From Escherichia phage PGN829.1: a stretch of DNA of 64,000 bases. The first letter of the stretch is position 1; each line of letters opens with the position of its first letter. The translations under genes and the position numbers were made by a program. The stretch lies in the sequence record NC_070871.1. One strand, given 5' to 3'. Below are positions 1 through 64,000 of the stretch, one piece after another. The notes beneath the pieces were generated by a model. It was not told the DNA's origin, did no database searches, and saw nothing but the letters and a program-made list of their open reading frames with translations.

Positions 1-8575: not shown

Positions 8576-8876
8576 CGAGTGCCTCCATCAGTATTTTACG
8601 AATAACGTTAACATCAGATTCAGTACCAATTAAACCAACAGGTTTACCTGTACTATCAGTTACAAAGCCAGCAATCCTTTCCATCTCTGCTGTAATTAAC
8701 TTGTCACCATTAATAAGACGATTACGAAGGTAAGCCTCATAAGCTACCTCTATATCTTCTACCGTGGTTCTTTCGTTACGAGCAAATGGATTACTTAATG
8801 GGAATGGTAAATGTACCCGTATATTCCTGTCAGCTACTTTAGCTTGGTGAGGAAGTATACATACTATTTCATTCAA
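8562..8876 (-). CDS. hypothetical protein
   Basis: ORF in early operon. Confidence 0.35.
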   Translation of the reverse strand: MNEIVCILPHQAKVADRNIRVHLPFPLSNPFARNERTTVEDIEVAYEAYLRNRLINGDKLITAEMERIAGFVTDSTGKPVGLIGTESDVNVIRKILMEALGEQS

Positions 8877-8906
8877 GATTATTTCTCCTGTTTAAATACA
8901 TATCTA

Positions 8907-8950
8907 ACTATTCAAGAATAAAAAATAGGAGCCTCCTAATGGAGGACTCC
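8907..8950 (-). terminator. intrinsic terminator
   Basis: Bulged ~9-bp stem (ggagcctcc/ggaggactcc) followed on minus strand by T tract. Confidence 0.5.
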
Positions 8951-9086
8951 TTACTATTTGACACATGAATGATTGAAGGTAACAATCTTACGTACTGGTT
9001 CAGATGTCTTTTGCTTAGCAGCCAGACGTTCTTTCATCTTTTGTACGTCAGATTTATTACCTAAAATAAGTGATTTACGCATTATA

Positions 9087-9560
9087 TTAATCCTTACCAT
9101 GATTAGAGTGGAAACCATATTCATTGTTAGCTAACTCTCTAGCTTCTACAGCTTCTTCGAAAGTGTTGAATCTACCTAAATGCTTTAGCTTACCATTAAT
9201 CTTTATACGAACTCTCCATTTACCAGCTTCATATCTTACTCCCGTTGCACCTGACGTATTATTAGAAGCTCTACTTCTATTACGATTGTTATCTTGGGAA
9301 GATACTGCCCTTAGGTTTTCTAAACGGTCATCTGTTCGTATGTGATTGATATGGTCAACCATATAACCGTCAGGCAATTTACCGTTGTGCATTTCCCAGA
9401 TTATAGTAGCTGCCTTAAGATGTCGGTATTTTACTTGGACATATACATATCCACTGTACGTGTCGAAACTTCCAGCAATATCCCCACTTTTAGCTCTGCC
9501 ACTACTAACCTTCCAGTAGAGTTTGCCTTCACGGTAGGAGAAGAGTTCATGCCAGTCCAT
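9087..9560 (-). CDS. HNH homing endonuclease with AP2-like DNA-binding domain
   Basis: HNH core GYMVDHINHIRTDDRLENLR plus AP2-like GVRYEAGKWRVRIKINGKLKHLGRFNTFEEA. Confidence 0.7.
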   Translation of the reverse strand: MDWHELFSYREGKLYWKVSSGRAKSGDIAGSFDTYSGYVYVQVKYRHLKAATIIWEMHNGKLPDGYMVDHINHIRTDDRLENLRAVSSQDNNRNRSRASNNTSGATGVRYEAGKWRVRIKINGKLKHLGRFNTFEEAVEARELANNEYGFHSNHGKD

Positions 9561-9753
9561 ATTTGGTTCCCATGATTAATGACTTACGCATGTTTAGTAC
9601 TCCACATAAAGTTAAAAGGCTTGCTGTTACGTACAATTCTTACAACCATTTGATAGCCATTGAGTTGCACAACACCATAGTGTCGTTTCTGTACACCAGT
9701 GTGATATCTACGAAAGATACATTCTTCAATGGCACCTTCTATGTTAGTGAATA

Positions 9754-9972
9754 TCACTGGTTCCTCTTTGCAAACTCTTCTGCTTCTTTAGCCCATAGTT
9801 GCTTGCGTACCTCTTTAGCTACGATGGAAGCAAACAGACACTTAACGAATACAACAGGTAACTTACAGATAAGTACCAGCTTAGTTCTTACCCACTTGGC
9901 TCCATTGAGAATGTAACCACGTAGGCGATACAGCACATAACAGAGTATTACAAACGCAATGAAGTCCAACAT
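9754..9972 (-). CDS. small membrane protein
   Basis: N-terminal hydrophobic helix MLDFIAFVILCYVLY. Confidence 0.35.
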   Translation of the reverse strand: MLDFIAFVILCYVLYRLRGYILNGAKWVRTKLVLICKLPVVFVKCLFASIVAKEVRKQLWAKEAEEFAKRNQ

Positions 9973-9976
9973 AGTC

Positions 9977-10162
9977 TTACACCTTATGAAGTTTACGGAT
10001 TTGTTTACGAGTAGGTTTAGCTACAAAGAAGTGGTCATGGTGCTGACCATTCTTATCTTCTACAGATACCTGCCAACGAGCATTAAGTGATATCTTACTG
10101 CCCCAAGGTTGCAACATATTAATCATCTTCTGAGAGTTATAACGGTTACATAATGTACGCAT
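9977..10162 (-). CDS. hypothetical protein
   Basis: AGGAG RBS upstream of ATG at 10162. Confidence 0.35.
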   Translation of the reverse strand: MRTLCNRYNSQKMINMLQPWGSKISLNARWQVSVEDKNGQHHDHFFVAKPTRKQIRKLHKV

Positions 10163-10266
10163 TGTGGTTACTCCTTCATCTAATATAAATCTATATCTAT
10201 CTGGTTACTGTTTCAGTACCCTTCGTCTAAAGATACTCAAAAAGTAGAAATAGCTTATCGTCTAGT

Positions 10267-10296
10267 TAAAAATAAAAGACTCCCCGAAGGGAGTCT
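10267..10296 (-). terminator. intrinsic terminator
   Basis: Perfect 8-bp stem agactccc/gggagtct, loop cgaa, followed on minus strand by TTTTATTTTT. Confidence 0.7.
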
Positions 10297-10305
10297 TATG
10301 GTTGA

Positions 10306-10689
10306 TTAGAAAGTCAGTTTACGAGCATATTTATTCTCGTCTGCTGGGATGTCAGCAGCCTCTGCTTTCACACGACGAAGTTGAACTTGCAGGTTAATGA
10401 TACCTTCTTCACCTGGTTCCAGGTTCTGAGCATATTCGATTAACTGTTCCAGCAAGTCGTTCTGTGCACAACGCATAGCACGGAAGTCAGCATTGCTGCT
10501 ATTAGTAGGCAGTGGTTCCTGAGTATCCAGCGGAATACCAGTAGGCAATGAGATGAATTTCTCATCATCAGAGCCTTCATTAGCTACATAACCAATGTTC
10601 AGCCAGAACTGAGCTTTAGGCTTATCAGCCTTAGCAGTAGAAGTAGCAGCAGCGTTAGATTGACCGAAAGTGAATTTTTGAATAGACAT
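10306..10689 (-). CDS. hypothetical protein
   Basis: Start moved to ATG at 10689 (MSIQKF) with GGAGAG RBS; the longer track ORF would swallow the promoter hairpin region. Confidence 0.4.
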
Positions 10690-10792
10690 TTTGTACTCTC
10701 CAGATTTATGTGATTTACGGGTGAACTCGTCGGTGAGAACACCCAAACAAAAGGATAAAAGTTCAATGATTAGTGGATGCATTTACATCATC

Positions 10793-10811
10793 CATAAGAC
10801 GCGGAGCGTCT
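10793..10811 (-). promoter_or_regulatory. candidate N4-type virion-RNAP hairpin promoter (P-b)
   Basis: Template strand CCATA-AGACGC-GGA-GCGTCT: 6-bp stem, GGA loop, G at -8, template C at predicted +1 (10793). Confidence 0.5.
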
Positions 10812-10816
10812 GGTTT

Positions 10817-11035
10817 TTAAGGCTCAAAGCCAGGTTGTAATTGATAAGGTAATTCAACAACTTTCCAGTATCTATCGTGATATTCTGGAGTGGATTCGTT
10901 GATAGCATCTGCAACCTTTTGTGCAGCTTCTTCACTGTGAAAGTAAGGGAGATTCTCTACGAATTTCTCGTCTGGATAATCCCCATCAAAGTTGTCTGTT
11001 TGTACGATTTTAAACTGAGGCATATCTATCTCCAA
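10817..11035 (-). CDS. acidic small protein (hypothetical)
   Basis: 72 aa, D/E-rich. Confidence 0.4.
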   Translation of the reverse strand: MEIDMPQFKIVQTDNFDGDYPDEKFVENLPYFHSEEAAQKVADAINESTPEYHDRYWKVVELPYQLQPGFEP

Positions 11036-11073
11036 AGTAGATAGTTATCTACTTTTGATTGACTATCTAATGT

Positions 11074-11101
11074 TTATAAAAGGAGACTCCGAAGAGCCTC
11101 C
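11074..11101 (-). terminator. intrinsic terminator
   Basis: Stem ggagactc/gagcctcc (1 mismatch) followed on minus strand by TTTTATAAA. Confidence 0.45.
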
Positions 11102-11109
11102 TAGGTGAC

Positions 11110-11433
11110 TTAGTCTTTAGTCAGGATGTCAATTACTTTGGAATATTCTGCGTTATAGATACGAGCGTTCTCTGAATCCTTGCAGAATTCTTCAATACTT
11201 TTCTTACGCAGAGTCTCAGTCATAGCTGTTTCCTCTGCCAGTTTATTAACAAAGGTATGCATTTCTAATTTAGTACGAATGGCTTGTTTCTCTGCCATAG
11301 TACTTACATATGAATTAAGCATACCTACTGCTTTAGTTGCTGTACCGAATGTATCTGCAACAGTAGTAGCAGCTGAGTTAACAGTACCAAGTAAAGTTCC
11401 TGCGGTCATACGTACAGTAGCGGTAGTAGTCAT
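11110..11433 (-). CDS. hypothetical protein (first gene after P-a)
   Basis: GGAG RBS; about 40 nt downstream of predicted P-a start. Confidence 0.4.
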   Translation of the reverse strand: MTTTATVRMTAGTLLGTVNSAATTVADTFGTATKAVGMLNSYVSTMAEKQAIRTKLEMHTFVNKLAEETAMTETLRKKSIEEFCKDSENARIYNAEYSKVIDILTKD

Positions 11434-11471
11434 GATGATAGCTCCAATAGTTGATGATAGGACGACATGTC

Positions 11472-11490
11472 CATAACATGCGGAGCATGT
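11472..11490 (-). promoter_or_regulatory. candidate N4-type virion-RNAP hairpin promoter (P-a)
   Basis: Template strand CCATA-ACATGC-GGA-GCATGT: 6-bp stem, GGA loop, G at -8, template C at predicted +1 (11472); shares CCATA flank with P-b. Confidence 0.5.
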
Positions 11491-11634
11491 GTAACGTGTA
11501 AGGTGGGGTAGGGTAGTGGCTACACCGTCAACATACCGGGGGGGCTAGTTGAGTGTAAGGGTGTAGCCCCAGCCACAACACTGCTGCTGTACATAGTTAT
11601 GACCAAAATGGTATGCAAAAATATGATAGCTATC

Positions 11635-11973
11635 CTACTTATAAGCAGTTAAATAGGAGGGAGCTTTGTTTATGAAACGTATAGTCCTGAATGAGTTACC
11701 TTCCCTCACCACACTGGCTCTTATTTTTACGGGTAAGAAGATGTGGAAGTAGTCTCCTTCCGGAGCAAGGTAACAATCATGTTCGTTGAGGATAACTATC
11801 TCAGCATTACTGTTATTAAGCAGTTTATGCCCTTGGGCAAAGTTTGCTAACTCTCCAGGTTCCATTATTAGAGTAGGATTACCATAGGGCATAACGTGGA
11901 TGATTGCTTTCTCTGGTTCAGAGGAATAGTGCAGTAAGTCTGTACCATTCATGCCTAAGAGCTTAACGTTCAT
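11635..11973 (-). CDS. small-protein paralog family member (degenerate)
   Basis: Shares the block hhhxPxxE..x.G.hhL......hxhLxE with five neighbours. Confidence 0.4.
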   Translation of the reverse strand: MNVKLLGMNGTDLLHYSSEPEKAIIHVMPYGNPTLIMEPGELANFAQGHKLLNNSNAEIVILNEHDCYLAPEGDYFHIFLPVKIRASVVREGNSFRTIRFINKAPSYLTAYK

Positions 11974-12277
11974 GCTTTAATACCTGTTCAAGAATGCTAT
12001 CCATGTAATAACAGTATGCTTCACTGTTACTACTGTTTACAGGCATACCAATGTAATCAAATACCCATAAGCAGAAGTGGTTTACTTCATGGATAAGTGT
12101 CGGTAAGGGTTCTGAAAAGATACCCATAAGAACCTTATTGCCGGAGTAAGAAGTGAAACCCTTACAACCTTCTATGTCTGGTTCGTACCCTTTGAGCTTC
12201 TTGTACTTTTTTCGGAAGACTTCTCTGTCATTAACTATCTCCAGTTGTACTGGGTATGGGGATGTGTTTATTTTCAT
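11963..12277 (-). CDS. small protein with HExxH motif (possible minimal zinc metallopeptidase or divergent paralog)
   Basis: LIHEVNHFCLWVF contains HEVNH; sits inside the paralog array. Confidence 0.35.
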   Translation of the reverse strand: MKINTSPYPVQLEIVNDREVFRKKYKKLKGYEPDIEGCKGFTSYSGNKVLMGIFSEPLPTLIHEVNHFCLWVFDYIGMPVNSSNSEAYCYYMDSILEQVLKHER

Positions 12278-12558
12278 TGTCTTTCCTTATATACAGGGGT
12301 GTCATCCTCGAAGGATAGGATGTACTTATCTGTATTGAGGTGCCAAGGACTAAAGCTACCTTGCCAGGACATTGGTGTTCCTGGTTCTAGTAAATGTACT
12401 ACTGAATTCTTATTGCATAAGAAAAGTAATCCTTGTAGTTCATGCAAGGACTGTTCGTCTGGAACCAGGATAAGTACATCAGCATCTAGGTTATCTACAT
12501 CTTTATGGAGAATGTAATCCTCCCCATTAGGTTCTGGATAAACTTTACTGATAACCAT
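12274..12558 (-). CDS. small-protein paralog family member
   Basis: VLILVPDEQSLHELQGLLFLCNKNSVVHLLEP. Confidence 0.45.
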   Translation of the reverse strand: MVISKVYPEPNGEDYILHKDVDNLDADVLILVPDEQSLHELQGLLFLCNKNSVVHLLEPGTPMSWQGSFSPWHLNTDKYILSFEDDTPVYKERQ

Positions 12559-12878
12559 TAGAGGCTCTCGTCGCTAGATAAATATGAGGTAGAAGGGTAG
12601 AGGGTAATAAGTCTACCGGTTAGGGTAGTTACTACCATAGGCTCATTCACAGATAGTATGTACACACTAGTGTGTTCTGGTACTTCCACGGAATCTTCTA
12701 TCTTAATAAATTTGATAGGCTGCCCCAACATTAAGCAAGTACCAATGAACACTTCTGCTTCTTCACTTGGCTCATATAGGATGGTGGTAACTCTCTCCCT
12801 ACCTGCCAGGATATTATCCAGCGTATATGGGGATAGATAGCAAGTAGTGGCAAAGCTAATAAGGCAGTACGGGTGCAT
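12558..12878 (-). CDS. small-protein paralog family member (divergent)
   Basis: TTILYEPSEEAEVFIGTCLMLGQPIKFIKIED aligns to the family block. Confidence 0.4.
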   Translation of the reverse strand: MHPYCLISFATTCYLSPYTLDNILAGRERVTTILYEPSEEAEVFIGTCLMLGQPIKFIKIEDSVEVPEHTSVYILSVNEPMVVTTLTGRLITLYPSTSYLSSDESL

Positions 12879-12881
12879 AAC

Positions 12882-13196
12882 TTATTTCCTTACATAGTAG
12901 TAACGGTATTCCTCATTCTCATAATGACTATCCCACTGGTACTCATCAGATACCATCATGAATGGTAGAGCATCATGAGCACTACTAACAGCGTATACTG
13001 ATGGAGGAATGATACATATAACCTTACGGTCACTACCTGCTAAGAATAACTGACCTCTTGCTTCATGGTAGTCCTCTAGAGTAGGAACCAGGATTACACG
13101 TTGTGAGCTACTGTTCATGACTTCTTCTAAAGTGAAGTCATTTGTATACAAAGATTCCCTTTCAGCATAACTGGGGACGGTCATTATGAATTTCAT
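12882..13196 (-). CDS. small-protein paralog family member
   Basis: VILVPTLEDYHEARGQLFLAGSDRKVICIIPP; start moved to internal Met to match family length (track ORF extends to 13259). Confidence 0.4.
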   Translation of the reverse strand: MKFIMTVPSYAERESLYTNDFTLEEVMNSSSQRVILVPTLEDYHEARGQLFLAGSDRKVICIIPPSVYAVSSAHDALPFMMVSDEYQWDSHYENEEYRYYYVRK

Positions 13197-13560
13197 GATT
13201 GATTTTCCTTCCTTTGGGGATAGGTCTGAAGTAAATGGAAAGTGTTTTATTAAAGACATTATGGTCAGCTATCAATTCCCAACCAGGTATTTTATAGAAC
13301 CTAACACCAGGGAAAATCATACTAAAGTCGCTGTAAAAGGAGAGGTCATACACCTTTGGTTCAGTGAGTATCTTAGTATTGAGTTTCAAGTTGGATAAGA
13401 AAAGAGAACCAATAACTTCGTGGGACTCTTCACAATCAGGAAAGAATACTGATTGCCACGGGGTAATGAACTTACTTACTATCTCTGGTTCCCCAAGGTA
13501 GTAAGGTTCTTGATTACGAAGTATTCCAGTAATATCAATATCAAAAGCGTAGATGCTCAT
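13162..13560 (-). CDS. small-protein paralog family member
   Basis: FFPDCEESHEVIGSLFLSNLKLNTKILTEP; GGAGG RBS. Confidence 0.45.
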   Translation of the reverse strand: MSIYAFDIDITGILRNQEPYYLGEPEIVSKFITPWQSVFFPDCEESHEVIGSLFLSNLKLNTKILTEPKVYDLSFYSDFSMIFPGVRFYKIPGWELIADHNVFNKTLSIYFRPIPKGRKINHEIHNDRPQLC

Positions 13561-13575
13561 AATTGCATACCTCCT

Positions 13576-13612
13576 GAAAAAGAAATGGGGTAGAGCCTCT
13601 CGACTCTACCCC
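13576..13612 (-). terminator. hairpin / possible terminator or attenuator
   Basis: 9-bp stem ggggtagag/ctctacccc; minus strand then reads AUUUCUUUUUC immediately before the next RBS. Confidence 0.4.
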
Positions 13613-13760
13613 TTACCGTTTTCAATCACGGGTCAGTTCATCACCCTAGATACATGTGTATCGTTAGCCTACTAGGTAGGAAAGGAGCCGGGTAACCCTG
13701 ACTGTAGAAGTTATTAACTCTTTACGAGTACCGCCACTATCTACTAGGCGGCATGACTAA

Positions 13761-14051
13761 TCACATCGTCACCATCATCCGAACACTGTCTTTTTCTCGT
13801 CTGACGGAGACACTATGAGGTAATTTTGTGAAGAACACAAGAGATGGAATAGACTTTTCTAAAGAGTAAGTTTCTCTTGGTTCTAAGATCTTAATGCCTG
13901 GACGATTTTCTAACAGCATCATCCCAGCTAATTCGTGGTAAGTATCCTCATCGTGGGTAATGATGATATCACCTGATAGAAAGCCAACCTTGGTGTGGTC
14001 TAGCTCAGAGTATTTATCTTCAGAGTCTTGGACTCTCATATAGATTCTCAA
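13761..14051 (-). CDS. small-protein paralog family member
   Basis: IIITHDEDTYHELAGMMLLENRPGIKILEP. Confidence 0.45.
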   Translation of the reverse strand: MRIYMRVQDSEDKYSELDHTKVGFLSGDIIITHDEDTYHELAGMMLLENRPGIKILEPRETYSLEKSIPSLVFFTKLPHSVSVRREKDSVRMMVTM

Positions 14052-14222
14052 AGGTTACTCCTTTTGGGAATAGGGTCATCGGAACATTACATACTATTTA
14101 GTATCATGAACTTTTTCTATATCATGACTAAAGTGTAACTGTATGGTATCGTTTCTTCAAGGGGTATCTCACCCCAAGAAAAGAATCTTCTTTAATAGAC
14201 ATAACTTTGTAGCGAGATAAGT

Positions 14223-14912
14223 ATGAGTGAACTAACTAAGCAGCAGATTGTTAATGCCCTACCTGCTAACTTCAAAAACAGTGTAACCCAGGAGTTGGTG
14301 GACACAATTAACAACATTACCCAAGACCAACTGGTTGCTGAAGCATTCCGTGAAAACTTCATCTCTTACTCTGGAGTTATGAAGGAAGGTAAGTTTAAGA
14401 CACAGGACTACATGAATGCAGTTCAGTATGTGACTTATAAACACATGGGCTACTCAAACAAGGAAGCCTACTTCAAGACATTCCCTAACCGACAAGCAGA
14501 ACTTGTAGCAAGGGGAACCAGTGAGAAAGACATTAGTGCTTACGTGTCTGCTTACCACAGAGGCAAGCTAGTTAACCTCATCATGGAACAAAGTTTGGTT
14601 CCAGTGTGGATTGTGAACCAGGATAATTATCAGAAAGCAATCAACGTTCAGGTTGAACTAATGACCACAGCAGCCAGTGAGAAGGTAAGATGTGATGCAG
14701 CTAACTCTATCCTTACCCACTTGGCTAAACCAAAAGACCAGGTAACAAATATCAATCTGGACTTAAGAGAAAACTCTGGGTTGACTGACCTCAAGGCAAC
14801 ACTTGCTGCATTAGCTGAACAGCAAATTAATGCAATCAATAGTGGTGTACCTACCAAGGAGATTGCTGGTTCTAAACTAGTACGTGCAAATGAGGACATT
14901 ACAGATGTCTGA
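14223..14912 (+). CDS. putative terminase small subunit (N4 gp69-position protein)
   Basis: First gene of late operon, directly upstream of and overlapping terminase large subunit; function inferred from position only. Confidence 0.3.
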   Translation: MSELTKQQIVNALPANFKNSVTQELVDTINNITQDQLVAEAFRENFISYSGVMKEGKFKTQDYMNAVQYVTYKHMGYSNKEAYFKTFPNRQAELVARGTSEKDISAYVSAYHRGKLVNLIMEQSLVPVWIVNQDNYQKAINVQVELMTTAASEKVRCDAANSILTHLAKPKDQVTNINLDLRENSGLTDLKATLAALAEQQINAINSGVPTKEIAGSKLVRANEDITDV

Positions 14913-16494
14913 GTTAATTAAACAGGAACTAGATGAATGGCTGGACCAGGTGGATTACTCCTACCTTAATTCATCTAACTATGTTCCTAGTCAGTTTGCT
15001 CTTACCTTTGCCAACTTTATTAAGTTGGTTAATGGTAAGGAAGGTGAATCCAACAAAACACCTCCAGTTCACTTGAAGATGTTGGATAAGATGATTAGTC
15101 CGAACCAGTATGTAGTTAACCTGTGCTTCCGTGGTGCAGGTAAGACTGCTGTGTTCATGGAATACTTTACTTTATTCCTGGCAGTGTTTGGTCACTTGCC
15201 CAGTCTGGGTAAAGTTGAAGGGATGATTTACGTATCCGACTCAATGGATAACGGTGCTAAATCTGCACGTAAGAATATTGAGTTCCGATATAAAAACAGT
15301 GAGTTCCTTCAGCAATGGATACCTGAAGCTACCTTTACGGATAACCTGTTAGAGTTTCGTAATGTAGAAGGGCATCGGCTTGGCGTTAAGCTGTTTGGTG
15401 CTAAGACAGGTCTTCGTGGTACGAAGATATATGGTAAACGTCCAACACTCTGTGTATTGGATGACTTGATTAGTGATGGTGATGCTAACTCCAAGACAAG
15501 CATGGAAGCTATCAAGGATACCGTCTATAAAGGTGTGAACCACGCCCTTGACCCAACCCGTCGTAAAGTAATTTTCAATGGTACTCCCTTTAATAAGGAA
15601 GACATTATCATTGAAGCAGTTGAGTCTGGTGCATGGGATGTCAACGTATGGCCTGTATGCGAGAAGTTCCCCTGTAGCAGGGAAGAATTTCAGGGTGCAT
15701 GGGATGACCGTTTCTCATATGACTACATCAAAGCTCAATACGATATGGCAGTTAAGACGGGTAAGCTGGCAGGCTTCTATCAGGAACTTATGCTTCGTAT
15801 TAGCTCTGAAGATGAGAGACTGGTTCAGGATAGTGAAATTAGATGGTATAGCAGACAGCAACTGTTAAGGATGAAGTCCTGCTACAACTATTATATTACA
15901 ACCGACTTTGCTACTTCGGAGAAACAGACCAGTGACTACAGTGTCATTTCAGTTTGGGCTTATAGTTCTAATGGAGATTGGTTCTGGGTTGATGGTGTGG
16001 CTAATCGTCAGCTTATGGATAAAAACTTTGATGACCTGTTCCGTCTGGTTCAGGAATACCAACCACAAAACGTTGGTGTCGAAGTTACAGGTCAGCAGGG
16101 TGGATTCATTTCACTCCTTCAGAAAGAAATGATTAACCGTAATGTCTTCTTTAATTTTGCATCCTCTGAGGGTGGTAAGCCAGGCATACGTCCTGTAACC
16201 TCTAAGCTGTCACGCTTTAACCTGGTAGTTCCATGGTTCAAAGCTGGTAAGATGTACTTCCCAGAAGAGTTGAGAGATTCAACTATTATGGGTCTGTTCA
16301 TGGGCCAGATTAAACTAGCTACCATTAATGGAATCAAAGGTAAGGATGACTGTATTGATACTATCTCCATGCTGGGTTATCTCAATCCCTGGAAACCACA
16401 AGCAGGTATGACCATGGTGGATAACAAAGGTGACCCAATGTGGGATGATGAAGAAGAAGATAGTGTTAACCCACTACGTTCATACATTGTGTGA
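14884..16494 (+). CDS. terminase large subunit
   Basis: Walker A-like RGAGKT, Walker B-like LCVLDD, 536 aa with C-terminal nuclease-like region. Confidence 0.8.
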   Translation: MQMRTLQMSELIKQELDEWLDQVDYSYLNSSNYVPSQFALTFANFIKLVNGKEGESNKTPPVHLKMLDKMISPNQYVVNLCFRGAGKTAVFMEYFTLFLAVFGHLPSLGKVEGMIYVSDSMDNGAKSARKNIEFRYKNSEFLQQWIPEATFTDNLLEFRNVEGHRLGVKLFGAKTGLRGTKIYGKRPTLCVLDDLISDGDANSKTSMEAIKDTVYKGVNHALDPTRRKVIFNGTPFNKEDIIIEAVESGAWDVNVWPVCEKFPCSREEFQGAWDDRFSYDYIKAQYDMAVKTGKLAGFYQELMLRISSEDERLVQDSEIRWYSRQQLLRMKSCYNYYITTDFATSEKQTSDYSVISVWAYSSNGDWFWVDGVANRQLMDKNFDDLFRLVQEYQPQNVGVEVTGQQGGFISLLQKEMINRNVFFNFASSEGGKPGIRPVTSKLSRFNLVVPWFKAGKMYFPEELRDSTIMGLFMGQIKLATINGIKGKDDCIDTISMLGYLNPWKPQAGMTMVDNKGDPMWDDEEEDSVNPLRSYIV

Positions 16495-16500
16495 GGAACC

Positions 16501-17211
16501 ATGCAGAAATTATCGGAAGTATACCGTGGCTTGGCACTGAGTACCTTGAAGGGTACTGGTGCAATCACGGATGACAGATTAGATATTGAACCAGATAGTA
16601 AGCCAGAGATATTGGCTGCTATTAATGAGGGGCTGGTACGTCTGCATAGTCGTTTCCCCCTTAGAACTAATAGCTGCATTGTGGAGATGAAGGAAGGTCG
16701 TACTGATTACCCTCTTCAATCCAAATATGCTTACTCCAGATTTACTAAGCCTACTCTTGAGATCCAATACCCATACATCATGGATGGGTTCATGAAACCT
16801 TTCCAGGATGATGTTATTAAAATCCTAAATGTGTTTGATAACTCGGGTAATCGCCGTAGACTTAACGACGACTCAGACCCTCATGCAATCTTCACTCCTC
16901 GGCCTGATACTATTCAGTGTATGCGACCTCGACACTTCGAGGCACTTAACGTAACTTATCAAGCTAAGCACCCAGTACTTACGGGTGACGAAGAACAGGA
17001 AGTTGACTTAGCAGATACACTAATGACGGCACTTCATAACTGGGTTGGTTATCGTTACCACACTGGTTTGAATACTCCGGAAGCTAATGCTAAGGCAGCA
17101 GAGTATCTGCAAACATATGAAAGCATCTGTGGTGAGGTTGTTGATTATGACCTAGCTAATGGAAGTATTTCAATTACCGAAACTAAATTTGAACAACGAG
17201 GATGGCGATGA
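16501..17211 (+). CDS. virion-associated protein (hypothetical)
   Basis: Late-operon position between terminase and tailspike. Confidence 0.35.
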   Translation: MQKLSEVYRGLALSTLKGTGAITDDRLDIEPDSKPEILAAINEGLVRLHSRFPLRTNSCIVEMKEGRTDYPLQSKYAYSRFTKPTLEIQYPYIMDGFMKPFQDDVIKILNVFDNSGNRRRLNDDSDPHAIFTPRPDTIQCMRPRHFEALNVTYQAKHPVLTGDEEQEVDLADTLMTALHNWVGYRYHTGLNTPEANAKAAEYLQTYESICGEVVDYDLANGSISITETKFEQRGWR

Positions 17212-20200
17212 ACGCACACAACCCCTTTGATGCAAAACAGGATTGGACCAATCCATACTGTCAAAACAGTTCCAATGACCCAATGGTAGATGCACTACTC
17301 GGTAATGCTTACCATGTGGTTCGTACTGTGTACTGCAACCTGGGTAATCTTAAACTTCTGTATGATTTCCTGAACCAATATGGGATGGTCATCGGCGTAA
17401 ACTCTGAAGAGGAGTTGAAGGCATTATCCACGCAAGTTAAATACTCTCGTATCTATGGTTTCTCTCGTGCAGGTGACCGGCAGGTAACTGACTACTTGTA
17501 CGTAGAGGGTGACCGTACAGGTATTCTACCCAACGATGTTGATGCAACTGGTTCATGGATTACTGTTGCTACTTCTGGTTCCTCTAGTGGTGGTACTTCC
17601 TCTGGAGAAGGTGCTTATATTCCTTGGGTATACAGCAATGGTTCTGCTACTGGTGGGGAAACCACAATCAATGTACCGGATGGTACGGTGGGTGTACCAT
17701 TTATCATTATTAATGGTGATATGCAGTATGTAGGACGTGGTTTTGAGTTTGATGTAGACAGTTTGTCAGTAACTCTGGCTCAGCCTCTAGAAGAAGGTGA
17801 TGAAGTGGTATTCCTTCTGACTGGAGTTCCTGCTGTACCAGATAATCCTAACATTAATGACTGGATTCAGATTAATTGGTTGTACAACAATGGTGCTGCT
17901 GTAGGTGGTGAGCAGGCTATTACTATTCCTTATACCTTCCAGTCTATTCCGGCTGTGTATAAGAACGGTCTTCGTTTGTATAAAGGATTAACTACTGAGT
18001 CTTATACTGCTGACCCGGATAACCAACGTATTTTTCTTACCGAACCACTGACAACCAATGATCGCTTGATAGTACAGATTGGTGGTGAAGCACGAGTATT
18101 AGAAGCAACGGATCGTACCATACAGGAAGTGGCTCGTGCGGCTAATGTAAAAGATTCTGAAGTTATTCTCAGTACTGATACAGTACATTCCTTGAATAAC
18201 AAAAAAGTCATTTATAATCTTGATAATCAGCAGATTTACGTTATTCCAGAATTACCAACTAATGTATATATATCCAGCGTAGCTGGTAATATACTTACAT
18301 ATATTCCGGGTAACATTCAGGTTAAGTTACTAACCAAAAAAGAAACTGACCAAATTACCCTATGGCGGGATGCCGGGGATGTGCGGGGATGGGGCGCTAA
18401 GGGTGACGGAGTAACAGACAGCACTGCTGCATTCTTGAGCGCGTTAGCAAATCACAACAGAGCTTATGTCCCGGATGGTACTTTTTTAGTGGATACGACT
18501 GCTATTGATATCAATCTGGTTCATGGCGAAGGCTATATTCTGACAAATGCTGGCATTCGAATTTCGGTTCAACAATTTCGTCATCAGATGAAAATGGTAC
18601 AGGCCAAGCTGATGGTGCCAAATTTCGGCTTTGACAACGGCACTACAGATACATCAATTTACCCTGGTGCAAGGAACGCTCTACAAGGAATAGCCGTCGT
18701 CGAAGTAAATGGGGTCACAAAACTCTTTATGTCGCAGCGTGTTGCTGGCGGTTCATGGACAGCAACCACACGTTGCAGAATTGTTGAGTGCGAACTGGTT
18801 GTCGATGGCTCTACAGTTCCACTTGTGACGTACTCAGGATTGCTTAACATTGGGCATGGTATTGATCTAACGGCTCGCATCGAGAATGGCGAAGTTTACC
18901 TTTATTCCTCACAGTCTGTTGATCCGGCCTATCCTGACGATAAGGCGGGTAAGGGTTACAGTCGCATTCACTGGCGTGGTTCACTGACCAGTCAGGCGGA
19001 TGTTGAATCATTCGCACTGTGGGGGCAGGTAGGTAGCGGGCATCGTTTTGAGAAATACAACCGCGCCTGCGTTAAAATTTCTGACGATGGGAAATTTCTC
19101 ATCATGGCCTCCTCGCCGGTCAATGCAGGGGCCAAGCGTCAGATCTTCGTCTACGACTTTAAGGAAGTACAGAACGCTTCGGACAAATTGTCTGTGGGAC
19201 CTAAATACATTACCGAGTACTCGGTACCGAGTGAGCAAAACTCCAACGTTCTGCAGGGCATCATGTCGGATGGGCGCACATTGACCATCAACATGGGTGG
19301 AACCGTGACCTTGAGTCCAAACTACATCATAGATGTAGGTTTCGACGGAACCACAGAAGTTCGCCAGGAGTACGAGGGTGCGCTAGACCAGTATGGGCTT
19401 TCTGGAATACTCAATAACCCAACTCAGGGCCATCCATGGCGTTTTGAACCAGAGGGAATCTGCTCATATAAAGGTGGGCGACTTGTCTCCATTGCAGAGG
19501 GCTGGTATGCAACTGCAAAAATAGTTTCATGGGAAGGGGCTAACTGGGCGTGCATTACGCCGAAAGATACAACTGGTGTCCCACCATCGAACGGTTCGTA
19601 CTGGATAAAGACAACAAAGGCCGCGACTGAGGGTGCCTGGAGTTCAGCCGTCAACTATGCAAACACAGCTGATTTCTCTCATGAAGTGAAGACTATCTAC
19701 TACATTGGGCCATCACTTGGTTTGCCACAGGAAAAGCCGCTTACCAGTGGGATTAATAACAGACCTGACCCGTCGCAGGTTCCAACCGGGCAGGGATCTG
19801 GTGCTACATCTATCGGCTTCCAGTGGCGTAATATACTCACAATCAGAGGATGGGCGGCAGCGATAAACCGGTACTTTGATGCGTTACAATACGACAATTC
19901 ATCGAGGTTAAGAATTTATGATTCCCAGGAAGGAGCTGACAATACCCAGTATGTATCAGTACAGGCCCTCTTTAATAGTACAATCAAGGCATTAATCCTC
20001 AGAGCGGGCGGCGCCAGTGTAACTGATAGTGCAGCCATGCGCTTACACAAGCGAGATGATCCCACGTATCCTGGTTATATCGTAGAGAGCACGCGAGCAA
20101 CTGGTGAGTTTTCCAGGGAAACCAATGATTCTGGGGCGACTAGGTTTGCATCTGCTGCTGGCAGTACGCCAGTAACAGCTTGCCGTCCCGATGATGGGAT

Positions 20201-20381
20201 GATGTATGGATTCGAAAAAAGCAGGAATGTAAATCTCTGGGGGATCTATCGCGGGATAGGTTCCCCAGAAGGGGTGATTACGGCACCTCGTGGCTCTCTA
20301 TATGTGGCAGCAACAGGCGCCCCGGCAACGTTATACGTTAAAGAATCTGGCTCAGGAAATACAGGATGGGTGGCAAAATGA
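17202..20381 (+). CDS. tailspike/appendage protein with C-terminal pectate-lyase-like beta-helix depolymerase domain
   Basis: 1059 aa; WGAKGDGVTDSTAAF motif at about residue 390; Gly/Ser-rich linker; C-terminal two thirds looks higher in GC by eye. Confidence 0.6.
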   Translation: MAMNAHNPFDAKQDWTNPYCQNSSNDPMVDALLGNAYHVVRTVYCNLGNLKLLYDFLNQYGMVIGVNSEEELKALSTQVKYSRIYGFSRAGDRQVTDYLYVEGDRTGILPNDVDATGSWITVATSGSSSGGTSSGEGAYIPWVYSNGSATGGETTINVPDGTVGVPFIIINGDMQYVGRGFEFDVDSLSVTLAQPLEEGDEVVFLLTGVPAVPDNPNINDWIQINWLYNNGAAVGGEQAITIPYTFQSIPAVYKNGLRLYKGLTTESYTADPDNQRIFLTEPLTTNDRLIVQIGGEARVLEATDRTIQEVARAANVKDSEVILSTDTVHSLNNKKVIYNLDNQQIYVIPELPTNVYISSVAGNILTYIPGNIQVKLLTKKETDQITLWRDAGDVRGWGAKGDGVTDSTAAFLSALANHNRAYVPDGTFLVDTTAIDINLVHGEGYILTNAGIRISVQQFRHQMKMVQAKLMVPNFGFDNGTTDTSIYPGARNALQGIAVVEVNGVTKLFMSQRVAGGSWTATTRCRIVECELVVDGSTVPLVTYSGLLNIGHGIDLTARIENGEVYLYSSQSVDPAYPDDKAGKGYSRIHWRGSLTSQADVESFALWGQVGSGHRFEKYNRACVKISDDGKFLIMASSPVNAGAKRQIFVYDFKEVQNASDKLSVGPKYITEYSVPSEQNSNVLQGIMSDGRTLTINMGGTVTLSPNYIIDVGFDGTTEVRQEYEGALDQYGLSGILNNPTQGHPWRFEPEGICSYKGGRLVSIAEGWYATAKIVSWEGANWACITPKDTTGVPPSNGSYWIKTTKAATEGAWSSAVNYANTADFSHEVKTIYYIGPSLGLPQEKPLTSGINNRPDPSQVPTGQGSGATSIGFQWRNILTIRGWAAAINRYFDALQYDNSSRLRIYDSQEGADNTQYVSVQALFNSTIKALILRAGGASVTDSAAMRLHKRDDPTYPGYIVESTRATGEFSRETNDSGATRFASAAGSTPVTACRPDDGMMYGFEKSRNVNLWGIYRGIGSPEGVITAPRGSLYVAATGAPATLYVKESGSGNTGWVAK

Positions 20382-20587
20382 AAATGATGAAAGTTATTCG
20401 TGATGAAACCGGCGCAGTAATAAACATCGGCGAATGGGATTACGTTTATGCAGAATCTGAGCCGGGTAAGGGGATAGTCGCCACCAACCCGCTACCAGAT
20501 GGATCAACGGAAAGCGAAGAAGAGGTGGTCAATGGCTGGGATGGCGGACTTTATGTTAAAGGTGATCCGAGGGCAAATGGGGCTTAA
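20366..20587 (+). CDS. small ORF downstream of tailspike (possible fiber chaperone)
   Basis: 73 aa, overlaps tailspike stop, same GC-rich composition as the tailspike C-terminus. Confidence 0.3.
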   Translation: MGGKMKMMKVIRDETGAVINIGEWDYVYAESEPGKGIVATNPLPDGSTESEEEVVNGWDGGLYVKGDPRANGA

Positions 20588-20726
20588 TAGTTATTTTCTA
20601 TACCCTGAATAGTAGACAGAGTAACTATTATGGTAACGACTATGGCAAGGATGCCAGTAATTATAAACACGAAAATTCCTTAAACCCCTCTTCGGAGGGG
20701 TTTCCCAGAAAAACAAAGAGGTTTAC

Positions 20727-22613
20727 ATGAACGAATTATTCTCACAAGGTGGTAAAGGCTCTACTGGTATTCTTACCAATAAACAAGCCATTGCCCGTAA
20801 GTTTGGTGTTAAGCAGAATGAAGTAGTCTACTTTTCTGTAGGTGTAGACTTGGGGGGTTACAAAGTCATTTATGACAAGACTACTCAGCGTGCTTACTCT
20901 TTGCCCGTACTCCCGGTAGGAACCACTGCTGTAAGCCTGAATGAACAAGCAATCCTGGTTCATTCAGCAGGTACTGTTGATTTGGGGGAACTTGGGAAAA
21001 GCAGGGGGGAGTATACTACCCTACCTGGCACGTTCTCCACCGGTTCCATAGTAAATACTAAGAATGACATACTCGTTTACAATGATACTGGATACACCTA
21101 CCAGGGTGCACTACCCGTTACTGTAGCTCCTGGATCATCCCCTGTTGGGGATGCTAATTGGGTTGCTATATCCGACGCATACCTGAAAGAGGAACTACTT
21201 AATAAGTATATACACTATGTTACCCCGCAAGTATTTGGTGCTATGGGGGATGGTGTTACTGATGATACTGAAGCCATTCAAGCAGCAATGGATTACTGTC
21301 AACTGAATCGAACTAAGTTGGTGATTCCATCCAAGAAGTACATTATTACTAAACCCTTGTTGTATCGCAATTTAGGCTTTTATAACTATGAAATTGAAGG
21401 ACAAGGTGGTAATGCAATTATTGAATTAACTACCTTAGCTAAGACAGGTATAACTGAGCCAGATGCTTACGGGGTGGATGTTAACGTAAATGCTGCTATT
21501 GTTGTATTAACAGATACTAATCAGAGTAAGTATGCTCGTATTTCAGGTATTCGCTTTACAACTACAGTCAATGCTGACTACGGTATCTATTTTAGTATAA
21601 CGGAGAACAGTTACGTATCAGATTGCCTCTTTGAAGGTTATAAGTTTGGTATATTTGATAAAGGTTCATGGATTCAACGTATATCCCGGTGTATTGCTCG
21701 TAACTGTACGGATACCGGGTTCTATATCCAAGACGGTACTAGTACCTACATAAAAGAATGCTATGTTGATTATGCTAATCGTGGTTACTACTTAGCTAGT
21801 GGCTATAGTTCGATTATTGATTGTGCATGCGACCATACTACCCGCTGGAGCTATGTATTTGGCGGTGGTTCCGGTGATAACGCTACTACAGATACCCGAA
21901 GCATTAGTATGCATAATTGTGGTTCTGAAAATACAGGAACGGGTTCTGCTATCTACATAGATGGTAGGGTTGCATTAGGTATTTCTAATTATCATGCGGG
22001 TAATTACCCTCCATACCAAACAGCCAATACCCCCTATCTTGTAGATGTTTCAAGTAAGGGTTCAGATTCTCAAATTACTATGAGTAATGTGCGATGTGTT
22101 AACTTCTCTTACCTTATTAATGATGCCAGCAGCTCTAATAACTATTTTGACCTTACTAACGTTACCTGTCGTAGTACATTAACTGGTAAATACAGTCTGG
22201 CTTCTGGAACCAGGGTACTAGAAAGAACCAAGGAAGGTGGTGTACGAATCATTACTAATACTGATTTAACTGGTATTGGTATTGTTGCTGGGGATATTGT
22301 GGACTCACTCTCCGATAACACCACTTTATCTGGTTTGCGTAATGGGCAATTCATCTATCGTAAGGGTATATCTATCACCCGCTCTACTGGTTCCGCTGGT
22401 AGTACTGAAGTAACACTACCTATTAACTTACTGGATTATCGTGTAGCCGTAACCTTTAATGGGGGTATTGGTGCATTGCAGAGTATTGCCCCTGTATTTA
22501 GCGTTACTAACCAAACCCCTTCTGGGTTTACGGTTAACTGCGCAAGTTCTCGTGGTGACGAAGCGTGGACTACATTAGGTGCAGATATTATTGTATATGG
22601 CTTGAAGCAGTAA
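20727..22613 (+). CDS. second tailspike with pectate-lyase-like beta-helix domain
   Basis: 628 aa; FGAMGDGVTDDTEAIQAAMDYC motif and beta-helix-like repeats (NCTDTGFYIQDG). Confidence 0.6.
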   Translation: MNELFSQGGKGSTGILTNKQAIARKFGVKQNEVVYFSVGVDLGGYKVIYDKTTQRAYSLPVLPVGTTAVSLNEQAILVHSAGTVDLGELGKSRGEYTTLPGTFSTGSIVNTKNDILVYNDTGYTYQGALPVTVAPGSSPVGDANWVAISDAYLKEELLNKYIHYVTPQVFGAMGDGVTDDTEAIQAAMDYCQLNRTKLVIPSKKYIITKPLLYRNLGFYNYEIEGQGGNAIIELTTLAKTGITEPDAYGVDVNVNAAIVVLTDTNQSKYARISGIRFTTTVNADYGIYFSITENSYVSDCLFEGYKFGIFDKGSWIQRISRCIARNCTDTGFYIQDGTSTYIKECYVDYANRGYYLASGYSSIIDCACDHTTRWSYVFGGGSGDNATTDTRSISMHNCGSENTGTGSAIYIDGRVALGISNYHAGNYPPYQTANTPYLVDVSSKGSDSQITMSNVRCVNFSYLINDASSSNNYFDLTNVTCRSTLTGKYSLASGTRVLERTKEGGVRIITNTDLTGIGIVAGDIVDSLSDNTTLSGLRNGQFIYRKGISITRSTGSAGSTEVTLPINLLDYRVAVTFNGGIGALQSIAPVFSVTNQTPSGFTVNCASSRGDEAWTTLGADIIVYGLKQ

Positions 22614-22618
22614 ATTTA

Positions 22619-22650
22619 GGTAGTGGGGTAAATTTAGTACCCCACTACCA
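22619..22650 (+). terminator. strong hairpin after tailspike gene (terminator-like)
   Basis: 12-bp perfect stem ggtagtggggta/taccccactacc, 7-nt loop; weak T tract. Confidence 0.35.
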
Positions 22651-22871
22651 AACCCATTAGTGTTTGCTGATTCCATTGCTCTAACTGTAAAAATGGTTAG
22701 GGTAACTCTCCCCCATAGGGTATTGAATATATCCAATGATGCCCTTTCTACAAAGCACAGGTTTTGCTCGTCTCTTTGTCTGGATGTATTTCAGCATACT
22801 AAGTATTATCTAAGAGTCATCTTATGATACGACCCCATTGGGGTTCCTAACTTCGTAACTACGGTAATAAT

Positions 22872-23201
22872 ATGAATGAATCGGGTGAACTGCTTCTAGT
22901 CAGACTGGAGGAACGATTGAAGACTCTGTTTGAGAACCAGACAAGGGACAGACAGGACCGTGAGAAACTGGAGGAAACTCTGGGAGAACTACGGGATTCA
23001 ATCAATGACATAGGTAATAGACTAAAAAATGTGGAGGATAGCTTAGCTAAGAATGAACCTACTATTGAAGAGTTCATCACTATTAAGCATAAAGTCGTTG
23101 GTGCTGGAATTTTTGGTAAGTGGGTGTGGGCTGGGGCAGGTGCAATTATTGGTGTATTGGCTGCTGCAAGACGGGAGATATTCGCATGGTTCGTAGGCTA
23201 A
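22872..23201 (+). CDS. coiled-coil protein with C-terminal transmembrane helix (lysis-associated?)
   Basis: Charged coiled-coil region then GAGIFGKWVWAGAGAIIGVLAAA. Confidence 0.35.
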   Translation: MNESGELLLVRLEERLKTLFENQTRDRQDREKLEETLGELRDSINDIGNRLKNVEDSLAKNEPTIEEFITIKHKVVGAGIFGKWVWAGAGAIIGVLAAARREIFAWFVG

Positions 23202-23446
23202 AAAGAAAGATTGAGTTAGTACCTAACTGGAAAAGATGCTGGAAGTGGGCATCCGTTCAGATTAGTACATTTGGTTTAATTTTATTCTCTGCTGTAGATA
23301 TCATCCAACCAATGGTGACAGGATTACCTCGTCACATCCTGGAAGATATTCCCCATGGTTCCAATATTGCAATCGCACTGTTTGCCTTAAACATCATAGG
23401 CAGATTAATACGGTTCCGTCCAAAGGAAAATTCTCATGAAAGCTAA
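23186..23446 (+). CDS. putative holin (two transmembrane domains)
   Basis: Start at internal ATG (MVRRLKRK); two hydrophobic helices; immediately upstream of endolysin. Confidence 0.45.
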   Translation: MVRRLKRKIELVPNWKRCWKWASVQISTFGLILFSAVDIIQPMVTGLPRHILEDIPHGSNIAIALFALNIIGRLIRFRPKENSHES

Positions 23447-24071
23447 ACAGAAACTTGCTGCAAAAGGTGGTGCAGTGGGAGGGGTTGTCGCTGCTATCCT
23501 GGGGGCAGTGTTCTATATGGAAGGGGGTTATGTAAACAATCCTCGTGACCCAGGTGGGGAAACTAATCATGGTATTACCCAATCGGTAGCTAAGTCTCAT
23601 AAGGAGGTTCTGGCTACTGAATATGGTTGGGATGGTTCTATGAAAGGTTTATCTAAGGAGATGGCTGCTGAGATATACATTGATGACTACGTACTTAAGC
23701 CTAACTTCGTAGCCTTCGCTGATATATCTCCTGCTGTAACGCATAAGCTGGTAGATGCTGGTGTTAATACTGGTGTAACCCGTCCGGCTAAGTGGTTGCA
23801 GTTATCCCTTAATGAAATGTCCCGTGATGGCAAAGACTACCCTAAAATACAGGTTGATGGTAAAGTCGGTGCAAGTACTGTTAATGCTTATAAAGCATTA
23901 CAGAAAAAACGAGGCAAAGTTGCAGCATGTCAGGTAATGATTAAGCTGCTTGATGCTAAACAACTAAACCACTATACCTCATTAAACATGCCAGACTTTA
24001 CGTATGGTTGGGTAGCTAACCGAATAGGCAATGTGCCACTGGAGGCATGTAATGAAGATGCTAATCTCTAA
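23436..24071 (+). CDS. endolysin, GH108-type N-acetylmuramidase with PG-binding domain and SAR-like N-terminus
   Basis: GGYVNNPRDPGGETNHGITQ (GH108 signature); N-terminal Gly/Ala-rich weakly hydrophobic segment GGAVGGVVAAILGAVF. Confidence 0.75.
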   Translation: MKAKQKLAAKGGAVGGVVAAILGAVFYMEGGYVNNPRDPGGETNHGITQSVAKSHKEVLATEYGWDGSMKGLSKEMAAEIYIDDYVLKPNFVAFADISPAVTHKLVDAGVNTGVTRPAKWLQLSLNEMSRDGKDYPKIQVDGKVGASTVNAYKALQKKRGKVAACQVMIKLLDAKQLNHYTSLNMPDFTYGWVANRIGNVPLEACNEDANL

Positions 24072-24558
24072 AGGTTGGCCTTATCTTCTGGTGGTGGTCC
24101 TTGGGGCCACCATTTACTTTTGGGGCAATTCCAATGGACAGTCTACTGTTCAAAAGAAATGGGATGCCCAAAAGGTCGAAGACCAAAGGGCAACACAAAA
24201 ATTACAGGACAAATACAATGCTCTCCAAAGAAACCATAGTTATGAAGTCGGGTTACTCACTTCTCGGTTGCAGACGGCTGAGAGTAATTACGCAAGCGAG
24301 CTTGCTCGCGTTAGTAGTGATTATGACAGCCGGATGCAACAGTCTGAAAGACGGGCATCGGTATATAAACGTCAAGCCGAAGCCGGAACCCTTGAGTGCA
24401 GAAGTCTTGCAAGCCATGCAGCCAAACTCGACAGCAGTCTTGAAGAAGGCAGACGTTTGGTTGAAGAACTCCGGGCAACTGTTAGACTCCGTGACAGCCA
24501 ACTAATTGAGTTGGGTAAACAGATTCAGGCTGACCGTAAACTTTTTGAACAGGAATAA
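24052..24558 (+). CDS. i-spanin (Rz-like)
   Basis: N-terminal TM ([17 protein letters not shown]) followed by long coiled-coil region; overlaps endolysin end. Confidence 0.55.
24242..24505 (+). CDS. o-spanin (Rz1-like) embedded in +1 frame of Rz
   Basis: Signal peptide ending in lipobox-like TAGC, short Pro-rich mature peptide (KPKPEP); wholly inside the Rz ORF. Confidence 0.5.
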   Translation: MKSGYSLLGCRRLRVITQASLLALVVIMTAGCNSLKDGHRYINVKPKPEPLSAEVLQAMQPNSTAVLKKADVWLKNSGQLLDSVTAN

Positions 24559-24560
24559 CT

Positions 24561-26831
24561 ATGGAACACCAAGACACTTTTAAGCCTTTACCAGACCCGG
24601 CTCAATCAGAGAAGTTAACGGACTGGAAGAAAGAACCAAGTATCCAATTACTGAAAGGTGATCTGGAATCAGCTAAACCTGCTCACGATGCAATCATGGC
24701 TCAGATTCGTGAGTGGAATGACTTGATGGAAGTTAAGGGTAAGGCTAAACCACCCAAAGTTAAAGGACGTTCGCAAGTTCAACCTAGACTGGTTCGCCGT
24801 CAGGCAGAGTGGCGTTATGCACCATTGTCTGAACCATTCCTCTCGTCTAATAAACTCTTTAAAGTAACTCCTGTTACTTTTGAAGATGAATTAGCTGCAC
24901 GTCAGAATGAATTAGTTCTTAACTACCAATTCCGTACTCAGCTTAATAAAGTAAAACTGGTAGATGATTACGTGCATAGTGTCGTAGATGACGGTACTGG
25001 TATTGCTCGTATCGGTTGGGAACGTAAGACTGTTAAGATTAAGACAGAAACCCCAGTCTTCCAGTTGTATCCAATTGAGAACCAGGAACAAGCAGATGTT
25101 CTTCAACAGGCTTTGCAGCTTCAGGCAGAGAATCCCCGTGAGTATGATGAAACAATGCCGGAAGATATTAAGGAAGCTGTTAACTACTTCAATGAAACTG
25201 GAGAAGCTACATATGCAATCCAGACCGGTGTTACTGAGGTAGAAGTAGAGAAAGCACTGGTTAACAGACCTACCGTTGAAATGCTTAACCCCAATAACGT
25301 AGTTATTGATCCAAGCTGTAATGGTGATTTGGATAAGGCTTTGTATGCAGTCATTTCGTTTGAGACATGCAAAGCAGACCTCATGAAGAACAAAGACCGT
25401 TATCACAACCTGGATAAGATTGACTGGGAAAGTTCCAGTCCTATGACTGACCCAGACCATGAAAGTAAAACTCCTGGTGACTTCCAGTTTAAGGATGCAC
25501 TTCGCAAGAAAGTAATTGCTTATGAGTATTGGGGATTCTACGACATTAACGATGATGGTTCACTGGAACCAATTGTTGCTACCTGGATTGGCTCTACTCT
25601 TATTCGTATGGAGAAGAATCCATTCCCTGATGGTAAGTTACCGTTGGTAGTTGTTCCCTATATGCCTCGTAAACGTGAACTCTATGGTGAAGCTGATGCT
25701 GAATTGCTAGGAGATAACCAAGCAATTCTTGGTGCAACCATGCGTGGGATGATTGACCTGTTGGGCCGAAGTGCAAATGGTCAACGTGGTTATCCTAAAG
25801 GGATGTTAGATACCCTGAACCGTCGTCGATACGATGATGGACAAGACTACGAATATAACCCAATGCAGGGCAATCCTAGTCAGGCCATTATGGAACACAA
25901 GTTCCCTGAGTTACCCCAGTCGGCAATAGTAATGACTCAGATGCAAAACCAGGAAGCAGAAGCACTAACGGGTGTTAAAGCATTCTCGGGTGGTGTAACT
26001 GGTGAAGCTTACGGAGATGTAGCTGCTGGTATTCGTGGTGTACTAGATGCAGCATCCAAACGTGAGATGGCAATCCTTCGTCGATTAGCTAAGGGTATGG
26101 CAGACATTGGTACTAAGATTTGTGCAATGAATGCTGTGTTCTTATCTGAGAAAGAAGTAGTACGTATTACTAACGAGCAGTATGTAGAAATTAACCGAGA
26201 AGACCTTAAGGGTAACTTCGACATTGAGGTTGATATTAATACTGCTGAGATTGATAACCAGAAATCCCAGGACTTGAGCTTCATGGTTCAAACGTTAGGT
26301 AATACGGTTGACCAAACTATTACGCTATCTCTTGTAGCTAAGATTGCAGAACTTAAACGTATGCCAGACCTTGCTCATGAGTTACGTACCTGGAAACCAC
26401 AGCCAGACCCTATGGAAGAACAGCTTAAGCAATTGGCAATTCAGAAAGCACAGCTTGAGAATGAAGAGTTGCAAAGTAAGATTGCACTCAATATGGCTAA
26501 GGCTAAAGAGGCTGCTTCTAGTGGTGACCTTAAAGACCTGGATTATCTGGAACAGGAATCTGGTACTAAACATGCTCGTGACATGGAAAAACAAAAAGCA
26601 CAATCTCAAGGAAACCAGAACCTTCAGATAACTAAGGCGTTGACAACACCTACTAAAGAAGGTGAAACTACCCCCAACATATCTGCTGCTGTTGGATATA
26701 ACGCTTTGACTAATGGGAACTCTATACCAGAACGTGACTTAGCTGCACAACAAGACCCAGCTTATTCACTTAGTTCCCAATTCTATGACCCTAGCCAAGA
26801 CCCAGCATCGGCTCTTGGCATGAACTTGTAA
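24561..26831 (+). CDS. portal protein
   Basis: 756 aa, position between lysis cassette and capsid genes as in N4 (gp59). Confidence 0.6.
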
Positions 26832-26844
26832 GGCAGACCTTCAC

Positions 26845-27189
26845 ATGAGTAAAGAATCAACAATCACTGGACTGGAACATCGACTGGAAGCTGCTAAAGG
26901 TGCAGTTGCACATGCAGAAGATGTACGTAAACTTCTGGAGAATCCACTGTTCCGTAAAGTAATTCTTCGTCAGTTCTGTGTGGAAGATTGTGCACGTTAC
27001 GTGCAGGAGTCTGGTGACCCACTGCTTGAACCTAATAACCGTGCAGATGCATTGAACATGGCTCAAGCTGCTGGTCACTTACGTCGTTGGCTCGACCTCG
27101 CCATTCGTATGGGCGAAAACGAAGCTGATGTTATTCTTCAGGTAGAAGAAGAACTCGATGCAGTTCGTGCTGAACCTGAAGACGAATAA
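26845..27189 (+). CDS. head-associated small protein (hypothetical)
   Basis: 114 aa between portal and scaffold-like gene. Confidence 0.4.
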   Translation: MSKESTITGLEHRLEAAKGAVAHAEDVRKLLENPLFRKVILRQFCVEDCARYVQESGDPLLEPNNRADALNMAQAAGHLRRWLDLAIRMGENEADVILQVEEELDAVRAEPEDE

Positions 27190-27208
27190 TTAACCGGAGA
27201 TATTTCCT

Positions 27209-28429
27209 ATGACTACGGAAGCTGCAACCACAGCTTCCGACATTCTCGCAATGTCGGATGATGAGATTCTGAATATGGAAGCCCCAGCAGTTATCGCTGA
27301 GGGAGATACTTCCACTCAGAACAACCCAGAAACCAACGGCGTACAGGCTCCTGATGAAGAAGTTGACACCTCTGCTGTTGAAGACCTACCAACCGAAGAA
27401 GCCTCCCCTGAAACCGAACCAGTTGAAGAAGATGAAGCAAATTCTTTAACTTCTGATAAAGTTGATGATAAAGTTGTTGACACAGAAGTTGATAGTAACG
27501 GTAAGCCGATTACTAAAGCTGAACCTTCTACTGCTGAACCAGGCCAGGAACAGAAAGAAGAAGGCAAACAGTCTGAAGGTCTGCCTGCTGACTTCAACTA
27601 TAAGGAAGGTTACGAGAAGTTGATGGCTCCTTTTAAAGCTAACGGCAAAATGATTACTCCCCGTTCACCGGAGGAGGCCATTAGCCTAATGCAGATGGGT
27701 GCTAACTATACTCGCAAAATGCAAGAACTACAGCCATACCGTAAGGTAATGCTGATGTTACAGAACAACGGTTTAATGGATGAGGACAAACTTTCTTTCC
27801 TGATTGACCTGGATAAGAAGAATCCTGAGGCTATTAAGAAGTTGCTCAAAGACTCTGGTACAGACCCTCTGGATTTTAACCCAGATGAGGAAATTAACTA
27901 CCAGGGTGGCAATCACCGTGTTACCGACACCGAAGCAGATTTTGCAACCGAAATTGACGACTTAAAGTCTACTCAAGAAGGACAAGCTACATTAGGTGTT
28001 ATTGGCTCGACATGGGATGCTGCCAGTAAAGATGCTCTTTATCAGAATCGTGGCTTACTCCATACGATTCACGAACAGCGTGAGAATGGTATTTATGACA
28101 CCATTGCTAACGAAGTGAATCGTCTTCAAATGTTAGGTCAGATTCCGGTAGGTACTCCGTTTATTCAGGCTTATAACTACGTTGGTAATCTCCTTGCACA
28201 ACAGGGAGCATTTAACCAAGTAGCTAAGCCTGAACCGGTACAAGCAGTTAAACCAGCAGTTCAGCCGGTAGTGCGTGTAGCACAACCTAAGCAGACTCTG
28301 GCTAACAACGAGCAAGCTAAAGCAGCTTCCCTTAATCGGGCTGCTACACGCAAAGCAACACCTATTGTAAACCCACTCGCCATGAGTGATGAAGATTTCG
28401 CTAAACTCCCAGTACCGGGTAGTCTTTAA
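27209..28429 (+). CDS. putative scaffolding protein
   Basis: 406 aa, very acidic Ala/Glu-rich N-terminus, directly upstream of major capsid gene. Confidence 0.4.
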   Translation: MTTEAATTASDILAMSDDEILNMEAPAVIAEGDTSTQNNPETNGVQAPDEEVDTSAVEDLPTEEASPETEPVEEDEANSLTSDKVDDKVVDTEVDSNGKPITKAEPSTAEPGQEQKEEGKQSEGLPADFNYKEGYEKLMAPFKANGKMITPRSPEEAISLMQMGANYTRKMQELQPYRKVMLMLQNNGLMDEDKLSFLIDLDKKNPEAIKKLLKDSGTDPLDFNPDEEINYQGGNHRVTDTEADFATEIDDLKSTQEGQATLGVIGSTWDAASKDALYQNRGLLHTIHEQRENGIYDTIANEVNRLQMLGQIPVGTPFIQAYNYVGNLLAQQGAFNQVAKPEPVQAVKPAVQPVVRVAQPKQTLANNEQAKAASLNRAATRKATPIVNPLAMSDEDFAKLPVPGSL

Positions 28430-28445
28430 ACAGGAATAATACGAT

Positions 28446-29648
28446 ATGTTAAACTATAACGCTCCAATTGACGGTCAGAAATCTAGCATTGATGGTGCTG
28501 GTTCCGATCAGATGAATACCTTTTACTGGCTGAAGAAAGCTATTATTCAGTCTCGTAAAGACCAGTACTTCATGCCACTGGCTAACACCATTAACATGCC
28601 GAAGAACTACGGTAAGACTGTTAAGGTGTATGAGTACGTTCCTCTGCTCGACGATAAGAACATTAACGACCAGGGTATTGATGCTAATGGTGCTACCATC
28701 GTTAATGGTAACCTGTATGGTTCTTCTAAAGACGTTGGTAACATCACTTCCAAACTGCCTCTGCTGACAGAGAACGGTGGTCGTGTTAACCGTGTAGGCT
28801 TTACCCGTCTGTCTCGTGAAGGCTCCATCCATAAGTTCGGTTTCTTCTACGAATTTACCCAAGAGTCCCTGGACTTTGATTCCGATGACCAACTGAAAGA
28901 ACACCTGTCCCGTGAACTGATGAATGGTGCTGTACAGTTGACTGAAGCTGTTCTCCAGAAAGACCTGCTGGCTGCTGCTGGTACTGTACTGTATGCTGGT
29001 GCTGCTACCTCTGATGCTACCATCACTGGTGAAGGTTCTACCCCGTCTGTAGTTTCTTATAAGAACCTGATGCGTCTTGACCAGATTCTTACTGAGAACC
29101 GTACCCCGACTCAGACCACTATCATCACTGGTTCTAAACTGACCGATACCAAAGTACTTGGTGGTACTCGTGTAATGTACGTTGGTTCTGAACTGGTTCC
29201 AGAACTGAAAGCGATGAAAGACCTGTTCGGTAATAAAGCATTCATCGAAATTCAGCATTATGCTGATGCCGGTACTCTGATGAATGGTGAAGTTGGTTGT
29301 ATCGACAAGTTCCGTATTATCCAGGTTCCTGAGATGCTGCATTGGGCAGGTGCTGGTGCTCAGGCTACTTCTAACCCGGGCTACCGTTCTTCTATGGTTG
29401 ATGGTCAGGAACACTACGACGTATTCCCGATGCTGGTAGTTGGTGATGACTCCTTCTCTACCATTGGCTTCCAGACTGATGGTAAGTCTGTTAAGTTCTC
29501 CATCATGACTAAGATGCCTGGTAAAGAAACTGCTGACCGTAATGACCCGTATGGTGAAACTGGTTTCAGTTCTATCAAGTGGTACTACGGTATTCTGGTT
29601 AAACGTCCAGAACGTCTGGCTCTGATTAAGACTGTTGCTCCTCTGTAA
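28446..29648 (+). CDS. major capsid protein
   Basis: 400 aa, strongly biased codon usage typical of highly expressed genes, followed by hairpin; matches N4 gp56 size and position. Confidence 0.65.
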
Positions 29649-29666
29649 TAGTCCGAAATAAAACAA

Positions 29667-29690
29667 GGGGGACATTAGTCCCCCTCTTAA
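29667..29690 (+). terminator. hairpin/terminator after capsid gene
   Basis: 7-bp stem gggggac/gtccccc, loop atta, short T-containing tail. Confidence 0.5.
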
Positions 29691-29715
29691 TAAAACTAAA
29701 TGAACCACAGGAAAT

Positions 29716-30357
29716 ATGAACATGAGCATTAACGATAAACCGACCGCTGACGTAGAAGTAAACGTACAGGGCAACGAAGATACCGTTAACGATATTGCAA
29801 TGCCTAGTGAACTTGAAGTTCTTAAGCAACGTGCAACGTTGATGAATATCAAGTTCTCTAACAACATCTCCGTTGAAAAACTTCGTGAAAAAATTGAAGC
29901 AGCACAAGTAAAAGATGAACCAGTAGTAGAAGAAGCTGCTGTTAATCCGCTTGGTGAAAAACAGGAAGCTGGTGTTAAGAAGATGACTCTTGGTCAAAAG
30001 ATTCGTGCAGAACAGACTCGACTGATTCGTGTACGTATCCAGAACCTTGACCCTAAGAAGAAAGACCTACCAGGTGAGATTATCACCGTAGCTAACGAAT
30101 ATATGGGTACTGTGCGTAAGTTTGTTCCATTCGGTGAAGTAACCGACAATGGTTATCACATTCCGTATTGTATCTACGAGTTCCTTAAAGAGCGTAAGTT
30201 CATCAACATTACGACCCGTAAAGGTAAGAATGGCTTACCGGATATTCGTGCAACTGAAGCACGAGAGTTCTCCATTGAGGTACTGCCTCCGTTGACTGAA
30301 GCTGAATTAGCTCAACTAGCTCAGGCACAGATTGCTGCTGGTAGCCTGAACGATTAA
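29716..30357 (+). CDS. virion protein (hypothetical)
   Basis: Late-operon ORF. Confidence 0.4.
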   Translation: MNMSINDKPTADVEVNVQGNEDTVNDIAMPSELEVLKQRATLMNIKFSNNISVEKLREKIEAAQVKDEPVVEEAAVNPLGEKQEAGVKKMTLGQKIRAEQTRLIRVRIQNLDPKKKDLPGEIITVANEYMGTVRKFVPFGEVTDNGYHIPYCIYEFLKERKFINITTRKGKNGLPDIRATEAREFSIEVLPPLTEAELAQLAQAQIAAGSLND

Positions 30358-30427
30358 CGTATAAGCTACAGTTCAACACGGCTCACTGGGGTAACTCCGT
30401 GGGCCGTTTCTTTTTGAACCAAGAGGA

Positions 30428-31270
30428 ATGATTATGTCTTGTTCTGCTGAGGTAGAAGCTAACCGACTCCTAGAAGAGTTGACTAAGGGTGATGACTTTA
30501 CCCTTCCCGATGTTGATATGACTGGTCCCGAATGGGATATCCCAGGTGGGGATGATTCTCCAATCTTTGGTGCTATTGATAAAATATCCAATGAATCCCT
30601 TACTACCCGTGAAGTAGGTGGTAGTGGTACGTTTGATGCATTAATGGAATCTGCACATAATCACCTTAAAGCTGAGTTTAAAGCTAACCGTATTACCGGT
30701 GGTGAATATACCAAAGCATACATTGCTATGATGGAATCTTGCATGAGCAATGCTGTTCAGTTCTTACTTGGTCGTGACCAGGCATACTGGGCTGCTGCTA
30801 TGGCACAGATTCAGGCAGTTACTGCTCGTGTTCAACTGGCAACTTCTAAGGCACAGTTTGTGCTGGCTAAGATTCAGGCACTGTCTGCTAAGAGTGAATA
30901 TGCTCTTACTAAGATGAAGATTGCTACTGAGTCTGAAACATACTGTGCTGCACTGTTTAATGCTAACCAGATGTTACCTCAACAGCTTAAATTGCTTACT
31001 GAGCAGACTGAAGCACAACGTGCACAGACACTTGATACCCGTAGTGATGGAGCTACTGTTACTGGTTCTGTAGGTAAACAGAAAGAGTTGTACTCACAAC
31101 AGATTACTTCTTATCAACGTGATGCAGAGGTTAAAGCATCTAAGCTGTTTACTGATGCATGGATTACTCAGAAGACTATTGATGAAGGCTTGAATCCACC
31201 AAATGGTTTCACTAACGCAAGTATTGATACCATTCTGACCAAGCTGAAGTCTAACAACGGGCTGAACTAA
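30428..31270 (+). CDS. virion protein (hypothetical)
   Basis: Late-operon ORF. Confidence 0.4.
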
Positions 31271-31271
31271 T

Positions 31272-33926
31272 ATGGGCTTATTCAGTGGGAAGACCAAAGT
31301 ATACGTAGCATCCTCTGTCTATAACATGGCAGGGGATATACATAAACGCCCTAACTATATGAAGACTGTAGTTATAGGTAATATTGTTTCCAATACAGGA
31401 TTCACTATGGCAGATACTATCTCTGATAGTTATCTGAATGGGCCAGGTATTCGTATGCGACTGTTCTCCAGCTGGAGTAAGAACCACTATGATTCAGTAG
31501 TTGGTATGGCTGGTTCTTCATTGGGTGTATTGGCTAAGATTGACCCTACCGTTATAGAGGGTCAAATTACACCCCCTGCTGGTGAATCAGTCTATGTTCA
31601 GGCAGCAGAGATTGGCTTTGCTGACTTTGAGCAATGGTGTGACCAGTATCTTTATGAGAATGCTCCAAGTCGAATCATGGAACGATTCGACATAGATATT
31701 GATGAAGATACTAATGAAATCACTATGACCTCCTTAGATGGAGGCTCTACTATTACATTCACACCTACTAACTTTGAACCAGGTGCTTTATATCTCTATG
31801 CTGATTACTCATTCTATAAGTCCCCTTCTACTAATCCTCCGGTAGTAGGACCGACTACTGTCTATGATGATGAGGATGACTTACCTTCCACTTTGTTATG
31901 GACTACCGTCTCAAGTGATACGACGGCTAACACAACCAATCTTACTAAGACTATACATACTCATTCTGTTTACTCTGATGGCAGACCGGATGAAGACAGT
32001 ACTGTCACAGAACCAAGTGTGGATAACTGGAACTCTTACGTTAAAGTTTATCGTAGAGGATTCACTGAGAAACCCGATGATGTGACTGTAGTTGTATCTG
32101 ACAGGGTAATGACTCATACAAAATTTGGTGAGATTCAATCCAGTACTTCTGTAACTACTAATGTGGTTGATATAGGTGGAGGTGTTACTCGTACAGATAC
32201 AATCACTACAACCACAGAGACACTGGTTCGTAAGTACTCATCCCAGACTACCCGTACTGATACCGAGATGACTGCTGTTAGTACACCTAAAATGCTTATT
32301 TATAAGCAGAACTCCGGTAACGTTGCACTGGATTCTTTGTTCGAGACTGAAGCTACTGATAACCGATTCTACCCATTCATTCCAATCAGGAATGATAAAC
32401 AATGGGTAGAGAATGACCCAATCTACCCTCACTGTAAGAAAGCCCTTTATAAAGCTACTGGTGGAAAAATTGATAAAGTAGTCACAGAGCTTAAGAAGAA
32501 TGATGATATAGGAGATATTCAGTACATCTATGGTTCATTCGGTGTATCCCTTAATACTCCTGAGGATACTGCTAAGGAATATATCTACCGTTTCTTTCAG
32601 ATGGCTACTGAAGCATTCCCACCTGACCCAACCTACCCAACACTGGAAGCAGTGATTGCAGGCTATCAGGCAGCAAACGATGCAGTTGATGCATACGTAG
32701 AATGGTGGAACAGGCAGGAAGGTCAGATTGTTGGAACACCTCCACCATTACCAGAATACCCAGTCATACCTAAGCGTGAGTTTAGGGTACATAGTAATAA
32801 GCAATACAAGTACGATATGACTATTGGCTGGAACTATGTATCTGAAACTACCCATTCAGGACAAGCATGGTCTGGTGCTAAGCAAGGACAACTTCGAGCC
32901 AGATATGCGGGAGATATAACGCTTACTCGTAAGAACATACGTACTGCTAGTAACTCTGGTTCAGTTAAGAAGTTGGAAGTTACTACTACATTTTACTCTA
33001 TGCAGGAGTATGAGTTACTTTGGCAGGATGGTAATGACACTTACCGTAAACTTAGAGTATTGGGTCTAAACCACAATAACAGGGTATATAAGAATAAGTC
33101 AGTGCATATTGACGTTGCCGAAGCAATGGGGGATGCAGAGGAGAGTGGGTTCATTATCCCGCTGCACACCAATATTTACCGTTCAATGTCACTGGTTCGT
33201 AGTACACAGCTGTCTACTGCCTGTTCCTACTTAGTGATGAACTCATATAAGAAAGTTAAGCAGAAGTGGTACACAACATCTGCCTTTAAGATTGTGGTTG
33301 TTGTAGTTGCTGTCGTTGTATCTGTATTTACTATGGGTGCTGGTGGTGCAGGTATTCTTGGGGCATACGGTGCAGTTGGTGCATCCCTGGGTTTTGTTGG
33401 ATTAGCTGCTGTAATAGTTGGTGCTGTAGCAAACGCAATTGCTGCAATGATTCTGGTATCTATTATCACAAAAGTATCCACTTCATTGTTCGGTGATAAG
33501 CTAGGTTTTATCATTGCTGCTATTGCCTCAATGGTAGCCATGAACGTTGGTACTGCTTTGTCTACTGGTACATCCTTATCCTCCCTAGCTGGTGAAATGA
33601 TGAATGCTCAAAACATCATGCAGCTTACCAGTTCGGTAGGTAATGGTATTAGTCAGTATATTAATGCATCCACGGCTGCTACTATTCAGAAAGCAGAGAA
33701 TATAATGCAGCAGTACAATACTGATATGATGGCAATCAATAAGCAGTATGAAGAAATGTTTGGTACTGCTGGACAGGGTGTGATTGACCCCATGCAATTC
33801 GTGTCAATGGAGTCGTTGGATTCATTCTTGTCACGTACTCTCATGACTGGTTCAGATATAGCTGACTTGTCCTTAGACATGGTTGGCAACTACTCTGATA
33901 TGACTCTTAATACTGACCTTGTTTAA
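31272..33926 (+). CDS. large internal virion protein with Gly/Ala-rich membrane-spanning region
   Basis: 884 aa; C-terminal hydrophobic glycine-zipper segment (VVVVVAVVVSVFTMGAGGAGILGAYGAVGA...). Confidence 0.5.
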   Translation: MGLFSGKTKVYVASSVYNMAGDIHKRPNYMKTVVIGNIVSNTGFTMADTISDSYLNGPGIRMRLFSSWSKNHYDSVVGMAGSSLGVLAKIDPTVIEGQITPPAGESVYVQAAEIGFADFEQWCDQYLYENAPSRIMERFDIDIDEDTNEITMTSLDGGSTITFTPTNFEPGALYLYADYSFYKSPSTNPPVVGPTTVYDDEDDLPSTLLWTTVSSDTTANTTNLTKTIHTHSVYSDGRPDEDSTVTEPSVDNWNSYVKVYRRGFTEKPDDVTVVVSDRVMTHTKFGEIQSSTSVTTNVVDIGGGVTRTDTITTTTETLVRKYSSQTTRTDTEMTAVSTPKMLIYKQNSGNVALDSLFETEATDNRFYPFIPIRNDKQWVENDPIYPHCKKALYKATGGKIDKVVTELKKNDDIGDIQYIYGSFGVSLNTPEDTAKEYIYRFFQMATEAFPPDPTYPTLEAVIAGYQAANDAVDAYVEWWNRQEGQIVGTPPPLPEYPVIPKREFRVHSNKQYKYDMTIGWNYVSETTHSGQAWSGAKQGQLRARYAGDITLTRKNIRTASNSGSVKKLEVTTTFYSMQEYELLWQDGNDTYRKLRVLGLNHNNRVYKNKSVHIDVAEAMGDAEESGFIIPLHTNIYRSMSLVRSTQLSTACSYLVMNSYKKVKQKWYTTSAFKIVVVVVAVVVSVFTMGAGGAGILGAYGAVGASLGFVGLAAVIVGAVANAIAAMILVSIITKVSTSLFGDKLGFIIAAIASMVAMNVGTALSTGTSLSSLAGEMMNAQNIMQLTSSVGNGISQYINASTAATIQKAENIMQQYNTDMMAINKQYEEMFGTAGQGVIDPMQFVSMESLDSFLSRTLMTGSDIADLSLDMVGNYSDMTLNTDLV

Positions 33927-34383
33927 CAGGAGAATCCCCATGGATTTGTCATTCTTAACAGGCAACCCAACTCCACAGCCAGCTGCTATGTCTTGGATGC
34001 CTAATAACAATCAGAACTTTAATACCCCGACTATGAACTATAACCCAGGTGCAACTATTGGTATGGGGGCAAATACAGGAGTAGCCTCCCCTACTTCTTT
34101 CCTGTCTGGTTCAGCTGATCAGTTGGGATTGAATGTACCTACCTTCCAGTTAGGCTTGGGTGCACTTGGTTCATTAGCTAATATCTACAGTGGTTTCCAG
34201 GCTAATAAGTTAGCCAAAGACCAGTTGAACTTTACCAAAAGTGTTACTAACACTAACCTGAATAACCAGATTAAGTCTTATAACACTGCACTGGAAGACC
34301 GTGCTCGTAGTCGTGCTACGGCAGAAAACCGTGACCAGTCTACTGCTGATGCTTATATTGCAGCTAATAAACTAACTCGTTAA
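33919..34383 (+). CDS. virion protein (hypothetical)
   Basis: Late-operon ORF, Asn/Gly-rich. Confidence 0.4.
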   Translation: MFNRRIPMDLSFLTGNPTPQPAAMSWMPNNNQNFNTPTMNYNPGATIGMGANTGVASPTSFLSGSADQLGLNVPTFQLGLGALGSLANIYSGFQANKLAKDQLNFTKSVTNTNLNNQIKSYNTALEDRARSRATAENRDQSTADAYIAANKLTR

Positions 34384-34455
34384 TAGGAAACCATCATGGC
34401 TCATTGAGTTTTGGGTATTGTTTAGTTAGTATGTGCCAATACTAGGAGAACTGCT

Positions 34456-34992
34456 ATGAAACAATATCCAAACTCAAATATTAACGTTCAGTGGAAACCT
34501 GCTCATATGGTTAATTCTGGCTGCAAATTTTCTACTAAAACCGAAGATGGTAGTAAGACATGCTCTGCATACATAAGATGGTGGGGTATGTTTATGCGGT
34601 GTTACAATCCTACCAATCCTGGTTATCCTCAATATGGTGCTAAAGGAGTTGTTGTTAGCAAAGAGTGGGGTAACTACCAAGACTTTGCTCAATGGTACTA
34701 TGATTCCTGTTTTCTTTTAGGCATTGATCCGGAAAACAATAACTTCCAACTGGATAAAGATAATGGGCCTGTCCCTGAGTATAGTCCAAAAGTTTGTAAA
34801 CTAGTCCCAGTGTCTGACAATGTAGCTAAGGCTAATAGTAAATCACACTGGTACATAAACCCCAATGGTGACATTGTGGAAATCATTAATTTAAACAAAT
34901 TCTGCCGTGAGCATGGGTTAAGTCGCAAACAAATGTATCGTTTGCGGGATGGAACTTGTGAATCTCACCGAGGATGGAGGCTTTACGTATGA
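34456..34992 (+). CDS. possible homing-endonuclease-like protein inserted in structural module
   Basis: IRWWGMFMRCYNPTNPGYPQYGAKGVVVSKEW resembles the N-terminal motif of phage HNH-type endonucleases; AT-rich, Cys/Trp-rich. Confidence 0.3.
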   Translation: MKQYPNSNINVQWKPAHMVNSGCKFSTKTEDGSKTCSAYIRWWGMFMRCYNPTNPGYPQYGAKGVVVSKEWGNYQDFAQWYYDSCFLLGIDPENNNFQLDKDNGPVPEYSPKVCKLVPVSDNVAKANSKSHWYINPNGDIVEIINLNKFCREHGLSRKQMYRLRDGTCESHRGWRLYV

Positions 34993-36953
34993 GTCAGATA
35001 ACCTGGCGTAATGTTGATGCACCTAACTTTTCTGGAGTTGGTGACAGCATTCGCACATTTGGCAATATGATTGGTAACGCTACCTCCGGCTTAAGTGATG
35101 CACTGGGTAATTTCCAGAACGCTGCTAAGCAGGAGGCTGGCAATGCCGTCATGATGAATGCTATGCAATACCAAGACCCTACTGAGTATCGTAATGCTTT
35201 GGCATCTGGTGCATTGTTCCAGGGGGTTGACCCTTCACTTGTAAGTCAACGCACTCTCCAGAATCTGGATGAGCGAGCAGGTACTCTTCTGACTCAGCAA
35301 GGTCAGCAGGGAGCCAATGACTACAATGCTTATCGTTTTGGTCGTTTACAGGACACTGACTCTGCATTAGATAATGCATCCCCAGCTATTCGTTTATTGT
35401 CTGAGGCTTATCAGTCTGGTGACCAGAATCGTATTAATGCTGCACTGGGTCAGACACGAGAGGCATTATCGGCACTCCCTGCTGACCAACAGTTGGAGAT
35501 GTTAGGACGTCTTCAAGGTCAAGGTGGTGCTGCTATTAACCAAGCACAAAACCGTTTTGATTTGGGTGTGGCTCAACGTAACGATGCGGATAGTCAGGCT
35601 GCTTTAGGTGTAATGTCACAAATTACCCGTGGTGCTGAGAACCCCAATGATGCTCGTTTGTTGGCAGAAGCATATAGTAAGAACCTTTCCCCTGTTGCAC
35701 AGGCACGTTTACAGGAAATGCTTGCTCGTGCATACCCGGGTGTTTACGGCAATAATGTTGGTGCTACATCCGCTCCCGGTACTGCTGGTACTCGTCAGGG
35801 TTCTCCTTATGATGTTACTTATCAGTTTGCTGGTACATCTACCCCTATTACTCAAATGAGTATTGGTGATGTAATTAAACATCAGGACGTTATGAAGACT
35901 AATCAGGGTGCTTCACCTGTTGGTGCATTCCAGATTAACCAAGCTACTCTGCAAGACTTTGCCCCCAAAGTTCTTGGTTCAGATTGGAAGAATCAGCCTC
36001 TTTCCCCTGAGAACCAGGAGAAGATTGGTAAGGCTATCTTCGAGGCTCGTAAGAACGGCAATCTTAAAGATACCTGGGCTGCTTTACCTAACTCTACCCC
36101 AGGTGCTTATAAGGATATGACTTGGGAACAGATTAAACCTGTTATTGCCCAAGCTGAAGTAGGGGCTGACCCATTTAATCTGACTCAGAATAGTCAAGGG
36201 AATCAGGCAGTATCTACCTTGGCTCAGGGTATGATTGGTACTCGCTCTATGCAGGATAATACCGGTAGTCTTAATACCGATTTCCTGGGTACTGTCACCG
36301 ATAATACTCCAGTAGGTGAGATTGCTAATCGTCTGCTGGATGGTGACTTTAAGGGTGCTGACCGTAACTGGGTACTTAACAGATTAACTGATATTTCTCA
36401 ACGTGGGAATATGTCACCAGCTATGGCTGCTGCTGTTATGCAACGTGCACAGACCGGTGTACCAGAAGGATACATTAGCCGTGCTATTGATGCGGTTAAC
36501 CCATTCATTACTAATGAAGCCGGTAATGGTATGCGTCTTAATGACCGTCTGGTAGATCAGTTAATTGAGGGTGTACAACGAGGTGAACCACTGGAAGGAA
36601 GTGTACGTAATCTTGGGCGTGCTCAAGCTATGCAGAACATTCAGGCAGCACAGACTGCTTATGATGCTGCTGTAGCTGCACTGACAAATACCCAGAACAA
36701 GATTAACACTGGACAAACTGGACTTACTGCATTGTTACCTGCACGTCAGGAAGCTGTTACTAAAGCTGCTGCAATGCTTCAAGCTGCACAAGCCCAGGTA
36801 CAAGCAGACCCAGCTAATCTGGCTCCAAGAGGTTTTCGGTCACAGGCTAGCGTGGACAGAGCACGAGCCAAGGAAGATGAAGAACGTGCTGCACGTTACC
36901 TACGTCAGGCACAAGGTTTGCCTGAGTATATGCAACCAAGACAAAATCGGTAA
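34974..36953 (+). CDS. internal virion protein (hypothetical)
   Basis: 659 aa, immediately upstream of vRNAP. Confidence 0.45.
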   Translation: MEALRMSQITWRNVDAPNFSGVGDSIRTFGNMIGNATSGLSDALGNFQNAAKQEAGNAVMMNAMQYQDPTEYRNALASGALFQGVDPSLVSQRTLQNLDERAGTLLTQQGQQGANDYNAYRFGRLQDTDSALDNASPAIRLLSEAYQSGDQNRINAALGQTREALSALPADQQLEMLGRLQGQGGAAINQAQNRFDLGVAQRNDADSQAALGVMSQITRGAENPNDARLLAEAYSKNLSPVAQARLQEMLARAYPGVYGNNVGATSAPGTAGTRQGSPYDVTYQFAGTSTPITQMSIGDVIKHQDVMKTNQGASPVGAFQINQATLQDFAPKVLGSDWKNQPLSPENQEKIGKAIFEARKNGNLKDTWAALPNSTPGAYKDMTWEQIKPVIAQAEVGADPFNLTQNSQGNQAVSTLAQGMIGTRSMQDNTGSLNTDFLGTVTDNTPVGEIANRLLDGDFKGADRNWVLNRLTDISQRGNMSPAMAAAVMQRAQTGVPEGYISRAIDAVNPFITNEAGNGMRLNDRLVDQLIEGVQRGEPLEGSVRNLGRAQAMQNIQAAQTAYDAAVAALTNTQNKINTGQTGLTALLPARQEAVTKAAAMLQAAQAQVQADPANLAPRGFRSQASVDRARAKEDEERAARYLRQAQGLPEYMQPRQNR

Positions 36954-36962
36954 TACTAATAA

Positions 36963-36984
36963 AAGCCCTTCGGGGCTTTTTTCT
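36963..36984 (+). terminator. intrinsic terminator
   Basis: aagccc-ttcg-gggctt followed by TTTTTTC. Confidence 0.7.
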
Positions 36985-37029
36985 TACACAGGCTTACTGT
37001 AGAGTAAGCTTCCTATATACGATATAAGT

Positions 37030-40000
37030 TTGAACAGGAAACATGCTATGTCAACATTTGACCGTCTGGCAGGTTTCGCAGACAGCATCACTAATGCTAA
37101 GCAAGTCGATGTCTCTACTGCAACCTCTCAGAAGCAAGCTGCACAAGGGCAAAGCCCTTTCCAATTAACCCCAGAGAATGCTTACAATCTCCAAACTGGT
37201 CGTGTAGGTAATCTTGGAATTGGTGCATTCGAACCAGGTTCACTTCAGGCAGATTTCACTCAAGCCTCCCCATTAGAAATCCTTAATAAATACGGTAATG
37301 AGCAAGGTCTACAGATTATTAATAGCCGAGCTAATGCTGCTGATGTTGTACGTCAGGACTTATCTAAACAACGTACTAACGCGGAAGCATTTGGTGATAC
37401 TCTTTCTGGTGTTGGTCTTGGTGTTGCTAATACCCTTGGGGGCATTGCTGCTCTTGGTACAGGTCTGGTCAATGATAATGCCGGAGCATCCATTGCTTCC
37501 GGGATGGATTGGCTGAATGAAGGTGTACACAATTTACAGTCTGATGCACTGAATGCTACCCGTAAGGTTGTTCAGAATCAGAACCAGATTTCTGCACAAA
37601 AGAACCAGAAGCTCTATGAAGAAGATATTAAAAATGGGGAGAGCAGTTTGGTTGCCTCCCTGTCTCGCATTGGTCGTGATGCTTTTGATTCTGTTGCTAA
37701 TACACTTGATAATGGTATGGCTGCTACCGATGGGCTGAGTGAAGGTGTTGGTTCTCTCTTTACTGGTGGTCCATTAATTCGTGGTGTATCCGCACTCGGT
37801 AAAGTAATGGTAGGTGGAGATAAAGCCGTTAAAGGTATTACCCTAGCTGCTGAGTTAGGTTCACGTCCTGCACAGATTGCATTGTCTGCTGGTCGTGTTG
37901 CTGCACCTGCTATTGCAATTGGTGGTATGGAAGCTGGTGGTGCATACCAGCAGACTGCTTCTGAAATCATGAAGATGTCCCATCAAGAATTGGCAAGTAA
38001 GTCTCCTGTTTATCAACAACATATCGCTGATGGTTTATCTCCTGATGAAGCACGTCGTCAAACTGCATCTGAAACGGGTATCATTGCTGCTAGCTTAACT
38101 GCTCCAGTTGCTGCTGCTACTGGTCCACTGGTATCTAAGTTTGAACTTAACCCACTTAAGGTAGGTTCACTGGCTGGTGCTGGCTCTAACATGCTTCGTG
38201 AAACCGTAGAAGAAGGTATTCAGTCTGGTACAAGTCAGTTTGCACAGAACAAGGCAATTCAGGGTAATGTAGATGCTAAGCGTGATCTGCTTAAAGGTGT
38301 CGGTGAGCAAGCAGGTCTTGGTGCACTCTATGGCTTCGGTAGTGCTGGTGTTTCTCAGGCTCCTGGTGCAACTGTTAAAGCTGTTGGTGCTTCTGCTGGC
38401 CCTGCTCTTCGTACTACCCTGGCTGGTGCTTCTCTGGTTGGTAGTGCATTAGCAAAAGCTGCTTCTCCTATTACTAACATCCTGGTTCAACGTGGTGAAG
38501 AAGTTGCTAAGCGTAATGAACAAGCATCCCCTGTATCTGATGCCACTGTTAATGCTGCTGCACAAGAAGCTACTGCTCAGGCAGAACAAGCACAAGCAAC
38601 TGTACAGGAAGCAGTAGATGCAATGGATATTTCTCCTGAAGAGAAAGCTGCTGCTACTCAGTATGCTGCTGACTTAACTCAGGCAATGAAGTTTGACCCA
38701 GTAGAGTTAGAGCAAGCTAATCCAGCAATCCGTGAAGCCGTTTCTGGTTCCACTAACCGTGTTGAAGCTATTCAGAAGATGGCTGACCTGGTTAATACTG
38801 CCGAAGACCCTAACGTTCAAATGGAAGCTGCAATCCAGATGTATGACAATATCATGTCTATGGATAGCTTCATTAACCGTGACCCAGGTGCTCTGGCTAA
38901 CCTGGAACAAGGTTCCCCTGCTGCTGCAATCGTTGACCAGTTCTCTGGTCTGATGGCTAACGTTCAGAATACACCTAAAGTACTTCGTGCATTCCGTGCT
39001 ATTCATTCTATGATTCAGGAACAGGCTGAAGCAGGTAAACTGAAAGCTACTGAAGAAGCCAACCAAGCCCAAGCAAACAATATTGCTATGGCTGCTGATA
39101 TGTCTCCAGAAGTACTGGATGCTGATTCAGTGAACATGATTCTGAAACATGCAAGTGAAGGTAAGATTACACTGGGGAATCATCAGCGTGCTGCCCTGCA
39201 ATCGGCTGCTGCCTTGTTACAGGGTGCACGAGAATTTGATGCTAAAGCAGAAGAACTAGGCTTACGTCCTCAAGACATTGTTAGTAAACAGATTAAAACC
39301 GACGAGTCTCGTTCTAATGAAGGTCAGTACTCTGCGTTGCAACATGCTAAACGCATTCGTTCTGCGTACAACTCTGGTAATTTCGATTTGGCTTCCGCTT
39401 ACCTCGACGACTTTATGAAGTTCGCCCAGCACATGCAGAATAAGGTCGGAGCGTTGAATGAGCATCTGATTTCTGGGAATGCGGATAAGAATAAGTCTGT
39501 CCATTATCAGGCTCTTACTCCCTCCCGTGAATGGGTACGTAGTCGTACTGGTCTTGGTGTCAATCCGTATGATACCAAGTCGGTTAAGTTTGCCCAGCAA
39601 GTAGGACTGGAGGCCAAAACCGTAGCTGATATTGCTAACGCACTTGCTACGGCTTACCCGGAGCTTAATGTTTCTCATGTGAAGGTTACTCCATTAGATT
39701 CACGTCTGGACAAGCCTGCTGCCCAGGTAGTTAAAGAGTTCCGTCAAGGTGGTCTTGATGCCACTCAGTCTCAACAGACCAATGAACCAGTGAATCAGGT
39801 TGATGAAACTCCTGCACCAGCGCAAGAGACTACTACTACTGTACAGCCTAAAGCTAAACCAGTGGTAGAAAATAAGACTGTTCCTGTTAAAGAGGCTAGT
39901 TCAAAAGCAGAAGAAGTCTCTACTACTAAGTCTGAAACAGTAGATGCTACCCTCACCAATGAGGATACCACTCAAAAAGTAGCTGAAACTAAAACGGAAA

Positions 40001-43000
40001 TGGAAACAGTTTTCCCTGTCTATAACAATGACAAGACACCGAACCAGTTCCTGAAATCATTTACCCTGCCGGAAGAACCTAAGTCTCGCACCATTGGTTC
40101 TGAATCCCCTTTGACTGATATTAAGCAAGCACTGTCTTCTACTGCACGCTTTGAAGCATTCACTCAAAAAGAAAATAACGCTCTCACAAGTGATGTGATT
40201 AAGCGTTATCAGGACTTAATGGGCTTTGGTGAAACTCTGAAGACTACTCTGTCTGATCGTCTGGCTAAGTTTCTTGCTAATAAGAACGTTGGTAAACGCT
40301 TTGCAGAAGGCACAGAGGCTAACCGTTGGGTAGGTGGTAAGTTACTTAATATCGTAGAGAAAGACGGAGACACCTTTAAGTTCAATGACCAGTTGTTAGA
40401 GACTGCTGTACTTGCTGGTCTGCAATGGCGACTGACTGCTACACAGAATGCTGCTGTTAAAGACATGAAAGATGTAGCTGCTATTACTGGTGTAGAGGCA
40501 TCTCTGTTACCTGAAGGTATTCTGGCTGACTTCGAGAATGCTCAGACTCTGGTTGAAGCTACTAACTCACTGGCTCAAAAGATTGAATCTTACTGGGGTT
40601 TGAATCGCAATCCAAATGCACCACTGGGTTATACCAAAGGTATCCCAATGGCAATGGCTACGGAGATTCTGTCTTCTTTCATTGAGATGGGTGAAGTTAA
40701 AGAATCTATGCTGGATGTGTCTGAGTTTGACCCAGACTCTAATAAGACCGTCGGTCTGTATACCATTGAGAAGCTGGATGATAACGATGCCATTAACAAG
40801 TTCCCTACTGCTATCGAGGAAGCTGTTCTCGTAGAACCAGAAGAGAAAATGTACTTTGGTGATGATATTCCTTCCGTGGCTCAAACTCAGTTACGTAACC
40901 CTGCTGTTAAGAATACCCCAGAGCAGAAAGCTGCTCTTAAAGCAGAACAGGCTACCGAGTTCCGTGTACACATGCCGATGGTTAACTTCTATGAAGCATT
41001 AGGTCGTGACAACATTCTGGAACTGATGGGTGCTGGTACTCTTAATCCTGAACTGCTGAACGTGAACACTGCTAAGTCACTGGAGGGTAAAAACCTGTCA
41101 GTGTCTATGGCATATGATTCCCTGTTCGGTGTAATCAACCAGTTACAGGAACAGGAGAATGGTCTGGATACGCCTATTCACTATGGTTACAACATGACCC
41201 GTGTAGGTCGTATGCAGATGTTAGGTAAGAACAACCCACAATCCAGTAAACTGGTTCGTGAAGCAATTCTGCCAACCTTCTCTACTATTGACTTGAGTAA
41301 TGAAAATAGCCAAACATTCTCTGACTTCCAGCTAGGACTGGCTCAGGCATTGGGTATCAAGGTACATAACATGTCCCGTGAAGCTATGTCTGAAAAGTTG
41401 ACCAAGGCTCTGGAAGGTAATCTGAAACCTGCCGTTGATATGGTGGTTGAGTTTGATAAGTCTGGTCACTTACCAGCTAATGCAGTGGATATTCTGAAAA
41501 CATCTCTGGGCGGCGATAAATCATTCGTAGCTCTTATGGCTCTTATGGAATATGCCCGTTACCTGAACAGTGATGACCGTGCCAACTTTAATACCCCTCT
41601 GTACGTTGAAGCCGATGGTGTAACTAACGGACCAATCAACGCAATGGTATTAATGACCGGTGGTAAGTTCACTTCAGACTGGGTTAAGAATACTGCTAAA
41701 GGTGGCTTGTTCTTCGGTAAAGCTGGTAAGACTATGAATGAACATCGTTCACAGGATGACAGTGTTGACCTGTATGAAGCATCTACCAATGGTCTGCAAC
41801 AAGCACTTAATGAGTTACGTACTACTTACCGTAACAACGTTCCGGTTATGAACCAAATGAATCATCTTCAGAAGTTAATGGACCTGTTTATTAAAGACTT
41901 TAACCTGAATGAAGACGGTACTCTGGACCTGAAACGTGGTATCGCTAAAAACCCACTGACTATTACCATCTATGGTTCTGGTGCTCGTGGTATTGCTGGC
42001 AAGATGGTTAGTGCAATTACTGACACCATCTATGAACGCTTCAGTGATGTTCTGCAAGCTCGTGCTGCTGACCCTAGCATTTCCCCAGCTATGGCAATGT
42101 TTGGTAAGGAGGCTGCGTCTGAGGCTGATGCTCAGGCTATGCTGGATACTTTCCTTACTTCTATGGAAGCACTGACTGGTAATGTTCCAGTTATGCGTAA
42201 AGGTGAACTGTCTATTCAACAGGTAGAAGGTGCTCTGACTGGTAAGTTAGACCCTCAGAAGTTTACCGTATCAGGAAATGCTCTGAAGAACTTACAAGAG
42301 AACATGCTTCACCTGTTCGTTGAACCAATGCGTACTGGTATCCGTAATACTGTTGGTGAAGGTCTGATGCATTCTACTGAGAACTTGCAGAAGGCTACCC
42401 AGATTCAGTCACTGGTATTGCAGGATATGTTCCAGCAACGTGTCCAGGAGAAGCTAGCAGAAAAAGAAAAAGACCCAACATGGAAAAAGGGTGATTTCTT
42501 AACACAGAAAGAACTGAATGAAATCCAGGAATCATTATCCCCACTAGCTCCAATGATTGAGACTGGTTCACAGACTTTCTACATTGCTGGCAGTGAAAAT
42601 ACTGATGTTGCTAACCAAGTTCTGGCTACCAACTTAGATGATCGTATGCGTGTGCCAATGAGCATCTATGCTCCTTCACAGGCAGGTGTTGCAGGTATTC
42701 CTTTTATGACCATTGGTACTGGCGATGGCATGATGATGCAGACCCTTTCTACTATGAAAGGTGCTCCGAAGAATACCCTGAAAATCTTTGATGGTATGAA
42801 CATTGGTATCAACAACATCACTGATGCAAGTCGTAAAGCTAATGAGGCTGTATACACTTCCTGGCAGGGTAACCCTATCAAGAATGTCTACGACTCCTTC
42901 TCTAAGTTCATGAAGAATGTAGACTTCAGCAAACTGTCTGATGAAACCAAACAGGCTATCGCTAAATCTGCTCTGGAATATGACCAGCGTGAAGGTGCTA

Positions 43001-46000
43001 CCGATGACCTGTTACGTGTTGGTGCTGAACAGATTGAACGTAACCTGCGTAATATTGCTCTGGGTGTAGATATTCGTCACAAAGTAATGAACCAGGTACA
43101 GACTACTGTTGACCAGATGGCTGCTGTTGGTGCTCCTTATGTGAACAACGGTAAAATCTCTCTGGAAGGTCTGACCGTAGACCAACAAGTAGCTAAGCTA
43201 AATGAACTGTTCGATGCTGAATTAAACAAACGTCGTGATGCAGTACGTGCTGCTAAAGTAGAACCAGTGAAAGAAGTGCCAGCAATGGAACAGGTTGGTC
43301 GTGTACTGAAGTCTGGTGTACGCCTACTGTCTAATACTGCTATCTCTAAGCTGGCTAAAGAGATGTCTCCGGAACAGCAAGCAGTACTGAAAGAAGTACA
43401 GAAATCCCTTGCTGCTAAAGACTATAAGGTTGTTTACGGTACACCTTCCCAACTGGATGCTTATGCTATTGAGAAGAATATTACTCGCCCAGCACCAGAA
43501 GATATTGAAGCTGCTGAAGCTGGTAATGCGTATGGTTGGACTAACTTTGAAGATAAGACCATCTACTTAGTTACCCCTTCCTTAGAGACTCTGGTTCATG
43601 AATTGGTGCATGCTTCTACTTTTGAATCTGTACTGGCTCACTATGAGGGTACTCCTAATGAAGCGGTCCAGAACATTGAAGACCTGATGAACCAGTTCCG
43701 TGCTCTGGATGTTAAGGATGAATCCCCGGCAGTTCGGGAAGCATATGCAGATGCTCTTAATACTATTAACGGTCATTTATCTAATGGCTTTATTGAGCCA
43801 GCAATGGCTAAAGCTGCTGCACTGAATGAGTACATGGCATGGGGTTTAACCAACCGTGAACTGATTAGTAAGCAGAAGAAAACCACTGCACTTAAGACTA
43901 TGGTTCAGGCTGTATATGAAGCAATTAAACGTCTGGTATTCGGGCGTAAGAAAGCACCAGCTAATGCAGATGATATGTTCTCTGGCTTACTGTTTAACTC
44001 GTCCGTAGTTATGCGTGGGCAAGCTCCTACTGCTGCTGTAGTCAAAGATACTACTCTGTTCCATAACAAAACGTATGGTGACAATACTCGTCTGGAAGAG
44101 CTAGGGAAAACCTTCGATAAACTGATTACTGACTACATTGGTTCTGAACCAGTACAGCAAGTAATTCGTAAAGGTAAGTTCTCTGATGCAGTGGTTAATG
44201 CGACTAAAGTAACTCGTGATGTTCAGGCTCATGGCTTCACTATGAATATGCAGGAACAACGTCTCTTTACTAACATTGTTGCTGCTCTGGCTACTGAGGC
44301 TGCTATTAATCCTGCTGCTCTGGCTCGTGCGCAGGAATACTACACACATGTTACTAAGAACCTGACCGTTGAGTCATTCATGACTGACCCAGATAGTACT
44401 AACCCTGCTGACCGTTACTATGCACAGCAGAAGTTCGATACCATCATGGGTGCTAACAACATTGAGTTTGATTCACAAGGTCGTTCCTCCTTACTGCCTA
44501 CCTTTATTGGTCTGGCGATGGTAAGTGAAGAGGTACGTAAAGTGCTGGCTGATATTCCAGTTATGAAAGTAGACAAGAAATCTGGCAATACCGCTGATGC
44601 AATGCTGACTAACATCGGTACTGCTGCAATGGCTAGTCTGAATGCTCGTGTAGCAGGAGATACTAAAGCTACCAACGTACAGGAAGGTATGGATGCACTG
44701 GCTCAGACAATCATGCAGACCAGTCTTAATGCACAATCCTTCTATGATTCCGTTGCTACTCCTACGGGTAATGCTATTGATCGTGCTAACCAGTATCTGG
44801 TGGACTCTATTGATGTACTGTCTACCCGTGCTTTAGAAGGTGCTCGTGAAGTTGCAGCTAATACCAAGAACCCGTTGGTTAAAGGTGCTGCCCATGCTGC
44901 ACAATTAATAGCTGCTATTGCTACAGAGAAGAATGGTGCAATCGTAGCCGAAGGTGTTATGGCTGCAATGAACCAAGGTAAAGTATGGCAACCCTTTCAC
45001 GATCTGGTTAATGACTTAACTGGTCGTACTAAGAGTAATGCTTCTGTATATGATTTGATTAAGGCAGTGCGTGCCCAGGTACAGGCTGACCGTCAACAGT
45101 TCCGTGAACATCTGCCCACCACTATCGCATCTAAGTTCAGCCGTAAGCTGACTAATGATGAGTGGAAAGCAATGCATACCGGTATGGGTAAAACCGACTT
45201 AGCTGTTCTGCGTGACACTATGTCTCTGGCTGAAATTCGTGACCTGCTGACTGACCAGAAGATTGTTGACCGTGAGGTTAATAAACTGGAAGCAGATTTG
45301 CAGAAACAAGCTGGTCGTAACTGGCCTTTGATTAACCGTAAATCTAAGCAACTGGCTCAGTACATGATTAATGGAACAGTTGGTAATAACCTGCTGCGTA
45401 ATGCTACAGCAATCTCTCGTATGCTGGGTGAACGTCAGGCTGCACGTTCTACTGTAGACGTAGCTCAACTGGATAAACTGATTACTCTGTATGCACTGGA
45501 AGCAATGAGTAAAACTGACCGCGAGGTGTTATCTTCACTGGCTCAGACAGAGATTGAAGGCATGGACTTCGCTACTTCTTATCTGGTTGGTCAGCGTAAA
45601 GATGAAATGGCTAAAGCCAAATCTGATACTCGTGCAACTCTGAACCAGTACAAAGGGTATATTCCTGGTGAGACTAAACAGGGTGTTAACTTGATAGTTG
45701 CTGAAGATAGTCAGTTTGCTGATTTGATTGAGAAGTCCTATGTACGTCTGGGTACTTATCAGGGTAGCTCTGCTAATCGTGGTCCAGCACGTAGCTACTA
45801 CTTTGCACCGGTACAGGCACAGGCTCCATTCTCGCAAGGTATCTTACAGAACGTTCGCAATACTGCTGGTGGTGTAGACCTTGGTACAGGCTTTACGATG
45901 GGTACAATGGTAGCTGGTCGTATCACTGACAAGCCTTCTGTAGACCGTATCACTAAAGCACTGGCTCGCGGTGAACGTGGTAATGAACCACTGCTGCCTG

Positions 46001-47400
46001 TATATGATGATAAAGGCAATGTGGTTGCTTATGAGCAATCTATTGACCCTAACATGCTGAAGCACATTGAGGGTGAGAACCATCTCGCTCGTGCAATCGG
46101 TGTATGGCGTGGTCGTCAGGTAGAGGAAGCTAAGGCTCAGCGTTTCAACGATATGCTGATTGAGAACCTGCATAGCATGTATGAGAACGACATTAAGATG
46201 TCTACCTCTAATAAGTCACAGTACGTTAACCTTCTTGGTTCTAAACTGGATCCAGTAACTGCTGATGCTCTTAAACTGATGAACAGTGAAACTCGTCAGA
46301 AAGCAGAAAGTCTGTTTGGTGAAGGTGAACTGTGGGTACGTCGTGACATGCTGAATGATGCACTGGGTTATCGTGCAGCTTCTGTAGGTGATGCCTGGTC
46401 TGGTAACTCTCGTTGGTCACCGGAAACATTGGATACCTTCAAGAAAGCTATGTTGGGTGTATTTGGCAACCGTGCTTACAAATATGTAATGGGTGGTGAG
46501 AATCTGGTTCAGAACTTAGTTAAAGAAGCCAAAACTCTGATTGTAGTTAAATCAGTAGTTGTGCCTGCTGTTAACTTCCTGGCTAACCTTTACCAGATGG
46601 TCGGTCGTGGTGTACCTGTTAAGAACATTACTAAGAGTATTCCACAGAAGACTGCTGAGATTAATCAGTACCTGAAATCTCGTCTGCGTCAGGTAGATGC
46701 AGAAGCGGAATTACGTGCAGCTACTAACCCGAACCAGATTCGTAAACTTAAAGCTGAGATTCAGTCCATCACTGATAGCCATAAGCGTATGAGTATCTGG
46801 CCTCTGTTAGAAGCTGGTGAGTTTTCTTCAATTGCAGATGCTGGTATTGGTCGTGATGACATCCTGATTACTGAAGGTAAACTTCATGAATACATGGATA
46901 AGCTGGCTGATAAGTTACCTAAGTCTGTACGTAATGCTGGACGTTATGCACTTATCACCAAAGATACTGCTCTGTTCCAGGGTATCCAGAAGACGGTTGA
47001 GTACTCTGACTTTATTGCTAAAGCAATCATCTATGATGATTTGACTCAGCGTAAAGGTAAGACTCGTGAAGAAGCACTTGGACGTGTAACGGAAGAGTTC
47101 ATTAACTATGACCGTCTGCCTGGTCGCTTCCGTGGGTATATGGAAAGTGTTGGTCTTATGTGGTTCTATAACTTTAAGATTCGTTCTGCAAAAATTGCAG
47201 TATCCATGATTCGTAACAACCCGGTACACGCAGCTATGGCTATGTTGGCTCCAACTCCTACCATGTTTGGTAATGTTGGTTTACCTATTCAGGACAACAT
47301 CTTCAGTATTGCTGCACAAGGCAATCTCGGTTACTCCTGGGGCTTCGGTCAGGGACTTCGTGCCCATAACCTTAACCCTTGGCTCAATCTAGCTAACTAA
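37030..47400 (+). CDS. virion-encapsidated RNA polymerase (N4 gp50-like vRNAP)
   Basis: 3456-aa ORF; central single-subunit RNAP motif B (RGIAKNPLTITIYGSG); size and position match N4 vRNAP. Confidence 0.85.
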   Translation: MNRKHAMSTFDRLAGFADSITNAKQVDVSTATSQKQAAQGQSPFQLTPENAYNLQTGRVGNLGIGAFEPGSLQADFTQASPLEILNKYGNEQGLQIINSRANAADVVRQDLSKQRTNAEAFGDTLSGVGLGVANTLGGIAALGTGLVNDNAGASIASGMDWLNEGVHNLQSDALNATRKVVQNQNQISAQKNQKLYEEDIKNGESSLVASLSRIGRDAFDSVANTLDNGMAATDGLSEGVGSLFTGGPLIRGVSALGKVMVGGDKAVKGITLAAELGSRPAQIALSAGRVAAPAIAIGGMEAGGAYQQTASEIMKMSHQELASKSPVYQQHIADGLSPDEARRQTASETGIIAASLTAPVAAATGPLVSKFELNPLKVGSLAGAGSNMLRETVEEGIQSGTSQFAQNKAIQGNVDAKRDLLKGVGEQAGLGALYGFGSAGVSQAPGATVKAVGASAGPALRTTLAGASLVGSALAKAASPITNILVQRGEEVAKRNEQASPVSDATVNAAAQEATAQAEQAQATVQEAVDAMDISPEEKAAATQYAADLTQAMKFDPVELEQANPAIREAVSGSTNRVEAIQKMADLVNTAEDPNVQMEAAIQMYDNIMSMDSFINRDPGALANLEQGSPAAAIVDQFSGLMANVQNTPKVLRAFRAIHSMIQEQAEAGKLKATEEANQAQANNIAMAADMSPEVLDADSVNMILKHASEGKITLGNHQRAALQSAAALLQGAREFDAKAEELGLRPQDIVSKQIKTDESRSNEGQYSALQHAKRIRSAYNSGNFDLASAYLDDFMKFAQHMQNKVGALNEHLISGNADKNKSVHYQALTPSREWVRSRTGLGVNPYDTKSVKFAQQVGLEAKTVADIANALATAYPELNVSHVKVTPLDSRLDKPAAQVVKEFRQGGLDATQSQQTNEPVNQVDETPAPAQETTTTVQPKAKPVVENKTVPVKEASSKAEEVSTTKSETVDATLTNEDTTQKVAETKTEMETVFPVYNNDKTPNQFLKSFTLPEEPKSRTIGSESPLTDIKQALSSTARFEAFTQKENNALTSDVIKRYQDLMGFGETLKTTLSDRLAKFLANKNVGKRFAEGTEANRWVGGKLLNIVEKDGDTFKFNDQLLETAVLAGLQWRLTATQNAAVKDMKDVAAITGVEASLLPEGILADFENAQTLVEATNSLAQKIESYWGLNRNPNAPLGYTKGIPMAMATEILSSFIEMGEVKESMLDVSEFDPDSNKTVGLYTIEKLDDNDAINKFPTAIEEAVLVEPEEKMYFGDDIPSVAQTQLRNPAVKNTPEQKAALKAEQATEFRVHMPMVNFYEALGRDNILELMGAGTLNPELLNVNTAKSLEGKNLSVSMAYDSLFGVINQLQEQENGLDTPIHYGYNMTRVGRMQMLGKNNPQSSKLVREAILPTFSTIDLSNENSQTFSDFQLGLAQALGIKVHNMSREAMSEKLTKALEGNLKPAVDMVVEFDKSGHLPANAVDILKTSLGGDKSFVALMALMEYARYLNSDDRANFNTPLYVEADGVTNGPINAMVLMTGGKFTSDWVKNTAKGGLFFGKAGKTMNEHRSQDDSVDLYEASTNGLQQALNELRTTYRNNVPVMNQMNHLQKLMDLFIKDFNLNEDGTLDLKRGIAKNPLTITIYGSGARGIAGKMVSAITDTIYERFSDVLQARAADPSISPAMAMFGKEAASEADAQAMLDTFLTSMEALTGNVPVMRKGELSIQQVEGALTGKLDPQKFTVSGNALKNLQENMLHLFVEPMRTGIRNTVGEGLMHSTENLQKATQIQSLVLQDMFQQRVQEKLAEKEKDPTWKKGDFLTQKELNEIQESLSPLAPMIETGSQTFYIAGSENTDVANQVLATNLDDRMRVPMSIYAPSQAGVAGIPFMTIGTGDGMMMQTLSTMKGAPKNTLKIFDGMNIGINNITDASRKANEAVYTSWQGNPIKNVYDSFSKFMKNVDFSKLSDETKQAIAKSALEYDQREGATDDLLRVGAEQIERNLRNIALGVDIRHKVMNQVQTTVDQMAAVGAPYVNNGKISLEGLTVDQQVAKLNELFDAELNKRRDAVRAAKVEPVKEVPAMEQVGRVLKSGVRLLSNTAISKLAKEMSPEQQAVLKEVQKSLAAKDYKVVYGTPSQLDAYAIEKNITRPAPEDIEAAEAGNAYGWTNFEDKTIYLVTPSLETLVHELVHASTFESVLAHYEGTPNEAVQNIEDLMNQFRALDVKDESPAVREAYADALNTINGHLSNGFIEPAMAKAAALNEYMAWGLTNRELISKQKKTTALKTMVQAVYEAIKRLVFGRKKAPANADDMFSGLLFNSSVVMRGQAPTAAVVKDTTLFHNKTYGDNTRLEELGKTFDKLITDYIGSEPVQQVIRKGKFSDAVVNATKVTRDVQAHGFTMNMQEQRLFTNIVAALATEAAINPAALARAQEYYTHVTKNLTVESFMTDPDSTNPADRYYAQQKFDTIMGANNIEFDSQGRSSLLPTFIGLAMVSEEVRKVLADIPVMKVDKKSGNTADAMLTNIGTAAMASLNARVAGDTKATNVQEGMDALAQTIMQTSLNAQSFYDSVATPTGNAIDRANQYLVDSIDVLSTRALEGAREVAANTKNPLVKGAAHAAQLIAAIATEKNGAIVAEGVMAAMNQGKVWQPFHDLVNDLTGRTKSNASVYDLIKAVRAQVQADRQQFREHLPTTIASKFSRKLTNDEWKAMHTGMGKTDLAVLRDTMSLAEIRDLLTDQKIVDREVNKLEADLQKQAGRNWPLINRKSKQLAQYMINGTVGNNLLRNATAISRMLGERQAARSTVDVAQLDKLITLYALEAMSKTDREVLSSLAQTEIEGMDFATSYLVGQRKDEMAKAKSDTRATLNQYKGYIPGETKQGVNLIVAEDSQFADLIEKSYVRLGTYQGSSANRGPARSYYFAPVQAQAPFSQGILQNVRNTAGGVDLGTGFTMGTMVAGRITDKPSVDRITKALARGERGNEPLLPVYDDKGNVVAYEQSIDPNMLKHIEGENHLARAIGVWRGRQVEEAKAQRFNDMLIENLHSMYENDIKMSTSNKSQYVNLLGSKLDPVTADALKLMNSETRQKAESLFGEGELWVRRDMLNDALGYRAASVGDAWSGNSRWSPETLDTFKKAMLGVFGNRAYKYVMGGENLVQNLVKEAKTLIVVKSVVVPAVNFLANLYQMVGRGVPVKNITKSIPQKTAEINQYLKSRLRQVDAEAELRAATNPNQIRKLKAEIQSITDSHKRMSIWPLLEAGEFSSIADAGIGRDDILITEGKLHEYMDKLADKLPKSVRNAGRYALITKDTALFQGIQKTVEYSDFIAKAIIYDDLTQRKGKTREEALGRVTEEFINYDRLPGRFRGYMESVGLMWFYNFKIRSAKIAVSMIRNNPVHAAMAMLAPTPTMFGNVGLPIQDNIFSIAAQGNLGYSWGFGQGLRAHNLNPWLNLAN

Positions 47401-47403
47401 ATG

Positions 47404-47436
47404 AAAAAGCCCCTCATTAGAGGGGCTTTAATTTTT
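47404..47436. terminator. bidirectional intrinsic terminator between convergent genes
   Basis: 10-bp stem aaagcccctc/gaggggcttt, loop atta, T tracts on both strands. Confidence 0.7.
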
Positions 47437-47437
47437 A

Positions 47438-47938
47438 CTAAACTAACACCCAGTCTTCAGCTAATATATCTGATTGGGATGGGACCCAAGGCATAAACTG
47501 GTTATCAACAGTTTTGATTCCTAACCATGGACGAGGTTTCAATTCATCAGCAAGTCCTGGACGCTCTAAGCTACTGCTATTCCATTCTTGAGCAGCAACG
47601 TACTCAATGTACATTCCTTTACCATTCCAGCCTTTACGGGCTAGTTTGAAGCCGGATTTGAGAAGCTCTACTGCATGACCAAAGGTGCAACCTTTTTCTA
47701 CGTCATGGTACGCAGTTTCAAATGCAGATTTAGGTGACCAGCTAATATAGCCACGGAACTGAGGATGGTTAGACTTAGAGTCTGGGTACTCTACTAAGTA
47801 ACCTTCTTCTAATGGGTCCTCATTAGCAGGTACATCCCAGCCACGAAGTTTGCAGTATGTTTCTTTGTTCATTCGGAAACCATTTACACACTTGGTTCCG
47901 ATATAATTGGTAAAATGGACTTTAATTTCTTCTGACAT
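47438..47938 (-). CDS. DUF2829 (Tad2-like) domain protein
   Basis: C-terminal ELLKSGFKLARKGWNGKGMYIEY ... FMPWVPSQSDILAEDW matches recalled DUF2829 signature; start at MSEEIK with GAGGT RBS. Confidence 0.5.
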   Translation of the reverse strand: MSEEIKVHFTNYIGTKCVNGFRMNKETYCKLRGWDVPANEDPLEEGYLVEYPDSKSNHPQFRGYISWSPKSAFETAYHDVEKGCTFGHAVELLKSGFKLARKGWNGKGMYIEYVAAQEWNSSSLERPGLADELKPRPWLGIKTVDNQFMPWVPSQSDILAEDWVLV

Positions 47939-47956
47939 AACTACCTCAAATGAGAA

Positions 47957-47988
47957 AGCCCTCACTAGGAGGGCTTGTTTTGTTTTGG
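47957..47988 (+). terminator. hairpin with plus-strand T tract (terminator-like)
   Basis: agccctc-acta-gagggct followed by GTTTTGTTTTGG on plus strand. Confidence 0.4.
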
Positions 47989-48056
47989 CTTCATGAGCCT
48001 TACCACATGTCGGGTAGTTCAGTACCTTTCGGTAAAAACTACCTTACACTTTTGAA

Positions 48057-48437
48057 TCAGATTGTACAACCACCACCATCACAGGTGTTGTTTTCTGCAA
48101 AGGAAGCCAGAGCTTTAGCAGTCTCTTCTTTCTCATGCAGTACCTGACGTAGCAGGTAACCTTCTAATTCCCAAATCTTATTGAATGCATTTTCATATGC
48201 ATACTGACGGCCTTTTTGCTCATCATAGATAGCTGGGTCAACACAGGCAGATACACCTTCAACTTTGAAGCCATTTTCCAAGATGATAATGCAATAGGTT
48301 ATCAGACCCAGGTTAGCCAAATCATCTGCCGGGAGTGCAGATGGATCAACAAATGCAGACTTCACTGCATCAGCTCCATTAAAATAGTAGACGCTCTTAA
48401 TCTTAGCTTCGATTGCTTCTTTACTTACTGTTGCCAT
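48057..48437 (-). CDS. hypothetical protein (possibly N4 gp49-family)
   Basis: Start at MATVSK with GAGG RBS; family assignment from memory only. Confidence 0.35.
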   Translation of the reverse strand: MATVSKEAIEAKIKSVYYFNGADAVKSAFVDPSALPADDLANLGLITYCIIILENGFKVEGVSACVDPAIYDEQKGRQYAYENAFNKIWELEGYLLRQVLHEKEETAKALASFAENNTCDGGGCTI

Positions 48438-48604
48438 TATTAGCCTCATAGAGTGGTTTGAGTTTGTACTTAAACATGACTGCGTTGTTATAGGCTACGC
48501 TACCTGCAAACACCAAAGACTTGCGTCCTCGATTATCCGTTACCTCATAGGCATACGGGGTTGAGATTAGGTCAATCATATTGATTATCCAATTATTAAT
48601 ACTC

Positions 48605-48643
48605 AAATAAAAAAGTCCCCCAGAGTGACGGCTCCAGGGGACT
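48605..48643 (-). terminator. intrinsic terminator
   Basis: 7-bp stem agtcccc/ggggact with internal pairing, followed on minus strand by a long T tract. Confidence 0.5.
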
Positions 48644-49325
48644 TAGTACTATTTACCCATAGCTGGGAGGCTTTTGGTTCTTACCACGAAGACAGTCCAC
48701 GCTGACCAGGCTTGGGATTGATAGTCCCGTTCCTGTGGTAATTACTCAGGCTAGGATTTAAGGAGTTCCTATTCTCCAGCGAAATTCCCGTCGAAGGGAA
48801 TAACAATACAATAGCAGCCACTGGACTGTCTTACCAGTGTTGTCTTTAGAGTGCGGTGCAATCAGGACTATGTTACTGCTAAATAGGTGAGTCATGCCAG
48901 ACTCTAACTGGCTCCTTCTTCGCAATCCTTACATACCCCTACATAATTATTGCGTTAAGCTTTTTTGTTTAAGTTTAAGTGAAGGCGTTCTTGCTGACTC
49001 ATAATAGGGTGGGCGTTTGACGAATGACTAGTTCGTTACTACCCATTTGCCATAAGTACCTGGCGACTTGGGTTTGAGGTGGGAGTCCGAGTCCTGTACA
49101 GCCTTACCGTTAACACATTGGCAGCGTATCTAGAATTGCACTTCCGGCAACTGGATTTAACTGTTACACCTCAAATATGGTAGGGGCGTCCAGAAGTCTC
49201 ATCTGGTACTTACGCCGTCGTATGGTTACGACTTACCCCCATAATTCTTCCAATTCAGAGTAGCACTGTCACGGTAGGTGCTTTAAATGCCGGGAAACAT
49301 TTAAATATACAATGCTACTTTGAAT

Positions 49326-49448
49326 TGGTTATCAGTGAAGGATTCGAACCTCCGGTTGGAGTCTATAGCTTACCGCAGCAGCCCTCCAATCTAGCGGTGT
49401 CACACTTAGTCCAAACTTGAACATGTCAAGCCATCTCGTGCAACTGAT
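49326..49448 (-). ncRNA. tRNA-like element 1 (T-arm, acceptor, encoded CCA; non-canonical length)
   Basis: Minus strand GGAGG-TTCGAAT-CCTTC T-arm, 3' ACTGATA-A-CCA; perfect 5' partner TATCAGT lies 124 nt upstream; no canonical cloverleaf found by hand. Confidence 0.3.
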
Positions 49449-49450
49449 AA

Positions 49451-49516
49451 TTGGTTCCGGCGTCTGGACTCGAACCAGAACACTCATGCCGTGCACGGCA
49501 CTAGTACCTACACCGG
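49451..49516 (-). ncRNA. tRNA-like element 2 (T-arm, acceptor, encoded CCA; too short for a canonical tRNA)
   Basis: TCTGG-TTCGAGT-CCAGA T-arm, acceptor TCCGGTG/CGCCGGA, 3' A-CCA; 66 nt; 2 nt from element 1. Confidence 0.3.
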
Positions 49517-49697
49517 AATAAATTGCCAGGGATTCCACCTGGCTCCATCTGTTTTTAAAGTCACTCAGATATCGTCTGGACTTGTTGTGGAGTGACGCAC
49601 CACCTCACTCTTAAATGTTAACCCATTCCCAGCCCCACAACACACGCTACGGTTAAGATTATTGCGCATGGTGTATGGTCTTGCTGGTCACAACGGA

Positions 49698-49780
49698 AAG
49701 AGCACTTGCGGAGTCGAACCGCCTTGTCTTCTAGAGCTTTCGCATATAACTAATCGCTAGTCTACGTCACCCGTAATGCT
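49698..49780 (-). ncRNA. tRNA-like element 3 (T-arm plus 7-bp acceptor, no CCA)
   Basis: GGCGG-TTCGACT-CCGCA T-arm; acceptor GAGCATT/AGTGCTC; 83 nt; no anticodon arm found by hand. Confidence 0.25.
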
Positions 49781-50475
49781 CTTTCCTGTTATGTTCCCTG
49801 ACTTATTAATCACACCTCAGGGACGCAGTGCGCCGAATTTGTTTACAAGGAATCGGAAGACCTTGCTGACTTACAGGCTATTACGCCGCCATCAGAATAA
49901 CATCATCGTTTGCATTTATGTAATTGGTTCGTTTCTAAAAAACCGCATAATCGCTTACGAAAACTATCAAAGAGTACACTAAGCACAGGTAGCTATCCTG
50001 CCGTCTTCTCTACCTACACCGGCTACAGTGTAGACCTCCGCACGTTAGCTTAATATACTCATTGATAGGATGTTATAATAGGGGAGGGAGGACGAGTCCC
50101 TCTTTACCCTATGATTTAGTTTACACGTAAGACCTAACATTTCAATGCTGGATGAATAGAGTAATGAACTATCCGACATTAATGGTTAATGTTGTGCTCA
50201 GCATGAGCGTTAGTTGATAAGGGATCTGAAGCCTTATCCCAAAGATACTAACCTTTGGGATATAGCCTAAGATTCAGAAATGGCCACTATAGGGAGAGGC
50301 CATTGATTAACCCGAATGTTGCTTTACATTTTCTGTGATAACCCATTCTTAAAATAGTCTGTCTGACGGATGGGGGGCCACCCCTAGCGTCAGTGCCATA
50401 CGGCAAAGATTAAGTTAAGAAAGGTTATGATAGGAGTTCCTATCTCAAAGGATTCTAACAGAACCCTTCACGATA

Positions 50476-50646
50476 TTAACTACTCTTTTTCAGTGCTTCT
50501 ACTTCGCCCTCTTTATACCAAGCATATGGTATTAAGATTTTGCAGCCTTCTGATTCAATGTGAAATGCTTTCTTTCCTTCAACAGGTTCTCCACCCATGA
50601 AAGAACTAATCTTCCCATTGAGCCAGTGAATAGTAAATTTGTTCAT
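50476..50646 (-). CDS. small ORF (56 aa), hypothetical
   Basis: Own translation: ATG at 50646 with GAGG RBS, MNKFTIHWLNGK...; below the track length cutoff. Confidence 0.3.
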   Translation of the reverse strand: MNKFTIHWLNGKISSFMGGEPVEGKKAFHIESEGCKILIPYAWYKEGEVEALKKSS

Positions 50647-50877
50647 ATTAGCCTCAGTTGAACCAATCCCCTTCGGAGAGTATTAAAGGGGACTGGTTCG
50701 GTTGTTGTTATTCTGGCGGCTTGTCACCACCGTGTTTACCACTGCATTTCCACAGGATAATGACAGTGATGATAAAAGCTATGTATGGAGCCGACACGTC
50801 TATAATCCTGACCAGTAGTAGCATCAGGACTATAAACACTACCACACCTAGCAGCAGCTTCTGAGCCACCTACCAAA

Positions 50878-51318
50878 TTAACTACGTTTAAGGCCAGCGA
50901 ACAGTGAAGGCTTAGTAGCAGGTTTCTCTGCTGGTTCTTCAGCCTTAACTTCTTCCTGCACAACTTCTTCTTGTGCTTCTGGTTCAGTCACTGCTTCTTC
51001 TTCAGGTTCCGGCGTAGAACTCCCGTTCTGACCACCAGTAGAGGTCTGGGTTTCTTCTTCCTTTACCTCTTCAACCGTTTCTTCCGGTTCCGGTTCTACC
51101 GGACGGTGTTTGGCTTCCTGAGGATTCTTACGAGAACGGCGAGTTTTCTTCTCTACTCCCACGGGTGGAGTATCTTCATGAACCTCTTCGTTGATACCAA
51201 CGGAGGCTGTACCATCTGCATTGATGACAATATTAATATCACCAGCAAGGTTGATTTGATCATCGACATAAGCCTGTACAGCAGCTTCTACTTCGGACTG
51301 GTTCAAAATGATTTGCAT
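50878..51318 (-). CDS. highly acidic protein (Glu/Pro-rich tail)
   Basis: 146 aa with PEPEE-type acidic low-complexity C-terminal half. Confidence 0.45.
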   Translation of the reverse strand: MQIILNQSEVEAAVQAYVDDQINLAGDINIVINADGTASVGINEEVHEDTPPVGVEKKTRRSRKNPQEAKHRPVEPEPEETVEEVKEEETQTSTGGQNGSSTPEPEEEAVTEPEAQEEVVQEEVKAEEPAEKPATKPSLFAGLKRS

Positions 51319-51319
51319 A

Positions 51320-51874
51320 TTATGCCTTTAATAACTTAATGAGGTTCTGGAAAGCTGGGAGATTTACACCAGCGTGGATTGCACCGATTGCATCTGCTAA
51401 GTGCTCATTCTTATTCAGAAGTTTGCCCTTCTTATCAGTGAGCCAGTTGGCTTCTGGATAGACGGCATGAGCAGCACGAATCATCGTGTCCTTAGATGCA
51501 GTTTTATCACCGACCAGTGCAAGTTTGTTTTCAATTGGGGATACTTCAAAGATTGGACAACCTAATGCACGAAATGCACCTATTAATCCTACGCATACGC
51601 CATAGGATTTCATACCGTTAGCAGACTGAGAGCCTACTGGTACTTCTACGAATACTGCTTTAGCAGACCGTAACCATTCTTCACAACCAAGAAACAAATC
51701 GTGAGCGGCTTGTATATCTTTGGAGTTGGTTCGAACTTGTTTGTTGTGGTCAACTTCAGTTTGAACCAGTTTAAGTTCGACCTGCTCGAAGACGCCGGAC
51801 TCAATGTCCAGCATCCCACGAGCTAAACCCCAATTGCGGAGACTAATGTCTGCACCAACAATTGGGATTTTCAT
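51320..51874 (-). CDS. RuvC-like Holliday junction resolvase
   Basis: N-terminal VGADIS, FVEVP and C-terminal EHLADAIGAIHA resemble RuvC catalytic motifs. Confidence 0.5.
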   Translation of the reverse strand: MKIPIVGADISLRNWGLARGMLDIESGVFEQVELKLVQTEVDHNKQVRTNSKDIQAAHDLFLGCEEWLRSAKAVFVEVPVGSQSANGMKSYGVCVGLIGAFRALGCPIFEVSPIENKLALVGDKTASKDTMIRAAHAVYPEANWLTDKKGKLLNKNEHLADAIGAIHAGVNLPAFQNLIKLLKA

Positions 51875-52671
51875 TAACGTTTACCGAACAGTGATTTACC
51901 ACCAGCAGGAGCAGTACCCGTGCCAGCACTTGGTTTAGGAAGCAAGCCACCTTTGCCATTAACACCAGCAGAACCCTTGGTCTTATCACGGGTTTTACCC
52001 TTGTTCTTTTCTAACCATGCTGCATAAAATACAGCCAGTTCTGGGGTCAGTTCTTTCTCAGCCTTCTCTGCTTCCTGAGCCTCGACGACTGTGACCAGCA
52101 GTTCCGGGTGAAACACTTTCTGAATCTCGTTTACTTCACGGGTTTCACCGGAATCAACGTAACCGTTGTCACCCTTAACCTGCTTAGATTCCAGAACCTT
52201 TTCCAGGGCGAAGGTAACAGTCTGACCAACCAGGTCTACTGGAACCATGACAGATTTATTAACTTCTGCTTTAGCATCGAAGTCATAGACTTTAACAATC
52301 TTCTCTTCGAAGTCAGCCTCAGGCAGTTCCGTACCGGTAGCCATCAGCATCATGTCGTTAATGACGGTGTATCCCGGCAGGAAGTATTCTTTACCGTTCT
52401 TCTCGTAAGTAGGCTTATTGCCTTTAGAATTACCAGAAGTGAAGTACACCTGTGAACGGAACTCGCCAGCATCATTACCATCAGAACCTTTCAGGTTTTC
52501 AATGATTAACTGCATCCAGTCTGCACCAGAGTCAGCTTTACCTACGTAAGCTACTTTTACAGTACCGGTGTAGATATCTGACTCCTTTGCACCGAAGCCA
52601 CCACCACCAAGGGAGTCTTTTACAGCTTCAACGTTTTTGGTTTTTTCTTTCAAGTTACTGAACAGTGACAT
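51874..52671 (-). CDS. single-stranded DNA-binding protein (N4 gp45-like)
   Basis: 265 aa with Gly-rich flexible C-terminal tail; size and position match N4 SSB. Confidence 0.55.
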   Translation of the reverse strand: MSLFSNLKEKTKNVEAVKDSLGGGGFGAKESDIYTGTVKVAYVGKADSGADWMQLIIENLKGSDGNDAGEFRSQVYFTSGNSKGNKPTYEKNGKEYFLPGYTVINDMMLMATGTELPEADFEEKIVKVYDFDAKAEVNKSVMVPVDLVGQTVTFALEKVLESKQVKGDNGYVDSGETREVNEIQKVFHPELLVTVVEAQEAEKAEKELTPELAVFYAAWLEKNKGKTRDKTKGSAGVNGKGGLLPKPSAGTGTAPAGGKSLFGKR

Positions 52672-52711
52672 AATATTTTTCCTAATAAGTGATTAACAAC
52701 CAGGCAAACGC

Positions 52712-53464
52712 TTAAGCGTAGTATTCAGCCAGATGGTCTAAGAGTTTCTGGGCATCATTATCAATGTAAGTCTCAGACTTATCGAACATACCCATTGGGG
52801 AACGTAGACGTTTACCAACAGACTTCTTGGTTGGGCGAGTCTGGAATACGTGCTTATAACCTAAGTCACGTTCTTCTTCGGTAATTTCAAGCATCTTGTT
52901 GCCATACTTCTCCAGCTCTTTAATGTCTACACGCTCTGCGTAAACCACTGTAGAGAAGTAAGCCTCAAGACCATTGTTCTTCAGAGAACCTTTCACTGGG
53001 ATGAATGTTTTAATCACACCAGCAGCTTCGTCGAGTTCATCTTTGGCATGGGCAGTAATAATTACTGGCTTACCAAATTTAACAACTTTCTGTTGCAGCA
53101 GTATTTTAAAGAACTGTGCAAAATCTCCCCATGCCTTCTGAGTATTAGCAGATGGCAGTACATACTGAGATTCCAGCATATCCATCATGAAGGTAGCAGA
53201 GTCGATAATGATTCCATCAACATCGTCTGCCATTTCACCACCTGGGGATGCAACATCAAATGCTTCCCAAATCTGATATGGGTCTTCAATGTTGTAGGTA
53301 TTAAACTTGTTACGGAAAGGTAGACGTTTACCTGCTTCAGTATTCAGATAGAGCCAGCGTTCCTGGTTCCTGATGTTACGCAGTGATGCTGATTTACCAC
53401 TCGCTGAGAATCCTGCAATCAGGATTAGCTGAGTGTTCATATCATTGGAGATTTCTTCGGACAT
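52712..53464 (-). CDS. RecA-fold ATPase (AAA_24 / Sak4-like recombination protein)
   Basis: Walker A GFSASGKS, Walker B-like IIIDSATF; about 250 aa. Confidence 0.5.
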   Translation of the reverse strand: MSEEISNDMNTQLILIAGFSASGKSASLRNIRNQERWLYLNTEAGKRLPFRNKFNTYNIEDPYQIWEAFDVASPGGEMADDVDGIIIDSATFMMDMLESQYVLPSANTQKAWGDFAQFFKILLQQKVVKFGKPVIITAHAKDELDEAAGVIKTFIPVKGSLKNNGLEAYFSTVVYAERVDIKELEKYGNKMLEITEEERDLGYKHVFQTRPTKKSVGKRLRSPMGMFDKSETYIDNDAQKLLDHLAEYYA

Positions 53465-53520
53465 TATTTTTCCTCGTTTAATTTAGGAGTCCTTCAAACC
53501 AAAGAAAGACTCCTGTTTAC

Positions 53521-55671
53521 TTATTTGCCAGCGTAGCGTTTAGCTACAGTGACCATTACGGTTGCATTCAATTCATCATCCGGCAATGGATTAGCCAGTT
53601 TCTTATTGAATGTGTGGACGGCTTGCTGTACTTGGGCAAAGTCCCAACCACTGTCAACCAATGCCAGTGCGTACTTAATCATTTGATTATTACGATTACC
53701 GGAGGCAATACGACTAGCGAACCAACGCTCCAGATTATCCAACGACTGTACTTCCTTCATCTGGTTCTGGAACTGCTCGTTCTTACTAGTACGAGGAATA
53801 AAGTCACGCACATCTAACAGATTCGCATCAAGATTGTAATGATAGGAACCAGTCTCACAGGACATCCACTTCTTGGCTCGTTGGTTAGCTGACTCATCCG
53901 TTTCGAATGGTAGCCAAGCCATAACATTATTCATGAACTCTTTGTATTCCTCAGTGTCGAGGTGTAACTCATAGTTCATTGGAATAATCAGACGGAAGCG
54001 GTTCTCTTCATCAGTATGACGCTTGGTGGTATAGGTCATGAACTTATATTCCTTCATCAGTTCATGGCACGTATGCAGAGGTACTCCACCATCACAGTCA
54101 ATAACAATCATGTTAAATCCTGGGATAACATTCTCTTCAGAACGATGTCCATTCTTCATGTGATGGTTTACCCAGTGCATACCTGGAGCTTGGGTTAATA
54201 CATGCAACTGGTCGAACGGTACACGTTCACCAATGTAGTCATAAGCAAAGCTATCACTATACGCCACAATCATCTCATTGATGTCAGTCTCTTTAAGAGT
54301 CTCACCACGGAAGAACTCAATACCCTCATTGAAGGTCTTCTTAATGATGATGTGCTGTTTGTAACCCCATGCAGTAGCAAGAGTCATCATCTCATTACGA
54401 GCTGCATTACCACTCTTATAGAATGGCAAAGACTCCAGTAAGTCAGCATGAGTTACTTCTTTACCTACAGAGGCAATGTACTTAGCCAGTTTCACATAGG
54501 CTTTTTCACGATTGAGGATTGTCTGGAATGCTGCCCCAGATTCCTCTACAAGCAGAATTGCTTGTTTAAGGTGAGCCATCTCAATAAATGAACTCTGGTC
54601 AACAAATGCCAGTGCACCTGCCAGCTTAAGAGCCTTGAAGTAACGATGGGAGATTTCAGCCTTACGAATTTCTTCGTGGTCAGCCATAGCTTCTGCTTGT
54701 TTCTCACAATCAATCTTGTAAGTAATAAGAGCAATGCCCACAGCATCTTCTACAACCATCTTGAAGCCAAACAGGTTTGGGTCAGCCAGACTATGGAAGT
54801 GATTAGCCCACTTGCCAAGAGATTGTACGTTATCCTGTTTAATCAGGTTACGGTAGATTTCTTCCGGAGTCAGTGTTGCATGTGCTCGCTTGTCTAAATG
54901 CCCGATAGCAAACAAGCAGCGACGTGCATACCCTGTATCGAGGAAGTCATAGAACTGATCTTCGGTCTGACCACCATCCAGCAGCTTACTCGGAGTACCA
55001 AACAGCAGCAGGTTAGTTGGAGTCTTACCATCCAGTTCTTCACCACGAACACTTTCAGCAGTATTCTTGGTCAGCTTCTGCTTAACCTTACCTTGGTCAT
55101 ATAGCTCCAGGAACAGAGTTAATACATCAGAGTTAGCCAGCAGATTTGAACCAATTTCATCAATCTGAAGATTGATTGAACCACACCCAGCCATTAACAG
55201 TTTATGACGCAGTTGTTTAACTGCTGGTGGAGTACCAGAGTCAAACGTAAACGGATATGCTCCGGCACGTTTATACTCTGCTTCAACTTTATCAAACTCT
55301 TCCTGCTGGTCAGTACCTTGACGTGCAGAACGTTCGTTAGCAATCTTCCATAAACGGTCATTTGCAATGACGGGCATGGTGTCTTCCATAAAACGTTTAC
55401 GGAAGCCAGTCATGAACCCATCTTCGATGATATTTACTGAGTGACCTTTACCGAAACCAGATGTAGCCAACGCTATAGCGTAGATGTTTACCGGCAGGTC
55501 ACCACGGTCTTTAGTTACAATGGTTGCACCCATGCAGGATGCCATTTTAGCCAAGAAGTAGGCTACTTCGACACGGAAGAATCCCCTGTCATTGTTCTGA
55601 GTACGGTTACACAGTACATCAACAATCTCTTCAATAGCATGATGGTGGGTTACACCTGTAAGGTCAATCAT
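53521..55671 (-). CDS. putative DNA primase / replication initiation protein
   Basis: 716 aa; C-terminal acidic motif IVIDCDGG and VHTFNKKLANPLPDDELN; placed between SSB and polymerase. Confidence 0.45.
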   Translation of the reverse strand: MIDLTGVTHHHAIEEIVDVLCNRTQNNDRGFFRVEVAYFLAKMASCMGATIVTKDRGDLPVNIYAIALATSGFGKGHSVNIIEDGFMTGFRKRFMEDTMPVIANDRLWKIANERSARQGTDQQEEFDKVEAEYKRAGAYPFTFDSGTPPAVKQLRHKLLMAGCGSINLQIDEIGSNLLANSDVLTLFLELYDQGKVKQKLTKNTAESVRGEELDGKTPTNLLLFGTPSKLLDGGQTEDQFYDFLDTGYARRCLFAIGHLDKRAHATLTPEEIYRNLIKQDNVQSLGKWANHFHSLADPNLFGFKMVVEDAVGIALITYKIDCEKQAEAMADHEEIRKAEISHRYFKALKLAGALAFVDQSSFIEMAHLKQAILLVEESGAAFQTILNREKAYVKLAKYIASVGKEVTHADLLESLPFYKSGNAARNEMMTLATAWGYKQHIIIKKTFNEGIEFFRGETLKETDINEMIVAYSDSFAYDYIGERVPFDQLHVLTQAPGMHWVNHHMKNGHRSEENVIPGFNMIVIDCDGGVPLHTCHELMKEYKFMTYTTKRHTDEENRFRLIIPMNYELHLDTEEYKEFMNNVMAWLPFETDESANQRAKKWMSCETGSYHYNLDANLLDVRDFIPRTSKNEQFQNQMKEVQSLDNLERWFASRIASGNRNNQMIKYALALVDSGWDFAQVQQAVHTFNKKLANPLPDDELNATVMVTVAKRYAGK

Positions 55672-56152
55672 GGTTTACATACTCTCCGTGAAGTTTATTT
55701 CTTAATTCGGTTGCTACTGCGATTGCAGTTTCCAGGTCGGCGTGTCGGCCTCCCCAATAAGTTTTATAGTTAACACAGACTTTAACCATCCACTTAGAGG
55801 TGGACTTGCACCAGAAAACACCCTTAGCACCAGACGTATTGTCGCAGTGCTTGGGGGTATTACATCTGTTCTGCGATTCAGTCGCTTCCCTTAAATTAGT
55901 AATAAGGTTATTCGACGGATTTCTGTCTTTGTGTTCTATGAGGAGTGGCACGGTTCCATGATGTAAGAACCATACTACTCGGTGGCATTTTAGTAAGGTG
56001 CCTTTGCCCTTGCCTACTCGTACTAACCAGTAACCACTACCATCGAGGGTTCCAACTTCCTTACCATTTTTCCGTATGCAACTACGGGAGGCTGGATCGT
56101 AAGACAACTCAAGAGCTGCCTGTTGGTACACCTCGATTGGTATTAATTTCAT
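55664..56152 (-). CDS. HNH homing endonuclease with AP2-like domain
   Basis: HRVVWFLHHG...HKDRNPSNN (HNH) and GVFWCKSTSKWMVKVCVNYKTYWGGRHADLETA (AP2-like). Confidence 0.65.
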   Translation of the reverse strand: MKLIPIEVYQQAALELSYDPASRSCIRKNGKEVGTLDGSGYWLVRVGKGKGTLLKCHRVVWFLHHGTVPLLIEHKDRNPSNNLITNLREATESQNRCNTPKHCDNTSGAKGVFWCKSTSKWMVKVCVNYKTYWGGRHADLETAIAVATELRNKLHGEYVNHD

Positions 56153-57126
56153 GGGTAATATCGTTTCCTCTGTTCACAAATGGTAGCGACGGGACAGTAC
56201 AGGCATCTTTTAACCTGCCCCTCCACGACCTTGATAGCACCCTTGCCACCTTTTTCAGCCAGGAAGATACGAGCAGATGCCATATCGTCAAAGTTTTTGG
56301 TACTTCTGGCTCCAGGTACATCTACCTTAGAAGCATCAGAAAAGTACTTAAACTGTGGCTCTGTTCGCCATAACTCCTCGTCAGTACATTCAGGAATTTC
56401 CTCTTCAGGAGCATCCCAGTACTTTTCTATGAGATAAATCTTCTCTTCCACCCAACGTTCAGTCTTCTCGACAGATAACAACGGAATATCCTTATGCATA
56501 ATACGATTAGCAGGATAGTTCGGATTGCTATTAGCCATGTGTTTCATGAAGTCAGTGAAGATGTAGTTAATACGTATTACATCCTCCGTAATGATGTCGT
56601 TGTGAATCCAACGGTACAAGCTGCCCTGCATCTTATGTTCATCATCACGGGAACCAGCAACCCAGGAATAGGTTGAAGTAGACTTGAAGTCTTGCAACAG
56701 ACCTTCCGTTACGATGTCGAACTTACCACCGATAGTCCAACCCTTAACTACCCTGGTTCCACGTTGTTCAATGTATATTGGGATAAGGTCAGGATTAACA
56801 TCAAAGTCTGCTTTGGTTGGGTTAATGACTACTGCATCAATGACTCGCTGAGGATAACCCAACTTCTTCAATGCAGTCTTGTGACCCAGCTTCCAGGCTT
56901 TCTCGATAGAATCATGCAAGCCAGTACCCATTGATGTGGAGACGAAATCCATAACGTCAATAGACTGCTCACTAAGATCTACACGATGTTTCATGACGAT
57001 TTGCTTAAGTGGCTTAAGCAGTGTGGTTACAGACAGATACTTAGGATTGTCTACATAATCATATTCGTCATGTAATAGCCATACAGCCAGAGCCAGTGAA
57101 ACATCATGATTGTTGGTTATCTTCAT
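56149..57126 (-). CDS. PD-(D/E)XK nuclease with C-terminal Cys cluster (Cas4/RecB-like exonuclease)
   Basis: C-terminal RCLYCPVATIC plus upstream Cys, typical Fe-S cluster arrangement of Cas4-family nucleases. Confidence 0.45.
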   Translation of the reverse strand: MKITNNHDVSLALAVWLLHDEYDYVDNPKYLSVTTLLKPLKQIVMKHRVDLSEQSIDVMDFVSTSMGTGLHDSIEKAWKLGHKTALKKLGYPQRVIDAVVINPTKADFDVNPDLIPIYIEQRGTRVVKGWTIGGKFDIVTEGLLQDFKSTSTYSWVAGSRDDEHKMQGSLYRWIHNDIITEDVIRINYIFTDFMKHMANSNPNYPANRIMHKDIPLLSVEKTERWVEEKIYLIEKYWDAPEEEIPECTDEELWRTEPQFKYFSDASKVDVPGARSTKNFDDMASARIFLAEKGGKGAIKVVEGQVKRCLYCPVATICEQRKRYYP

Positions 57127-57599
57127 TAGTAGGTAATCCTATAACGATAAATATCTACCCAGTTAATAGACAGAAGCTGTGGTTCCTCTGGAAAGCATGT
57201 GTAGGTTGTACAATGGTTTTTGTACTCATACTCAAGCTTTTTCCACTTACGCATGAAGGAGGGTCTTTCATTACTGTAAACCCAATCCGTATTGGATTCT
57301 TCCAACTTAACTACTTCACCGCTATCCTTAGAATCAAAGTAAGCTTTAGCAAGTAGACGATTAGCGTAATGAACAAGCTTCTCACAATCATACACTGGAG
57401 TATTTCCAGGTTTACCATTACCCATACGGGCAGCAGCATTTCGCCACAAAGCTTTAAAGGCACAACCTTCATCGAAGGTCATGCCCAGTGCCTGGATAAT
57501 ATCCTCACACTCTGCTTGGTATGGCTCTTGCTCTTTCCGTTGAGGGTTCTTAACTGATACTACATACCAGTTATTCAATCCACCGGAGAGCTTAGTCAT
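57126..57599 (-). CDS. hypothetical protein
   Basis: 157-aa ORF in replication operon. Confidence 0.4.
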   Translation of the reverse strand: MTKLSGGLNNWYVVSVKNPQRKEQEPYQAECEDIIQALGMTFDEGCAFKALWRNAAARMGNGKPGNTPVYDCEKLVHYANRLLAKAYFDSKDSGEVVKLEESNTDWVYSNERPSFMRKWKKLEYEYKNHCTTYTCFPEEPQLLSINWVDIYRYRITY

Positions 57600-57904
57600 T
57601 ATTCCCCCTTGGGAATCATGTTTGCCCGGAACTTTGGTTCAGACATCAGACCCAGGTTGCTAAGAGACAGATAAACAATGTCTTTCAAGTCAACTGAGGT
57701 GTCGAAACGCTGATCCAGACTAATCTTCAGTGAGTGATTGGCACGAGCCAAATCTTTATAAGTCACGTAAGGTTCATCAGTGAGTAACATTGTATTCATG
57801 GTAAGCAGAGAGCCATCATCCACTTTAGGAAGCTGAAAGATTACCTGTGCTGCTACCATCCAATGATATTTTCTGACTACGGTTTCTTTAGTACTTTTAG
57901 TCAT
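57599..57904 (-). CDS. hypothetical protein
   Basis: 101-aa ORF in replication operon. Confidence 0.35.
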   Translation of the reverse strand: MTKSTKETVVRKYHWMVAAQVIFQLPKVDDGSLLTMNTMLLTDEPYVTYKDLARANHSLKISLDQRFDTSVDLKDIVYLSLSNLGLMSEPKFRANMIPKGE

Positions 57905-58896
57905 GCGAATGCCTTTTGAATTATTTGATGAACTTCTTCTGGGGTAGCGTGATTTGGAATTTCAATCTCGTTAGCCCACGTTGGGTAAAACAAGGATAGT
58001 TCCCCACCCAAACCAACTTCTGGATGAGCAATGTCAGGATGGTCTTGCCAGTTAACGGCTTCGACCAGATGCTTGTTCGTGTACTGCAAGGTATCCATAT
58101 TGTCACGAATCATGAAGTATTGGGCATCATGAATATGAATACAAGGACGTATATCTAACCTGAACTCACTGGCTCTGACTTTACGCATAAACTCTGAGCC
58201 AGCACGGTTATTCAGTAAACACCAGCTTTGGCCTAATGCATTACCAGCAGTTCTGCCTTCTGCTTCTGCTTCATATGGAGTCTTACATGTCCCACGTAAA
58301 ACCTGAGCCAGTAAAGGAGTACGGACTCTCAAACCAAATGCAGCAGTTACATAACCAGTCTTAGCAGCTTCGTCTAGCTTAGCCTGAACCCAGGCATCAC
58401 TAACCGTATACATTTCGTGGTATCTGGACTCAATTAATTTAGCCTTCTCTTCCGAGAAGCCACAGTTTTTCATTAAGCCCATATAAGTTCCGCCGTAGGT
58501 CAGTAAGAAAGTAGGTGCTTTCGATTCGCTACGTAAGGCTTTATATTTTTTCTGTATAGAGTTGATGCTTTCTACAGAGTCATCAATATCCGGCATTTGT
58601 TCACCGAAATAAAATTTAGCTCTGAGTGAATGACCGTCAAACCCGTCAGTATACACACGCAATTTATTAGGGTCTTTGGTTGTTAGGGCTGATATGCGAT
58701 CCTCTAAGGACGCAAAGTCTAGCCCACAAAACAACCATCCACCCTCATAGTCAAAGCATTCAGATACTTGTTCCTGCATGCCATATTTACTAGCTAATTG
58801 TATTAACTCGTCATAGTCATCCAGGGTTACTCTATCCTTTATGCTAACTAATTTATTTAATAAGTCCTGCATTACGAAGTACCTTCTCCTGTTCAA
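57901..58896 (-). CDS. family A DNA polymerase, C-terminal palm part (split gene)
   Basis: Pol A motif A GLDFASLEDRI, motif B RSESKAPTFLLTYGG, motif C IHIHDAQ. Confidence 0.75.
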   Translation of the reverse strand: MNRRRYFVMQDLLNKLVSIKDRVTLDDYDELIQLASKYGMQEQVSECFDYEGGWLFCGLDFASLEDRISALTTKDPNKLRVYTDGFDGHSLRAKFYFGEQMPDIDDSVESINSIQKKYKALRSESKAPTFLLTYGGTYMGLMKNCGFSEEKAKLIESRYHEMYTVSDAWVQAKLDEAAKTGYVTAAFGLRVRTPLLAQVLRGTCKTPYEAEAEGRTAGNALGQSWCLLNNRAGSEFMRKVRASEFRLDIRPCIHIHDAQYFMIRDNMDTLQYTNKHLVEAVNWQDHPDIAHPEVGLGGELSLFYPTWANEIEIPNHATPEEVHQIIQKAFA

Positions 58897-59509
58897 CCAA
58901 GTTATTAGCTAATACATAAGCAATAACTGCATTCATAACAGTATCTAGATCTCTATCTACCCGGATTTCTATTCTCTTACCCAAATGGGTAATTCTACCT
59001 ACCCATTTATTTTTTGACTTACTGTAGCTAACGTAAGGAGTTGTACTCCAAACCCTTTTGTTAGTTTGTTGGGTACTTCTATTTGCCCATCTACAGTTGT
59101 CTGGAGAATATCCTTTATAGGCATCAATCCTGTCGATACTAAGACCTGCTGCATAACCAGAAGATAATGCCCAATCTCGGAAAGTTTCGTATGAATTTTT
59201 CCACTCATCGCAAACACTTATGCCCTTAGCCCCATATTTGTAATAAGTGGAACACTTTTCATTATGGCAGCGGTCAAGGATGCCGTAGTAAACCTTATAT
59301 AGTAGTTCCTTAGAACGACCATCTTTATAGTTACGTAGGCATTCTTTGTGTAAACATCCACAACTTCTTGTATGACCACTCTTTAATTTTTGATTGTTGA
59401 CTATAGTAGTATTCCCACAGTCACAAAGGCATTCCCAATGCTTTGCATAGTATTTGTCTTTGTGACTGAACCTGACTACAGTCAATCTATTAAATTTCTT
59501 TCCTATCAT
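58853..59509 (-). CDS. HNH homing endonuclease interrupting the DNA polymerase gene
   Basis: Cys cluster CLCDCG...CGCLH, HNH-like IDRIDAYKGYSPDNCRWANRSTQQTN; overlaps both polymerase pieces. Confidence 0.7.
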   Translation of the reverse strand: MIGKKFNRLTVVRFSHKDKYYAKHWECLCDCGNTTIVNNQKLKSGHTRSCGCLHKECLRNYKDGRSKELLYKVYYGILDRCHNEKCSTYYKYGAKGISVCDEWKNSYETFRDWALSSGYAAGLSIDRIDAYKGYSPDNCRWANRSTQQTNKRVWSTTPYVSYSKSKNKWVGRITHLGKRIEIRVDRDLDTVMNAVIAYVLANNLVEQEKVLRNAGLIK

Positions 59510-61323
59510 TTGGCACCACTAATTGTATTTTTCAGGGACTGGATTAATGTATCCAGCTTGGTCCTGTTTGGCAAGTAACAACTAGGTGGAGCTTCGAAGC
59601 ATTTCTTAATCTTCTTGGCATATTTAGAGCCGGATGGAATTGTTTGTAGATTTGGCTCTGAAGCCGATAACCTACCGGAGACTGTGCCTCCCAGATTGAG
59701 GTTACCGAACAGGTAGTGCCAGCCATCCGGTCCCGGTTGGGCATTCCTGAAAGCTGGTATAAAGCTAGTGATAATCTTATCCACGAGCTTATAGTCGATA
59801 AGTGCATTGAGCAGTTCCTTAACATCTTCACTCTGCGTATGTGTACGCAGTGCTTTAATAGTGTCACCGTCAGTAGTAGGTTGCTTGCTCTTAGTAAGAC
59901 CAAGAACTGGTAAGCCAATATAATCAAATAACAGTTTCTGTAATTGTGGACCGGAGTTAGGATTAAACTGGATGTCACAATCAGCCAGTGTTACCTGCTT
60001 CTTCTTAAGCTTAGCATTCTTATCGTCTACCCATTCCTGACGAAGCATCAGGGTAAAGTTCTTCATGAGATTAGACTCACGAATAGTTTTCAGAGCCTGG
60101 TTCCTGTCAGTTTCCATTTCTTCAGCTACTTGGTTAACGGTTTCCATATTCATGGGCATACCGGTTAACTGCATCTGAATAATGTCTTCACAGGCTGGTT
60201 TAAAGATGTTGTTGTAAACATCTAGTTGGTCATCGGCAATGAGAGTATCCCAGTGCTTCTCATAAGTGTACCAAGTACACAATCCATCAATGAGGTTGTA
60301 GCGTAACAATTGCTCATTGGGTATAAGACGTATGTCTTTAATATCATCCTGAGCATAGTTACCAGCATATTCCTGAGCCTGGTCTTTCAGACTAAGATGA
60401 TTGCCTGCACAACTGTTAGTAGCCAGATAGGTGATTAACTTAGTACAGTCCCAATTACGCAGCATGATGTCCATGCCATGTAGTAGTCCCTCTGTATCAA
60501 TCAGATTATCCATGAATAACTGATAGATAAGTATGTACACATCATAGCTAATATTGTGATACATCTGCCGTTGGGTGTACTTAATGAAGAACTCACGCAG
60601 AAGGTTTCGAACAATATCATTACGGTTGATACGCCCGTATGGTGCTTCAGTAGCTCCAGGAATCGGCTCGTAGTCCACGTTAAAGGCTATGCCTTGTGTT
60701 TTACTCCAACAGAATGTAATTGTCCCTATACCGGCGTTATAGTGCTTTAAACCGAATGCTTCGATGTCTATAGCCAATGGCTTATTCATCTCAAGCAACT
60801 GGTCTAGCCAGGCTTTAATCTTCTCGGGAGTATCCGGATAGGCTTCAAACTCAATGATTCCTTGACCTGGTTCAGCATACTGCCCACGTATGTGGTTAAG
60901 TAATGCATCCATACCCTGAGCAATCTTGGATTTCACTACAGGAGGGTCATAAAAGACCTGTCTGTAGCTAGGTGCATAGATAACCTTCTGCTTACCCCAT
61001 ACTGAGTCACAAACATAGCCGAGGTTAGCCTCTGCTTTAGCTTCTTTAGTCAGTATTTTGAAGTAGTCAGAATCGGTACAGATAATGTATTGAGTCTCTG
61101 CATCATCCAGTACTTGTTGCAGTTCCTGCTGTATGAACTCCTTAATCTCTCTTGCAGGAGTTTTCTTCTTGCCGGGGGCAGAATGAAGTTCAATAAAGAT
61201 GAAGTCTTCCATACTTAGGTCATAAGGCAGCAGATAGGTTTTAATCATCTCCTCCCTTCGGATTTGATGACCGAGGATAGCAATAGGATACTTACCAGTA
61301 TCCTGAGAGGTGATGTAACGCAT
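59506..61323 (-). CDS. family A DNA polymerase, N-terminal 3'-5' exonuclease and thumb part (split gene)
   Basis: Exo motifs (AIDIEAFG; YNLIDGLCTWYTY), Pol A SGRLSASEPNLQTIP ... IKKCF, then the frame diverges and stops. Confidence 0.75.
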   Translation of the reverse strand: MRYITSQDTGKYPIAILGHQIRREEMIKTYLLPYDLSMEDFIFIELHSAPGKKKTPAREIKEFIQQELQQVLDDAETQYIICTDSDYFKILTKEAKAEANLGYVCDSVWGKQKVIYAPSYRQVFYDPPVVKSKIAQGMDALLNHIRGQYAEPGQGIIEFEAYPDTPEKIKAWLDQLLEMNKPLAIDIEAFGLKHYNAGIGTITFCWSKTQGIAFNVDYEPIPGATEAPYGRINRNDIVRNLLREFFIKYTQRQMYHNISYDVYILIYQLFMDNLIDTEGLLHGMDIMLRNWDCTKLITYLATNSCAGNHLSLKDQAQEYAGNYAQDDIKDIRLIPNEQLLRYNLIDGLCTWYTYEKHWDTLIADDQLDVYNNIFKPACEDIIQMQLTGMPMNMETVNQVAEEMETDRNQALKTIRESNLMKNFTLMLRQEWVDDKNAKLKKKQVTLADCDIQFNPNSGPQLQKLLFDYIGLPVLGLTKSKQPTTDGDTIKALRTHTQSEDVKELLNALIDYKLVDKIITSFIPAFRNAQPGPDGWHYLFGNLNLGGTVSGRLSASEPNLQTIPSGSKYAKKIKKCFEAPPSCYLPNRTKLDTLIQSLKNTISGAK

Positions 61324-61332
61324 AGCTTTACC

Positions 61333-61863
61333 TTAGAAAATCAGATGGGAAGCTGCATAATACTCAATAGAGGGCAGAATCTTCTCATACTGCTTGATTG
61401 CCATAGCATCACCAGCAAGTGTCCAGGCTGCTTCACGAGTACGTGGCAGACCTTTATACTTACCAGTCTGGTCTTGTGCTACCAGACACTCAGGCAGAGC
61501 ATCACGTACATCCTGATAGGACATACAGCCACGAACCAGGCGATATACAGTCTGGTTCACAAGGTGTACTTCCATAATCAAACGACTGGAGGCTTTCAGA
61601 TACTTGTCCATTGCAGGCCATAGTTCTGGATTAAGCGTTAATCGCTCACCGTAGGTTGGAGGCCTGGTAGCGTTAGAACGCTGATAGAACTCCCCCTGGT
61701 GAAGGAATCCAGCCGATACATCAATACCATTGATACGGTCGTTCTTATCAATAATACTGTTTAACACACCATCAAGACGAACCAGTTCTGCTAAGAACAG
61801 GTGTTTGACTATCTCGCTACTATTGGCAACCTGACCAATAGTCGCTGAACCAATCTGAGGCAT
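61333..61863 (-). CDS. hypothetical protein
   Basis: 176-aa ORF between polymerase and helicase. Confidence 0.4.
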   Translation of the reverse strand: MPQIGSATIGQVANSSEIVKHLFLAELVRLDGVLNSIIDKNDRINGIDVSAGFLHQGEFYQRSNATRPPTYGERLTLNPELWPAMDKYLKASSRLIMEVHLVNQTVYRLVRGCMSYQDVRDALPECLVAQDQTGKYKGLPRTREAAWTLAGDAMAIKQYEKILPSIEYYAASHLIF

Positions 61864-61873
61864 ATATCCTCCC

Positions 61874-63184
61874 TTAGAAAGTTAGACCACCGTACTTACT
61901 GGCAAGATTGCCATAGAACACTACACGCTTACGAGCACGAGACACAGCGACGTAAAGCAGACGGGCAACCATATCTGGTTGGCGACAGCTTGAGAGGTCA
62001 TTTGCATCAATGAAGATTGTGTCATAAGTAGAGCCTTGTGATTTATGGACAGTACATGCATGAGTAGCACGTAGGTCTGGAATGGTTTCTTTAAGACGGA
62101 AATAAGGTTCCCAGTTTTTCTCTTTACCTAACCACTTAACCAAACGGTTGAAGTAGTCTGGGTCAGTAGGAACTGGAACTTCACTTACAATGCCACCATA
62201 ACCGAGGTCAAGAGTACTATCACGAACTTCCAGTTCCAGGTCACCTGTAACTTTAATCATGCGAGTACTGCTATCCTGGTCGATGAGTTTTACGTCCTGC
62301 TCAATAGACAAACGGTCTTCCACACCCAGGCGAACAGCAGAGTTAGATACCAGCTGCTCGCCGATGGAGTACTCACCTACATAGCCGTTAGCCTCACGAA
62401 TGTAGTTATTGTAATTAATAACCTGGTCATTTGTGTAAGCAACAATACGGCTGTTGGTAGGTTGAGTGAAGTGACTGAGAACCAATTTCTCCATCTCTTC
62501 CTCCTGTACCCAGTCAATGATACCTGGGATACATTTAATTGGCAGGAAGCCTGTCTTACCTTCCACCGTATCACGCAATTGCTGGTGCAATGCTTTAAGT
62601 TCCGGTGCATCAGTACGCATCTGTTCAGTCAGATAGTGTGTTGGGATATTACCTGCATATACCGGAGACTTATTCTCTTTAACGGGCAGTAGCTGAGAAG
62701 CATCGCCTACAAATACCAGTTTGCACTGGTGAGTACCTTCACGAGCATACTTAAGTAACTGACGATCAATCATGGATGCTTCGTCTACGAAGATAATCTT
62801 GTTCTTCTTAATGTTGAATGATTTAGATGGCACTACGTTAGCCTCACCAGTCTTAAAATCATTCTTAACAATCAGACCCTGGAAGGAGTGATAGGTAGAT
62901 GTTGGACGTCCTGTAGCTTGAGCCAGTACTTCAGCAGCTTTGTTCGTGGTTGCAGTCATGACAACTTCGTTATACAGGGGCTTGGTTCCCATCAAAGAAC
63001 AAGTTTCCATGTATGCAGGCATAGTGTCATCAATGAGGTGCGACATCAGGAATGTCTTACCAGTTCCCCCTGGGCCACTAATATTGAATTCGGTAGCATT
63101 AGGGTCGAGCAGGAAGTCGAAGAACTCCTTCGCAACCGCTTCTTGCCCCTGGTTCAGTGGGGCTTTGGTAGGTTTGGAAAACAT
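61874..63184 (-). CDS. SF1 DNA helicase (Dda/RecD-like)
   Basis: Walker A GPGGTGKT, Walker B FVDEASM, C-terminal VAVSRARKRVVFYG. Confidence 0.7.
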   Translation of the reverse strand: MFSKPTKAPLNQGQEAVAKEFFDFLLDPNATEFNISGPGGTGKTFLMSHLIDDTMPAYMETCSLMGTKPLYNEVVMTATTNKAAEVLAQATGRPTSTYHSFQGLIVKNDFKTGEANVVPSKSFNIKKNKIIFVDEASMIDRQLLKYAREGTHQCKLVFVGDASQLLPVKENKSPVYAGNIPTHYLTEQMRTDAPELKALHQQLRDTVEGKTGFLPIKCIPGIIDWVQEEEMEKLVLSHFTQPTNSRIVAYTNDQVINYNNYIREANGYVGEYSIGEQLVSNSAVRLGVEDRLSIEQDVKLIDQDSSTRMIKVTGDLELEVRDSTLDLGYGGIVSEVPVPTDPDYFNRLVKWLGKEKNWEPYFRLKETIPDLRATHACTVHKSQGSTYDTIFIDANDLSSCRQPDMVARLLYVAVSRARKRVVFYGNLASKYGGLTF

Positions 63185-63217
63185 TTAAATCTCCAGTAAA
63201 AAACCCTCTGTAGAGGG

Positions 63218-63679
63218 TTAGATGTATGGGGTTAAATCCGGGGGAGTGTAGTCTTTCCCTTTCATAACTTTCTTATTCTCATTGAAGACAGGTTCCCCAT
63301 CTTCAAACTTAGAATAGTTAGAGCGATTGACTTCAGCCAATGCTCCCGGGACATTCATCCCAAGGAAAGTACCGACGCCAGTTGCTGTAACAATCTGGTC
63401 TGCCAGTGAGTCCAGCAGGTTGGTACTAGCATCAATGCGATATGCATCGTCCTTACGTTTCATATGGTTTGCCAGATTTGTAATGGCATCTTGTGCTCGT
63501 TGCAGCAATTCTGCATCATAGCTACCATTCGGATAAATGGTCTGAAGCATTTCTTCTACTTCTTCCAGATGACAACCAATCTGGGTACTAATATTCTTAC
63601 TCGTCGGATTTGGTACTGCTTTCCGGAACCAGGCTTCCGTATTTGCCAGCGTACAAACGGATGAACTTGTCATGCTCAC
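63218..63679 (-). CDS. putative MazG-like nucleotide pyrophosphohydrolase
   Basis: All-alpha acidic motifs HLEEVEEM, LDSLADQ, EVNRSNYSKF; true start may be an internal Met because of 83-bp overlap with upstream ORF. Confidence 0.35.
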   Translation of the reverse strand: MSMTSSSVCTLANTEAWFRKAVPNPTSKNISTQIGCHLEEVEEMLQTIYPNGSYDAELLQRAQDAITNLANHMKRKDDAYRIDASTNLLDSLADQIVTATGVGTFLGMNVPGALAEVNRSNYSKFEDGEPVFNENKKVMKGKDYTPPDLTPYI

Positions 63680-63992
63680 TCTCTTGGTTAAGGTGGCGAT
63701 TATTATATGCCTCCAGAATCAAGTCTCTTACATATGAGCGAATCTCATAAGCTGGACCAACTTGTTCTGATAGCCAATCTGCCACATGGGTTGGTAAAGG
63801 ACGTAATACGTTTTCCATGAACGTCCGACGTGTGTCGGCTGGTTCAATGTTTAAAGAACGCAATCGCAAAGTAACCGTAGTGGGGTGAACCCCCAACGTC
63901 TTAGCGATAGTTGCGAGGGACAGCCCAACAGCATTCATACGAATGATGTCTTCATCAGTTGCTTTGCGATTACTTCTGAATACTTTACTCAT
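63597..63992 (-). CDS. helix-turn-helix DNA-binding protein
   Basis: GLSLATIAKTLGVHPTTV HTH near N-terminus. Confidence 0.45.
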   Translation of the reverse strand: MSKVFRSNRKATDEDIIRMNAVGLSLATIAKTLGVHPTTVTLRLRSLNIEPADTRRTFMENVLRPLPTHVADWLSEQVGPAYEIRSYVRDLILEAYNNRHLNQESEHDKFIRLYAGKYGSLVPESSTKSDE

Positions 63993-64000
63993 AGTACAAT

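What the first reader, a model, noticed from the sequence alone, without database searches (positions are those of the whole stretch)
11491..11634. Candidate position of the physical genome ends
In N4 the first vRNAP promoter lies a few hundred bp inside the left end. Here P-a is preceded by a 145-bp non-coding stretch with a G7 run and a 9-bp inverted repeat (ggctacacc ... ggtgtagcc), and the genes beyond it (the paralog array) would then sit at the opposite genome end. The other candidate, the divergent gap between early and late blocks at 14052-14222, has no GGA hairpin. The window may therefore be a circularly permuted assembly with collapsed terminal repeats near here.
Basis: inference. 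Interest (0 to 1): 0.4.

Follow-up and report, generated by a model that had tools for sequence, protein, structure and literature searches.

The report
Left genome end of N4-like phage
The flagged stretch contains the spot where the linear DNA of this N4-like (G7C-type) coliphage begins. The assembly has merged its roughly 400-base terminal repeat into one copy, which is ordinary, already published biology for this phage group.

Summary

- **What the window is:** a Gamaleyavirus (G7C/N4-like, Schitoviridae) genome, cut so that its physical ends lie inside the sequence.
- **Left end:** I aligned the window to relatives with mapped termini. These are N4, G7C (Sanger run-off), IME11 (read-start pile-ups), Mimir124 and four UE phages (PhageTerm), and 24-32N and KP8 (repeats present in their records). 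The left end maps to window 11576 ±3 on the minus strand, inside the flagged 11491-11634.
- **Inner repeat boundary:** this is the right genome end. It maps to about 11175, with minor sites at about 11166 and 11188, so the collapsed direct terminal repeat is about 402 bp (11175-11576).
- **What the repeat contains:** the G7 run, the 9-bp inverted repeat, the N4 P1-type vRNAP hairpin promoter (11477-11489) and 259 bp of gene 1.
- **The rival site:** the gap at 14052-14222 matches N4's gp69/gp70 divergent region and is not an end.
- **Caveats:** there are no reads for this phage, and G7C itself is annotated with a 1160-bp repeat. The inverted repeat is not conserved in KP8 and does not fold better than shuffled sequence.

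Interest is low.

The parts
11573..11579 (-). Predicted left physical end of the virion DNA. This is the 5' end of the top strand (the window minus strand), most likely at 11576, reading 5'-GTGGCTGGGGCTACACCC...
   Evidence: Mapped through the alignment: IME11 read-start peaks, the Mimir124 and 24-32N repeat starts, the G7C repeat start, and the U1G and St11Ph5 record starts. The N4 record boundary aligns here too.
11175..11576 (-). Predicted direct terminal repeat of about 402 bp, present once in this assembly (collapsed).
   Evidence: Exact terminal duplications of 402 bp in Mimir124 and 24-32N and 404 bp in KP8. IME11 is reported at 401 bp from read starts, and UE-S5a, S5b, M3 and M6 at 401 bp by PhageTerm. 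All map to these coordinates. There is no second copy in the window.
11166..11188 (+). Predicted cluster of right-end cut sites: a main site at 11175-11177 and minor sites at 11166 and 11188. It includes the conserved TTCTGCAAGGAT motif (11187-11176 on the minus strand, the F-C-K-D codons of gene 1).
   Evidence: IME11 forward read starts of 486x, 101x, 94x, 92x, 88x and 81x map to 11175, 11166, 11177, 11173, 11188 and 11176. Record boundaries of Bp4, Uz-1 and VTCCBPA_322 (11166), KKP 3715 (11188), and UE phages, PBM-2, PBM-3 and KP8 (11175-11177) were computed. Motif conservation is shown.
It would drive minus-strand transcription into gene 1 and lies 88-100 nt from the left end.
   Evidence: The flanks are nearly identical to the N4 hairpin GTTGC-TTC-GCAAC at N4 92-104. 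The homologous site in KP8 is annotated 'early promoter'. The fold has z = -2.5.
11518..11568 (.). The 9-bp inverted repeat GGCTACACC / GGTGTAGCC (arms 11518-11526 and 11560-11568), at genome positions 9-17 and 51-59.
   Evidence: It is kept as 8 bp in N4, shifted to 7 bp in G7C, degraded in two IMG/VR relatives and absent in KP8.
11538..11544 (+). G7 run, which reads as C7 on the genome's top strand at positions 33-39.
   Evidence: It is the only G or C run of 7 or more in the window. The matching run is C7 in G7C, KP8, Mimir124 and 24-32N, and C9 in N4. It is C6 in U1G and 6-8 in the IMG/VR relatives.
11489..11565 (-). Cluster of TACAC repeats. Direct copies lie at 11561-65, 11553-57, 11496-500 and 11489-93 (genome positions 12, 20, 77, 84), and one inverted copy lies at 11521-25.
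   Evidence: This is the densest TACAC cluster in the 64-kb window (5 in 92 nt, against 0.18 expected). The four direct copies sit at conserved positions in N4, G7C and KP8.
11577..11640 (-). Conserved non-coding block just outside the repeat. It is the end of the right-arm unique DNA and abuts the left-end cut in a concatemer.
   Evidence: It is conserved in all Gamaleyavirus relatives, even where the upstream gene differs (24-32N, St11Ph5). It is recognisable by eye in the N4 and KP8 sequences.
11110..11433 (-). Gene 1, the homologue of N4 gp1. Its first 259 nt lie inside the repeat.
   Evidence: 66% identity to N4 gp1. It is annotated gp1 in G7C, St11Ph5 and 24-32N.
11635..11973 (-). Last gene of the right arm of the genome.
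   Evidence: It matches the last CDS of the U1G record and sits where the last right-arm genes of 24-32N, G7C and Mimir124 sit. Its stop lies 58 nt before the mapped left end, the same spacing as in G7C within 1 nt.

Best explanation
The flagged stretch is the junction between the two ends of a linear N4-type phage genome, seen in a circularly permuted assembly that holds one copy of the terminal repeat.

- **Layout:** in virion DNA the top strand (the window minus strand) starts at about 11576 with 5'-GTGGCTGGGGCTACACC. The same roughly 402 bp (11576 down to about 11175) is repeated at the far right end, after the gp70/gp71.x genes at 14051-11635.
- **Contents of the repeat:** the conserved left-terminal module (TACAC repeats, C7 run, inverted repeat), the P1-type hairpin promoter for the virion RNA polymerase, and the first 259 nt of gene 1.
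- **Mechanism, inferred from what is published for N4 and T7-type phages and not shown here:** replication yields concatemers with one repeat per junction. The terminase cuts precisely at the left site and less precisely about 400 bp further in, inside the conserved TTCTGCAA(A/G)GAT of gene 1. The repeat is duplicated during packaging. After injection, the virion RNA polymerase starts at the P1 hairpin about 90 nt from the left end.
For: - **Taxonomy and synteny:** the closest records are Gamaleyavirus. gp1, gp69 and gp70 homology to N4 gives the same gene order relative to the ends.
- **Left end:** six mapped or deposited termini fall within 11573-11579, drawing.
- **Right boundary:** repeats of 401-404 bp in IME11, Mimir124 and 24-32N, KP8 and four UE phages all map to about 11175. 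About 14 database records begin or end at 11166-11188 and about 10 at 11568-11576 (coordinates).
- **N4 comparison:** the N4 left terminus aligns base by base with the same motifs at the same offsets, and the last bases of the N4 record align to 11583-11577.
- **Copy number:** only one copy of the repeat is in the window.
Against: - No sequencing reads or virion DNA exist for this particular phage, so every position is transferred by homology (83-96% identity across this region).
- G7C, the type species, is annotated with a 1160-bp stretch that 'contains terminal repeat'. A boundary at the matching distance upstream of gp2 would fall near 10878 in this window.
- Several record starts (U1G, St11Ph5 and others) may simply copy the G7C convention and are not independent evidence.
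- The Bp4 record calls the genome 'circularly permutated'.
- The terminase mechanism and the role of the conserved motifs are inferred, not demonstrated.
Confidence: 0.88

Rival explanations
1. The left end is as mapped, but the terminal repeat is long, as annotated for G7C (1160 bp there). In this window it would run from 11575 to about 10878, just upstream of the P2 promoter and gp2, rather than about 402 bp.
For: The G7C record carries an exact 1160-bp duplication annotated 'contains terminal repeat'. PMC11640937 says G7C's ends were verified by Sanger run-off.
Against: - At least eight other relatives, including another genus (KP8), have 401-404 bp repeats ending at the homologous TTCTGCAA(A/G)GAT site. 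N4 is cited at 390-440 bp.
- At that site the window reads GGATTC, as U1G and St11Ph5 do. The phages with mapped 401-402 bp repeats read AGATTC or GGATTTC there. G7C alone reads GACCC.
Confidence: 0.08
2. The genome has no fixed ends. It would be packaged by a headful mechanism and be circularly permuted, so the flagged stretch would be only an intergenic region with a promoter.
For: The Bp4 record note says 'circularly permutated genome', and several records are deposited as circular.
Against: - IME11 shows sharp read-start peaks at exactly two sites 401 bp apart, at over 100 times the average frequency.
- PhageTerm calls fixed short repeats in five relatives, and G7C run-off sequencing is cited.
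- N4 ends are reported as defined.
- Bp4's own record start coincides with a minor IME11 terminus at 11166.
Confidence: 0.02
3. The physical ends lie in the divergent gap at 14052-14222, between the early-side and late-side gene blocks.
For: It is a strand-switch region with no ORF on either strand across most of it (14052-14191).
Against: - It is flanked by homologues of N4 gp69 and gp70 (78% and 34% identity). In N4, G7C and U1G these lie internal to the right end, followed by more genes.
- It has no GGA hairpin.
- No related record with a mapped terminus or terminal repeat places it there.
Confidence: 0.01
4. The 9-bp inverted repeat works as a single-strand DNA hairpin, for example to prime replication at the left end or as a structured terminase signal, rather than being one inverted copy among the TACAC repeats.
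For: - The arms are conserved in N4 (8 bp) and most Gamaleyavirus.
- G7C keeps a shifted 7-bp pairing, TACACCC/GGGTGTA.
- The terminal GTGGCT can also pair with AGCCAC at genome positions 56-61, so the very end can be base-paired.
Against: - Folding energies are not better than shuffles (z between -0.5 and -1.75).
- There are no true compensatory changes. The right arm is degraded to 6-8 bp in two IMG/VR relatives and 24-32N, and is absent in KP8, which still has a 404-bp repeat and the same end.
Confidence: 0.15

Closest known systems
Coliphage N4 genome termini (Ohmori, Haynes & Rothman-Denes 1988, as cited in PMC3896407, PMC5557969 and PMC6027278)
   Same: - The terminal sequence architecture matches: GGGGCTACAC, a C-run, GTGTAGCC, CTACCCCACCTT, ACACGTTACAC, then the P1 hairpin, at the same offsets from the end.
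- gp1 starts about 145-155 nt from the end.
- The repeat is about 400 bp and ends in the TTCTGCAAAGAT region of gp1.
- The gp70-72-type genes sit at the right end.
   Different: - N4 has a C9 run rather than C7, a hairpin loop TTC rather than TCC (top strand), and a 2-nt indel at the extreme end.
- N4's right ends are reported to spread over 390-440 bp. In the nearest relative with read data (IME11) the spread is about 22 bp with one dominant site.
- 3' overhangs are reported for N4; they cannot be assessed here.
Gamaleyavirus termini: IME11 (read-start analysis), Mimir124 and UE-S5a/S5b/M3/M6 (PhageTerm), G7C (Sanger run-off)
   Same: Identity is 87-96% through this region. The terminal bases GTGGCTGGGGCTACACC are identical, the 401-402 bp repeat is the same, and so is the right-cut motif.
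   Different: - G7C is annotated with 1160 bp.
- U1G has a 29-nt insertion, carrying an extra hairpin, upstream of P1.
- The window's phage is not itself in the phage collection: no record covers at least 80% of 10500-13000.
T7-type short direct terminal repeats (the class PhageTerm assigns to these phages)
   Same: Fixed ends, a short exact direct repeat, one repeat per concatemer junction, and an early promoter close to the end that enters the cell first.
   Different: - No sequence relationship to T7 was looked for or seen.
- N4-type right ends are heterogeneous.
- The first promoter is a DNA hairpin read by a virion-carried polymerase, and the repeat ends inside a coding gene.

Membership tests
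N4-like (Schitoviridae, Enquatrovirinae) genome terminus with short direct terminal repeat | Sequence homology of the putative end to an experimentally mapped N4-like left terminus. | tested here: met
   The alignment with N4, G7C, IME11, Mimir124, 24-32N and KP8 termini places the end at 11573-11579.
N4-like (Schitoviridae, Enquatrovirinae) genome terminus with short direct terminal repeat | Gene order: gp1 and the early genes lie immediately inside the left end, and gp70/gp71-type genes lie immediately inside the right end. | tested here: met
   The gp1 ATG is 143 nt from the mapped end, against 144 nt in G7C and 153 nt in N4. gp69 and gp70 homologues lie at 14223-14912 and 13761-14051.
N4-like (Schitoviridae, Enquatrovirinae) genome terminus with short direct terminal repeat | A direct terminal repeat of about 400 bp whose inner boundary lies at the homologous site in gp1. 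| tested here: inconclusive
   The boundary motif is present at 11176-11187 and the relatives' boundaries map to 11175-11177. The window holds only one copy, so the repeat cannot be seen directly, and G7C is annotated with 1160 bp.
N4-like (Schitoviridae, Enquatrovirinae) genome terminus with short direct terminal repeat | Read-start pile-ups and doubled coverage at the ends, or run-off or restriction evidence on virion DNA of this phage. | not testable with these tools
   No reads or virion DNA are available for this phage. The only such evidence comes from relatives.
N4-like (Schitoviridae, Enquatrovirinae) genome terminus with short direct terminal repeat | 3' protruding single-strand ends, with a unique left end and heterogeneous right ends. 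| not testable with these tools
   This is known for N4 from the literature. IME11 read starts suggest one dominant right site plus minor ones at about 10-nt steps.
N4 vRNAP early promoter (hairpin promoter, P1 type) | A 5-7 bp stem with a 3-nt loop on the template strand, with conserved flanks, upstream of early genes on the correct strand. | tested here: met
   catgc-GGA-gcatg lies at 11477-11489 on the + (template) strand. Its flanks ACACGTTACA and TTATGGACATGT match those around N4 P1. Two more GGA hairpins in a shared CCA(U/A)AA context lie at 10798 and 6110. KP8 annotates the homologous site as an early promoter. Transcription was not tested.
Headful (pac) packaging with circular permutation | No fixed termini, with ends distributed around the genome. 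| tested here: not met
   Relatives show two sharp termini 401 bp apart and exact terminal duplications in their records. This was not tested on this phage's own reads.

The most novel reading that the evidence does not exclude
The conserved non-coding DNA around the cut may be the still-undefined recognition signal of the N4-type packaging machinery. It has two parts. Inside the end there are two pairs of YTACAC repeats about 65 bp apart, flanking a C7-C9 run, with an optional inverted copy. Outside the repeat there is the roughly 60-bp block at 11577-11640. The right cut would be specified separately by TTCTGCAA(A/G)GAT inside gene 1, so that a coding sequence doubles as the repeat boundary. 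G7C's GACCC variant at that site could then explain its anomalous 1160-bp repeat.
Probability: 0.25. Interest if true: 0.35.

Novelty: already known. Interest (0 to 1): 0.12.

Why it matters
Knowing the true ends has three practical uses:
- the genome can be re-oriented and its full length stated (add about 402 bp to the collapsed assembly);
- gene 1 and promoter P1 are then known to be present twice per virion DNA;
- the paralogue array is placed at the right end.

It adds no new biology. The termini of N4, G7C, IME11, Mimir124 and others are published and nearly identical in sequence here. The only mildly new points are comparative: the conserved TACAC layout, the conserved right-cut motif within gp1 across three genera, and the conserved block just outside the repeat. 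These could guide mutational mapping of the N4-type packaging signal.

Tried and rejected
- **Hairpin function of the inverted repeat:** single-strand DNA folds of the terminal 72-75 nt of the window, N4 and G7C are not better than shuffles. The alignment of relatives shows no compensatory changes, and KP8 lacks the right arm. A structural role is therefore not supported.
- **Known RNA families:** the Rfam scan of 11000-12000 gave only one sub-threshold chance hit.
- **Sigma-70 promoters and terminators:** the scan of 10700-12000 found no more promoter-like sites than shuffles. One minus-strand site (TTAACT-18-TATCAT, 11652-11623) overlaps the conserved block outside the repeat, but it is unproven.
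- **Second repeat copy:** I looked for a second copy of the repeat in the window and found none.
- **The window's own record:** I looked in the phage collection and found none. The best match is U1G at 99.4%, but only for 11575-13000.
- **Primary paper:** I tried to read Kulikov et al. 2012 to see how G7C's 1160-bp repeat was defined, but it is not held.
- **Shared cut motif:** I compared the left and right cut contexts by eye. Both cuts follow (A/G)TT, which is too weak to claim.
- **IMG/VR scan:** the scan for TTATGGACATGTYGTCC returned 19 loci. Only about 9 are true relatives, and the rest are chance matches.

Full report
**What is in the sequence**

The flagged interval lies in a 201-nt ORF-free stretch (11434-11634) between two minus-strand ORFs, 11110-11433 and 11635-11973.
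- The G7 run is at 11538-11544 and is the only G or C homopolymer of 7 or more in the 64-kb window.
- The perfect 9-bp inverted repeat GGCTACACC / GGTGTAGCC is at 11518-11526 and 11560-11568.
- A 9-bp inverted repeat is not rare: 4.7% of 144-nt tiles of the window contain one. The terminal region does not fold better than shuffled sequence (z between -0.5 and -1.75).

**What the window is**

BLAST against phage records returns 60 and 82 hits. They are Gamaleyavirus (G7C-like) coliphages and related Klebsiella phages of Schitoviridae, subfamily Enquatrovirinae. The closest is U1G, at 99.4% over 11575-13000.

Gene order matches N4 when the window is read on its minus strand.
- ORF 11110-11433 is gp1 (66% identity to N4 gp1).
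- ORF 14223-14912 is gp69 (78%).
- ORF 13761-14051 is gp70 (34%).
- The 3456-aa ORF at 37030-47400 is the size of the virion RNA polymerase that defines the group.
- The ORFs at 11635-13560 occupy the position of the gp71.x genes that close the right arm of the G7C, U1G, Mimir124 and St11Ph5 records.

**Where the ends are**

Several relatives have mapped or deposited termini.
- G7C's record carries an exact duplication annotated 'contains terminal repeat' at 1-1160 and 71758-72917, with gp1 at 145-468. PMC11640937 states that G7C's ends were verified by Sanger run-off and that Mimir124's PhageTerm left end agrees with it.
- Mimir124 and 24-32N carry exact 402-bp terminal duplications.
- KP8, from a different genus (Kaypoctavirus), carries a 404-bp duplication.
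- Four UE phages have 401-bp repeats by PhageTerm.
- For IME11, Li et al. 2014 list the read-start frequencies (PMC3896407 Table 3): 486x at 62722 forward, and 240x, 180x and 102x at 63123, 63124 and 63122 reverse, 401 bp apart.

I aligned all of these to the window and converted the positions to window coordinates.
- **Left end:** IME11 at 11576, 11577, 11575 and 11579; Mimir124 at 11576; 24-32N at 11576; G7C at 11575; the U1G record start at 11574; the St11Ph5 record start at 11573.
- **Inner repeat boundary (the right genome end):** IME11's main peak at 11175; Mimir124 at 11176; 24-32N at 11175.
- **Minor right-end sites:** IME11's minor forward peaks map to 11166, 11173, 11176, 11177 and 11188.

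From the coordinates, and assuming no indels:
- the records of PBM-2, PBM-3, UE-S5a, UE-S5b, UE-M3, UE-M6 and KP8 begin or end at 11175-11177;
- Bp4, Uz-1 and VTCCBPA_322 begin at 11166;
- KKP 3715 begins at 11188;
- PD38, PhAPEC7, ShWW44 and SP5M begin at 11568-11575.

Some of these record starts may follow convention rather than measurement. The independent experimental anchors are N4, G7C, IME11, Mimir124 and the UE phages.

One point of orientation matters. Li et al. call the 62722 end 'left' in their record's orientation. In N4 orientation it is the right end.

**Comparison with N4 itself**

The first 104 nt of N4 align motif by motif with the window's minus strand starting at 11576. The order of elements is:
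1. GGGGCTACAC(C);
2. TTACAC;
3. a C-run (C9 in N4, C7 here);
4. GTGTAGCC;
5. CTACCCCACCTT;
6. (G)TACACGTTACAC;
7. the hairpin, which is GTTGC-TTC-GCAAC in N4 and CATGC-TCC-GCATG here;
8. TTATGGACATGT.

The last bases of the N4 record (...CAGTATT) align to window 11583-11577 (...CAGTGTT). The N4 record boundary therefore falls at 11577|11576, within a 2-nt indel.

The promoter is 88-100 nt from the end in the window and 92-104 nt in N4, not a few hundred bp.

**Anatomy of the terminal module**

- **TACAC repeats.** Four direct copies lie on the top strand at genome positions 12, 20, 77 and 84, and one inverted copy lies at 52. This is the densest TACAC cluster in the window: 5 in 92 nt against 0.18 expected.
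- **Conservation of the repeats.** The four direct copies and the C-run keep their positions in N4, G7C and KP8. The inverted copy is shifted in G7C, degraded in two IMG/VR relatives and absent in KP8. The inverted repeat is therefore not an essential hairpin.
- **Right boundary.** It falls in a conserved TTCTGCAA(A/G)GAT, the F-C-K-D codons of gp1, at window 11187-11176. The same holds in IME11, Mimir124, 24-32N and KP8, and N4 has the motif at 400-411. G7C alone reads GACCC there and is the one phage annotated with a 1160-bp repeat. That link is only a correlation.
- **Block outside the repeat.** The roughly 60 nt at 11577-11640 are conserved even where the upstream gene is different (24-32N, St11Ph5), and are recognisable by eye in N4 and KP8.

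**Mechanism**

*Shown by homology:*
- a fixed left end at about 11576;
- a repeat of about 402 bp;
- a P1-type promoter and the 5' part of gene 1 inside the repeat.

*Inferred from published knowledge of N4 and T7-class phages:*
- concatemers carry one repeat per junction;
- the terminase cuts precisely on the left and less precisely on the right;
- the repeat is duplicated during packaging;
- the injected virion polymerase starts at the P1 hairpin.

The roles of the TACAC repeats, the C-run and the outside block as recognition signals are hypotheses.

**Rivals**

- **A G7C-type long repeat:** cannot be excluded without reads (about 8%).
- **Headful packaging with circular permutation:** suggested by the Bp4 record note, but contradicted by the sharp termini in relatives.
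- **Ends in the gap at 14052-14222:** excluded by synteny.

**Verdict**

The biology is already known for N4 and Gamaleyavirus, so interest is low.

Noticed in passing
window 10798-10810 and 6110-6122 (+ strand): Two more GGA-loop hairpins, GACGC-GGA-GCGTC and GCTGC-GGA-GCAGC, share a CCA(U/A)AA flank with the P1 hairpin. They are likely the P2 and P3 vRNAP early promoters. P2 sits 16-28 nt upstream of the gp2 (RNAP1 subunit A) start.
   Followed up: partly
window 11489-11565: Five TACAC motifs (four direct, one inverted) form the densest cluster of this pentamer in the 64-kb window. The positions of the direct copies are conserved in N4, G7C and KP8.
   Followed up: partly
window 11176-11187 (minus strand TTCTGCAAGGAT): The repeat's inner boundary lies in a motif inside gene 1 that is conserved across three genera. 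G7C has a variant (GACCC) and is the only relative annotated with a 1160-bp repeat.
   Followed up: partly
window 11577-11640: A conserved non-coding block lies just outside the repeat. It carries a -10-like box, which reads TATCAT here and TATAAT in N4, G7C and St11Ph5, pointing towards the left end, and a twice-occurring ATAGCTAT-type palindrome. Its function is unknown.
   Followed up: partly
L002 (U1G) 42-70, between window-equivalent positions 11504 and 11505: U1G has a 29-nt insertion that contains an extra 7-bp-stem, 3-nt-loop hairpin (AGTGTGC-TCT-GCACACT) just upstream of P1. It may be an additional hairpin promoter.
   Followed up: no
window 12274-14051 (minus strand): Four small ORFs (12274-12558, 12882-13259, 13162-13560, 13761-14051) are weak paralogues of one another.
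   Followed up: partly
window 11070-11105 (minus strand): Right after the gene 1 stop lies the stem-loop GGAGGCTC-TTCG-GAGTCTCC followed by TTTTAT. It looks like a terminator for the first early transcript, and the consensus scan did not flag it.
   Followed up: no
PMC3896407 Table 3 versus L007 (IME11 record): The published IME11 terminal reads are printed as GTGGCTGGGGCTACACCCGG..., but the deposited record reads GTGGCTGGGGCTACACCCTT... at the same position. This is probably a typographical error or a record revision.
   Followed up: no

What the first reader, a model, noticed from the sequence alone, without database searches (positions are those of the whole stretch)
11635..14051. Tandem array of six or seven diverged small paralogs next to the first early promoter
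Six consecutive minus-strand ORFs (13761-14051, 13162-13560, 12882-13196, 12558-12878, 12274-12558, 11635-11973) share an alignable block: hydrophobic run, P, acidic residue, then HE(L/V/A)xG, two hydrophobics, L, about 8 residues, then (I/V)xh(L/I)xEP. Examples are DTYHELAGMMLLENRPGIKILEP, QSLHELQGLLFLCNKNSVVHLLEP, EDYHEARGQLFLAGSDRKVICIIPP and EESHEVIGSLFLSNLKLNTKILTEP; elsewhere they are highly diverged. Serial duplication with rapid divergence is typical of host-interaction or anti-defense loci. I do not recognise the family.
Basis: seen in the sequence. Interest (0 to 1): 0.7.

Follow-up and report, generated by a model that had tools for sequence, protein, structure and literature searches.

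The report
Phage right-end paralog array with hidden RNA
Six of the seven small genes at the right end of this N4-like coliphage genome are diverged copies of one phage-specific protein fold (the N4 gp70/gp71 family, function unknown), and a strongly conserved, unannotated structured RNA with a terminator sits between the first copy and the rest.

Summary
The window is a Gamaleyavirus (a G7C/U1G-like relative of phage N4). The six minus-strand ORFs exist at the stated coordinates.

- **A, B, C and E** are demonstrably homologous (hhalign P from 2e-7 to 3e-4). The motif HE[LVA]xGxhhL occurs four times in the six-frame translation of the 64 kb, only in these ORFs.
- **D and F** are remote members. 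They join in iterative HMM searches, with profile-profile P of about 6e-4. An independent AlphaFold model of D matches the same Schitoviridae-only fold set as the model of E.
- **The seventh ORF, X (11963-12277)**, carries an HExxH motif and is unrelated.

The placement in the title is misleading. A and B are the homologs of N4 gp70 and gp71, so the array lies at the right end of the genome, just inside the terminal repeat. The first early hairpin promoter (11489-11477) lies downstream of the array and beyond the physical genome end (about 11576). It does not drive these genes.

The family is confined to N4-like phages, with 2-6 copies per genome. It is under purifying but relaxed selection (dN/dS 0.17-0.34) and has no known relatives, so its function is unknown. 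A role as accessory binding proteins is my best inference.

Unexpectedly, the A-B "spacer" (13575-13760) is a covariation-supported structured RNA. It ends in a terminator that abuts B's ribosome-binding site and is conserved across two Schitoviridae subfamilies.

The parts
14132..14160 (-). Candidate sigma-70-like promoter for A: TTGAAG (14160-14155), 17-nt spacer, TACACT (14137-14132). A conserved hairpin GGGGT-GAGAT-ACCCC (14175-14161) precedes it.
   Evidence: Read from the sequence. N4 has TTGCAG-17-TAGACT at the same place, and the intergenic region is 95% identical among Gamaleyaviruses. It scores only 8/12 to consensus and was not listed by the scan. Its function is inferred.
13761..14051 (-). 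Paralog A, 96 aa, TTG start. Ortholog of N4 gp70 (phrog_7213).
   Evidence: BLASTP to N4 gp70 8e-23; PhAPEC5 annotation; hhalign A-E P 2e-7; dN/dS 0.25.
13575..13760 (-). Conserved structured RNA candidate of about 185 nt. It comprises a P1 hairpin, single-stranded UAAUAAC, a long-range helix enclosing single-stranded CUCCUUU plus two hairpins, a further hairpin, and an intrinsic terminator (stem 13612-13587, T-run to about 13577) immediately 5' of B's ribosome-binding site.
   Evidence: 92.7-99.5% nucleotide identity in 54 Gamaleyavirus records. RNAalifold structure. Covariance model R1 finds it full-length after the gp70 homolog in N4, KP8, JZBo1, BaqKoxi, JWAlpha, inbricus and Axy10 (31.9-47 bits). 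98.2% of cells are paired and 32 of 44 pairs show double changes, against 18.2 in shuffles and 3-9 in slid controls. Terminator scan. No Rfam, tRNA or tmRNA match.
13162..13560 (-). Paralog B, 132 aa. Ortholog of N4 gp71 (phrog_9160).
   Evidence: BLASTP to N4 gp71 3.8e-5; hhalign B-C P 4e-5 and B-E 3e-4; dN/dS 0.19.
12882..13196 (-). Paralog C, 104 aa (phrog_11661). It overlaps the 3' end of B by 35 nt.
   Evidence: hhalign C-E P 9e-7. The BFVD C-type model from EC1-UPM matches the E model at TM 0.76.
12558..12878 (-). Paralog D, 106 aa (phrog_12099; G7C gp71.2). A remote member that lacks the His-Glu of the motif.
   Evidence: Iterative HMM. Superfamily versus D P 7e-4, in motif register. 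AlphaFold model pLDDT 88 with the same beta-alpha-beta core. Foldseek hits to gp71-type, C-type, E-type and F-like proteins. The E model hits a D ortholog at probability 0.91 (rank 16).
12274..12558 (-). Paralog E, 94 aa (phrog_16338). The central member, linked to A, B and C.
   Evidence: AlphaFold model pLDDT 80, pTM 0.68.
11963..12277 (-). X, 104 aa, with an HEVNH (HExxH) motif (phrog_1365). An unrelated gene embedded in the array, not a family member.
   Evidence: No cross-hit. It never enters the iterative HMM. No Pfam, NCBIfam or PDB match.
11635..11973 (-). Paralog F, 112 aa (phrog_12606). A remote member that lacks the His.
   Evidence: It enters the iterative HMM through the IME11 F-like paralog L008:2761-3111 (E 3e-4). 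Superfamily versus F P 5e-4. Its C-terminal APSYLTAYK is shared with the E-like Moonfish paralog (APSYLAAYK) and N4 gp71 (IPAYK). The BFVD model of the F-like IME11 protein K4MQ72 matches the D model at 1.6e-4, TM 0.62. F itself was not modelled.
11176..11576 (-). Terminal-repeat region and physical genome end (left end at about 11576). It contains early hairpin promoter P1 (CATGC-TCC-GCATG, 11489-11477) and the 5' two-thirds of the gp1-like gene. It is not part of the array and marks the array's boundary.
   Evidence: Alignment to N4 nucleotides 1-150. IME11 termini and 401-bp repeat measured by sequencing (PMC3896407). The U1G record ends here. Hairpin scan.

Best explanation
SHOWN
- The locus is the right-end module of an N4-type genome. 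From the gp69/terminase divergent intergenic region it runs: gp70-like gene A, a conserved structured RNA ending in an intrinsic terminator, then B, C, D, E, X and F up to the terminal repeat.
- A to F, but not X, belong to one Schitoviridae-restricted family of small (about 90-135 aa), soluble, mildly acidic alpha/beta proteins. The family has been amplified by tandem duplication to 2 copies in N4 and 4-6 in the G7C-like, KP8-like and Moo19 phages.
- The conserved block is a strand / P-D/E loop / helix (HExxG..L) / strand-EP unit. Only the helix Gly is invariant.

INFERRED
- The proteins are non-enzymatic binding modules. Each paralog is tuned to a different host or competitor target, giving accessory, host-range or counter-defence functions.
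- They are expressed from a host-type promoter upstream of A once the right end of the genome has entered the cell.
- Expression of B-F depends on read-through of the terminator that closes the RNA. The RNA therefore either gates the array in cis (as an attenuator or antiterminator-like leader) or is itself a stable small RNA derived from the 3' UTR of A.
For: - **Family and duplication:**. Fold agreement between independent models.
- **Restriction to N4-like phages:** The top Foldseek hits are all Schitoviridae. Only 22 clusters match among 1.84 billion representative proteins. A diverse-member profile gives 48 hits, and those with long contigs sit on contigs of about 70-74 kb.
- **Variable copy number and content between close relatives:**
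- **Real genes evolving faster than neighbours:** dN/dS is 0.17-0.34, against 0.02 for gp69 and 0.08 for gp1. Nucleotide identity is 0.51-0.84, against 0.92-0.96 for the flanks.
- **No conserved catalytic residues:**
- **No early promoter upstream:**
- **Conserved promoter-like element and RNA/terminator architecture across seven genera:**
- **Published context:** the KP8 authors already note a rightward group of short ORFs of unknown function and variable number at the 3' end of N4-like genomes (PMC6950046).
Against: - dN/dS is below 1, so there is no signature of an arms race at the whole-gene level.
- From established knowledge of N4 DNA entry, the right end of the genome enters the cell last. 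That is late for a classical anti-restriction role.
- A conserved His-Glu in four members could point to an enzyme or a ligand binder.
- The promoter matches consensus only 8/12. No transcript data were found for E. coli N4-like phages.
- Gating by the RNA is inferred from position alone. No alternative antiterminator pairing was tested.
Confidence: 0.45

Rival explanations
1. Only A, B, C and E are true paralogs. D and F are unrelated small alpha/beta proteins that fit the pattern by chance or convergence.
For: There are no pairwise BLAST or PHROG cross-hits for D or F. hhalign probabilities are only 26-31%. D and F lack the His-Glu. The library-wide profile search did not reach D or F types at E <= 1e-3. 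F itself was not modelled.
Against: All D and F orthologs rank directly below the members and above 600 other ORFs. The iterative search converges without drift. The alignments fall in the motif register. D's independent model hits gp71-, C-, E- and F-like models at probability 1.0. F shares its C-terminal tail with an E-like paralog.
Confidence: 0.12
2. The family serves the phage's own DNA transactions at the genome end, such as replication initiation at the right end, terminus recognition or a packaging accessory role, rather than host interaction.
For: The position is fixed next to the terminase genes and just inside the right terminal repeat in seven genera. gp70 is conserved across two subfamilies. 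A published statement holds that N4 replication starts preferentially at the right end (quoted in PMC3896407).
Against: Copy number and content vary between near-identical phages, which is unusual for core DNA-metabolism factors. The proteins are acidic with no DNA-binding features. The distance to the genome end ranges from about 0.7 kb in N4 to about 2.4 kb here. LUZ7 lacks the RNA and carries 29 much shorter small ORFs at the same position; those ORFs were not tested against the family profile.
Confidence: 0.13
3. The members are small enzymes or ligand 'sponges' that use the conserved Asp/Glu-His-Glu-Asn cluster at the strand-helix junction, for example to bind or cleave a nucleotide signal.
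For: P-D-E...H-E..G...N is nearly invariant within the A/B/C/E types. In the model it maps to the C-terminal ends of the strands and the N-terminus of the helix, a usual ligand site in alpha/beta folds (general knowledge).
Confidence: 0.15
4. One reading: early anti-defence genes driven by the first early (virion RNA polymerase) promoter.
For: P1 lies 146 nt from F's stop codon in this permuted window. Small, diversified genes are typical of anti-defence loci.
Against: P1 is downstream of the array, points away from it, and lies beyond the physical genome end. No hairpin promoter lies between 11635 and 14222. A and B are N4 gp70 and gp71, which are right-end genes.
Confidence: 0.05

Closest known systems
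Phage N4 gp70 and gp71 (right-end ORFs of unknown function); G7C gp70, gp71 and gp71.x
   Same: A is orthologous to gp70 (BLASTP 8e-23) and B to gp71 (3.8e-5). They have the same position after gp69 and the same gp70 / spacer / terminator / gp71 layout.
   Different: N4 has two members and this phage has six. To my knowledge, gp70 and gp71 had not been recognised as paralogs of each other or of the G7C-specific genes. PHROGs splits them into six families.
Tandemly duplicated, fast-evolving small accessory genes of lytic phages (anti-defence or host-takeover loci)
   Same: Small size, tandem paralogy, variable copy number, elevated divergence and no housekeeping homologs.
   Different: The genes sit at the last-entering genome end with no early promoter. 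dN/dS is below 1. There is no similarity to any characterised inhibitor. The resemblance is by analogy only.
Right-end small-ORF cluster of other Schitoviridae, for example the ten rightward ORFs of KP8 and LUZ7 ORF87-115
   Same: Same genomic position and orientation. KP8, BaqKoxi and JZBo1 carry 4-5 members of this same family.
   Different: The 29 ORFs of LUZ7 are about 40-75 aa, and LUZ7 lacks the RNA. Their relation to this family was not tested.
Intra-operon or leader RNAs that control terminator read-through (HK022 put RNA, Bacillus EAR element, terminator-type riboswitches), and small RNAs derived from 3' UTRs
   Same: A conserved, covarying structured RNA lies inside an operon and ends in, or directly precedes, an intrinsic terminator that abuts the next gene's ribosome-binding site.
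   Different: There is no sequence or structure match to any Rfam family. No antiterminator alternative or ligand has been identified. It carries an exposed, invariant anti-Shine-Dalgarno-like CUCC(UU). The comparison rests on my own knowledge of those systems.

Membership tests
N4 gp70/gp71 family (PHROGs 7213, 9160, 11661, 16338, 12099, 12606) | Significant sequence similarity to N4 gp70 or gp71, or to another member | tested here: met
   A to gp70 8e-23 and B to gp71 3.8e-5. A-E, C-E, B-C and B-E by hhalign. D and F only through iterated profiles, P about 6e-4.
N4 gp70/gp71 family (PHROGs 7213, 9160, 11661, 16338, 12099, 12606) | Shared fold: beta-beta-beta-alpha-beta core followed by a C-terminal beta-meander | tested here: met
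   Models of E (pLDDT 80) and D (pLDDT 88, from an independent alignment) share the order of secondary-structure elements and the same BFVD hit set. A, B, C and F were not modelled here. BFVD models of C-type, gp71-type and F-like proteins match.
N4 gp70/gp71 family (PHROGs 7213, 9160, 11661, 16338, 12099, 12606) | Location between the gp69-like (small terminase) gene and the right terminal repeat, transcribed away from gp69 | tested here: met
N4 gp70/gp71 family (PHROGs 7213, 9160, 11661, 16338, 12099, 12606) | Motif hhhh-P-D/E-x3-H-E-h-x-G-x-h-h-L ... h-x-h-h-x-E-P | tested here: inconclusive
   The motif is complete in A, B, C and E. D and F keep the hydrophobic pattern and the Gly but not the His-Glu.
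Phage anti-defence proteins | Homology or fold match to a characterised inhibitor | tested here: not met
Phage anti-defence proteins | Early expression from an early promoter | tested here: not met
   No virion-RNA-polymerase hairpin promoter lies upstream of the array, which sits at the right genome end.
Phage anti-defence proteins | Demonstrated inhibition of a defence system | not testable with these tools
   Requires experiments.
Known RNA families (Rfam 15), tRNA and tmRNA | Covariance-model or ARAGORN match for 13575-13760 | tested here: not met
   No relevant Rfam hit at E <= 1. No tRNA or tmRNA.
Terminator-based cis-regulatory leader (attenuator, riboswitch or processive antiterminator) | Conserved structured domain followed by an intrinsic terminator directly upstream of the regulated gene | tested here: met
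   The same layout occurs in N4, KP8, JWAlpha (annotated terminator), inbricus and Axy10.
Terminator-based cis-regulatory leader (attenuator, riboswitch or processive antiterminator) | Mutually exclusive antiterminator pairing, or an effect on read-through | not tested
   No systematic search for a conserved alternative structure was made. Read-through needs transcript mapping.

The most novel reading that the evidence does not exclude
The conserved RNA between gp70 and the gp71-like genes is a new class of phage cis-acting regulatory RNA, either riboswitch-like or a processive antiterminator. It would sense a state of the infected cell and open the terminator to release a diversifying array of counter-defence or host-range proteins. 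The module would be shared by at least two subfamilies of Schitoviridae.
Probability: 0.15. Interest if true: 0.8.

Novelty: new variant of a known kind. Interest (0 to 1): 0.6.

Why it matters
N4-like phages are a major model for transcription and a widely used therapeutic group, yet their right-end genes are blank "hypothetical proteins".

- **One family instead of six.** Showing that gp70, gp71 and the G7C-specific genes are a single expanding family turns six orphan PHROGs into one target for functional work on host range, counter-defence or takeover.
- **A new RNA candidate.** The covarying RNA is conserved from coliphage N4 to Achromobacter and Pseudomonas phages, and is better conserved than any neighbouring gene. 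It is a concrete, testable candidate for a new phage regulatory RNA, and it explains the odd 200-250 nt "spacer" and terminator annotated in several genomes.
- **An annotation correction.** In permuted assemblies, adjacency to the early promoter is an artefact of where the genome ends are joined.

Tried and rejected
- **Protein family and structure libraries.** Pfam, PHROGs, NCBIfam, PADLOC and the PDB sequence search gave nothing beyond PHROGs of unknown function.
- **Homolog searches.**
  - The first search was saturated by E and B orthologs.
  - The exhaustive representative search found 22 clusters, and the ten weaker hits I read were C- and B-type variants. No D or F type was among them, so it did not settle D or F.
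- **Repeated promoter motif.** I searched for AGTTACACTTTAGTC elsewhere in the window to assign a polymerase class. The matches were at chance level.
- **IMG/VR scan with a degenerate RNA pattern.** Of 78 loci, only the Gamaleyavirus, N4 and inbricus types were confirmed by the covariance model. The rest were chance matches.
- **LUZ7 small RNAs.** I tested whether the small-RNA hotspot reported for LUZ7 (orf69-70) or the LUZ7 right end carries the RNA. It does not.
- **Literature.** Searches for N4 or G7C right-end transcription or function found nothing specific.
- **Anti-Shine-Dalgarno pairing.** I considered that the RNA's CUCCUU pairs with B's Shine-Dalgarno sequence. I did not pursue this, because any Shine-Dalgarno sequence is complementary to it.
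Full report
**Identity of the window.** The region 11000-14400 matches 59 phage records. The best are Gamaleyavirus members (G7C-like, N4-like Schitoviridae), with Escherichia phage U1G at 96.5%. On the plus strand, 14223-14912 is the N4 gp69-like gene and 14884-16494 is the large terminase.

**The ORFs.** The minus strand carries seven consecutive ORFs:
- A, 13761-14051
- B, 13162-13560
- C, 12882-13196
- D, 12558-12878
- E, 12274-12558
- X, 11963-12277
- F, 11635-11973

They are followed by a 200-nt gap and then the N4 gp1-like (11110-11433) and gp2-like (10306-10782) genes.

**Where the array really lies.** PhAPEC5 annotates the A and B orthologs as similar to N4 gp70 and gp71. BLASTP confirms this, with 8e-23 for A and 3.8e-5 for B. 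In N4 these are the rightward ORFs at the extreme right end of the genome.

N4 nucleotide 1 (tggtggggctacacc) aligns to the window at about 11576. Sequencing-based termini of the Gamaleyavirus IME11 place one end on the homologous GTGGCTGGGGCTACACC. They also define a 401-bp direct terminal repeat reaching into the gp1-like gene (PMC3896407). The U1G record ends at the same point.

A scan for N4-type hairpin promoters (NNNGC-TCC-GCNNN followed by TTATGG) finds exactly three, at 11489-11477, 10810-10798 and 6122-6110. All are on the minus strand and downstream of the array. They match the promoters tabulated for KP8 (PMC6950046).

The window is therefore a permuted assembly in which the right genome end (the array) is joined to the left end (P1, gp1). 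The array is adjacent to the first early promoter, but it lies upstream of that promoter and across the physical terminus.

**Are the six ORFs paralogs?** For A, B, C and E the evidence is direct.
- BLASTP links A-E, C-E, B-C and B-E.
- PHROG models cross-hit.
- Profile-profile comparison of eight-phage ortholog alignments gives P from 2e-7 to 3e-4. Four control families stay at P >= 0.03.
- The core motif HE[LVA]xGxhhL occurs four times in the six-frame translation of the 64 kb, only in these ORFs. The shuffle mean is 0.015.

D and F have no pairwise signal, but several results support them.
- Iteration admits both families and converges, first at 59 and then, with more genera, at 79 members. 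No unrelated ORF enters: not X, gp1, gp2 or any other ORF of the window.
- hhalign of the superfamily profile gives P 7e-4 against D and 5e-4 against F, with the alignments in the motif register. Controls give P >= 0.29.
- F's C-terminal APSYLTAYK recurs in an E-like paralog of phage Moonfish and, shortened, in N4 gp71.

**Structure.**
- AlphaFold on E, with an alignment of E and B orthologs plus A, B and C from the window, gives pLDDT 80 and pTM 0.68. The model has three strands, one helix (residues 35-47, which is the HELQG..FL block), a fourth strand, and a C-terminal three-strand meander.
- D was modelled from D orthologs only. It gives pLDDT 88 and pTM 0.78, with the same strand (32-35), helix (39-50), strand (56-59) core in the register predicted by hhalign.
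- In BFVD both models retrieve essentially the same list, made only of Schitoviridae proteins. The list includes E-type, C-type (EC1-UPM, TM 0.76 to E), gp71-type (OLB145), the F-like IME11 protein K4MQ72 (1.6e-4 to D), and proteins of KP8, of Achromobacter phages and of Pseudomonas phage Zuri. The E model hits a D ortholog at probability 0.91.

I conclude that A to F share a fold and an origin. D is supported by structure. F is supported by profiles and through its IME11 paralog. X is not related.

**Distribution and evolution.**
- gp70 homologs occur in Enquatrovirus, Gamaleyavirus, Kaypoctavirus, Moovirus, Jwalphavirus, Pourcelvirus and Inbricusvirus.
- Members per genome: 2 in N4; 4-5 in KP8, JZBo1 and BaqKoxi; 6 in Moo19; 4 in Jgk1; at least 2 in JWAlpha, inbricus and Axy10; and 5-6 in Gamaleyaviruses, whose content differs between isolates.
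- A profile search of 1.84 billion representative proteins finds only 22 clusters.
- A profile of diverse members finds 48 proteins. Those with long contigs sit on contigs of about 70-74 kb, and none has a Pfam domain.
- Orthologs show dN/dS of 0.17-0.34, against 0.024 for gp69 and 0.077 for gp1. They are also the least conserved DNA of the locus.
- These are therefore real genes under relaxed purifying selection with frequent allele replacement. They are not decaying copies.
- The proteins are soluble, with pI 4.4-6.5. Across genera only the helix Gly is invariant, which argues for a binding scaffold rather than a conserved catalytic centre.

**The A-B spacer is a structured RNA.**
- The 200 nt between A and B are 92.7-99.5% identical in all 54 full-length Gamaleyavirus matches. 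That is more conserved than any neighbouring gene.
- The spacer ends in a strong intrinsic terminator (13612-13587 plus a T-run) that abuts B's ribosome-binding site.
- Homologous spacers exist in N4, KP8, Moo19, Jgk1, JWAlpha and inbricus. They share invariant nucleotides in a P1 hairpin, a UAAUAAC stretch and a CUCC stretch.
- RNAalifold on seven sequences predicts the P1 hairpin, a long-range helix enclosing single-stranded CUCCUUU and two hairpins, a further hairpin, and the terminator. Single-sequence folds of the distant spacers give the same architecture with different helix sequences.
- A covariance model built only from the seven close sequences detects the element full-length, immediately after the gp70 homolog. 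Scores are 47 bits in inbricus, 42 in JZBo1, 36 in BaqKoxi, 36 in KP8, 33 in JWAlpha, 32 in N4 and 32 in Axy10. Its only other match in the window is a weak opposite-strand one over the terminator (21 bits, E about 5e-4).
- On the 14-sequence alignment, 98.2% of cells pair (shuffles 76.4 +/- 1.3). Thirty-two of 44 pairs carry double changes, against 18.2 in shuffles and 3-9 when partners are slid. The covariation score is 0.514, against 0.177 in shuffles and at most 0.067 when slid. The caveat is that the alignment was fitted to the model.
- G-U pairs, and the roughly 208-bit gap in score between the two strands, indicate that the array strand is the transcribed one.
- There is no Rfam, tRNA or tmRNA match. 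LUZ7, whose published small-RNA hotspot I checked, lacks the element.

**Expression model (inferred).**
- Upstream of A there is a conserved TTGAAG-17-TACACT, with TTGCAG-17-TAGACT in N4. It lies behind a conserved hairpin, in an intergenic region that is 95% conserved.
- No hairpin promoter precedes the array.
- The simplest reading is one transcription unit: A, then the RNA, then the terminator, with B-F expressed by read-through.
- The RNA could be a cis-acting gate, or a stable small RNA derived from the 3' UTR. I could not discriminate between these, and I found no transcript data for coliphage N4-like right ends.

**Function.** Nothing known resembles these proteins. Several features fit accessory proteins that bind variable host or competitor targets:
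- tandem expansion;
- strain-to-strain variability;
- relaxed constraint;
- absence of conserved catalytic residues;
- restriction to one phage family.

Two points speak against classical early anti-restriction: the right-end position (the last DNA to enter, by established N4 biology) and the absence of an early promoter. Counter-measures timed with late events, exclusion of competitors, or a role at the genome end remain open.

**Verdict.** The promoter context was misread because of the permuted assembly. The most notable result is a conserved structured RNA inside the reported interval.

Noticed in passing
window 13575-13760 (minus strand): The 'spacer' between paralogs A and B is a covariation-supported structured RNA of about 185 nt ending in an intrinsic terminator. 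It is conserved from N4 to Achromobacter and Pseudomonas N4-like phages and is absent from Rfam. It carries an exposed invariant CUCC(UU), which resembles an anti-Shine-Dalgarno sequence.
   Followed up: yes
L014:22-253 (Moo19) and L010:3798-4033 (KP8): In Moo19 and KP8 the RNA carries an extra inserted hairpin whose loop region contains ACCUCCUUA, identical to the 3' end of 16S rRNA.
   Followed up: no
window 14052-14222: The gp69/gp70 divergent intergenic region is 95% conserved. It has a conserved hairpin (14175-14161) and the promoter-like TTGAAG-17-TACACT. In N4, KP8, JWAlpha, inbricus and Axy10 the gp70 5' region shares TTAGACTTTAG and the hairpin GUCUCCUUAC-AAUA-GUAAGACAGAGAC. This suggests a conserved, structured 5' UTR.
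   Followed up: partly
window 11963-12277 (minus strand): Gene X inside the array is unrelated to the family and has an HEVNH (HExxH) metalloprotease-like motif (phrog_1365). It is conserved at this position in all Gamaleyaviruses and in Jgk1. It has no Pfam, NCBIfam or PDB match.
   Followed up: partly
window 11489-11477, 10810-10798, 6122-6110 (minus strand): Three N4-type virion-RNA-polymerase hairpin promoters (5-bp stem, TCC loop, then TTATGG or TTTTGG). P1 shows compensatory stem changes relative to N4 (GTTGC/GCAAC becomes CATGC/GCATG).
   Followed up: yes
window about 11176-11576: The physical genome end and the roughly 400-bp direct terminal repeat are collapsed inside the window. The sequence is therefore a permuted or circularised assembly joining the right and left genome ends.
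   Followed up: partly
whole window; proteins D and E: D and E are 100% identical to NCBI proteins labelled Enterococcus faecium (EI543_13490) on a 2.76-Mb contig. This points to an E. coli phage sequence sitting in an E. faecium assembly, probably through contamination or misassembly.
   Followed up: no
L097:2699-8346 (LUZ7 right end): At the equivalent position, Pseudomonas phage LUZ7 has 29 consecutive rightward ORFs of about 40-75 aa. This may be another expanded small-gene array. The RNA is not detected there.
   Followed up: partly
window 13162-13196: B and C overlap by 35 nt. A longer in-frame start for C (13259) exists but is not used in most annotations. D/E and E/X overlap by 1-4 nt, which suggests translational coupling.
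   Followed up: no

Follow-up and report, generated by a model that had tools for sequence, protein, structure and literature searches.

What is the role of a phage protein of only 104 residues that carries the HExxH motif of zinc metallopeptidases within an array of small genes, several of whose products read HExxG? The preliminary description of this DNA, a stretch of 64,000 nucleotides that we refer to as the window, offered two answers: either the protein is a minimal metallopeptidase whose neighbours are paralogs that have lost the second histidine, or the resemblance to a peptidase is fortuitous. These answers can be separated by asking how the motif is conserved, on which fold it would be displayed, and whether the neighbours are related to its carrier at all.

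By nucleotide similarity the source phage is an N4-like coliphage (Schitoviridae, Gamaleyavirus), the best records being ZQ2, HK2, IME11 and U1G at ~88-96% identity. The gene is part of a series of small genes on the minus strand that is oriented away from the terminase operon on the plus strand (large subunit at 14884-16494). In the annotated relative ZQ2 this series extends, without a change of strand, into the genes for the phage RNA polymerase subunits. In the gene order of N4, the corresponding block comprises the early, host-takeover genes. As a scan of the minus strand over nt 1-14300 for N4-type vRNAP promoter hairpins (stem of 5-7 bp, loop of 3 nt) returned no recurring motif, it is from gene order only that we consider the 104-residue protein to be probably made early. 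Strong hairpins are found in two intergenic gaps of the leftward block (13561-13760 and 14052-14222, in the minus-strand reading): one, GGGGTAGAG-N8-CTCTACCCC followed by a T-run, is terminator-like and lies just upstream of ORF 13162-13560, and another, GGGGT-GAGAT-ACCCC, is located in the divergent region facing the terminase operon. Elsewhere among the small leftward genes, ORF 9087-9560 (minus strand, 157 aa) displays HNH-like and AP2-like features on inspection of its sequence (DHINHIRTDDRLENLR, then GVRYEAGKWRVRIKINGKLKHLGRFNTFEEA) and looks like an inserted homing endonuclease.

The gene itself occupies 11963-12277 on the minus strand and reads from ATG to stop as MKINTSPYPVQLEIVNDREVFRKKYKKLKGYEPDIEGCKGFTSYSGNKVLMGIFSEPLPTLIHEVNHFCLWVFDYIGMPVNSSNSEAYCYYMDSILEQVLKHER. 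The HExxH reported in the preliminary description is indeed present: the stretch TLIHEVNHFCLWVF includes H63-E64-V65-N66-H67 (HEVNH), encoded by nt 12077-12091. A Shine-Dalgarno-like sequence, AAGGAAAGA, can be read directly at nt 12280-12288 of the minus strand, 5' of the start codon, and the ATG (12275-12277) shares an ATGA overlap with the TGA of the upstream ORF 12274-12558, which suggests translational coupling inside the leftward operon. With dN/dS values of 0.06-0.22 across nine orthologues, taken from pairs with unsaturated dS, the ORF is a real gene under purifying selection. Escherichia phage U1G encodes the very same protein (100% identity), annotated as 'hypothetical protein'. The product of the gene matches phrog_1365 with E=1.2e-29 and has no signal peptide, hydrophobic N-terminus or membrane segment that could be recognized in its sequence.

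The 3' end of the gene has a history of its own. A 341-bp segment (window 11664-12004) replaces 25 bp of ZQ2 (4874-4898) within it, and this segment holds most of ORF 11635-11973, a paralog from the surrounding array. The ancestral tail of the putative peptidase gene, ...PSYLTAYK and stop, now ends the inserted ORF, while the putative peptidase gained a new end, ...VLKHER and stop. On comparison of the two sequences, this clearly reads as the insertion of a cassette by recombination within a coding end.

Is the motif more than a coincidence? HExxH by itself is a weak signal. In the ORF segments of the window of at least 60 aa it occurs four times, with 0.87 occurrences expected, a multiplicity that would leave room for a chance motif in a protein without any metal site. 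We therefore turn to its conservation. A word-indexed search returned only close relatives of the Gamaleyavirus type, 105 clusters with no identity below 56% in the region aligned, from which an alignment termed A1 was built. An exhaustive profile search against 1.84 billion representatives (E<=1e-3, clusters at 50% identity) matched 566 family representatives, almost all of 100-130 aa and all without annotation; a broad alignment was assembled from 150 of these. Its mean column identity is 14%, and its sole invariant columns are H63, E64 and H67, each found in 150 of 150 representatives by direct count. E86 (codon 12020-12022) is conserved in all 149 full-length representatives, the remaining sequence being a truncated fragment, and Y90 (codon 12008-12010), one helical turn further on, in 146 of 149. 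Conservation is lower for G40 (142/150), G52 (108/150) and, in the residue region following the latter, F54 (113/150). The family signature is thus HExxH-x18-E-x3-Y, with E86 located 19 residues past H67. Since H63, E64, H67 and E86 are retained to this extent, the HEVNH of the 104-residue protein stands above chance. The fortuitous resemblance considered in the preliminary description is effectively refuted by this conservation, and with histidines and glutamates invariant in so divergent a family, and placed on two consecutive predicted helices as in zincins, we give a chance motif next to no credence.

The pattern of conservation also bears on function. E64 is invariant although it would not be a metal ligand, which argues for catalysis over mere metal binding. 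Two of the 105 close clusters carry substitutions in the active site of otherwise intact proteins, namely P0090 with HALNH (E64A) and P0102 with YELNH (H63Y), the latter cluster comprising 10 sequences and lying on a 67.7-kb contig. These variants may represent inactive alleles, in which case the activity would not be indispensable in every phage, or else errors of sequencing.

On which fold would these residues be displayed? An AlphaFold2 model computed from alignment A1 (mean pLDDT 95, pTM 0.86) consists of a strand (residues 11-15), a helix (18-29), two further strands (40-45 and 48-53), a long helix (57-75) and a C-terminal helix (85-103). This is the order of elements described for the core of the zincin-like metallopeptidases (MPTases) (Iyer et al., 2017; PMC5512222). 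In the model, HEVNH falls within the alpha-helix 57-75, as expected of an active-site helix, and residues 48-53 (KVLMGI; nt 12119-12136, minus strand) form the third strand directly before it. E86 begins the following helix and would provide the third zinc ligand, a position that agrees as far as sequence and predicted secondary structure can tell. The structure prediction proposed earlier, with its search for a third ligand, thus points towards a zincin-like core with a candidate metal site. Neither a missing third ligand nor a fold unlike that of metalloproteases, which the preliminary description had named as grounds against a peptidase, was found in the prediction.

A fold search against the viral structure models of BFVD yielded 22 matches with E<1e-3, all of them uncharacterised phage proteins, with TM values of up to 0.88. 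The weaker matches that carry a name are all zincins: SprT-like (2e-3), a PolyVal metallopeptidase (7e-3, TMq 0.76), BepA-like (0.018) and IrrE (0.027), besides entries named 'Peptidase' and 'Metallopeptidase'. Against the PDB, the best Foldseek match was SPRTN (6mdw) at a non-significant E=0.15.

No curated peptidase family was matched above threshold. Pfam gave no match for the ORF, and for the 150 relatives only sub-threshold ones, to SprT-like (5 of 150, best E=0.0028), DUF4344 and Astacin. In NCBIfam, no family exceeded the threshold for the ORF or its relatives, and PADLOC likewise returned nothing for either. Sequence searches of the PDB, whether started from the protein or from its family profile, produced motif-level matches only (E>=0.16), the listing of the profile search including chains of the N4 'Virion DNA-directed RNA polymerase' at E ~0.4-0.5 and bacillolysin at E=1.9. 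In PHROGs, 64 of 64 tested members fall in phrog_1365, of 'unknown function', and all GenBank entries examined for the family are labelled 'hypothetical protein'. The phrog_1365 family is thus claimed by no Pfam, NCBIfam or PDB family. A literature search covering phrog_1365, MPTase-PolyVal and HExxH in connection with anti-defence found nothing on the family of the 104-residue protein.

A non-zincin enzyme built around HExxH, such as an Fe/alpha-ketoglutarate-dependent hydroxylase of the HExxH type, was weighed against this background, as the motif is also present in alpha-ketoglutarate-type enzymes (PMC13434306). One of 64 members does approach TIGR04267, the aKG-HExxH beta-hydroxylases, at a sub-threshold E=0.032, but this is a single weak match, the 104-residue protein is far smaller than such enzymes, and its structural neighbours are zincins. 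We regard a hydroxylase as extremely improbable.

Among the zincins, which of the known groups does the protein resemble? With the SprT-like, Wss1 and SPRTN proteases (PF10263) it shares a small zincin core with HExxH, and it is a protein of this group that provides the best match in the PDB fold search, the BFVD match at 2e-3 and the sub-threshold Pfam matches in 5 of 150 relatives, none of which reaches the gathering threshold. The third ligand of SprT and SPRTN is a histidine shortly past the motif (HExxHxxxxxH). At this position, however, the 104-residue protein has F73; its residues 68-85 include no histidine, and it is Glu86 that is conserved as the third residue. Unlike the SprT-like, Wss1 and SPRTN proteases, it also lacks a zinc-ribbon or DNA-binding extension.

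The spacing recalls the gluzincins instead. In thermolysin (M4), H146 is followed by E166 and D170, and the archaeal minigluzincins have ~100-110 aa. With H67 followed by E86 and Y90, the 104-residue protein likewise has a glutamate ~20 residues past HExxH and a conserved residue four positions on, a likeness at the level of motifs; there is no significant match in sequence or structure to the gluzincins (M4, minigluzincins), bacillolysin scoring E=1.9.

The ImmA/IrrE peptidases (M78), finally, share HExxH and a downstream glutamate with the 104-residue protein and are common in phages. The preliminary description had suggested a profile search against peptidase families, naming ImmA/IrrE and SprT-like among them; it brought no Pfam match to ImmA/IrrE (PF06114), and the spacing and flanking motifs are unlike those of this group. 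Nor is the setting alike: ImmA/IrrE peptidases are partnered with an HTH repressor, whereas none is adjacent to the 104-residue ORF, whose neighbours are small ORFs without Pfam domains, and the phage is virulent. The ImmA/IrrE peptidases act as anti-repressors in phages and ICEs.

An indication of kinship comes from within the phage itself. The virion RNA polymerase (vRNAP) of the window, a 3465-aa protein encoded by ORF 37003-47397 on the plus strand, carries HELVH at residue 2199 (nt 43597-43611) in the stretch TIYLVTPSLETLVHELVHAST; its local sequence TLVHELVHA(S) is nearly that of the consensus of the 104-residue family, TLVHELxH. In N4, vRNAP residues 2130-2448 have been assigned to the zincin-like MPTases (Iyer et al., 2017; PMC5512222), and a structure paper from 2026 describes a corresponding subdomain C1 (2124-2375) of the gp50 CTD with a conserved HExxH, giving no function for it (PMC13434306). 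While only one fragment came from a word-indexed search that used the vRNAP domain as query, tblastn on phage records gathered 13 sequences from diverse Schitoviridae, from which a domain profile was made. By hhalign, the 104-residue family aligns with these 13 domains over 85 columns that span the backing helix, two strands and the active-site helix (93.5% probability, P=2.3e-7). After masking of the five motif columns, this register still ranked at the top (P=0.008), compared to P=0.2-0.67 for reversed and column-shuffled controls. The 104-residue protein is thus probably a distant homologue of the vRNAP zincin domain, and we call this homology probable rather than certain because it stems from one pairwise comparison of profiles.

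Both are phage-borne, and both comprise three strands, one N-terminal helix, the HExxH helix and a following helix. They differ, however, in context and in detail. The 104-residue protein is a free polypeptide, predicted to be made after infection, whereas the MPTase of the vRNAP is a domain of an injected, multidomain (polyvalent) protein of ~3,500 aa that is packaged in the virion. In the former, ~9 residues separate the two C-terminal helices and 18 lie between HExxH and the glutamate; in the vRNAP domain, glutamates that are invariant in the 13 Schitoviridae are located ~30 and ~85 residues past HExxH, in the motifs 'I/L-E-x-L-M' and 'L-N-E-F-M-A-W'. In addition, the 104-residue family extends to phages without such a vRNAP, with members beyond the N4-like phages in Ackermannviridae (Det7, PhiSH19 and others) and Autographiviridae (RSB3). 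These distant members also sit within blocks of small unannotated ORFs; around Det7, RSB3 and metagenomic contigs, no conserved partner gene was found, but only unannotated small ORFs or unrelated late genes.

Could the HExxG proteins next door nevertheless be decayed copies of the same peptidase, minus the second histidine? At first sight there is some appeal in this. The 104-residue ORF is flanked within the array by family members on either side and resembles them in size. In both cases a strand leads into a helix that, in several members, opens with H-E, and the N-terminal halves are both strand-helix-strand-helix. Four neighbours carry the motif, as HELQG (aa 39-43 of ORF 12274-12558), HELAG (aa 39-43 of ORF 13761-14051), HEVIG (aa 47-51 of ORF 13162-13560) and HEARG (ORF 12882-13259). 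However, the preliminary description, which had placed HEVNH at the same position as these, did not hold on this point: the motifs are brought into register by neither iterated HMM nor hhalign, those of the neighbours being ~20 residues closer to the N-terminus. In pairwise BLAST, the four ORFs are interlinked and none is linked to the 104-residue ORF. An iterated HMM built on ORFs from ten related loci converged on 49 members, including six minus-strand ORFs of the window (11635-11973, 12274-12558, 12558-12878, 12882-13259, 13162-13560 and 13761-14051), and in five rounds it never recruited the HExxH ORF that lies between two of them. Thus, the ORF is embedded in the paralog array physically, as had been described, but it is not a member of the family.

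Direct comparison of the two families leads to the same end. Their hhalign probability is 0.4%, with the motifs left unpaired in the best local alignment, so that the clean alignment of HExxH with HExxG that had been named as evidence against a peptidase was not obtained either. In the motif columns of the 49 neighbour-family members, glycine is present in 49, histidine in 24 and glutamate in 28, and histidine never occupies the glycine column (0/49). Compared with the zincin domain of the vRNAP, the neighbour family reaches 0.1%, versus 93.5% for the HExxH family. An AlphaFold2 model of the neighbour ORF 12882-13196 (pLDDT 83) has a motif helix of 13 residues, then five strands with one short helix between them, and no glutamate helix; the C-terminal half, helical in the 104-residue protein, is beta-rich in the modelled neighbour. 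A loss of the second histidine from common paralogs is, on this evidence, very improbable. The neighbour array is a separate gene family and the likeness of its HExxG is superficial.

The neighbour family is conspicuous in its own right. A database search with an alignment of its six window members yielded 769 proteins or clusters, all unannotated, and where a contig is given, these are mostly on contigs of ~70 kb, like the genomes of N4-like phages. The paralogs diverge fast, with 16-29% identity between copies; their helix consensus is E...G.LL.N with an invariant glycine, and each window copy falls in a different PHROG. The longest call of ORF 12882-13259 (125 aa) overlaps the preceding ORF by ~100 nt. 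As its PHROG match starts from residue 22, translation probably begins from the ATG at 13196, giving a protein of 104 aa.

Taken together, the active-site helix, the candidate ligand E86, the order of the core elements, the zincins among the BFVD matches and the profile link to the vRNAP support the part of the preliminary description that saw a minimal metallopeptidase here. We consider it likely that ORF 11963-12277 encodes a stand-alone, minimal zinc metallopeptidase of the gluzincin type, comprising little beyond the zincin catalytic core. In such an enzyme, one Zn2+ would be held by H63 and H67 on helix 57-75 and by E86 at the start of helix 85-103, and the zinc-bound water would be activated by E64 as general base. 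Y90, one turn past E86, may buttress the site or stabilise the transition state, and a peptide substrate could run along the edge strand 48-53, as general zincin architecture would have it. Having no signal or membrane segment and being encoded in the block that precedes the RNA polymerase genes, the protein is most likely cytoplasmic and early, and it may cleave one particular protein of the host or of the phage while the cell is being taken over. Selection on the gene, the conserved residues, the order of the predicted fold and the separateness from the neighbours are observed; that the protein binds zinc, that it is proteolytic, when it is made and what sort of substrate it has are predictions throughout.

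Does a zincin fold with an intact metal site necessarily imply a protease? The protein might instead hydrolyse other bonds, such as an amide or ester in a small molecule, or one in a signalling nucleotide or a modified side chain of a protein; or it might be a metal-dependent binding or inhibitor protein. Its very small size, with no extra substrate-binding domain, would be in keeping with this, as would the lack of a significant match to biochemically characterised peptidase families, the natural E64A and H63Y variants among close relatives, and the absence of any demonstrated proteolysis by the related domain in the vRNAP. On the other hand, the general-base glutamate is invariant in 150 of 150 representatives, the named structural neighbours are all peptidase families, and other zincins of 100-110 aa, for example the minigluzincins, are peptidases. 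A function other than proteolysis thus appears unlikely, if a good deal less so than the readings discounted above.

What, then, would such a metallopeptidase mean for these phages? Zincin-like peptidases are well known in phages, and the kind is therefore not new. The family, in contrast, is new: it is unnamed in Pfam, NCBIfam and PHROGs, and no literature on it was found. Listed so far as 'hypothetical' or of 'unknown function' in the databases searched, phrog_1365 gains a testable prediction, that of a zinc-dependent endopeptidase. It is a large family, with 566 clusters at 50% identity in N4-like, Vi1-like, T7-like and uncultured phages. At 104 residues, the protein would rank among the smallest complete zincins and would offer a compact scaffold on which to study the catalytic core. 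The probable kinship further ties it to the HExxH subdomain of the N4 vRNAP, to which structural papers of 2025-2026 ascribe no function, and the reading of the locus is corrected in that the surrounding array is a separate, fast-diversifying family rather than a set of decayed peptidases.

The small early genes of phages house functions in host takeover and anti-defence, and most are unannotated. We can speculate, with little confidence as yet, that the 104-residue zincin is an early effector protease acting in trans on a defined target, either destroying a host protein involved in defence or housekeeping or, more speculatively still, processing the injected giant vRNAP or other ejection proteins. 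In the latter version, it would be a soluble equivalent of the C1 zincin domain that the vRNAP itself carries. If true, the role of an effector protease would be the first function assigned to this family, which counts hundreds of clusters in phages, and a role in vRNAP processing would offer a way into the unexplained HExxH domain that N4-like virion polymerases carry.

What the first reader, a model, noticed from the sequence alone, without database searches (positions are those of the whole stretch)
20727..22613. Second tailspike with its own pectate-lyase-like domain
The 628-aa protein carries GAMGDGVTDDTEAIQAAMDYC and beta-helix-like repeats, so the phage encodes two different depolymerase-type tailspikes side by side. 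That suggests a branched adsorption apparatus recognising two surface polysaccharides. Hairpins flank it (20682-20703 upstream, 22619-22650 downstream).
Basis: partly seen in the sequence, partly recalled or inferred. Interest (0 to 1): 0.4.

Follow-up and report, generated by a model that had tools for sequence, protein, structure and literature searches.

The report
Second tailspike of a G7C-like phage
This gene encodes the second, side-branch tailspike of a G7C-like (N4-family) E. coli phage, a sugar-cutting beta-helix enzyme on a conserved docking module; this two-spike design is already well described, so the finding is real but ordinary.

Summary
Window 20727-22613 (+) is an intact 628-aa ORF with the GAMGDGVTDDTEAIQAAMDYC motif, and both flanking hairpins are at the stated coordinates.

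The window is a Gamaleyavirus (G7C-like, N4 family; about 92% nt identity to phage U1G). The protein is the counterpart of G7C gp63.1 ("RBP2").
- **Anchor:** aa 1-165 are 59% identical to the gp63.1 anchor. They also match CBA120 TSP1/3/4 and B2 gp48.
- **Tip:** a C-terminal beta-sandwich follows.

The upstream 1059-aa protein is the gp66 counterpart (69% identity over aa 3-389, including the gp10-like docking domains). A branched two-RBP complex is therefore well supported by homology.

Two-tailspike gamaleyaviruses, RBD swapping and the terminator-like hairpins are all published. The glycan specificity could not be assigned. Verdict: new member of a known kind, low interest.

The parts
20727..22613 (+). 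Gene for the 628-aa secondary tailspike (RBP2, counterpart of G7C gp63.1)
   Evidence: ORF and translation; PHROG tail spike/tail fibre families at E down to 3e-82; 95.9% aa identity to the fragmented U1G orthologue.
20727..21206 (+). N-terminal anchor/docking module, aa 1-~160 (CBA120 TSP1 / G7C gp63.1 / B2 gp48 type), ending in a flexible linker at aa 150-162
   Evidence: PDB sequence hits over aa 1-188/1-181/1-157: 4oj5 1e-63, 4qnl 5e-54, 9d84 2e-52, plus 6nw9 and 5w6h. 59% identity to gp63.1 over aa 1-165 and no similarity beyond. pLDDT below 50 at aa 1-16 and 150-162.
21219..22331 (+). Right-handed parallel beta-helix enzymatic/receptor-binding body, aa ~165-535, starting with the GDGVTDD cap motif; invariant acids D263, D369, E401
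22344..22610 (+). C-terminal beta-sandwich domain, aa ~540-628 (distal tip; probably trimer stabilisation or glycan binding)
   Evidence: Seven long strands at aa 541-627, block-mean pLDDT 87-94 over aa 541-628. The function is inferred from typical tailspike architecture.
20682..20703 (+). Stem-loop AAACCCCTC-TTCG-GAGGGGTTT between the RBP1 cassette and RBP2; member of the CCCCNC-TTCG-GNGGGG hairpin family. Terminator-like, and a possible module-boundary recombination site
   Evidence: Fold -14.7 kcal/mol, z -2.1. Same position and same downstream leader in G7C and U1G. G7C annotates the equivalent 16-mers as repeats flanking gene 63.1. The same hairpin follows ECML-4 TSP3. PMC10408124 describes a conserved ~20-nt predicted terminator downstream of RBP genes.
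22619..22650 (+). 12-bp stem-loop 6 nt after the stop codon, with no U-tract; terminator-like or an RNA 3'-end stabiliser
   Evidence: Fold -22.4 kcal/mol, z -4.3, 0 of 200 shuffles. Identical in U1G only. Not called by the intrinsic-terminator scan, which requires a T-run.
17202..20381 (+). Gene for the 1059-aa primary RBP (RBP1, counterpart of G7C gp66). aa 1-~390 are the virion anchor plus T4 gp10-like XD domains (the docking platform for RBP2); aa ~391-1059 are a five-bladed beta-propeller receptor-binding region
20366..20587 (+). 73-aa ORF overlapping the stop of RBP1; a conserved small partner of diverse spike/fibre genes, function unknown (candidate assembly factor)
   Evidence: phrog_33685, E 4e-18. 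tblastn finds it in 17 phage records; wherever the record is annotated a spike/fibre gene lies under or beside the match. It overlaps the spike gene's 3' end in IME11 and KOX1. Conserved motif.
16501..17211 (+). 236-aa virion structural/adaptor protein (G7C gp67 / N4 30-kDa protein counterpart) immediately upstream of RBP1; context only
   Evidence: Pfam SU10_adaptor 27.9 bits vs 27; phrog_2125 virion structural protein 1e-91; synteny with G7C gp67.

Best explanation
The gene encodes RBP2, the side-branch tailspike of a G7C-like (Gamaleyavirus, Schitoviridae) E. coli podophage.

Proposed mechanism:
1. The protein trimerises.
2. Its conserved N-terminal ~160-aa module docks onto the T4-gp10-like XD3 domain in the N-terminal third of the neighbouring 1059-aa gp66-like RBP1. 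RBP1 is itself fixed to the tail through its own N-terminus. This gives a two-branched adsorption organelle.
3. The beta-helix body (aa ~165-535) binds and cleaves a specific surface polysaccharide of the host, most likely an O-antigen, probably as an endoglycosidase. The invariant acids D369 and E401 (and D263) are the candidate catalytic residues.
4. Processive cleavage brings the tail to the outer membrane.

The RBD is a horizontally exchanged cassette. The same body is found on P22-like, Kagunavirus-like and Kuttervirus anchors. The flanking stem-loops mark the gene and module boundaries and probably act as transcript terminators or stabilisers.

Shown here: ORF, domain composition, predicted fold, homology of both anchors to G7C, B2 and CBA120, and modularity. 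Inferred: physical docking, trimer state, substrate class, hydrolase chemistry, catalytic residues and hairpin function.
For: - Taxonomic frame: about 92% nt identity to gamaleyavirus U1G, and synteny terminase - gp67-like - gp66-like - gp63.1-like - gp63 - holin - endolysin - spanin - portal, exactly as in G7C. A 3456-aa ORF fits a virion RNA polymerase.
- RBP2 anchor homology: gp63.1 59% identity over aa 1-165; 4oj5, 4qnl, 9d84, 6nw9 and 5w6h at E 1e-63 to 9e-43.
- RBP1 anchor homology: gp66 69% identity over aa 3-389; B2 gp49 2e-135; CBA120 TSP4 XD3 region and TSP2 XD2-XD3.
- Published precedent: gp66 and gp63.1 form a stable two-branched complex that requires gp66 XD3 (PMC8825819). The B2 gp48/gp49 complex was co-purified and solved (PMC11654681). 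Two RBPs are typical of the genus (PMC10408124; PMC11990801).
- Modularity: RBD at 53-73% identity on unrelated anchors, with N- and C-terminal identities uncoupled. A homologue sits in the ECML-4 TSP3 slot. GC content shifts at the module borders.
- A 94%-identical orthologue sits behind an adaptor-only 374-aa gp66 in a metagenomic gamaleyavirus, which implies it can be the sole enzymatic RBP.
- Alt63 shows that a depolymerase domain can replace the gp63.1 esterase in this slot (PMC10743462).
Against: - No binding, trimer or activity data exist for this protein.
- The models are monomers. Low TM-scores in Foldseek reflect uncertain inter-domain orientation.
- Beyond the cap motif, the catalytic body has no sequence-detectable relative with a solved structure or a known substrate.
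- No receptor or serogroup could be assigned.
- A weak PHROG hit to 'colanic acid degradation' leaves non-O-antigen glycans possible.
- Neither hairpin has a proper U-tract, so function as an intrinsic terminator is uncertain.
Confidence: 0.8

Rival explanations
1. Same architecture, but the substrate is not O-antigen. The spike would be a capsule (K-antigen), colanic-acid or other exopolysaccharide depolymerase, possibly a lyase acting by beta-elimination.
Against: The closest RBD relatives sit on P22-like prophage tailspikes of E. coli and Citrobacter, in the Kuttervirus TSP3 slot, and on ~43-kb contigs of Kagunavirus-like size (a size-based guess). The first two groups are known mainly for O-antigen-specific spikes (PMC10408124, PMC11990801). 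The PHROG and phi92 similarities fall mostly on the anchor and cap regions rather than the catalytic rungs. Beta-helix fold similarity does not discriminate chemistry.
Confidence: 0.15
2. The spike modifies rather than cleaves the glycan (for example epimerase-like or another non-depolymerising activity), in analogy to the G7C gp63.1 deacetylase.
Confidence: 0.04
3. The two RBPs attach independently to the tail (side by side, as in SP6/K1-5-type adaptors) rather than RBP2 branching off RBP1.
For: No interaction was tested here. The BASEL paper compares gamaleyavirus spikes to the SP6 dual-spike system in terms of use.
Against: Both anchor modules are homologous to the proteins for which direct RBP2-on-RBP1 binding has been shown or solved: G7C gp63.1/gp66 XD3 and B2 gp48/gp49. 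An adaptor-only gp66 precedes the orthologue in L005.
Confidence: 0.03

Closest known systems
Escherichia phage G7C gp63.1 (PDB 4QNL), the secondary tailspike of the gp66/gp63.1 branched complex
   Same: Same genus, same gene position (directly after the gp66 cassette, before gp63, holin and endolysin), and the same N-terminal docking module (59% identity over aa 1-165). The same hairpin plus leader AGAAAAACAAAGAGGTTTAyATGAACGAA precedes the gene.
   Different: The G7C body is an SGNH esterase that deacetylates the O22-type O-antigen. Here the body is an unrelated right-handed beta-helix with no similarity beyond aa 165. G7C's two flanking hairpins are identical 16-mers, whereas here the two differ.
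Phage Alt63 gp63.1 variant (G7C-like phage whose esterase is replaced by a depolymerase/lyase domain)
   Same: The same kind of module swap: a classical depolymerase body on the gp63.1 anchor in a G7C-like phage (PMC10743462).
   Different: Sequence relationship to this RBD was not tested, because the Alt63 sequence was not retrieved. Alt63 specificity is for the E. coli 4s O-antigen, whereas this one is unknown.
Escherichia phage U1G gp78-gp80 (NC_070872)
   Same: Orthologue: 95.9% aa identity over the full length, with an identical downstream hairpin.
   Different: In the U1G record the gene is annotated as three fragments (107, 266 and 177 aa), probably because of frameshifts. U1G has a different RBP1 C-terminal region (only 64% of the 7-kb locus aligns).
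Kuttervirus tailspikes: CBA120 TSP1/TSP3/TSP4 (4OJ5, 6NW9, 5W6H) and ECML-4 TSP3
   Same: The N-terminal D1-D2 module is homologous (E 1e-63 to 9e-43). The ECML-4 TSP3-slot protein shares the whole protein at 54.5% identity. Both belong to a branched-complex system built on gp10-like XD domains.
   Different: These are myophages with four TSPs on a baseplate. The CBA120 TSP catalytic domains are not sequence-related to this one.
Shigella phage B2 gp48/gp49 complex (PDB 9D83/9D84)
   Same: The gp49 adaptor corresponds to RBP1 aa 16-376 (2e-135) and the gp48 N-terminus to RBP2 aa 1-157 (2e-52). This is a solved example of the docking inferred here.
   Different: B2 gp49 has no receptor-binding domain of its own. 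The gp48 body has esterase activity and resembles the G7C gp63.1 spike, not a beta-helix.

Membership tests
Gamaleyavirus RBP2 (G7C gp63.1-type secondary tailspike) | N-terminal ~160-aa docking module homologous to gp63.1 / CBA120 TSP1 | tested here: met
   BLASTP 59% identity, E 3e-56 over aa 1-165; phmmer 4qnl 5e-54, 4oj5 1e-63.
Gamaleyavirus RBP2 (G7C gp63.1-type secondary tailspike) | Encoded downstream of a gp66-type RBP1 that carries gp10-like XD2/XD3 domains, in a G7C-like genome | tested here: met
   RBP1 is 69% identical to gp66 over aa 3-389. XD-region hits to 6w4q and 7rfo. Synteny with G7C and ~92% nt identity to U1G.
Gamaleyavirus RBP2 (G7C gp63.1-type secondary tailspike) | Physical binding of RBP2 to the XD3 domain of RBP1; presence in the virion | not testable with these tools
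   Known for G7C (PMC8825819) and B2 (PMC11654681). Inferred here from homology only.
G7C gp63.1 sensu stricto (SGNH esterase spike) | SGNH esterase/deacetylase catalytic domain | tested here: not met
   No similarity to gp63.1 beyond aa 165. The body is a beta-helix.
Pectin-lyase-like right-handed beta-helix tailspike depolymerases (Pfam PF12708/PF13229 clan) | Sequence match above the curated threshold | tested here: met
   PF12708 31.7 bits vs 27; PF13229 29.1 vs 25.9; PF05048 28.4 vs 23.6.
Pectin-lyase-like right-handed beta-helix tailspike depolymerases (Pfam PF12708/PF13229 clan) | Right-handed parallel beta-helix fold | tested here: met
   [not shown]
Pectin-lyase-like right-handed beta-helix tailspike depolymerases (Pfam PF12708/PF13229 clan) | Polysaccharide-cleaving activity with acidic catalytic residues on the helix face | not testable with these tools
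   Invariant D263, D369 and E401 across 47 homologues down to 26% identity are candidates only.
Same beta-helix depolymerase class, applied to the NEIGHBOUR (1059-aa RBP1) | Right-handed beta-helix fold in the receptor-binding region | tested here: not met
   [not shown]
CBA120 TSP3 family | Homologous catalytic domain | tested here: not met
   Sequence match to 6nw9/5w6f is limited to aa 9-161. Only the N-terminal modules and the generic fold are shared.

The most novel reading that the evidence does not exclude
The beta-helix body has no sequence-detectable relative with a solved structure or a known substrate, and its best structural match is a polysaccharide C5-epimerase. It could therefore be a glycan-modifying rather than glycan-cleaving spike, continuing the precedent of the G7C deacetylase in this same slot. 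More modestly, it could found a new O-antigen glycosidase family (candidate catalytic pair D369/E401) with an unassigned serogroup specificity that is shared across at least four phage lineages.
Probability: 0.05. Interest if true: 0.55.

Novelty: new member of a known kind. Interest (0 to 1): 0.15.

Why it matters
As it stands, this is a textbook instance of modular receptor-binding-protein exchange in G7C-like phages. It is useful mainly for annotation and for host-range prediction or engineering. The RBD cassette is shared with P22-like prophages, a kuttervirus and ~43-kb phage contigs, and it could be assigned to a serogroup once one member is tested.

It also corrects the closest public record, U1G, where the gene is split into three CDS. 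The only mildly unexpected points are side observations:
- The partner spike is predicted as a phi11-type beta-propeller RBP rather than a beta-helix.
- It is followed by a small conserved ORF that travels with spike genes in many unrelated phages.

Tried and rejected
1. Pfam names (SU10_portal, SU10_adaptor) first suggested a kuravirus. I rejected this once BLAST showed ~92% identity to gamaleyaviruses and the 3456-aa vRNAP-size ORF appeared.
2. Serogroup assignment failed by three routes. The DNA search of the RBD against 5,426 complete E. coli genomes found nothing. The Ackermannviridae subtype paper assigns no receptor to the ECML-4 TSP3 subtype. The E. coli RBP-serogroup paper does not mention U1G or ECML-4 in its main text.
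3. I looked for the downstream hairpin in other phages. With flanks it matches only U1G. It is therefore not the widely conserved 'motif three'; the upstream hairpin is the one that belongs to that family.
4. The exact protein is not on record in the assembly collection.
5. A profile search of PDB sequences for catalytic-domain relatives found only anchor and cap-motif matches, so catalytic residues could not be transferred from a solved homologue.
7. A literature check for a described small chaperone downstream of Webervirus/Klebsiella spikes found only intramolecular (S74) chaperones.

Full report
**1. Observation**

The window contains an ATG-initiated ORF at 20727-22613 (+) of 628 aa. Its translation carries GAMGDGVTDDTEAIQAAMDYC at aa 171-191. 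An AAGAGG Shine-Dalgarno sequence lies 5 nt upstream of the ATG.

- Upstream: AAACCCCTC-TTCG-GAGGGGTTT at 20682-20703, -14.7 kcal/mol, z -2.1.
- Downstream: GGTAGTGGGGTA-AATTTAG-TACCCCACTACC at 22619-22649, -22.4 kcal/mol, z -4.3, with none of 200 shuffles folding as well.

**2. What phage this is**

The Pfam names of the neighbours (SU10_portal, SU10_adaptor) briefly suggested a kuravirus. Megablast of 16501-23500 instead hits gamaleyaviruses, the G7C-like genus of the N4 family (Schitoviridae, Enquatrovirinae). These include U1G, Bp4, ECBP1, St11Ph5 and pSb-1 at 90-93% identity over the conserved parts. The window also has a 3456-aa ORF of virion-RNA-polymerase size.

The gene order matches G7C gp69 to gp59 exactly: terminase, 236-aa structural protein, 1059-aa protein, 628-aa protein, gp63-like, holin, endolysin, spanin, portal.

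**3. Anatomy of the 628-aa protein**

*(a) Anchor module, aa 1-~160*
- phmmer against PDB sequences matches CBA120 TSP1 (4OJ5, 1e-63), G7C gp63.1 (4QNL, 5e-54), Shigella phage B2 gp48 (9D84, 2e-52), and CBA120 TSP3 and TSP4.
- BLASTP against G7C gp63.1 gives 59% identity over aa 1-165 and nothing beyond.

*(b) Linker, aa 150-162*
- A low-confidence stretch separates the anchor from the body.

*(c) Beta-helix body, aa ~165-535*
- Pfam Pect-lyase_RHGA_epim, Beta_helix and NosD all score above their gathering thresholds.
- An AlphaFold2 model built on a 47-sequence alignment has mean pLDDT 85.7 and a long run of short strands.
- Foldseek agrees.

*(d) C-terminal domain, aa ~540-628*
- A beta-sandwich.

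Beyond the GDGVTDD cap motif, no solved structure shares detectable sequence with the body. D263, D369 and E401 are invariant in all 47 homologues, down to 26% identity. D369 and E401 lie about one rung apart. From memory, that resembles the spacing of catalytic acids in the Sf6, P22 and HK620 spikes. This is inference only.

**4. The partner and the branched complex**

The upstream 1059-aa protein (17202-20381) is 69% identical to G7C gp66 over aa 3-389 and unrelated thereafter. Its N-terminal region matches:
- Moo19 gp82 (9D80, 3e-149)
- B2 gp49 (9D83, 2e-135)
- the XD2-XD3 region of CBA120 TSP2
- the XD3 region of TSP4-N

Three published results bear on the complex.
- G7C gp66 and gp63.1 form a stable two-branched complex, and binding requires gp66 XD3 (PMC8825819).
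- The B2 gp48/gp49 complex was co-purified and solved by cryo-EM (PMC11654681).
- Reviews and surveys state that two RBPs are typical of gamaleyaviruses, with 11 RBP1 and 7 RBP2 subtypes among 16 genomes (PMC10408124; PMC11990801).

Both docking partners are conserved here, so RBP2 branching from RBP1 is strongly supported by homology, though not demonstrated.

There is further support. In a metagenomic gamaleyavirus contig, a 94%-identical orthologue follows a gp66-like protein of only 374 aa. That protein is an adaptor with no receptor-binding domain, like B2 gp49.

**5.

The PF12708 hit in the 1059-aa protein is marginal (28.6-28.8 bits against a cutoff of 27) and covers only aa 394-500. 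I modelled aa 381-1059 on 19 homologues. The model has pLDDT 82.3, with values above 90 over most of aa 10-470 of the fragment.

No beta-helix protein appears among the 60 hits listed. Sub-threshold sequence hints agree: Pfam Phage_RBD_prop at E 0.008, and the P68 tail fibre in a profile search.

The phage therefore has two different RBPs, but only the target is a pectate-lyase-type spike. The broader idea of two specificities survives.

**6. Modularity and origin of the RBD**

A search with aa 160-628 found 67 relatives.
- 84-95% identical copies lie on contigs of 8.9-73 kb, three of them of gamaleyavirus size (70-73 kb).
- 53-73% identical copies are joined to unrelated anchors: P22-type head-binding domains in E. 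coli and Citrobacter prophages, ~43-kb contigs of Kagunavirus-like size (a size-based guess), and 155-158-kb kutterviruses.

N- and C-terminal identities are uncoupled: for example 64%/87%, 80%/64%, and unrelated/73%. In ECML-4 the homologue (54.5% identity) occupies the TSP3 slot.

GC content changes at the module borders. RBD1 is at 0.47-0.51 and RBD2 at 0.37-0.41, against a backbone of about 0.42. U1G shares RBP2 but not the RBP1 C-terminal region, so the two cassettes move independently.

**7. Hairpins**

The upstream hairpin is positionally conserved. G7C has CCCCGC-TTCG-GCGGGG and U1G has a variant stem-loop, each followed by the invariant leader AGAAAAACAAAGAGGTTTAyATGAACGAA. Relative to G7C, one stem pair is changed on both sides.

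G7C annotates this 16-mer as a repeat on both sides of gene 63.1. ECML-4 has CCCCGC-TTCG-GTGGGG after its TSP3. This fits the conserved ~20-nt predicted terminator ('motif three') that PMC10408124 proposes as a recombination hotspot flanking RBDs.

The window's downstream hairpin has a different sequence, shared only with U1G. Neither hairpin has a proper U-tract and neither was called by the terminator scan. Their roles as terminators, RNA 3'-end stabilisers or recombination sites are inferred.

**8. Substrate**

I could not assign a glycan.
- There is no DNA-level match in complete E. coli genomes.
- No receptor is published for the ECML-4 TSP3 subtype.

**9. Verdict**

This is a real, intact gene for the gp63.1-position tailspike of a G7C-like phage, with a beta-helix depolymerase-type body on the conserved docking module. 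The architecture, the RBD swapping (including a depolymerase replacing the esterase in Alt63; PMC10743462) and the flanking terminator-like motifs are all published.

It is a new member of a known kind. Interest is low (0.15). Remaining value lies in assigning the receptor and in the side observations listed separately.

Noticed in passing
[not shown]
   Followed up: partly
window 20366-20587 (+), with the last ~45 aa of the 1059-aa protein (about 20241-20378): A 73-aa ORF overlaps the stop of the first spike gene. It recurs at 41-57% identity, with the motif VIRDxxGxVINIGxWD...NP(L/M)P(D/E)G...DGG, in 17 unrelated phage records: Klebsiella 157-kb myophages, Webervirus KOX1, 39-41-kb phages, and the E. 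coli gamaleyaviruses IME11 and EK8. Wherever the record is annotated, a spike or fibre gene lies under or beside the match, and the ORF overlaps that gene's 3' end in IME11 and KOX1. The spike's last ~45 aa co-occur with it in at least IME11 and pKP-BM327-1.1. Most homologues of this RBD instead end in a Peptidase_S74 intramolecular chaperone. That suggests the small ORF may be a trans-acting assembly factor. No description was found in the papers checked.
   Followed up: partly
L001 (U1G, NC_070872) 6001-7885: The closest public relative annotates the orthologue of the 628-aa spike as three separate CDS (gp80, gp79, gp78: 'tail spike', 'tail fiber', 'hypothetical'), although tblastn covers 100% at 95.9% identity in three pieces. 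These are probably frameshift errors or pseudogenisation in that record.
   Followed up: partly
L005 4822-7887 (ENA ERZ17808143 NODE_56, 70.2 kb): A metagenomic gamaleyavirus carries a 94%-identical orthologue of the target directly behind a gp66-like protein of only 374 aa (adaptor-only, like Shigella phage B2 gp49). The number of enzymatic RBPs therefore varies within the genus.
   Followed up: no
window 20682-20703; L004 (G7C) 9219-9234 and 11845-11860; L003 (ECML-4) ~10900-10920: The hairpin family CCCCNC-TTCG-GNGGGG is shared between gamaleyaviruses and a kuttervirus at RBP gene boundaries. In G7C identical copies flank gene 63.1 as annotated repeats. This fits the cross-genus 'motif three' proposed as a recombination hotspot.
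   Followed up: partly
window 22651-22871: A ~220-nt non-coding spacer lies between the downstream hairpin and the gp63-like gene. It contains another small stem-loop (GACCCCATTGGGGTT, about 22831-22846; weak, z -1.65). In Bp4 the equivalent space holds a reverse-strand 217-aa ORF.
   Followed up: no

Follow-up and report, generated by a model that had tools for sequence, protein, structure and literature searches.

Positions 22872-24558 of the window (the whole 64,000-nt stretch of Escherichia phage PGN829.1 analysed here, NC_070871.1) very probably constitute a late-expressed, five-gene lysis cassette of the N4 type, as carried by the genus Gamaleyavirus (G7C/Bp4-like, N4-like Schitoviridae). 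The genes are all on the + strand and are orthologs, in order, of gp63, gp62, gp61 and gp60/gp60a. The initial annotation had proposed a lysis cassette at 23186-24558 with a SAR (signal-anchor-release) type GH108 endolysin and an embedded Rz/Rz1-type spanin pair, a reading that is supported by the orthology to N4 gp61 and gp60a. We found the four elements it described on the + strand where it had placed them, but the cassette starts one gene earlier, at 22872.

The lysis cassette of Escherichia phage N4 has been described previously (Stojkovic & Rothman-Denes 2007; Awuah et al., bioRxiv 10.1101/2025.11.12.688109), and the functional N4 data used here come from the latter, a preprint. The two phages agree in the order of the five genes, in their strand relative to the portal gene and in their overlapping layout; the overlaps are 16, 11 and 20 nt in PGN829.1 versus 16, 14 and 20 nt in N4. 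Amino acid identity to N4 is 68.9% for gp63 (over 106 aa), 63.4% for gp62, 69.8% for gp61, 56.5% for gp60 and 56.3% for gp60a. The two cassettes also share an 18-residue uncharged SAR segment with 50% Gly+Ala, the EGGY motif, the Receiver motif and a mature o-spanin of 56 aa. Genes, domains, motifs, orthology and conservation were established directly for the PGN829.1 cassette. The individual PGN829.1 proteins would have the activities of their N4 counterparts, from which these activities are transferred.

Across the whole cassette, DNA identity to annotated Gamaleyavirus phages (U1G, Bp4, St11Ph5 and ECBP1) is 95-98%, and dozens of Gamaleyavirus genomes sequenced to date carry a near-identical cassette. 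The cassette is not new; it is already known as an ordinary, catalogued lysis cluster of N4-like coliphages of this genus. The St11Ph5 record annotates gp63, gp62 (putative holin), gp61 (N-acetylmuramidase) and gp60.2 and gp60.1 (Rz/Rz1) at the same positions. In the relevant entries of a spanin catalogue, the pairs of Bp4, EC1-UPM, ECBP1, pSb-1 and G7C are listed as an 'N4' family (Kongari 2018, PMC6139136). The rows for Bp4 and EC1-UPM describe an embedded pair with a 168-aa i-spanin and an 87-aa o-spanin that has an MTAG or TTAG lipobox and a 56-aa mature part. The entries for ECBP1, pSb-1 and G7C, as used here, comprise coordinates and lengths only, with an i-spanin of 168 aa in pSb-1 and ECBP1 and of 164 aa in G7C. 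PGN829.1 and its Gamaleyavirus relatives (U1G, Bp4, St11Ph5, ECBP1, pSb-1, G7C and EC1-UPM) in effect carry the same cassette, with few amino acid differences, for instance LLGC versus LPGC in the o-spanin signal peptide and Gly/His versus Glu/His after its Cys.

Consensus scanning of 22400-24800 yielded no promoter-like site on the + strand, with counts about equal to those of shuffled sequences. The late promoters of N4 differ from the sigma-70 consensus. Candidate terminators in the same interval all fall inside coding sequence, and neither tRNAs nor Rfam families were found in the window.

The first gene (22872..23201, + strand) encodes a 109-aa ortholog of N4 gp63 that matches PHROG 5211 at 3e-50, a family with the function label 'unknown'. 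The protein has a long cytoplasmic helical N-domain, the Receiver motif PTIEEFITIKHK and a single C-terminal TMD (GAGIFGKWVWAGAGAIIGVLAAA), with a KD15 maximum of 1.99 at residues 85-99. The Receiver motif is identical to that of N4 and contains the positions of N4 T65 and T71, and conservation of the adjoining TMD region across loci is 87-100%. N4 gp63 is the pinholin that triggers lysis. It can stand in for the S21 pinholin but not for S105, and it kills at once; rapid-lysis mutations map to it, and its deletion is tolerated only with SAR-domain suppressors (Awuah et al., bioRxiv 10.1101/2025.11.12.688109). By analogy, the 22872-23201 protein is a gp63-type pinholin predicted to make small lethal holes that release SAR endolysins, not soluble ones. 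Its N-domain is only ~50% identical to the N4 N-domain and lacks the internal Met13 and Met17 of N4, and the two phages may therefore regulate lysis differently, for example in lysis inhibition.

At least three alleles exist of the N-domain of this gene (22872 to about 23060), with only 46-58% identity between them. Recombination has swapped them between phages with 97-100% identical endolysins, and one allele is 100% identical between phages whose endolysins share only 77% identity. This allele exchange is the one point not spelled out in the literature consulted here. We consider it unlikely that the alleles differ in specificity as variants of a sensor of lysis timing and that selection maintains their diversity; this interpretation presupposes that the gp63 tail is the receiver of the signal for lysis inhibition or superinfection that has been proposed for N4.

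The second gene (23186..23446, + strand) encodes an 86-aa ortholog of N4 gp62 with two TMDs in an N-in/C-in topology, and lies between the pinholin and endolysin genes, as in N4. A Shine-Dalgarno sequence (SD; GGGAG) is located at 23172-23176, and all loci compared keep the ATG together with the gggag before it. The protein matches PF25612/DUF7940 (52.4 bits; cut-off 27) and PHROG 1356, labelled 'holin' (2.7e-30), and has hydrophobic segments near residues 22-47 and 61-75. Initially described as a two-TM holin-like ORF, it does have two hydrophobic segments and can acceptably be called holin-like, but as an ortholog of gp62 it is probably not the primary holin. N4 gp62 is non-essential, kills only slowly and has been given the name 'lysis regulator' (Awuah et al., bioRxiv 10.1101/2025.11.12.688109).

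It is very unlikely that the two-TMD protein is instead the true primary holin (class II or pinholin) and that the 109-aa protein upstream is unrelated to lysis, being for instance a virion or tail protein. Database labels point that way: in addition to the PHROG 1356 label, most GenBank records give the 23186-23446 gene as 'holin' or 'putative holin', and the upstream gene is 'hypothetical' or, in several records, 'tail length tape-measure protein T'. N4 gp62 is moreover lethal after depolarisation and eventually lets lambda R out. However, deletion of N4 gp62 leaves plasmid-driven lysis unchanged and the gene is dispensable in the phage, whereas it is gp63 that complements S21, kills at once and bears rapid-lysis mutations. 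The PGN829.1 ortholog of gp63 keeps the Receiver motif and TMD almost unchanged, and a 109-aa protein with a C-terminal TMD, whose gene runs 16 nt into the following lysis gene, is no tape measure. We thus retain the gp63 ortholog as the probable primary hole-former.

We also considered a longer gp62 isoform starting at GTG 23120 (108 aa, a dual start like that of lambda S), but its conservation is not supported. Most loci keep the 22 additional codons free of stops, yet a TAG interrupts them in two (L012 and L013), and they overlap the highly conserved region that encodes the gp63 TMD.

The third gene (23436..24071, + strand; SD AAGGA at 23423-23427) encodes the putative SAR endolysin, a 211-aa protein with a GH108 N-acetylmuramidase domain and a C-terminal PG_binding_3 domain. 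PF05838 (Glyco_hydro_108) matches residues 24-113 at 6.2e-20 and 72 bits, above the gathering cut-off of 21.2, which confirms the GH108 signature reported initially, and PF09374 (PG_binding_3) matches residues 117-196 with 32 bits (cut-off 24.6). Relatives of the endolysin are present in 533 phage records. Among solved structures it matches Sen1395 (PDB 6V3Z, 7e-27) and TtsA (6V40, 5e-20), and our assignment of the GH108 fold relies on these sequence matches; a single-sequence AlphaFold2 prediction had a mean pLDDT of 33.9 and a pTM of 0.27, too low to be used. Glu29 (in EGGY) and Thr43 are conserved with the TtsA triad Glu14/Asp19/Thr28, and the position of the triad Asp is occupied by Asn34, as it likewise is by Asn in N4 gp61 and Sen1395, both active enzymes. 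The score against NCBIfam NF040573 (holin-associated N-acetylmuramidase, the TtsA equivalog) is 57.3 bits, below the cut-off of 240. The endolysin is a relative of this TtsA-type family and not an equivalog.

The SAR segment GGAVGGVVAAILGAVFYM corresponds to endolysin residues 11-28 (23466..23519, + strand), which are all uncharged and half Gly or Ala; the Gly/Ala-rich N-terminal segment that prompted the SAR proposal is thus present. It is preceded by MKAKQKLAAK, with four Lys among the first 10 residues, and directly followed by the codon for the catalytic Glu29 (GAA, 23520-23522). The segment is conserved in the 15 related loci compared at the gp61 N-terminus. It is less hydrophobic than the SAR helix of N4 gp61 (KD19 maximum 1.78 versus 2.17), and Kyte-Doolittle values do not distinguish the SAR helix (KD15 2.23) from the true TMDs of the cassette (1.87-2.25). 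In the comparison with N4 gp61 that the initial annotation had suggested, the two proteins are 70% identical, have SAR segments of equal length and both keep EGGY, and N4 gp61 is experimentally a SAR endolysin. It complements endolysin defects with both holin types, lyses cells slowly and gradually when no holin is present, and gives rapid lysis once a single acidic substitution is placed in its SAR segment (Awuah et al., bioRxiv 10.1101/2025.11.12.688109). The site of one rapid-lysis substitution, G12E, is Gly15 in PGN829.1. Carried over from N4 gp61, the PGN829.1 enzyme would be exported by Sec, held in a tethered inactive form and released uncleaved upon depolarisation.

It is extremely unlikely that the hydrophobic segment is a cleavable Sec signal peptide or a permanent anchor and not a SAR domain. 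A positive N-region followed by a hydrophobic core is a signal peptide pattern too, and the KD19 maximum exceeds the classical TM threshold of 1.6. However, no Ala-X-Ala-type site follows the core, and the catalytic Glu29 is within one residue of it. Residues 19-28 are also homologous to the start of the structured part in soluble GH108 enzymes, aligning with residues 4-13 of TtsA, and their loss by cleavage would leave the fold incomplete. The content of 50% Gly+Ala is as in SAR domains, and the N4 ortholog acts in the SAR manner, working with a pinholin and giving gradual lysis when no holin is present.

Two kinds of known system resemble this SAR endolysin in different respects. Like TtsA and Sen1395 of Salmonella type 10 secretion systems, it is a two-domain GH108 plus PG_binding_3 protein in which the EGGY Glu and the Thr are kept. 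Unlike them, it has an 18-residue N-terminal extension. TtsA and Sen1395 have no SAR segment: only ~13 residues lie ahead of their catalytic Glu, and these open with a helix that is charged and amphipathic (DEIFAAILSRE), whereas the equivalent helix of the phage endolysin is uncharged (AAILGAVFYME). The phage 21 S21/R21 and P1 Lyz systems, reportedly the paradigms of SAR lysis, follow the working principle proposed here, with a Sec-inserted, tethered and inactive endolysin that is freed when a small-hole holin depolarises the membrane, and the predicted activation by refolding of the N-terminal helix into the enzyme resembles that of R21. In contrast, the GH108 muramidase fold is unrelated to the T4-lysozyme-like GH24 fold of R21 and P1 Lyz, and the gp63-like pinholin has one C-terminal TMD where S21 has two TMDs. 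The SAR segment contains no Cys, which excludes by sequence a disulfide caging of the P1 type.

The fourth gene (24052..24558, + strand) encodes a 168-aa Rz-like i-spanin orthologous to N4 gp60, which matches PHROG 6197 'Rz-like spanin' at 4.5e-75. As the initial annotation had it, an Rz-like protein follows the endolysin: a type-II membrane protein with a TMD at residues about 9-25 (KD15 1.87 at 11-25) and then a helical periplasmic domain with one Cys. The most likely start is ATG 24052, and not the first ATG at 24031, because GGAGG at 24041-24045 precedes it with a 6-nt spacer. This start and its SD agree with the ECBP1 entry of the spanin catalogue (Kongari 2018, PMC6139136), and the gene overlaps that of the endolysin by 20 nt.

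Within the i-spanin gene, wholly contained in its +1 frame (frame 2 versus frame 1), is the gene for the o-spanin, an Rz1-like ortholog of N4 gp60a on the + strand. The embedded lipoprotein gene proposed initially is thus present and runs from ATG 24218, or alternatively ATG 24242, to 24505. ATG 24218 is preceded by AGGA at 24206-24209 and is found in all Gamaleyavirus loci, and ATG 24242 is missing in two loci (L019 and L011). The lipobox codons M-T-A-G-C occupy 24323-24337, with the Cys codon (TGC) at 24335-24337. This places the Cys at position 40 or, from the downstream start, 32, after a long signal peptide of 39 or 31 residues. The lipobox is MTAG-C in PGN829.1 versus IVG-C in N4, and PGN829.1 lacks the internal Met that gives N4 a short o-spanin signal peptide. 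The mature protein of 56 aa has the same length as that of N4 gp60a.

The initial annotation called the TAGC lipobox non-ideal. The sequence was read correctly and, with Thr at -3, it does fail the strict pattern [LVI][ASTVI][GAS]C, but, being kept in the clade, it gives no reason to doubt the gene. Thr(-3) is invariant across the Gamaleyavirus loci examined, which marks it as a trait of the clade and not a defect. The signal fits the broader PROSITE PS51257-type rule, with a Lys within the first 7 residues, and the authors of the spanin catalogue demonstrated that another deviant lipobox, AWAC, works (Kongari 2018, PMC6139136). Two other readings of this N-terminus were rejected. The upstream LLGC (Cys10 or Cys18) has no hydrophobic core before it to make it the true lipobox, and is LPGC or LLDY in relatives; a Tat signal (CRRLRV) is not supported either, as its RR is KR in L012 and absent in N4.

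Conservation of the frame, the Cys and the mature peptide is what we take as decisive evidence for a real o-spanin gene. All three are kept in 20/20 loci, down to 37% i-spanin identity, and conservation extends to a hydrophobic core, to the motif NVKPxPEPL and to the C-terminus, which hardly varies. When the codons of the i-spanin gene were shuffled (n=5000), a stop-free +1 stretch of 146 codons came up in 16 cases and one of at least 95 codons in 11%, so the length of the ORF alone is weak evidence. Third-position divergence of the i-spanin gene from N4 is 0.35 inside the overlap versus 0.58 outside, a test of double coding that is confounded because codon positions 1 and 2 are also less diverged there. 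That the ORF is an unexpressed chance frame, with the outer membrane disrupted by the i-spanin alone or by another gene, agrees with these shuffles and with the indecisive double-coding test, as well as with the failed strict lipobox and the many GenBank records that omit the ORF, yet it has almost no chance of being right given a frame that is open in 20/20 loci with NVKPxPEPL, Cys and C-terminus kept even at the lowest i-spanin identity, a mature length equal to that of gp60a, and N4 proteins that work as a spanin pair.

Indeed, N4 gp60 and gp60a complement lambda RzRz1 (Awuah et al., bioRxiv 10.1101/2025.11.12.688109). By the example of this pair, the PGN829.1 o-spanin would be lipidated by Lgt/LspA, sorted to the outer membrane and complexed with the i-spanin, and would take part in outer-membrane disruption. 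Lipoproteins are sorted according to the residue at +2, Asp as opposed to other residues. The o-spanin has Asn and not Asp at this position, which is compatible with Lol sorting to the outer membrane.

Taken together, the five proteins could act as follows. Sec would insert the endolysin as a type-II (N-in) membrane protein by means of its weakly hydrophobic, Gly/Ala-rich SAR helix. The tethered enzyme is presumably inactive, since Glu29 ends the SAR helix, whose C-terminal half is the first helix of soluble GH108 enzymes; this helix would be missing from the GH108 fold until release. Meanwhile, the gp63-like pinholin would build up in the inner membrane until small holes, formed at a set time, collapse the membrane potential. 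Depolarisation would then free the SAR helix from the bilayer, allowing the muramidase to refold and degrade peptidoglycan around the whole cell. The gp62-like two-TMD protein may tune the timing or act as a slow back-up hole former. Finally, the i-spanin in the inner membrane and the Lol-sorted lipoprotein o-spanin in the outer membrane would span the periplasm by their C-termini and, after loss of the wall, disrupt or fuse the outer membrane.

As a discovery the cassette carries little weight, the spanins being catalogued and every N4 ortholog characterised. The conserved Thr(-3) is a further naturally occurring case of a lipobox that departs from the consensus in a lipoprotein that looks functional. 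The value of the analysis lies in annotation: in these phages the gp63 ortholog, the real hole-former by analogy with N4, is widely mislabelled as 'tail length tape-measure protein T' or 'hypothetical', while the label 'holin' is given to the two-TMD gp62 ortholog and the embedded o-spanin often has no annotation at all.

The lysis genes of PGN829.1 form a tight run of short overlapping genes on the plus strand, with a tail-fibre gene (20727-22613) on one side and the portal gene (24561-26831) on the other. In order, they are a gp63-like gene (22872-23201; 109 aa) whose product has a long charged helical N-terminal part and a single C-terminal hydrophobic segment, a gp62-like gene (23186-23446; 86 aa) encoding two hydrophobic segments, the endolysin gene (23436-24071; 211 aa) and an i-spanin gene (24052-24558; 168 aa) that encodes an N-terminal transmembrane segment (TMD) followed by a helical domain. 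The o-spanin ORF is embedded in the +1 frame of the i-spanin gene; this frame is free of stops between 24065 and the one at 24505 and offers two ATGs, at 24218 and 24242. Neighbouring genes share 16, 11 and 20 nt in turn, the portal ATG lies 2 nt past the final cassette stop, and Shine-Dalgarno-like sites precede three of the starts (GGGAG, 23172-23176; AAGGA, 23423-23427; GGAGG, 24041-24045). The initial annotation placed a lysis cassette at 23186-24558, which fits the second to fifth genes exactly, and every element it described was confirmed. Its main points stand, but the cassette starts one gene earlier, with the gp63 ortholog.

The cassette is a real but ordinary, already described feature. 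At the DNA level it shares 97.8% identity with Escherichia phage U1G and ~95% with Bp4, St11Ph5, ECBP1 and pSb-1 (all Gamaleyavirus, Schitoviridae), and the surrounding 24-kb stretch has 94-95% identity to the same phages across 80-87% of its length. In St11Ph5 the same five genes are annotated as gp63, gp62 (putative holin), gp61 (N-acetylmuramidase) and gp60.2 plus gp60.1 (Rz/Rz1). Phage N4 has one-for-one orthologs in the same order (gp63-gp62-gp61-gp60/gp60a; 68.9, 63.4, 69.8, 56.5 and 56.3% identity), among them gp61, with which comparison of the endolysin had been suggested. The N4 N-acetylmuramidase was called a SAR (signal-anchor-release) endolysin already in a 2015 genome announcement (PMC4319500). 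Kongari et al. 2018 assigned the spanin pairs of Bp4 and EC1-UPM to an 'N4' family, as embedded pairs with a 168-aa i-spanin, an 87-aa o-spanin, an MTAG or TTAG lipobox and a 56-aa mature part, and also catalogued, with coordinates and lengths, embedded pairs in ECBP1, pSb-1, G7C and PhAPEC5/7 (PMC6139136).

All functional assignments in the cassette are carried over from N4, some of them from a preprint (Awuah et al., bioRxiv 10.1101/2025.11.12.688109). There, the N4 pinholin is gp63, a C-terminally anchored protein of 110 aa that complements S21, not S105, and kills immediately; rapid-lysis mutations (T65I, T71A and others) fall in the 'Receiver' region adjoining its TMD. N4 gp62 has two TMDs, is dispensable and only slowly lethal, and is termed a 'lysis regulator'; gp61 on its own gives slow lysis, and gp60/gp60a complement lambda RzRz1. 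The PGN829.1 gp63 ortholog carries a Receiver motif, PTIEEFITIKHK, and a TMD essentially identical to those of N4. By orthology, this protein would be the primary hole-former, and not the two-TMD ORF originally described as holin-like. By analogy with N4, and for the SAR helix partly on our own reasoning, Sec would insert the endolysin N-in via this helix, the pinholin would depolarise the membrane at the programmed time, the helix would then exit the bilayer and render the enzyme active, and the spanins would finish off the outer membrane.

No stop interrupts the gp62-like frame in the 22 codons before its ATG (23120-23185), and a start at the GTG at 23120 would yield a protein of 108 aa. N4 gp62 has the same extension, but from an ATG, and a dual-start possibility has been described for it (bioRxiv 10.1101/2025.11.12.688109). 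Because the extension is shut in two of the compared loci (L012 and L013) by a TAG four codons upstream, and overlaps the region coding for the conserved gp63 TMD, its openness may simply be inherited.

The GH108 signature of the endolysin is borne out by matches to Pfam Glyco_hydro_108 (6.2e-20, 72 bits; cut-off 21.2), to PHROG 315 'endolysin' and to the solved GH108 muramidases Sen1395 (6V3Z, 7e-27) and TtsA (6V40, 5e-20); PG_binding_3 also matches (32 bits; cut-off 24.6). The catalytic triad of TtsA is Glu14/Asp19/Thr28 (PMC6996933). Counterparts of the Glu (Glu29, in EGGY) and Thr (Thr43) are kept, and the Asp position is occupied by Asn34, as in both N4 gp61 and the active enzyme Sen1395. 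A single-sequence AlphaFold model of the endolysin had a mean pLDDT of 33.9, too low to be usable.

The endolysin begins with MKAKQKLAAK, followed by GGAVGGVVAAILGAVFYM and EGGY; that is, four Lys, 18 uncharged residues and then the catalytic Glu. Half of the 18 residues are Gly/Ala, in agreement with the weakly hydrophobic, Gly/Ala-rich start first noted. The Kyte-Doolittle 19-residue maximum of 1.78 is slightly above the classical 1.6 threshold and below the 2.17 of N4 gp61, and such values do not tell the SAR helix apart from the cassette's true TMDs. Gly15 aligns with N4 Gly12, and rapid-lysis mutations in gp61 make a residue of the SAR segment acidic (G12E; bioRxiv 10.1101/2025.11.12.688109). 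Alignments to TtsA and Sen1395 begin at residues 19-23. Residues 19-28 (AAILGAVFYM) are matched to TtsA residues 4-13 (DEIFAAILSR), where the structured part of the soluble enzyme begins; in its C-terminal half, the SAR helix would thus be a hydrophobised version of the first GH108 helix. The catalytic Glu is located at the end of the SAR helix; with this helix in the membrane the active site could not be complete, and after release the helix could fold back. Activation would thus resemble the R21 type, unlike the disulfide caging of the P1 Lyz type, which we discount because the segment lacks Cys.

Downstream, PHROG 6197 'Rz-like spanin' (4.5e-75) supports the Rz-like i-spanin. For the o-spanin, ORF length by itself is not compelling: when the codons of the i-spanin gene were shuffled 5000 times, a +1 open stretch matching or exceeding the 146 codons observed arose in 16 shuffles, and one of at least 95 codons in 11%. 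A divergence-by-codon-position test was confounded. Conservation decides in favour of the predicted embedded gene. Across the 20 loci compared (the window, two GenBank Gamaleyaviruses, 16 IMG/VR contigs and N4), the +1 frame is always open and always encodes the hydrophobic core, the lipobox Cys, an NVKPxPEPL motif and an almost invariant C-terminus, even in the locus (L020) where i-spanin identity is only 37%; the Rz1-like lipoprotein initially proposed for this frame is thereby upheld.

Its lipobox is indeed non-ideal, as Thr at -3 breaks the strict [LVI][ASTVI][GAS]C consensus; the wider PROSITE-type rule accommodates it. The residues preceding the Cys are I[M/T]TAG in all Gamaleyavirus loci, IVG in N4 and LLG, LVG or LAG in the remaining loci. 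Since Thr(-3) occurs in every Gamaleyavirus locus compared, it is a fixed clade trait and no sign of decay; another deviant lipobox, AWAC, has been shown to be functional (Kongari et al. 2018, PMC6139136). ATG 24242 is absent from two relatives (ECBP1, L019, and locus L011), while ATG 24218, with AGGA ahead at 24206-24209, is kept in all Gamaleyavirus loci, so the upstream start is the conserved one. Both starts yield an identical mature lipoprotein of 56 residues, whose Asn at +2 is compatible with outer-membrane sorting. Apart from the lipidated Cys, the mature o-spanin is Cys-free, and the i-spanin has a single Cys in its periplasmic part, in agreement with the catalogue rows.

Many records (U1G, PBM-2/3, UE-M6, Bp4, ZQ2 and others) label the gp63 ortholog 'tail length tape-measure protein T' or 'tail needle protein', and the embedded o-spanin is missing from most GenBank records; both look like annotation errors passed on from record to record. 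The PBM-3 record (L002) splits the portal gene into two CDS, 'portal protein' (3262-3531, 270 nt) and 'portal (connector) protein' (3524 onward). The window has one intact 756-aa ORF (24561-26831), and a frameshift or sequencing error in the PBM-3 record is likely.

Just upstream of the cassette, the closest relatives show no conservation of the tail-fibre/tailspike genes (20727-22613 and 17202-20381); only 80-87% of the 24-kb stretch is covered by megablast, and relatives have an endosialidase or K5 lyase at the tail-fibre position. This divergence is the receptor-binding module swapping usual in G7C-like phages. Further downstream, a 472-aa ORF (28449-29867, minus strand) lies antisense and codon-aligned to a 400-aa plus-strand gene (28446-29648), probably the major capsid protein by position. 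Among the 401 codons of the sense gene, TTA occurs once and CTA and TCA never (mean for the three in other late genes, ~11.5 per 400 codons), and CTG makes up 27 of its 34 Leu codons; the rarity of TTA, CTA and TCA leaves the antisense frame without stops, and the 472-aa ORF is a codon-bias artefact. A virion-encapsidated RNA polymerase is a hallmark of N4-like phages, and a 3456-aa plus-strand ORF (37030-47400) fits this candidate role by size. No tRNA genes or Rfam families were found in the whole 64,000-nt window.

The gp63-like protein has Leu (22872-22925) at the positions of N4 gp63 Met13 and Met17, discussed as an alternative start (bioRxiv 10.1101/2025.11.12.688109); therefore no shorter internal-ATG isoform is possible in PGN829.1. 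Its cytoplasmic N-domain (22872-23060) occurs as at least three alleles, with mutual identity of 46-58%, in phages whose endolysins are 97-100% identical (loci L004-L018). Two loci (L008 and L015) share a 100% identical allele with endolysins only 77% identical, and the Receiver motif and TMD keep 87-100% identity at every locus. These N-domain alleles are the sole item for the cassette that goes beyond the literature consulted. Their mosaic pattern indicates module exchange and suggests, from the sequences compared, recombinational exchange of the regulatory tail in gp63-like proteins.
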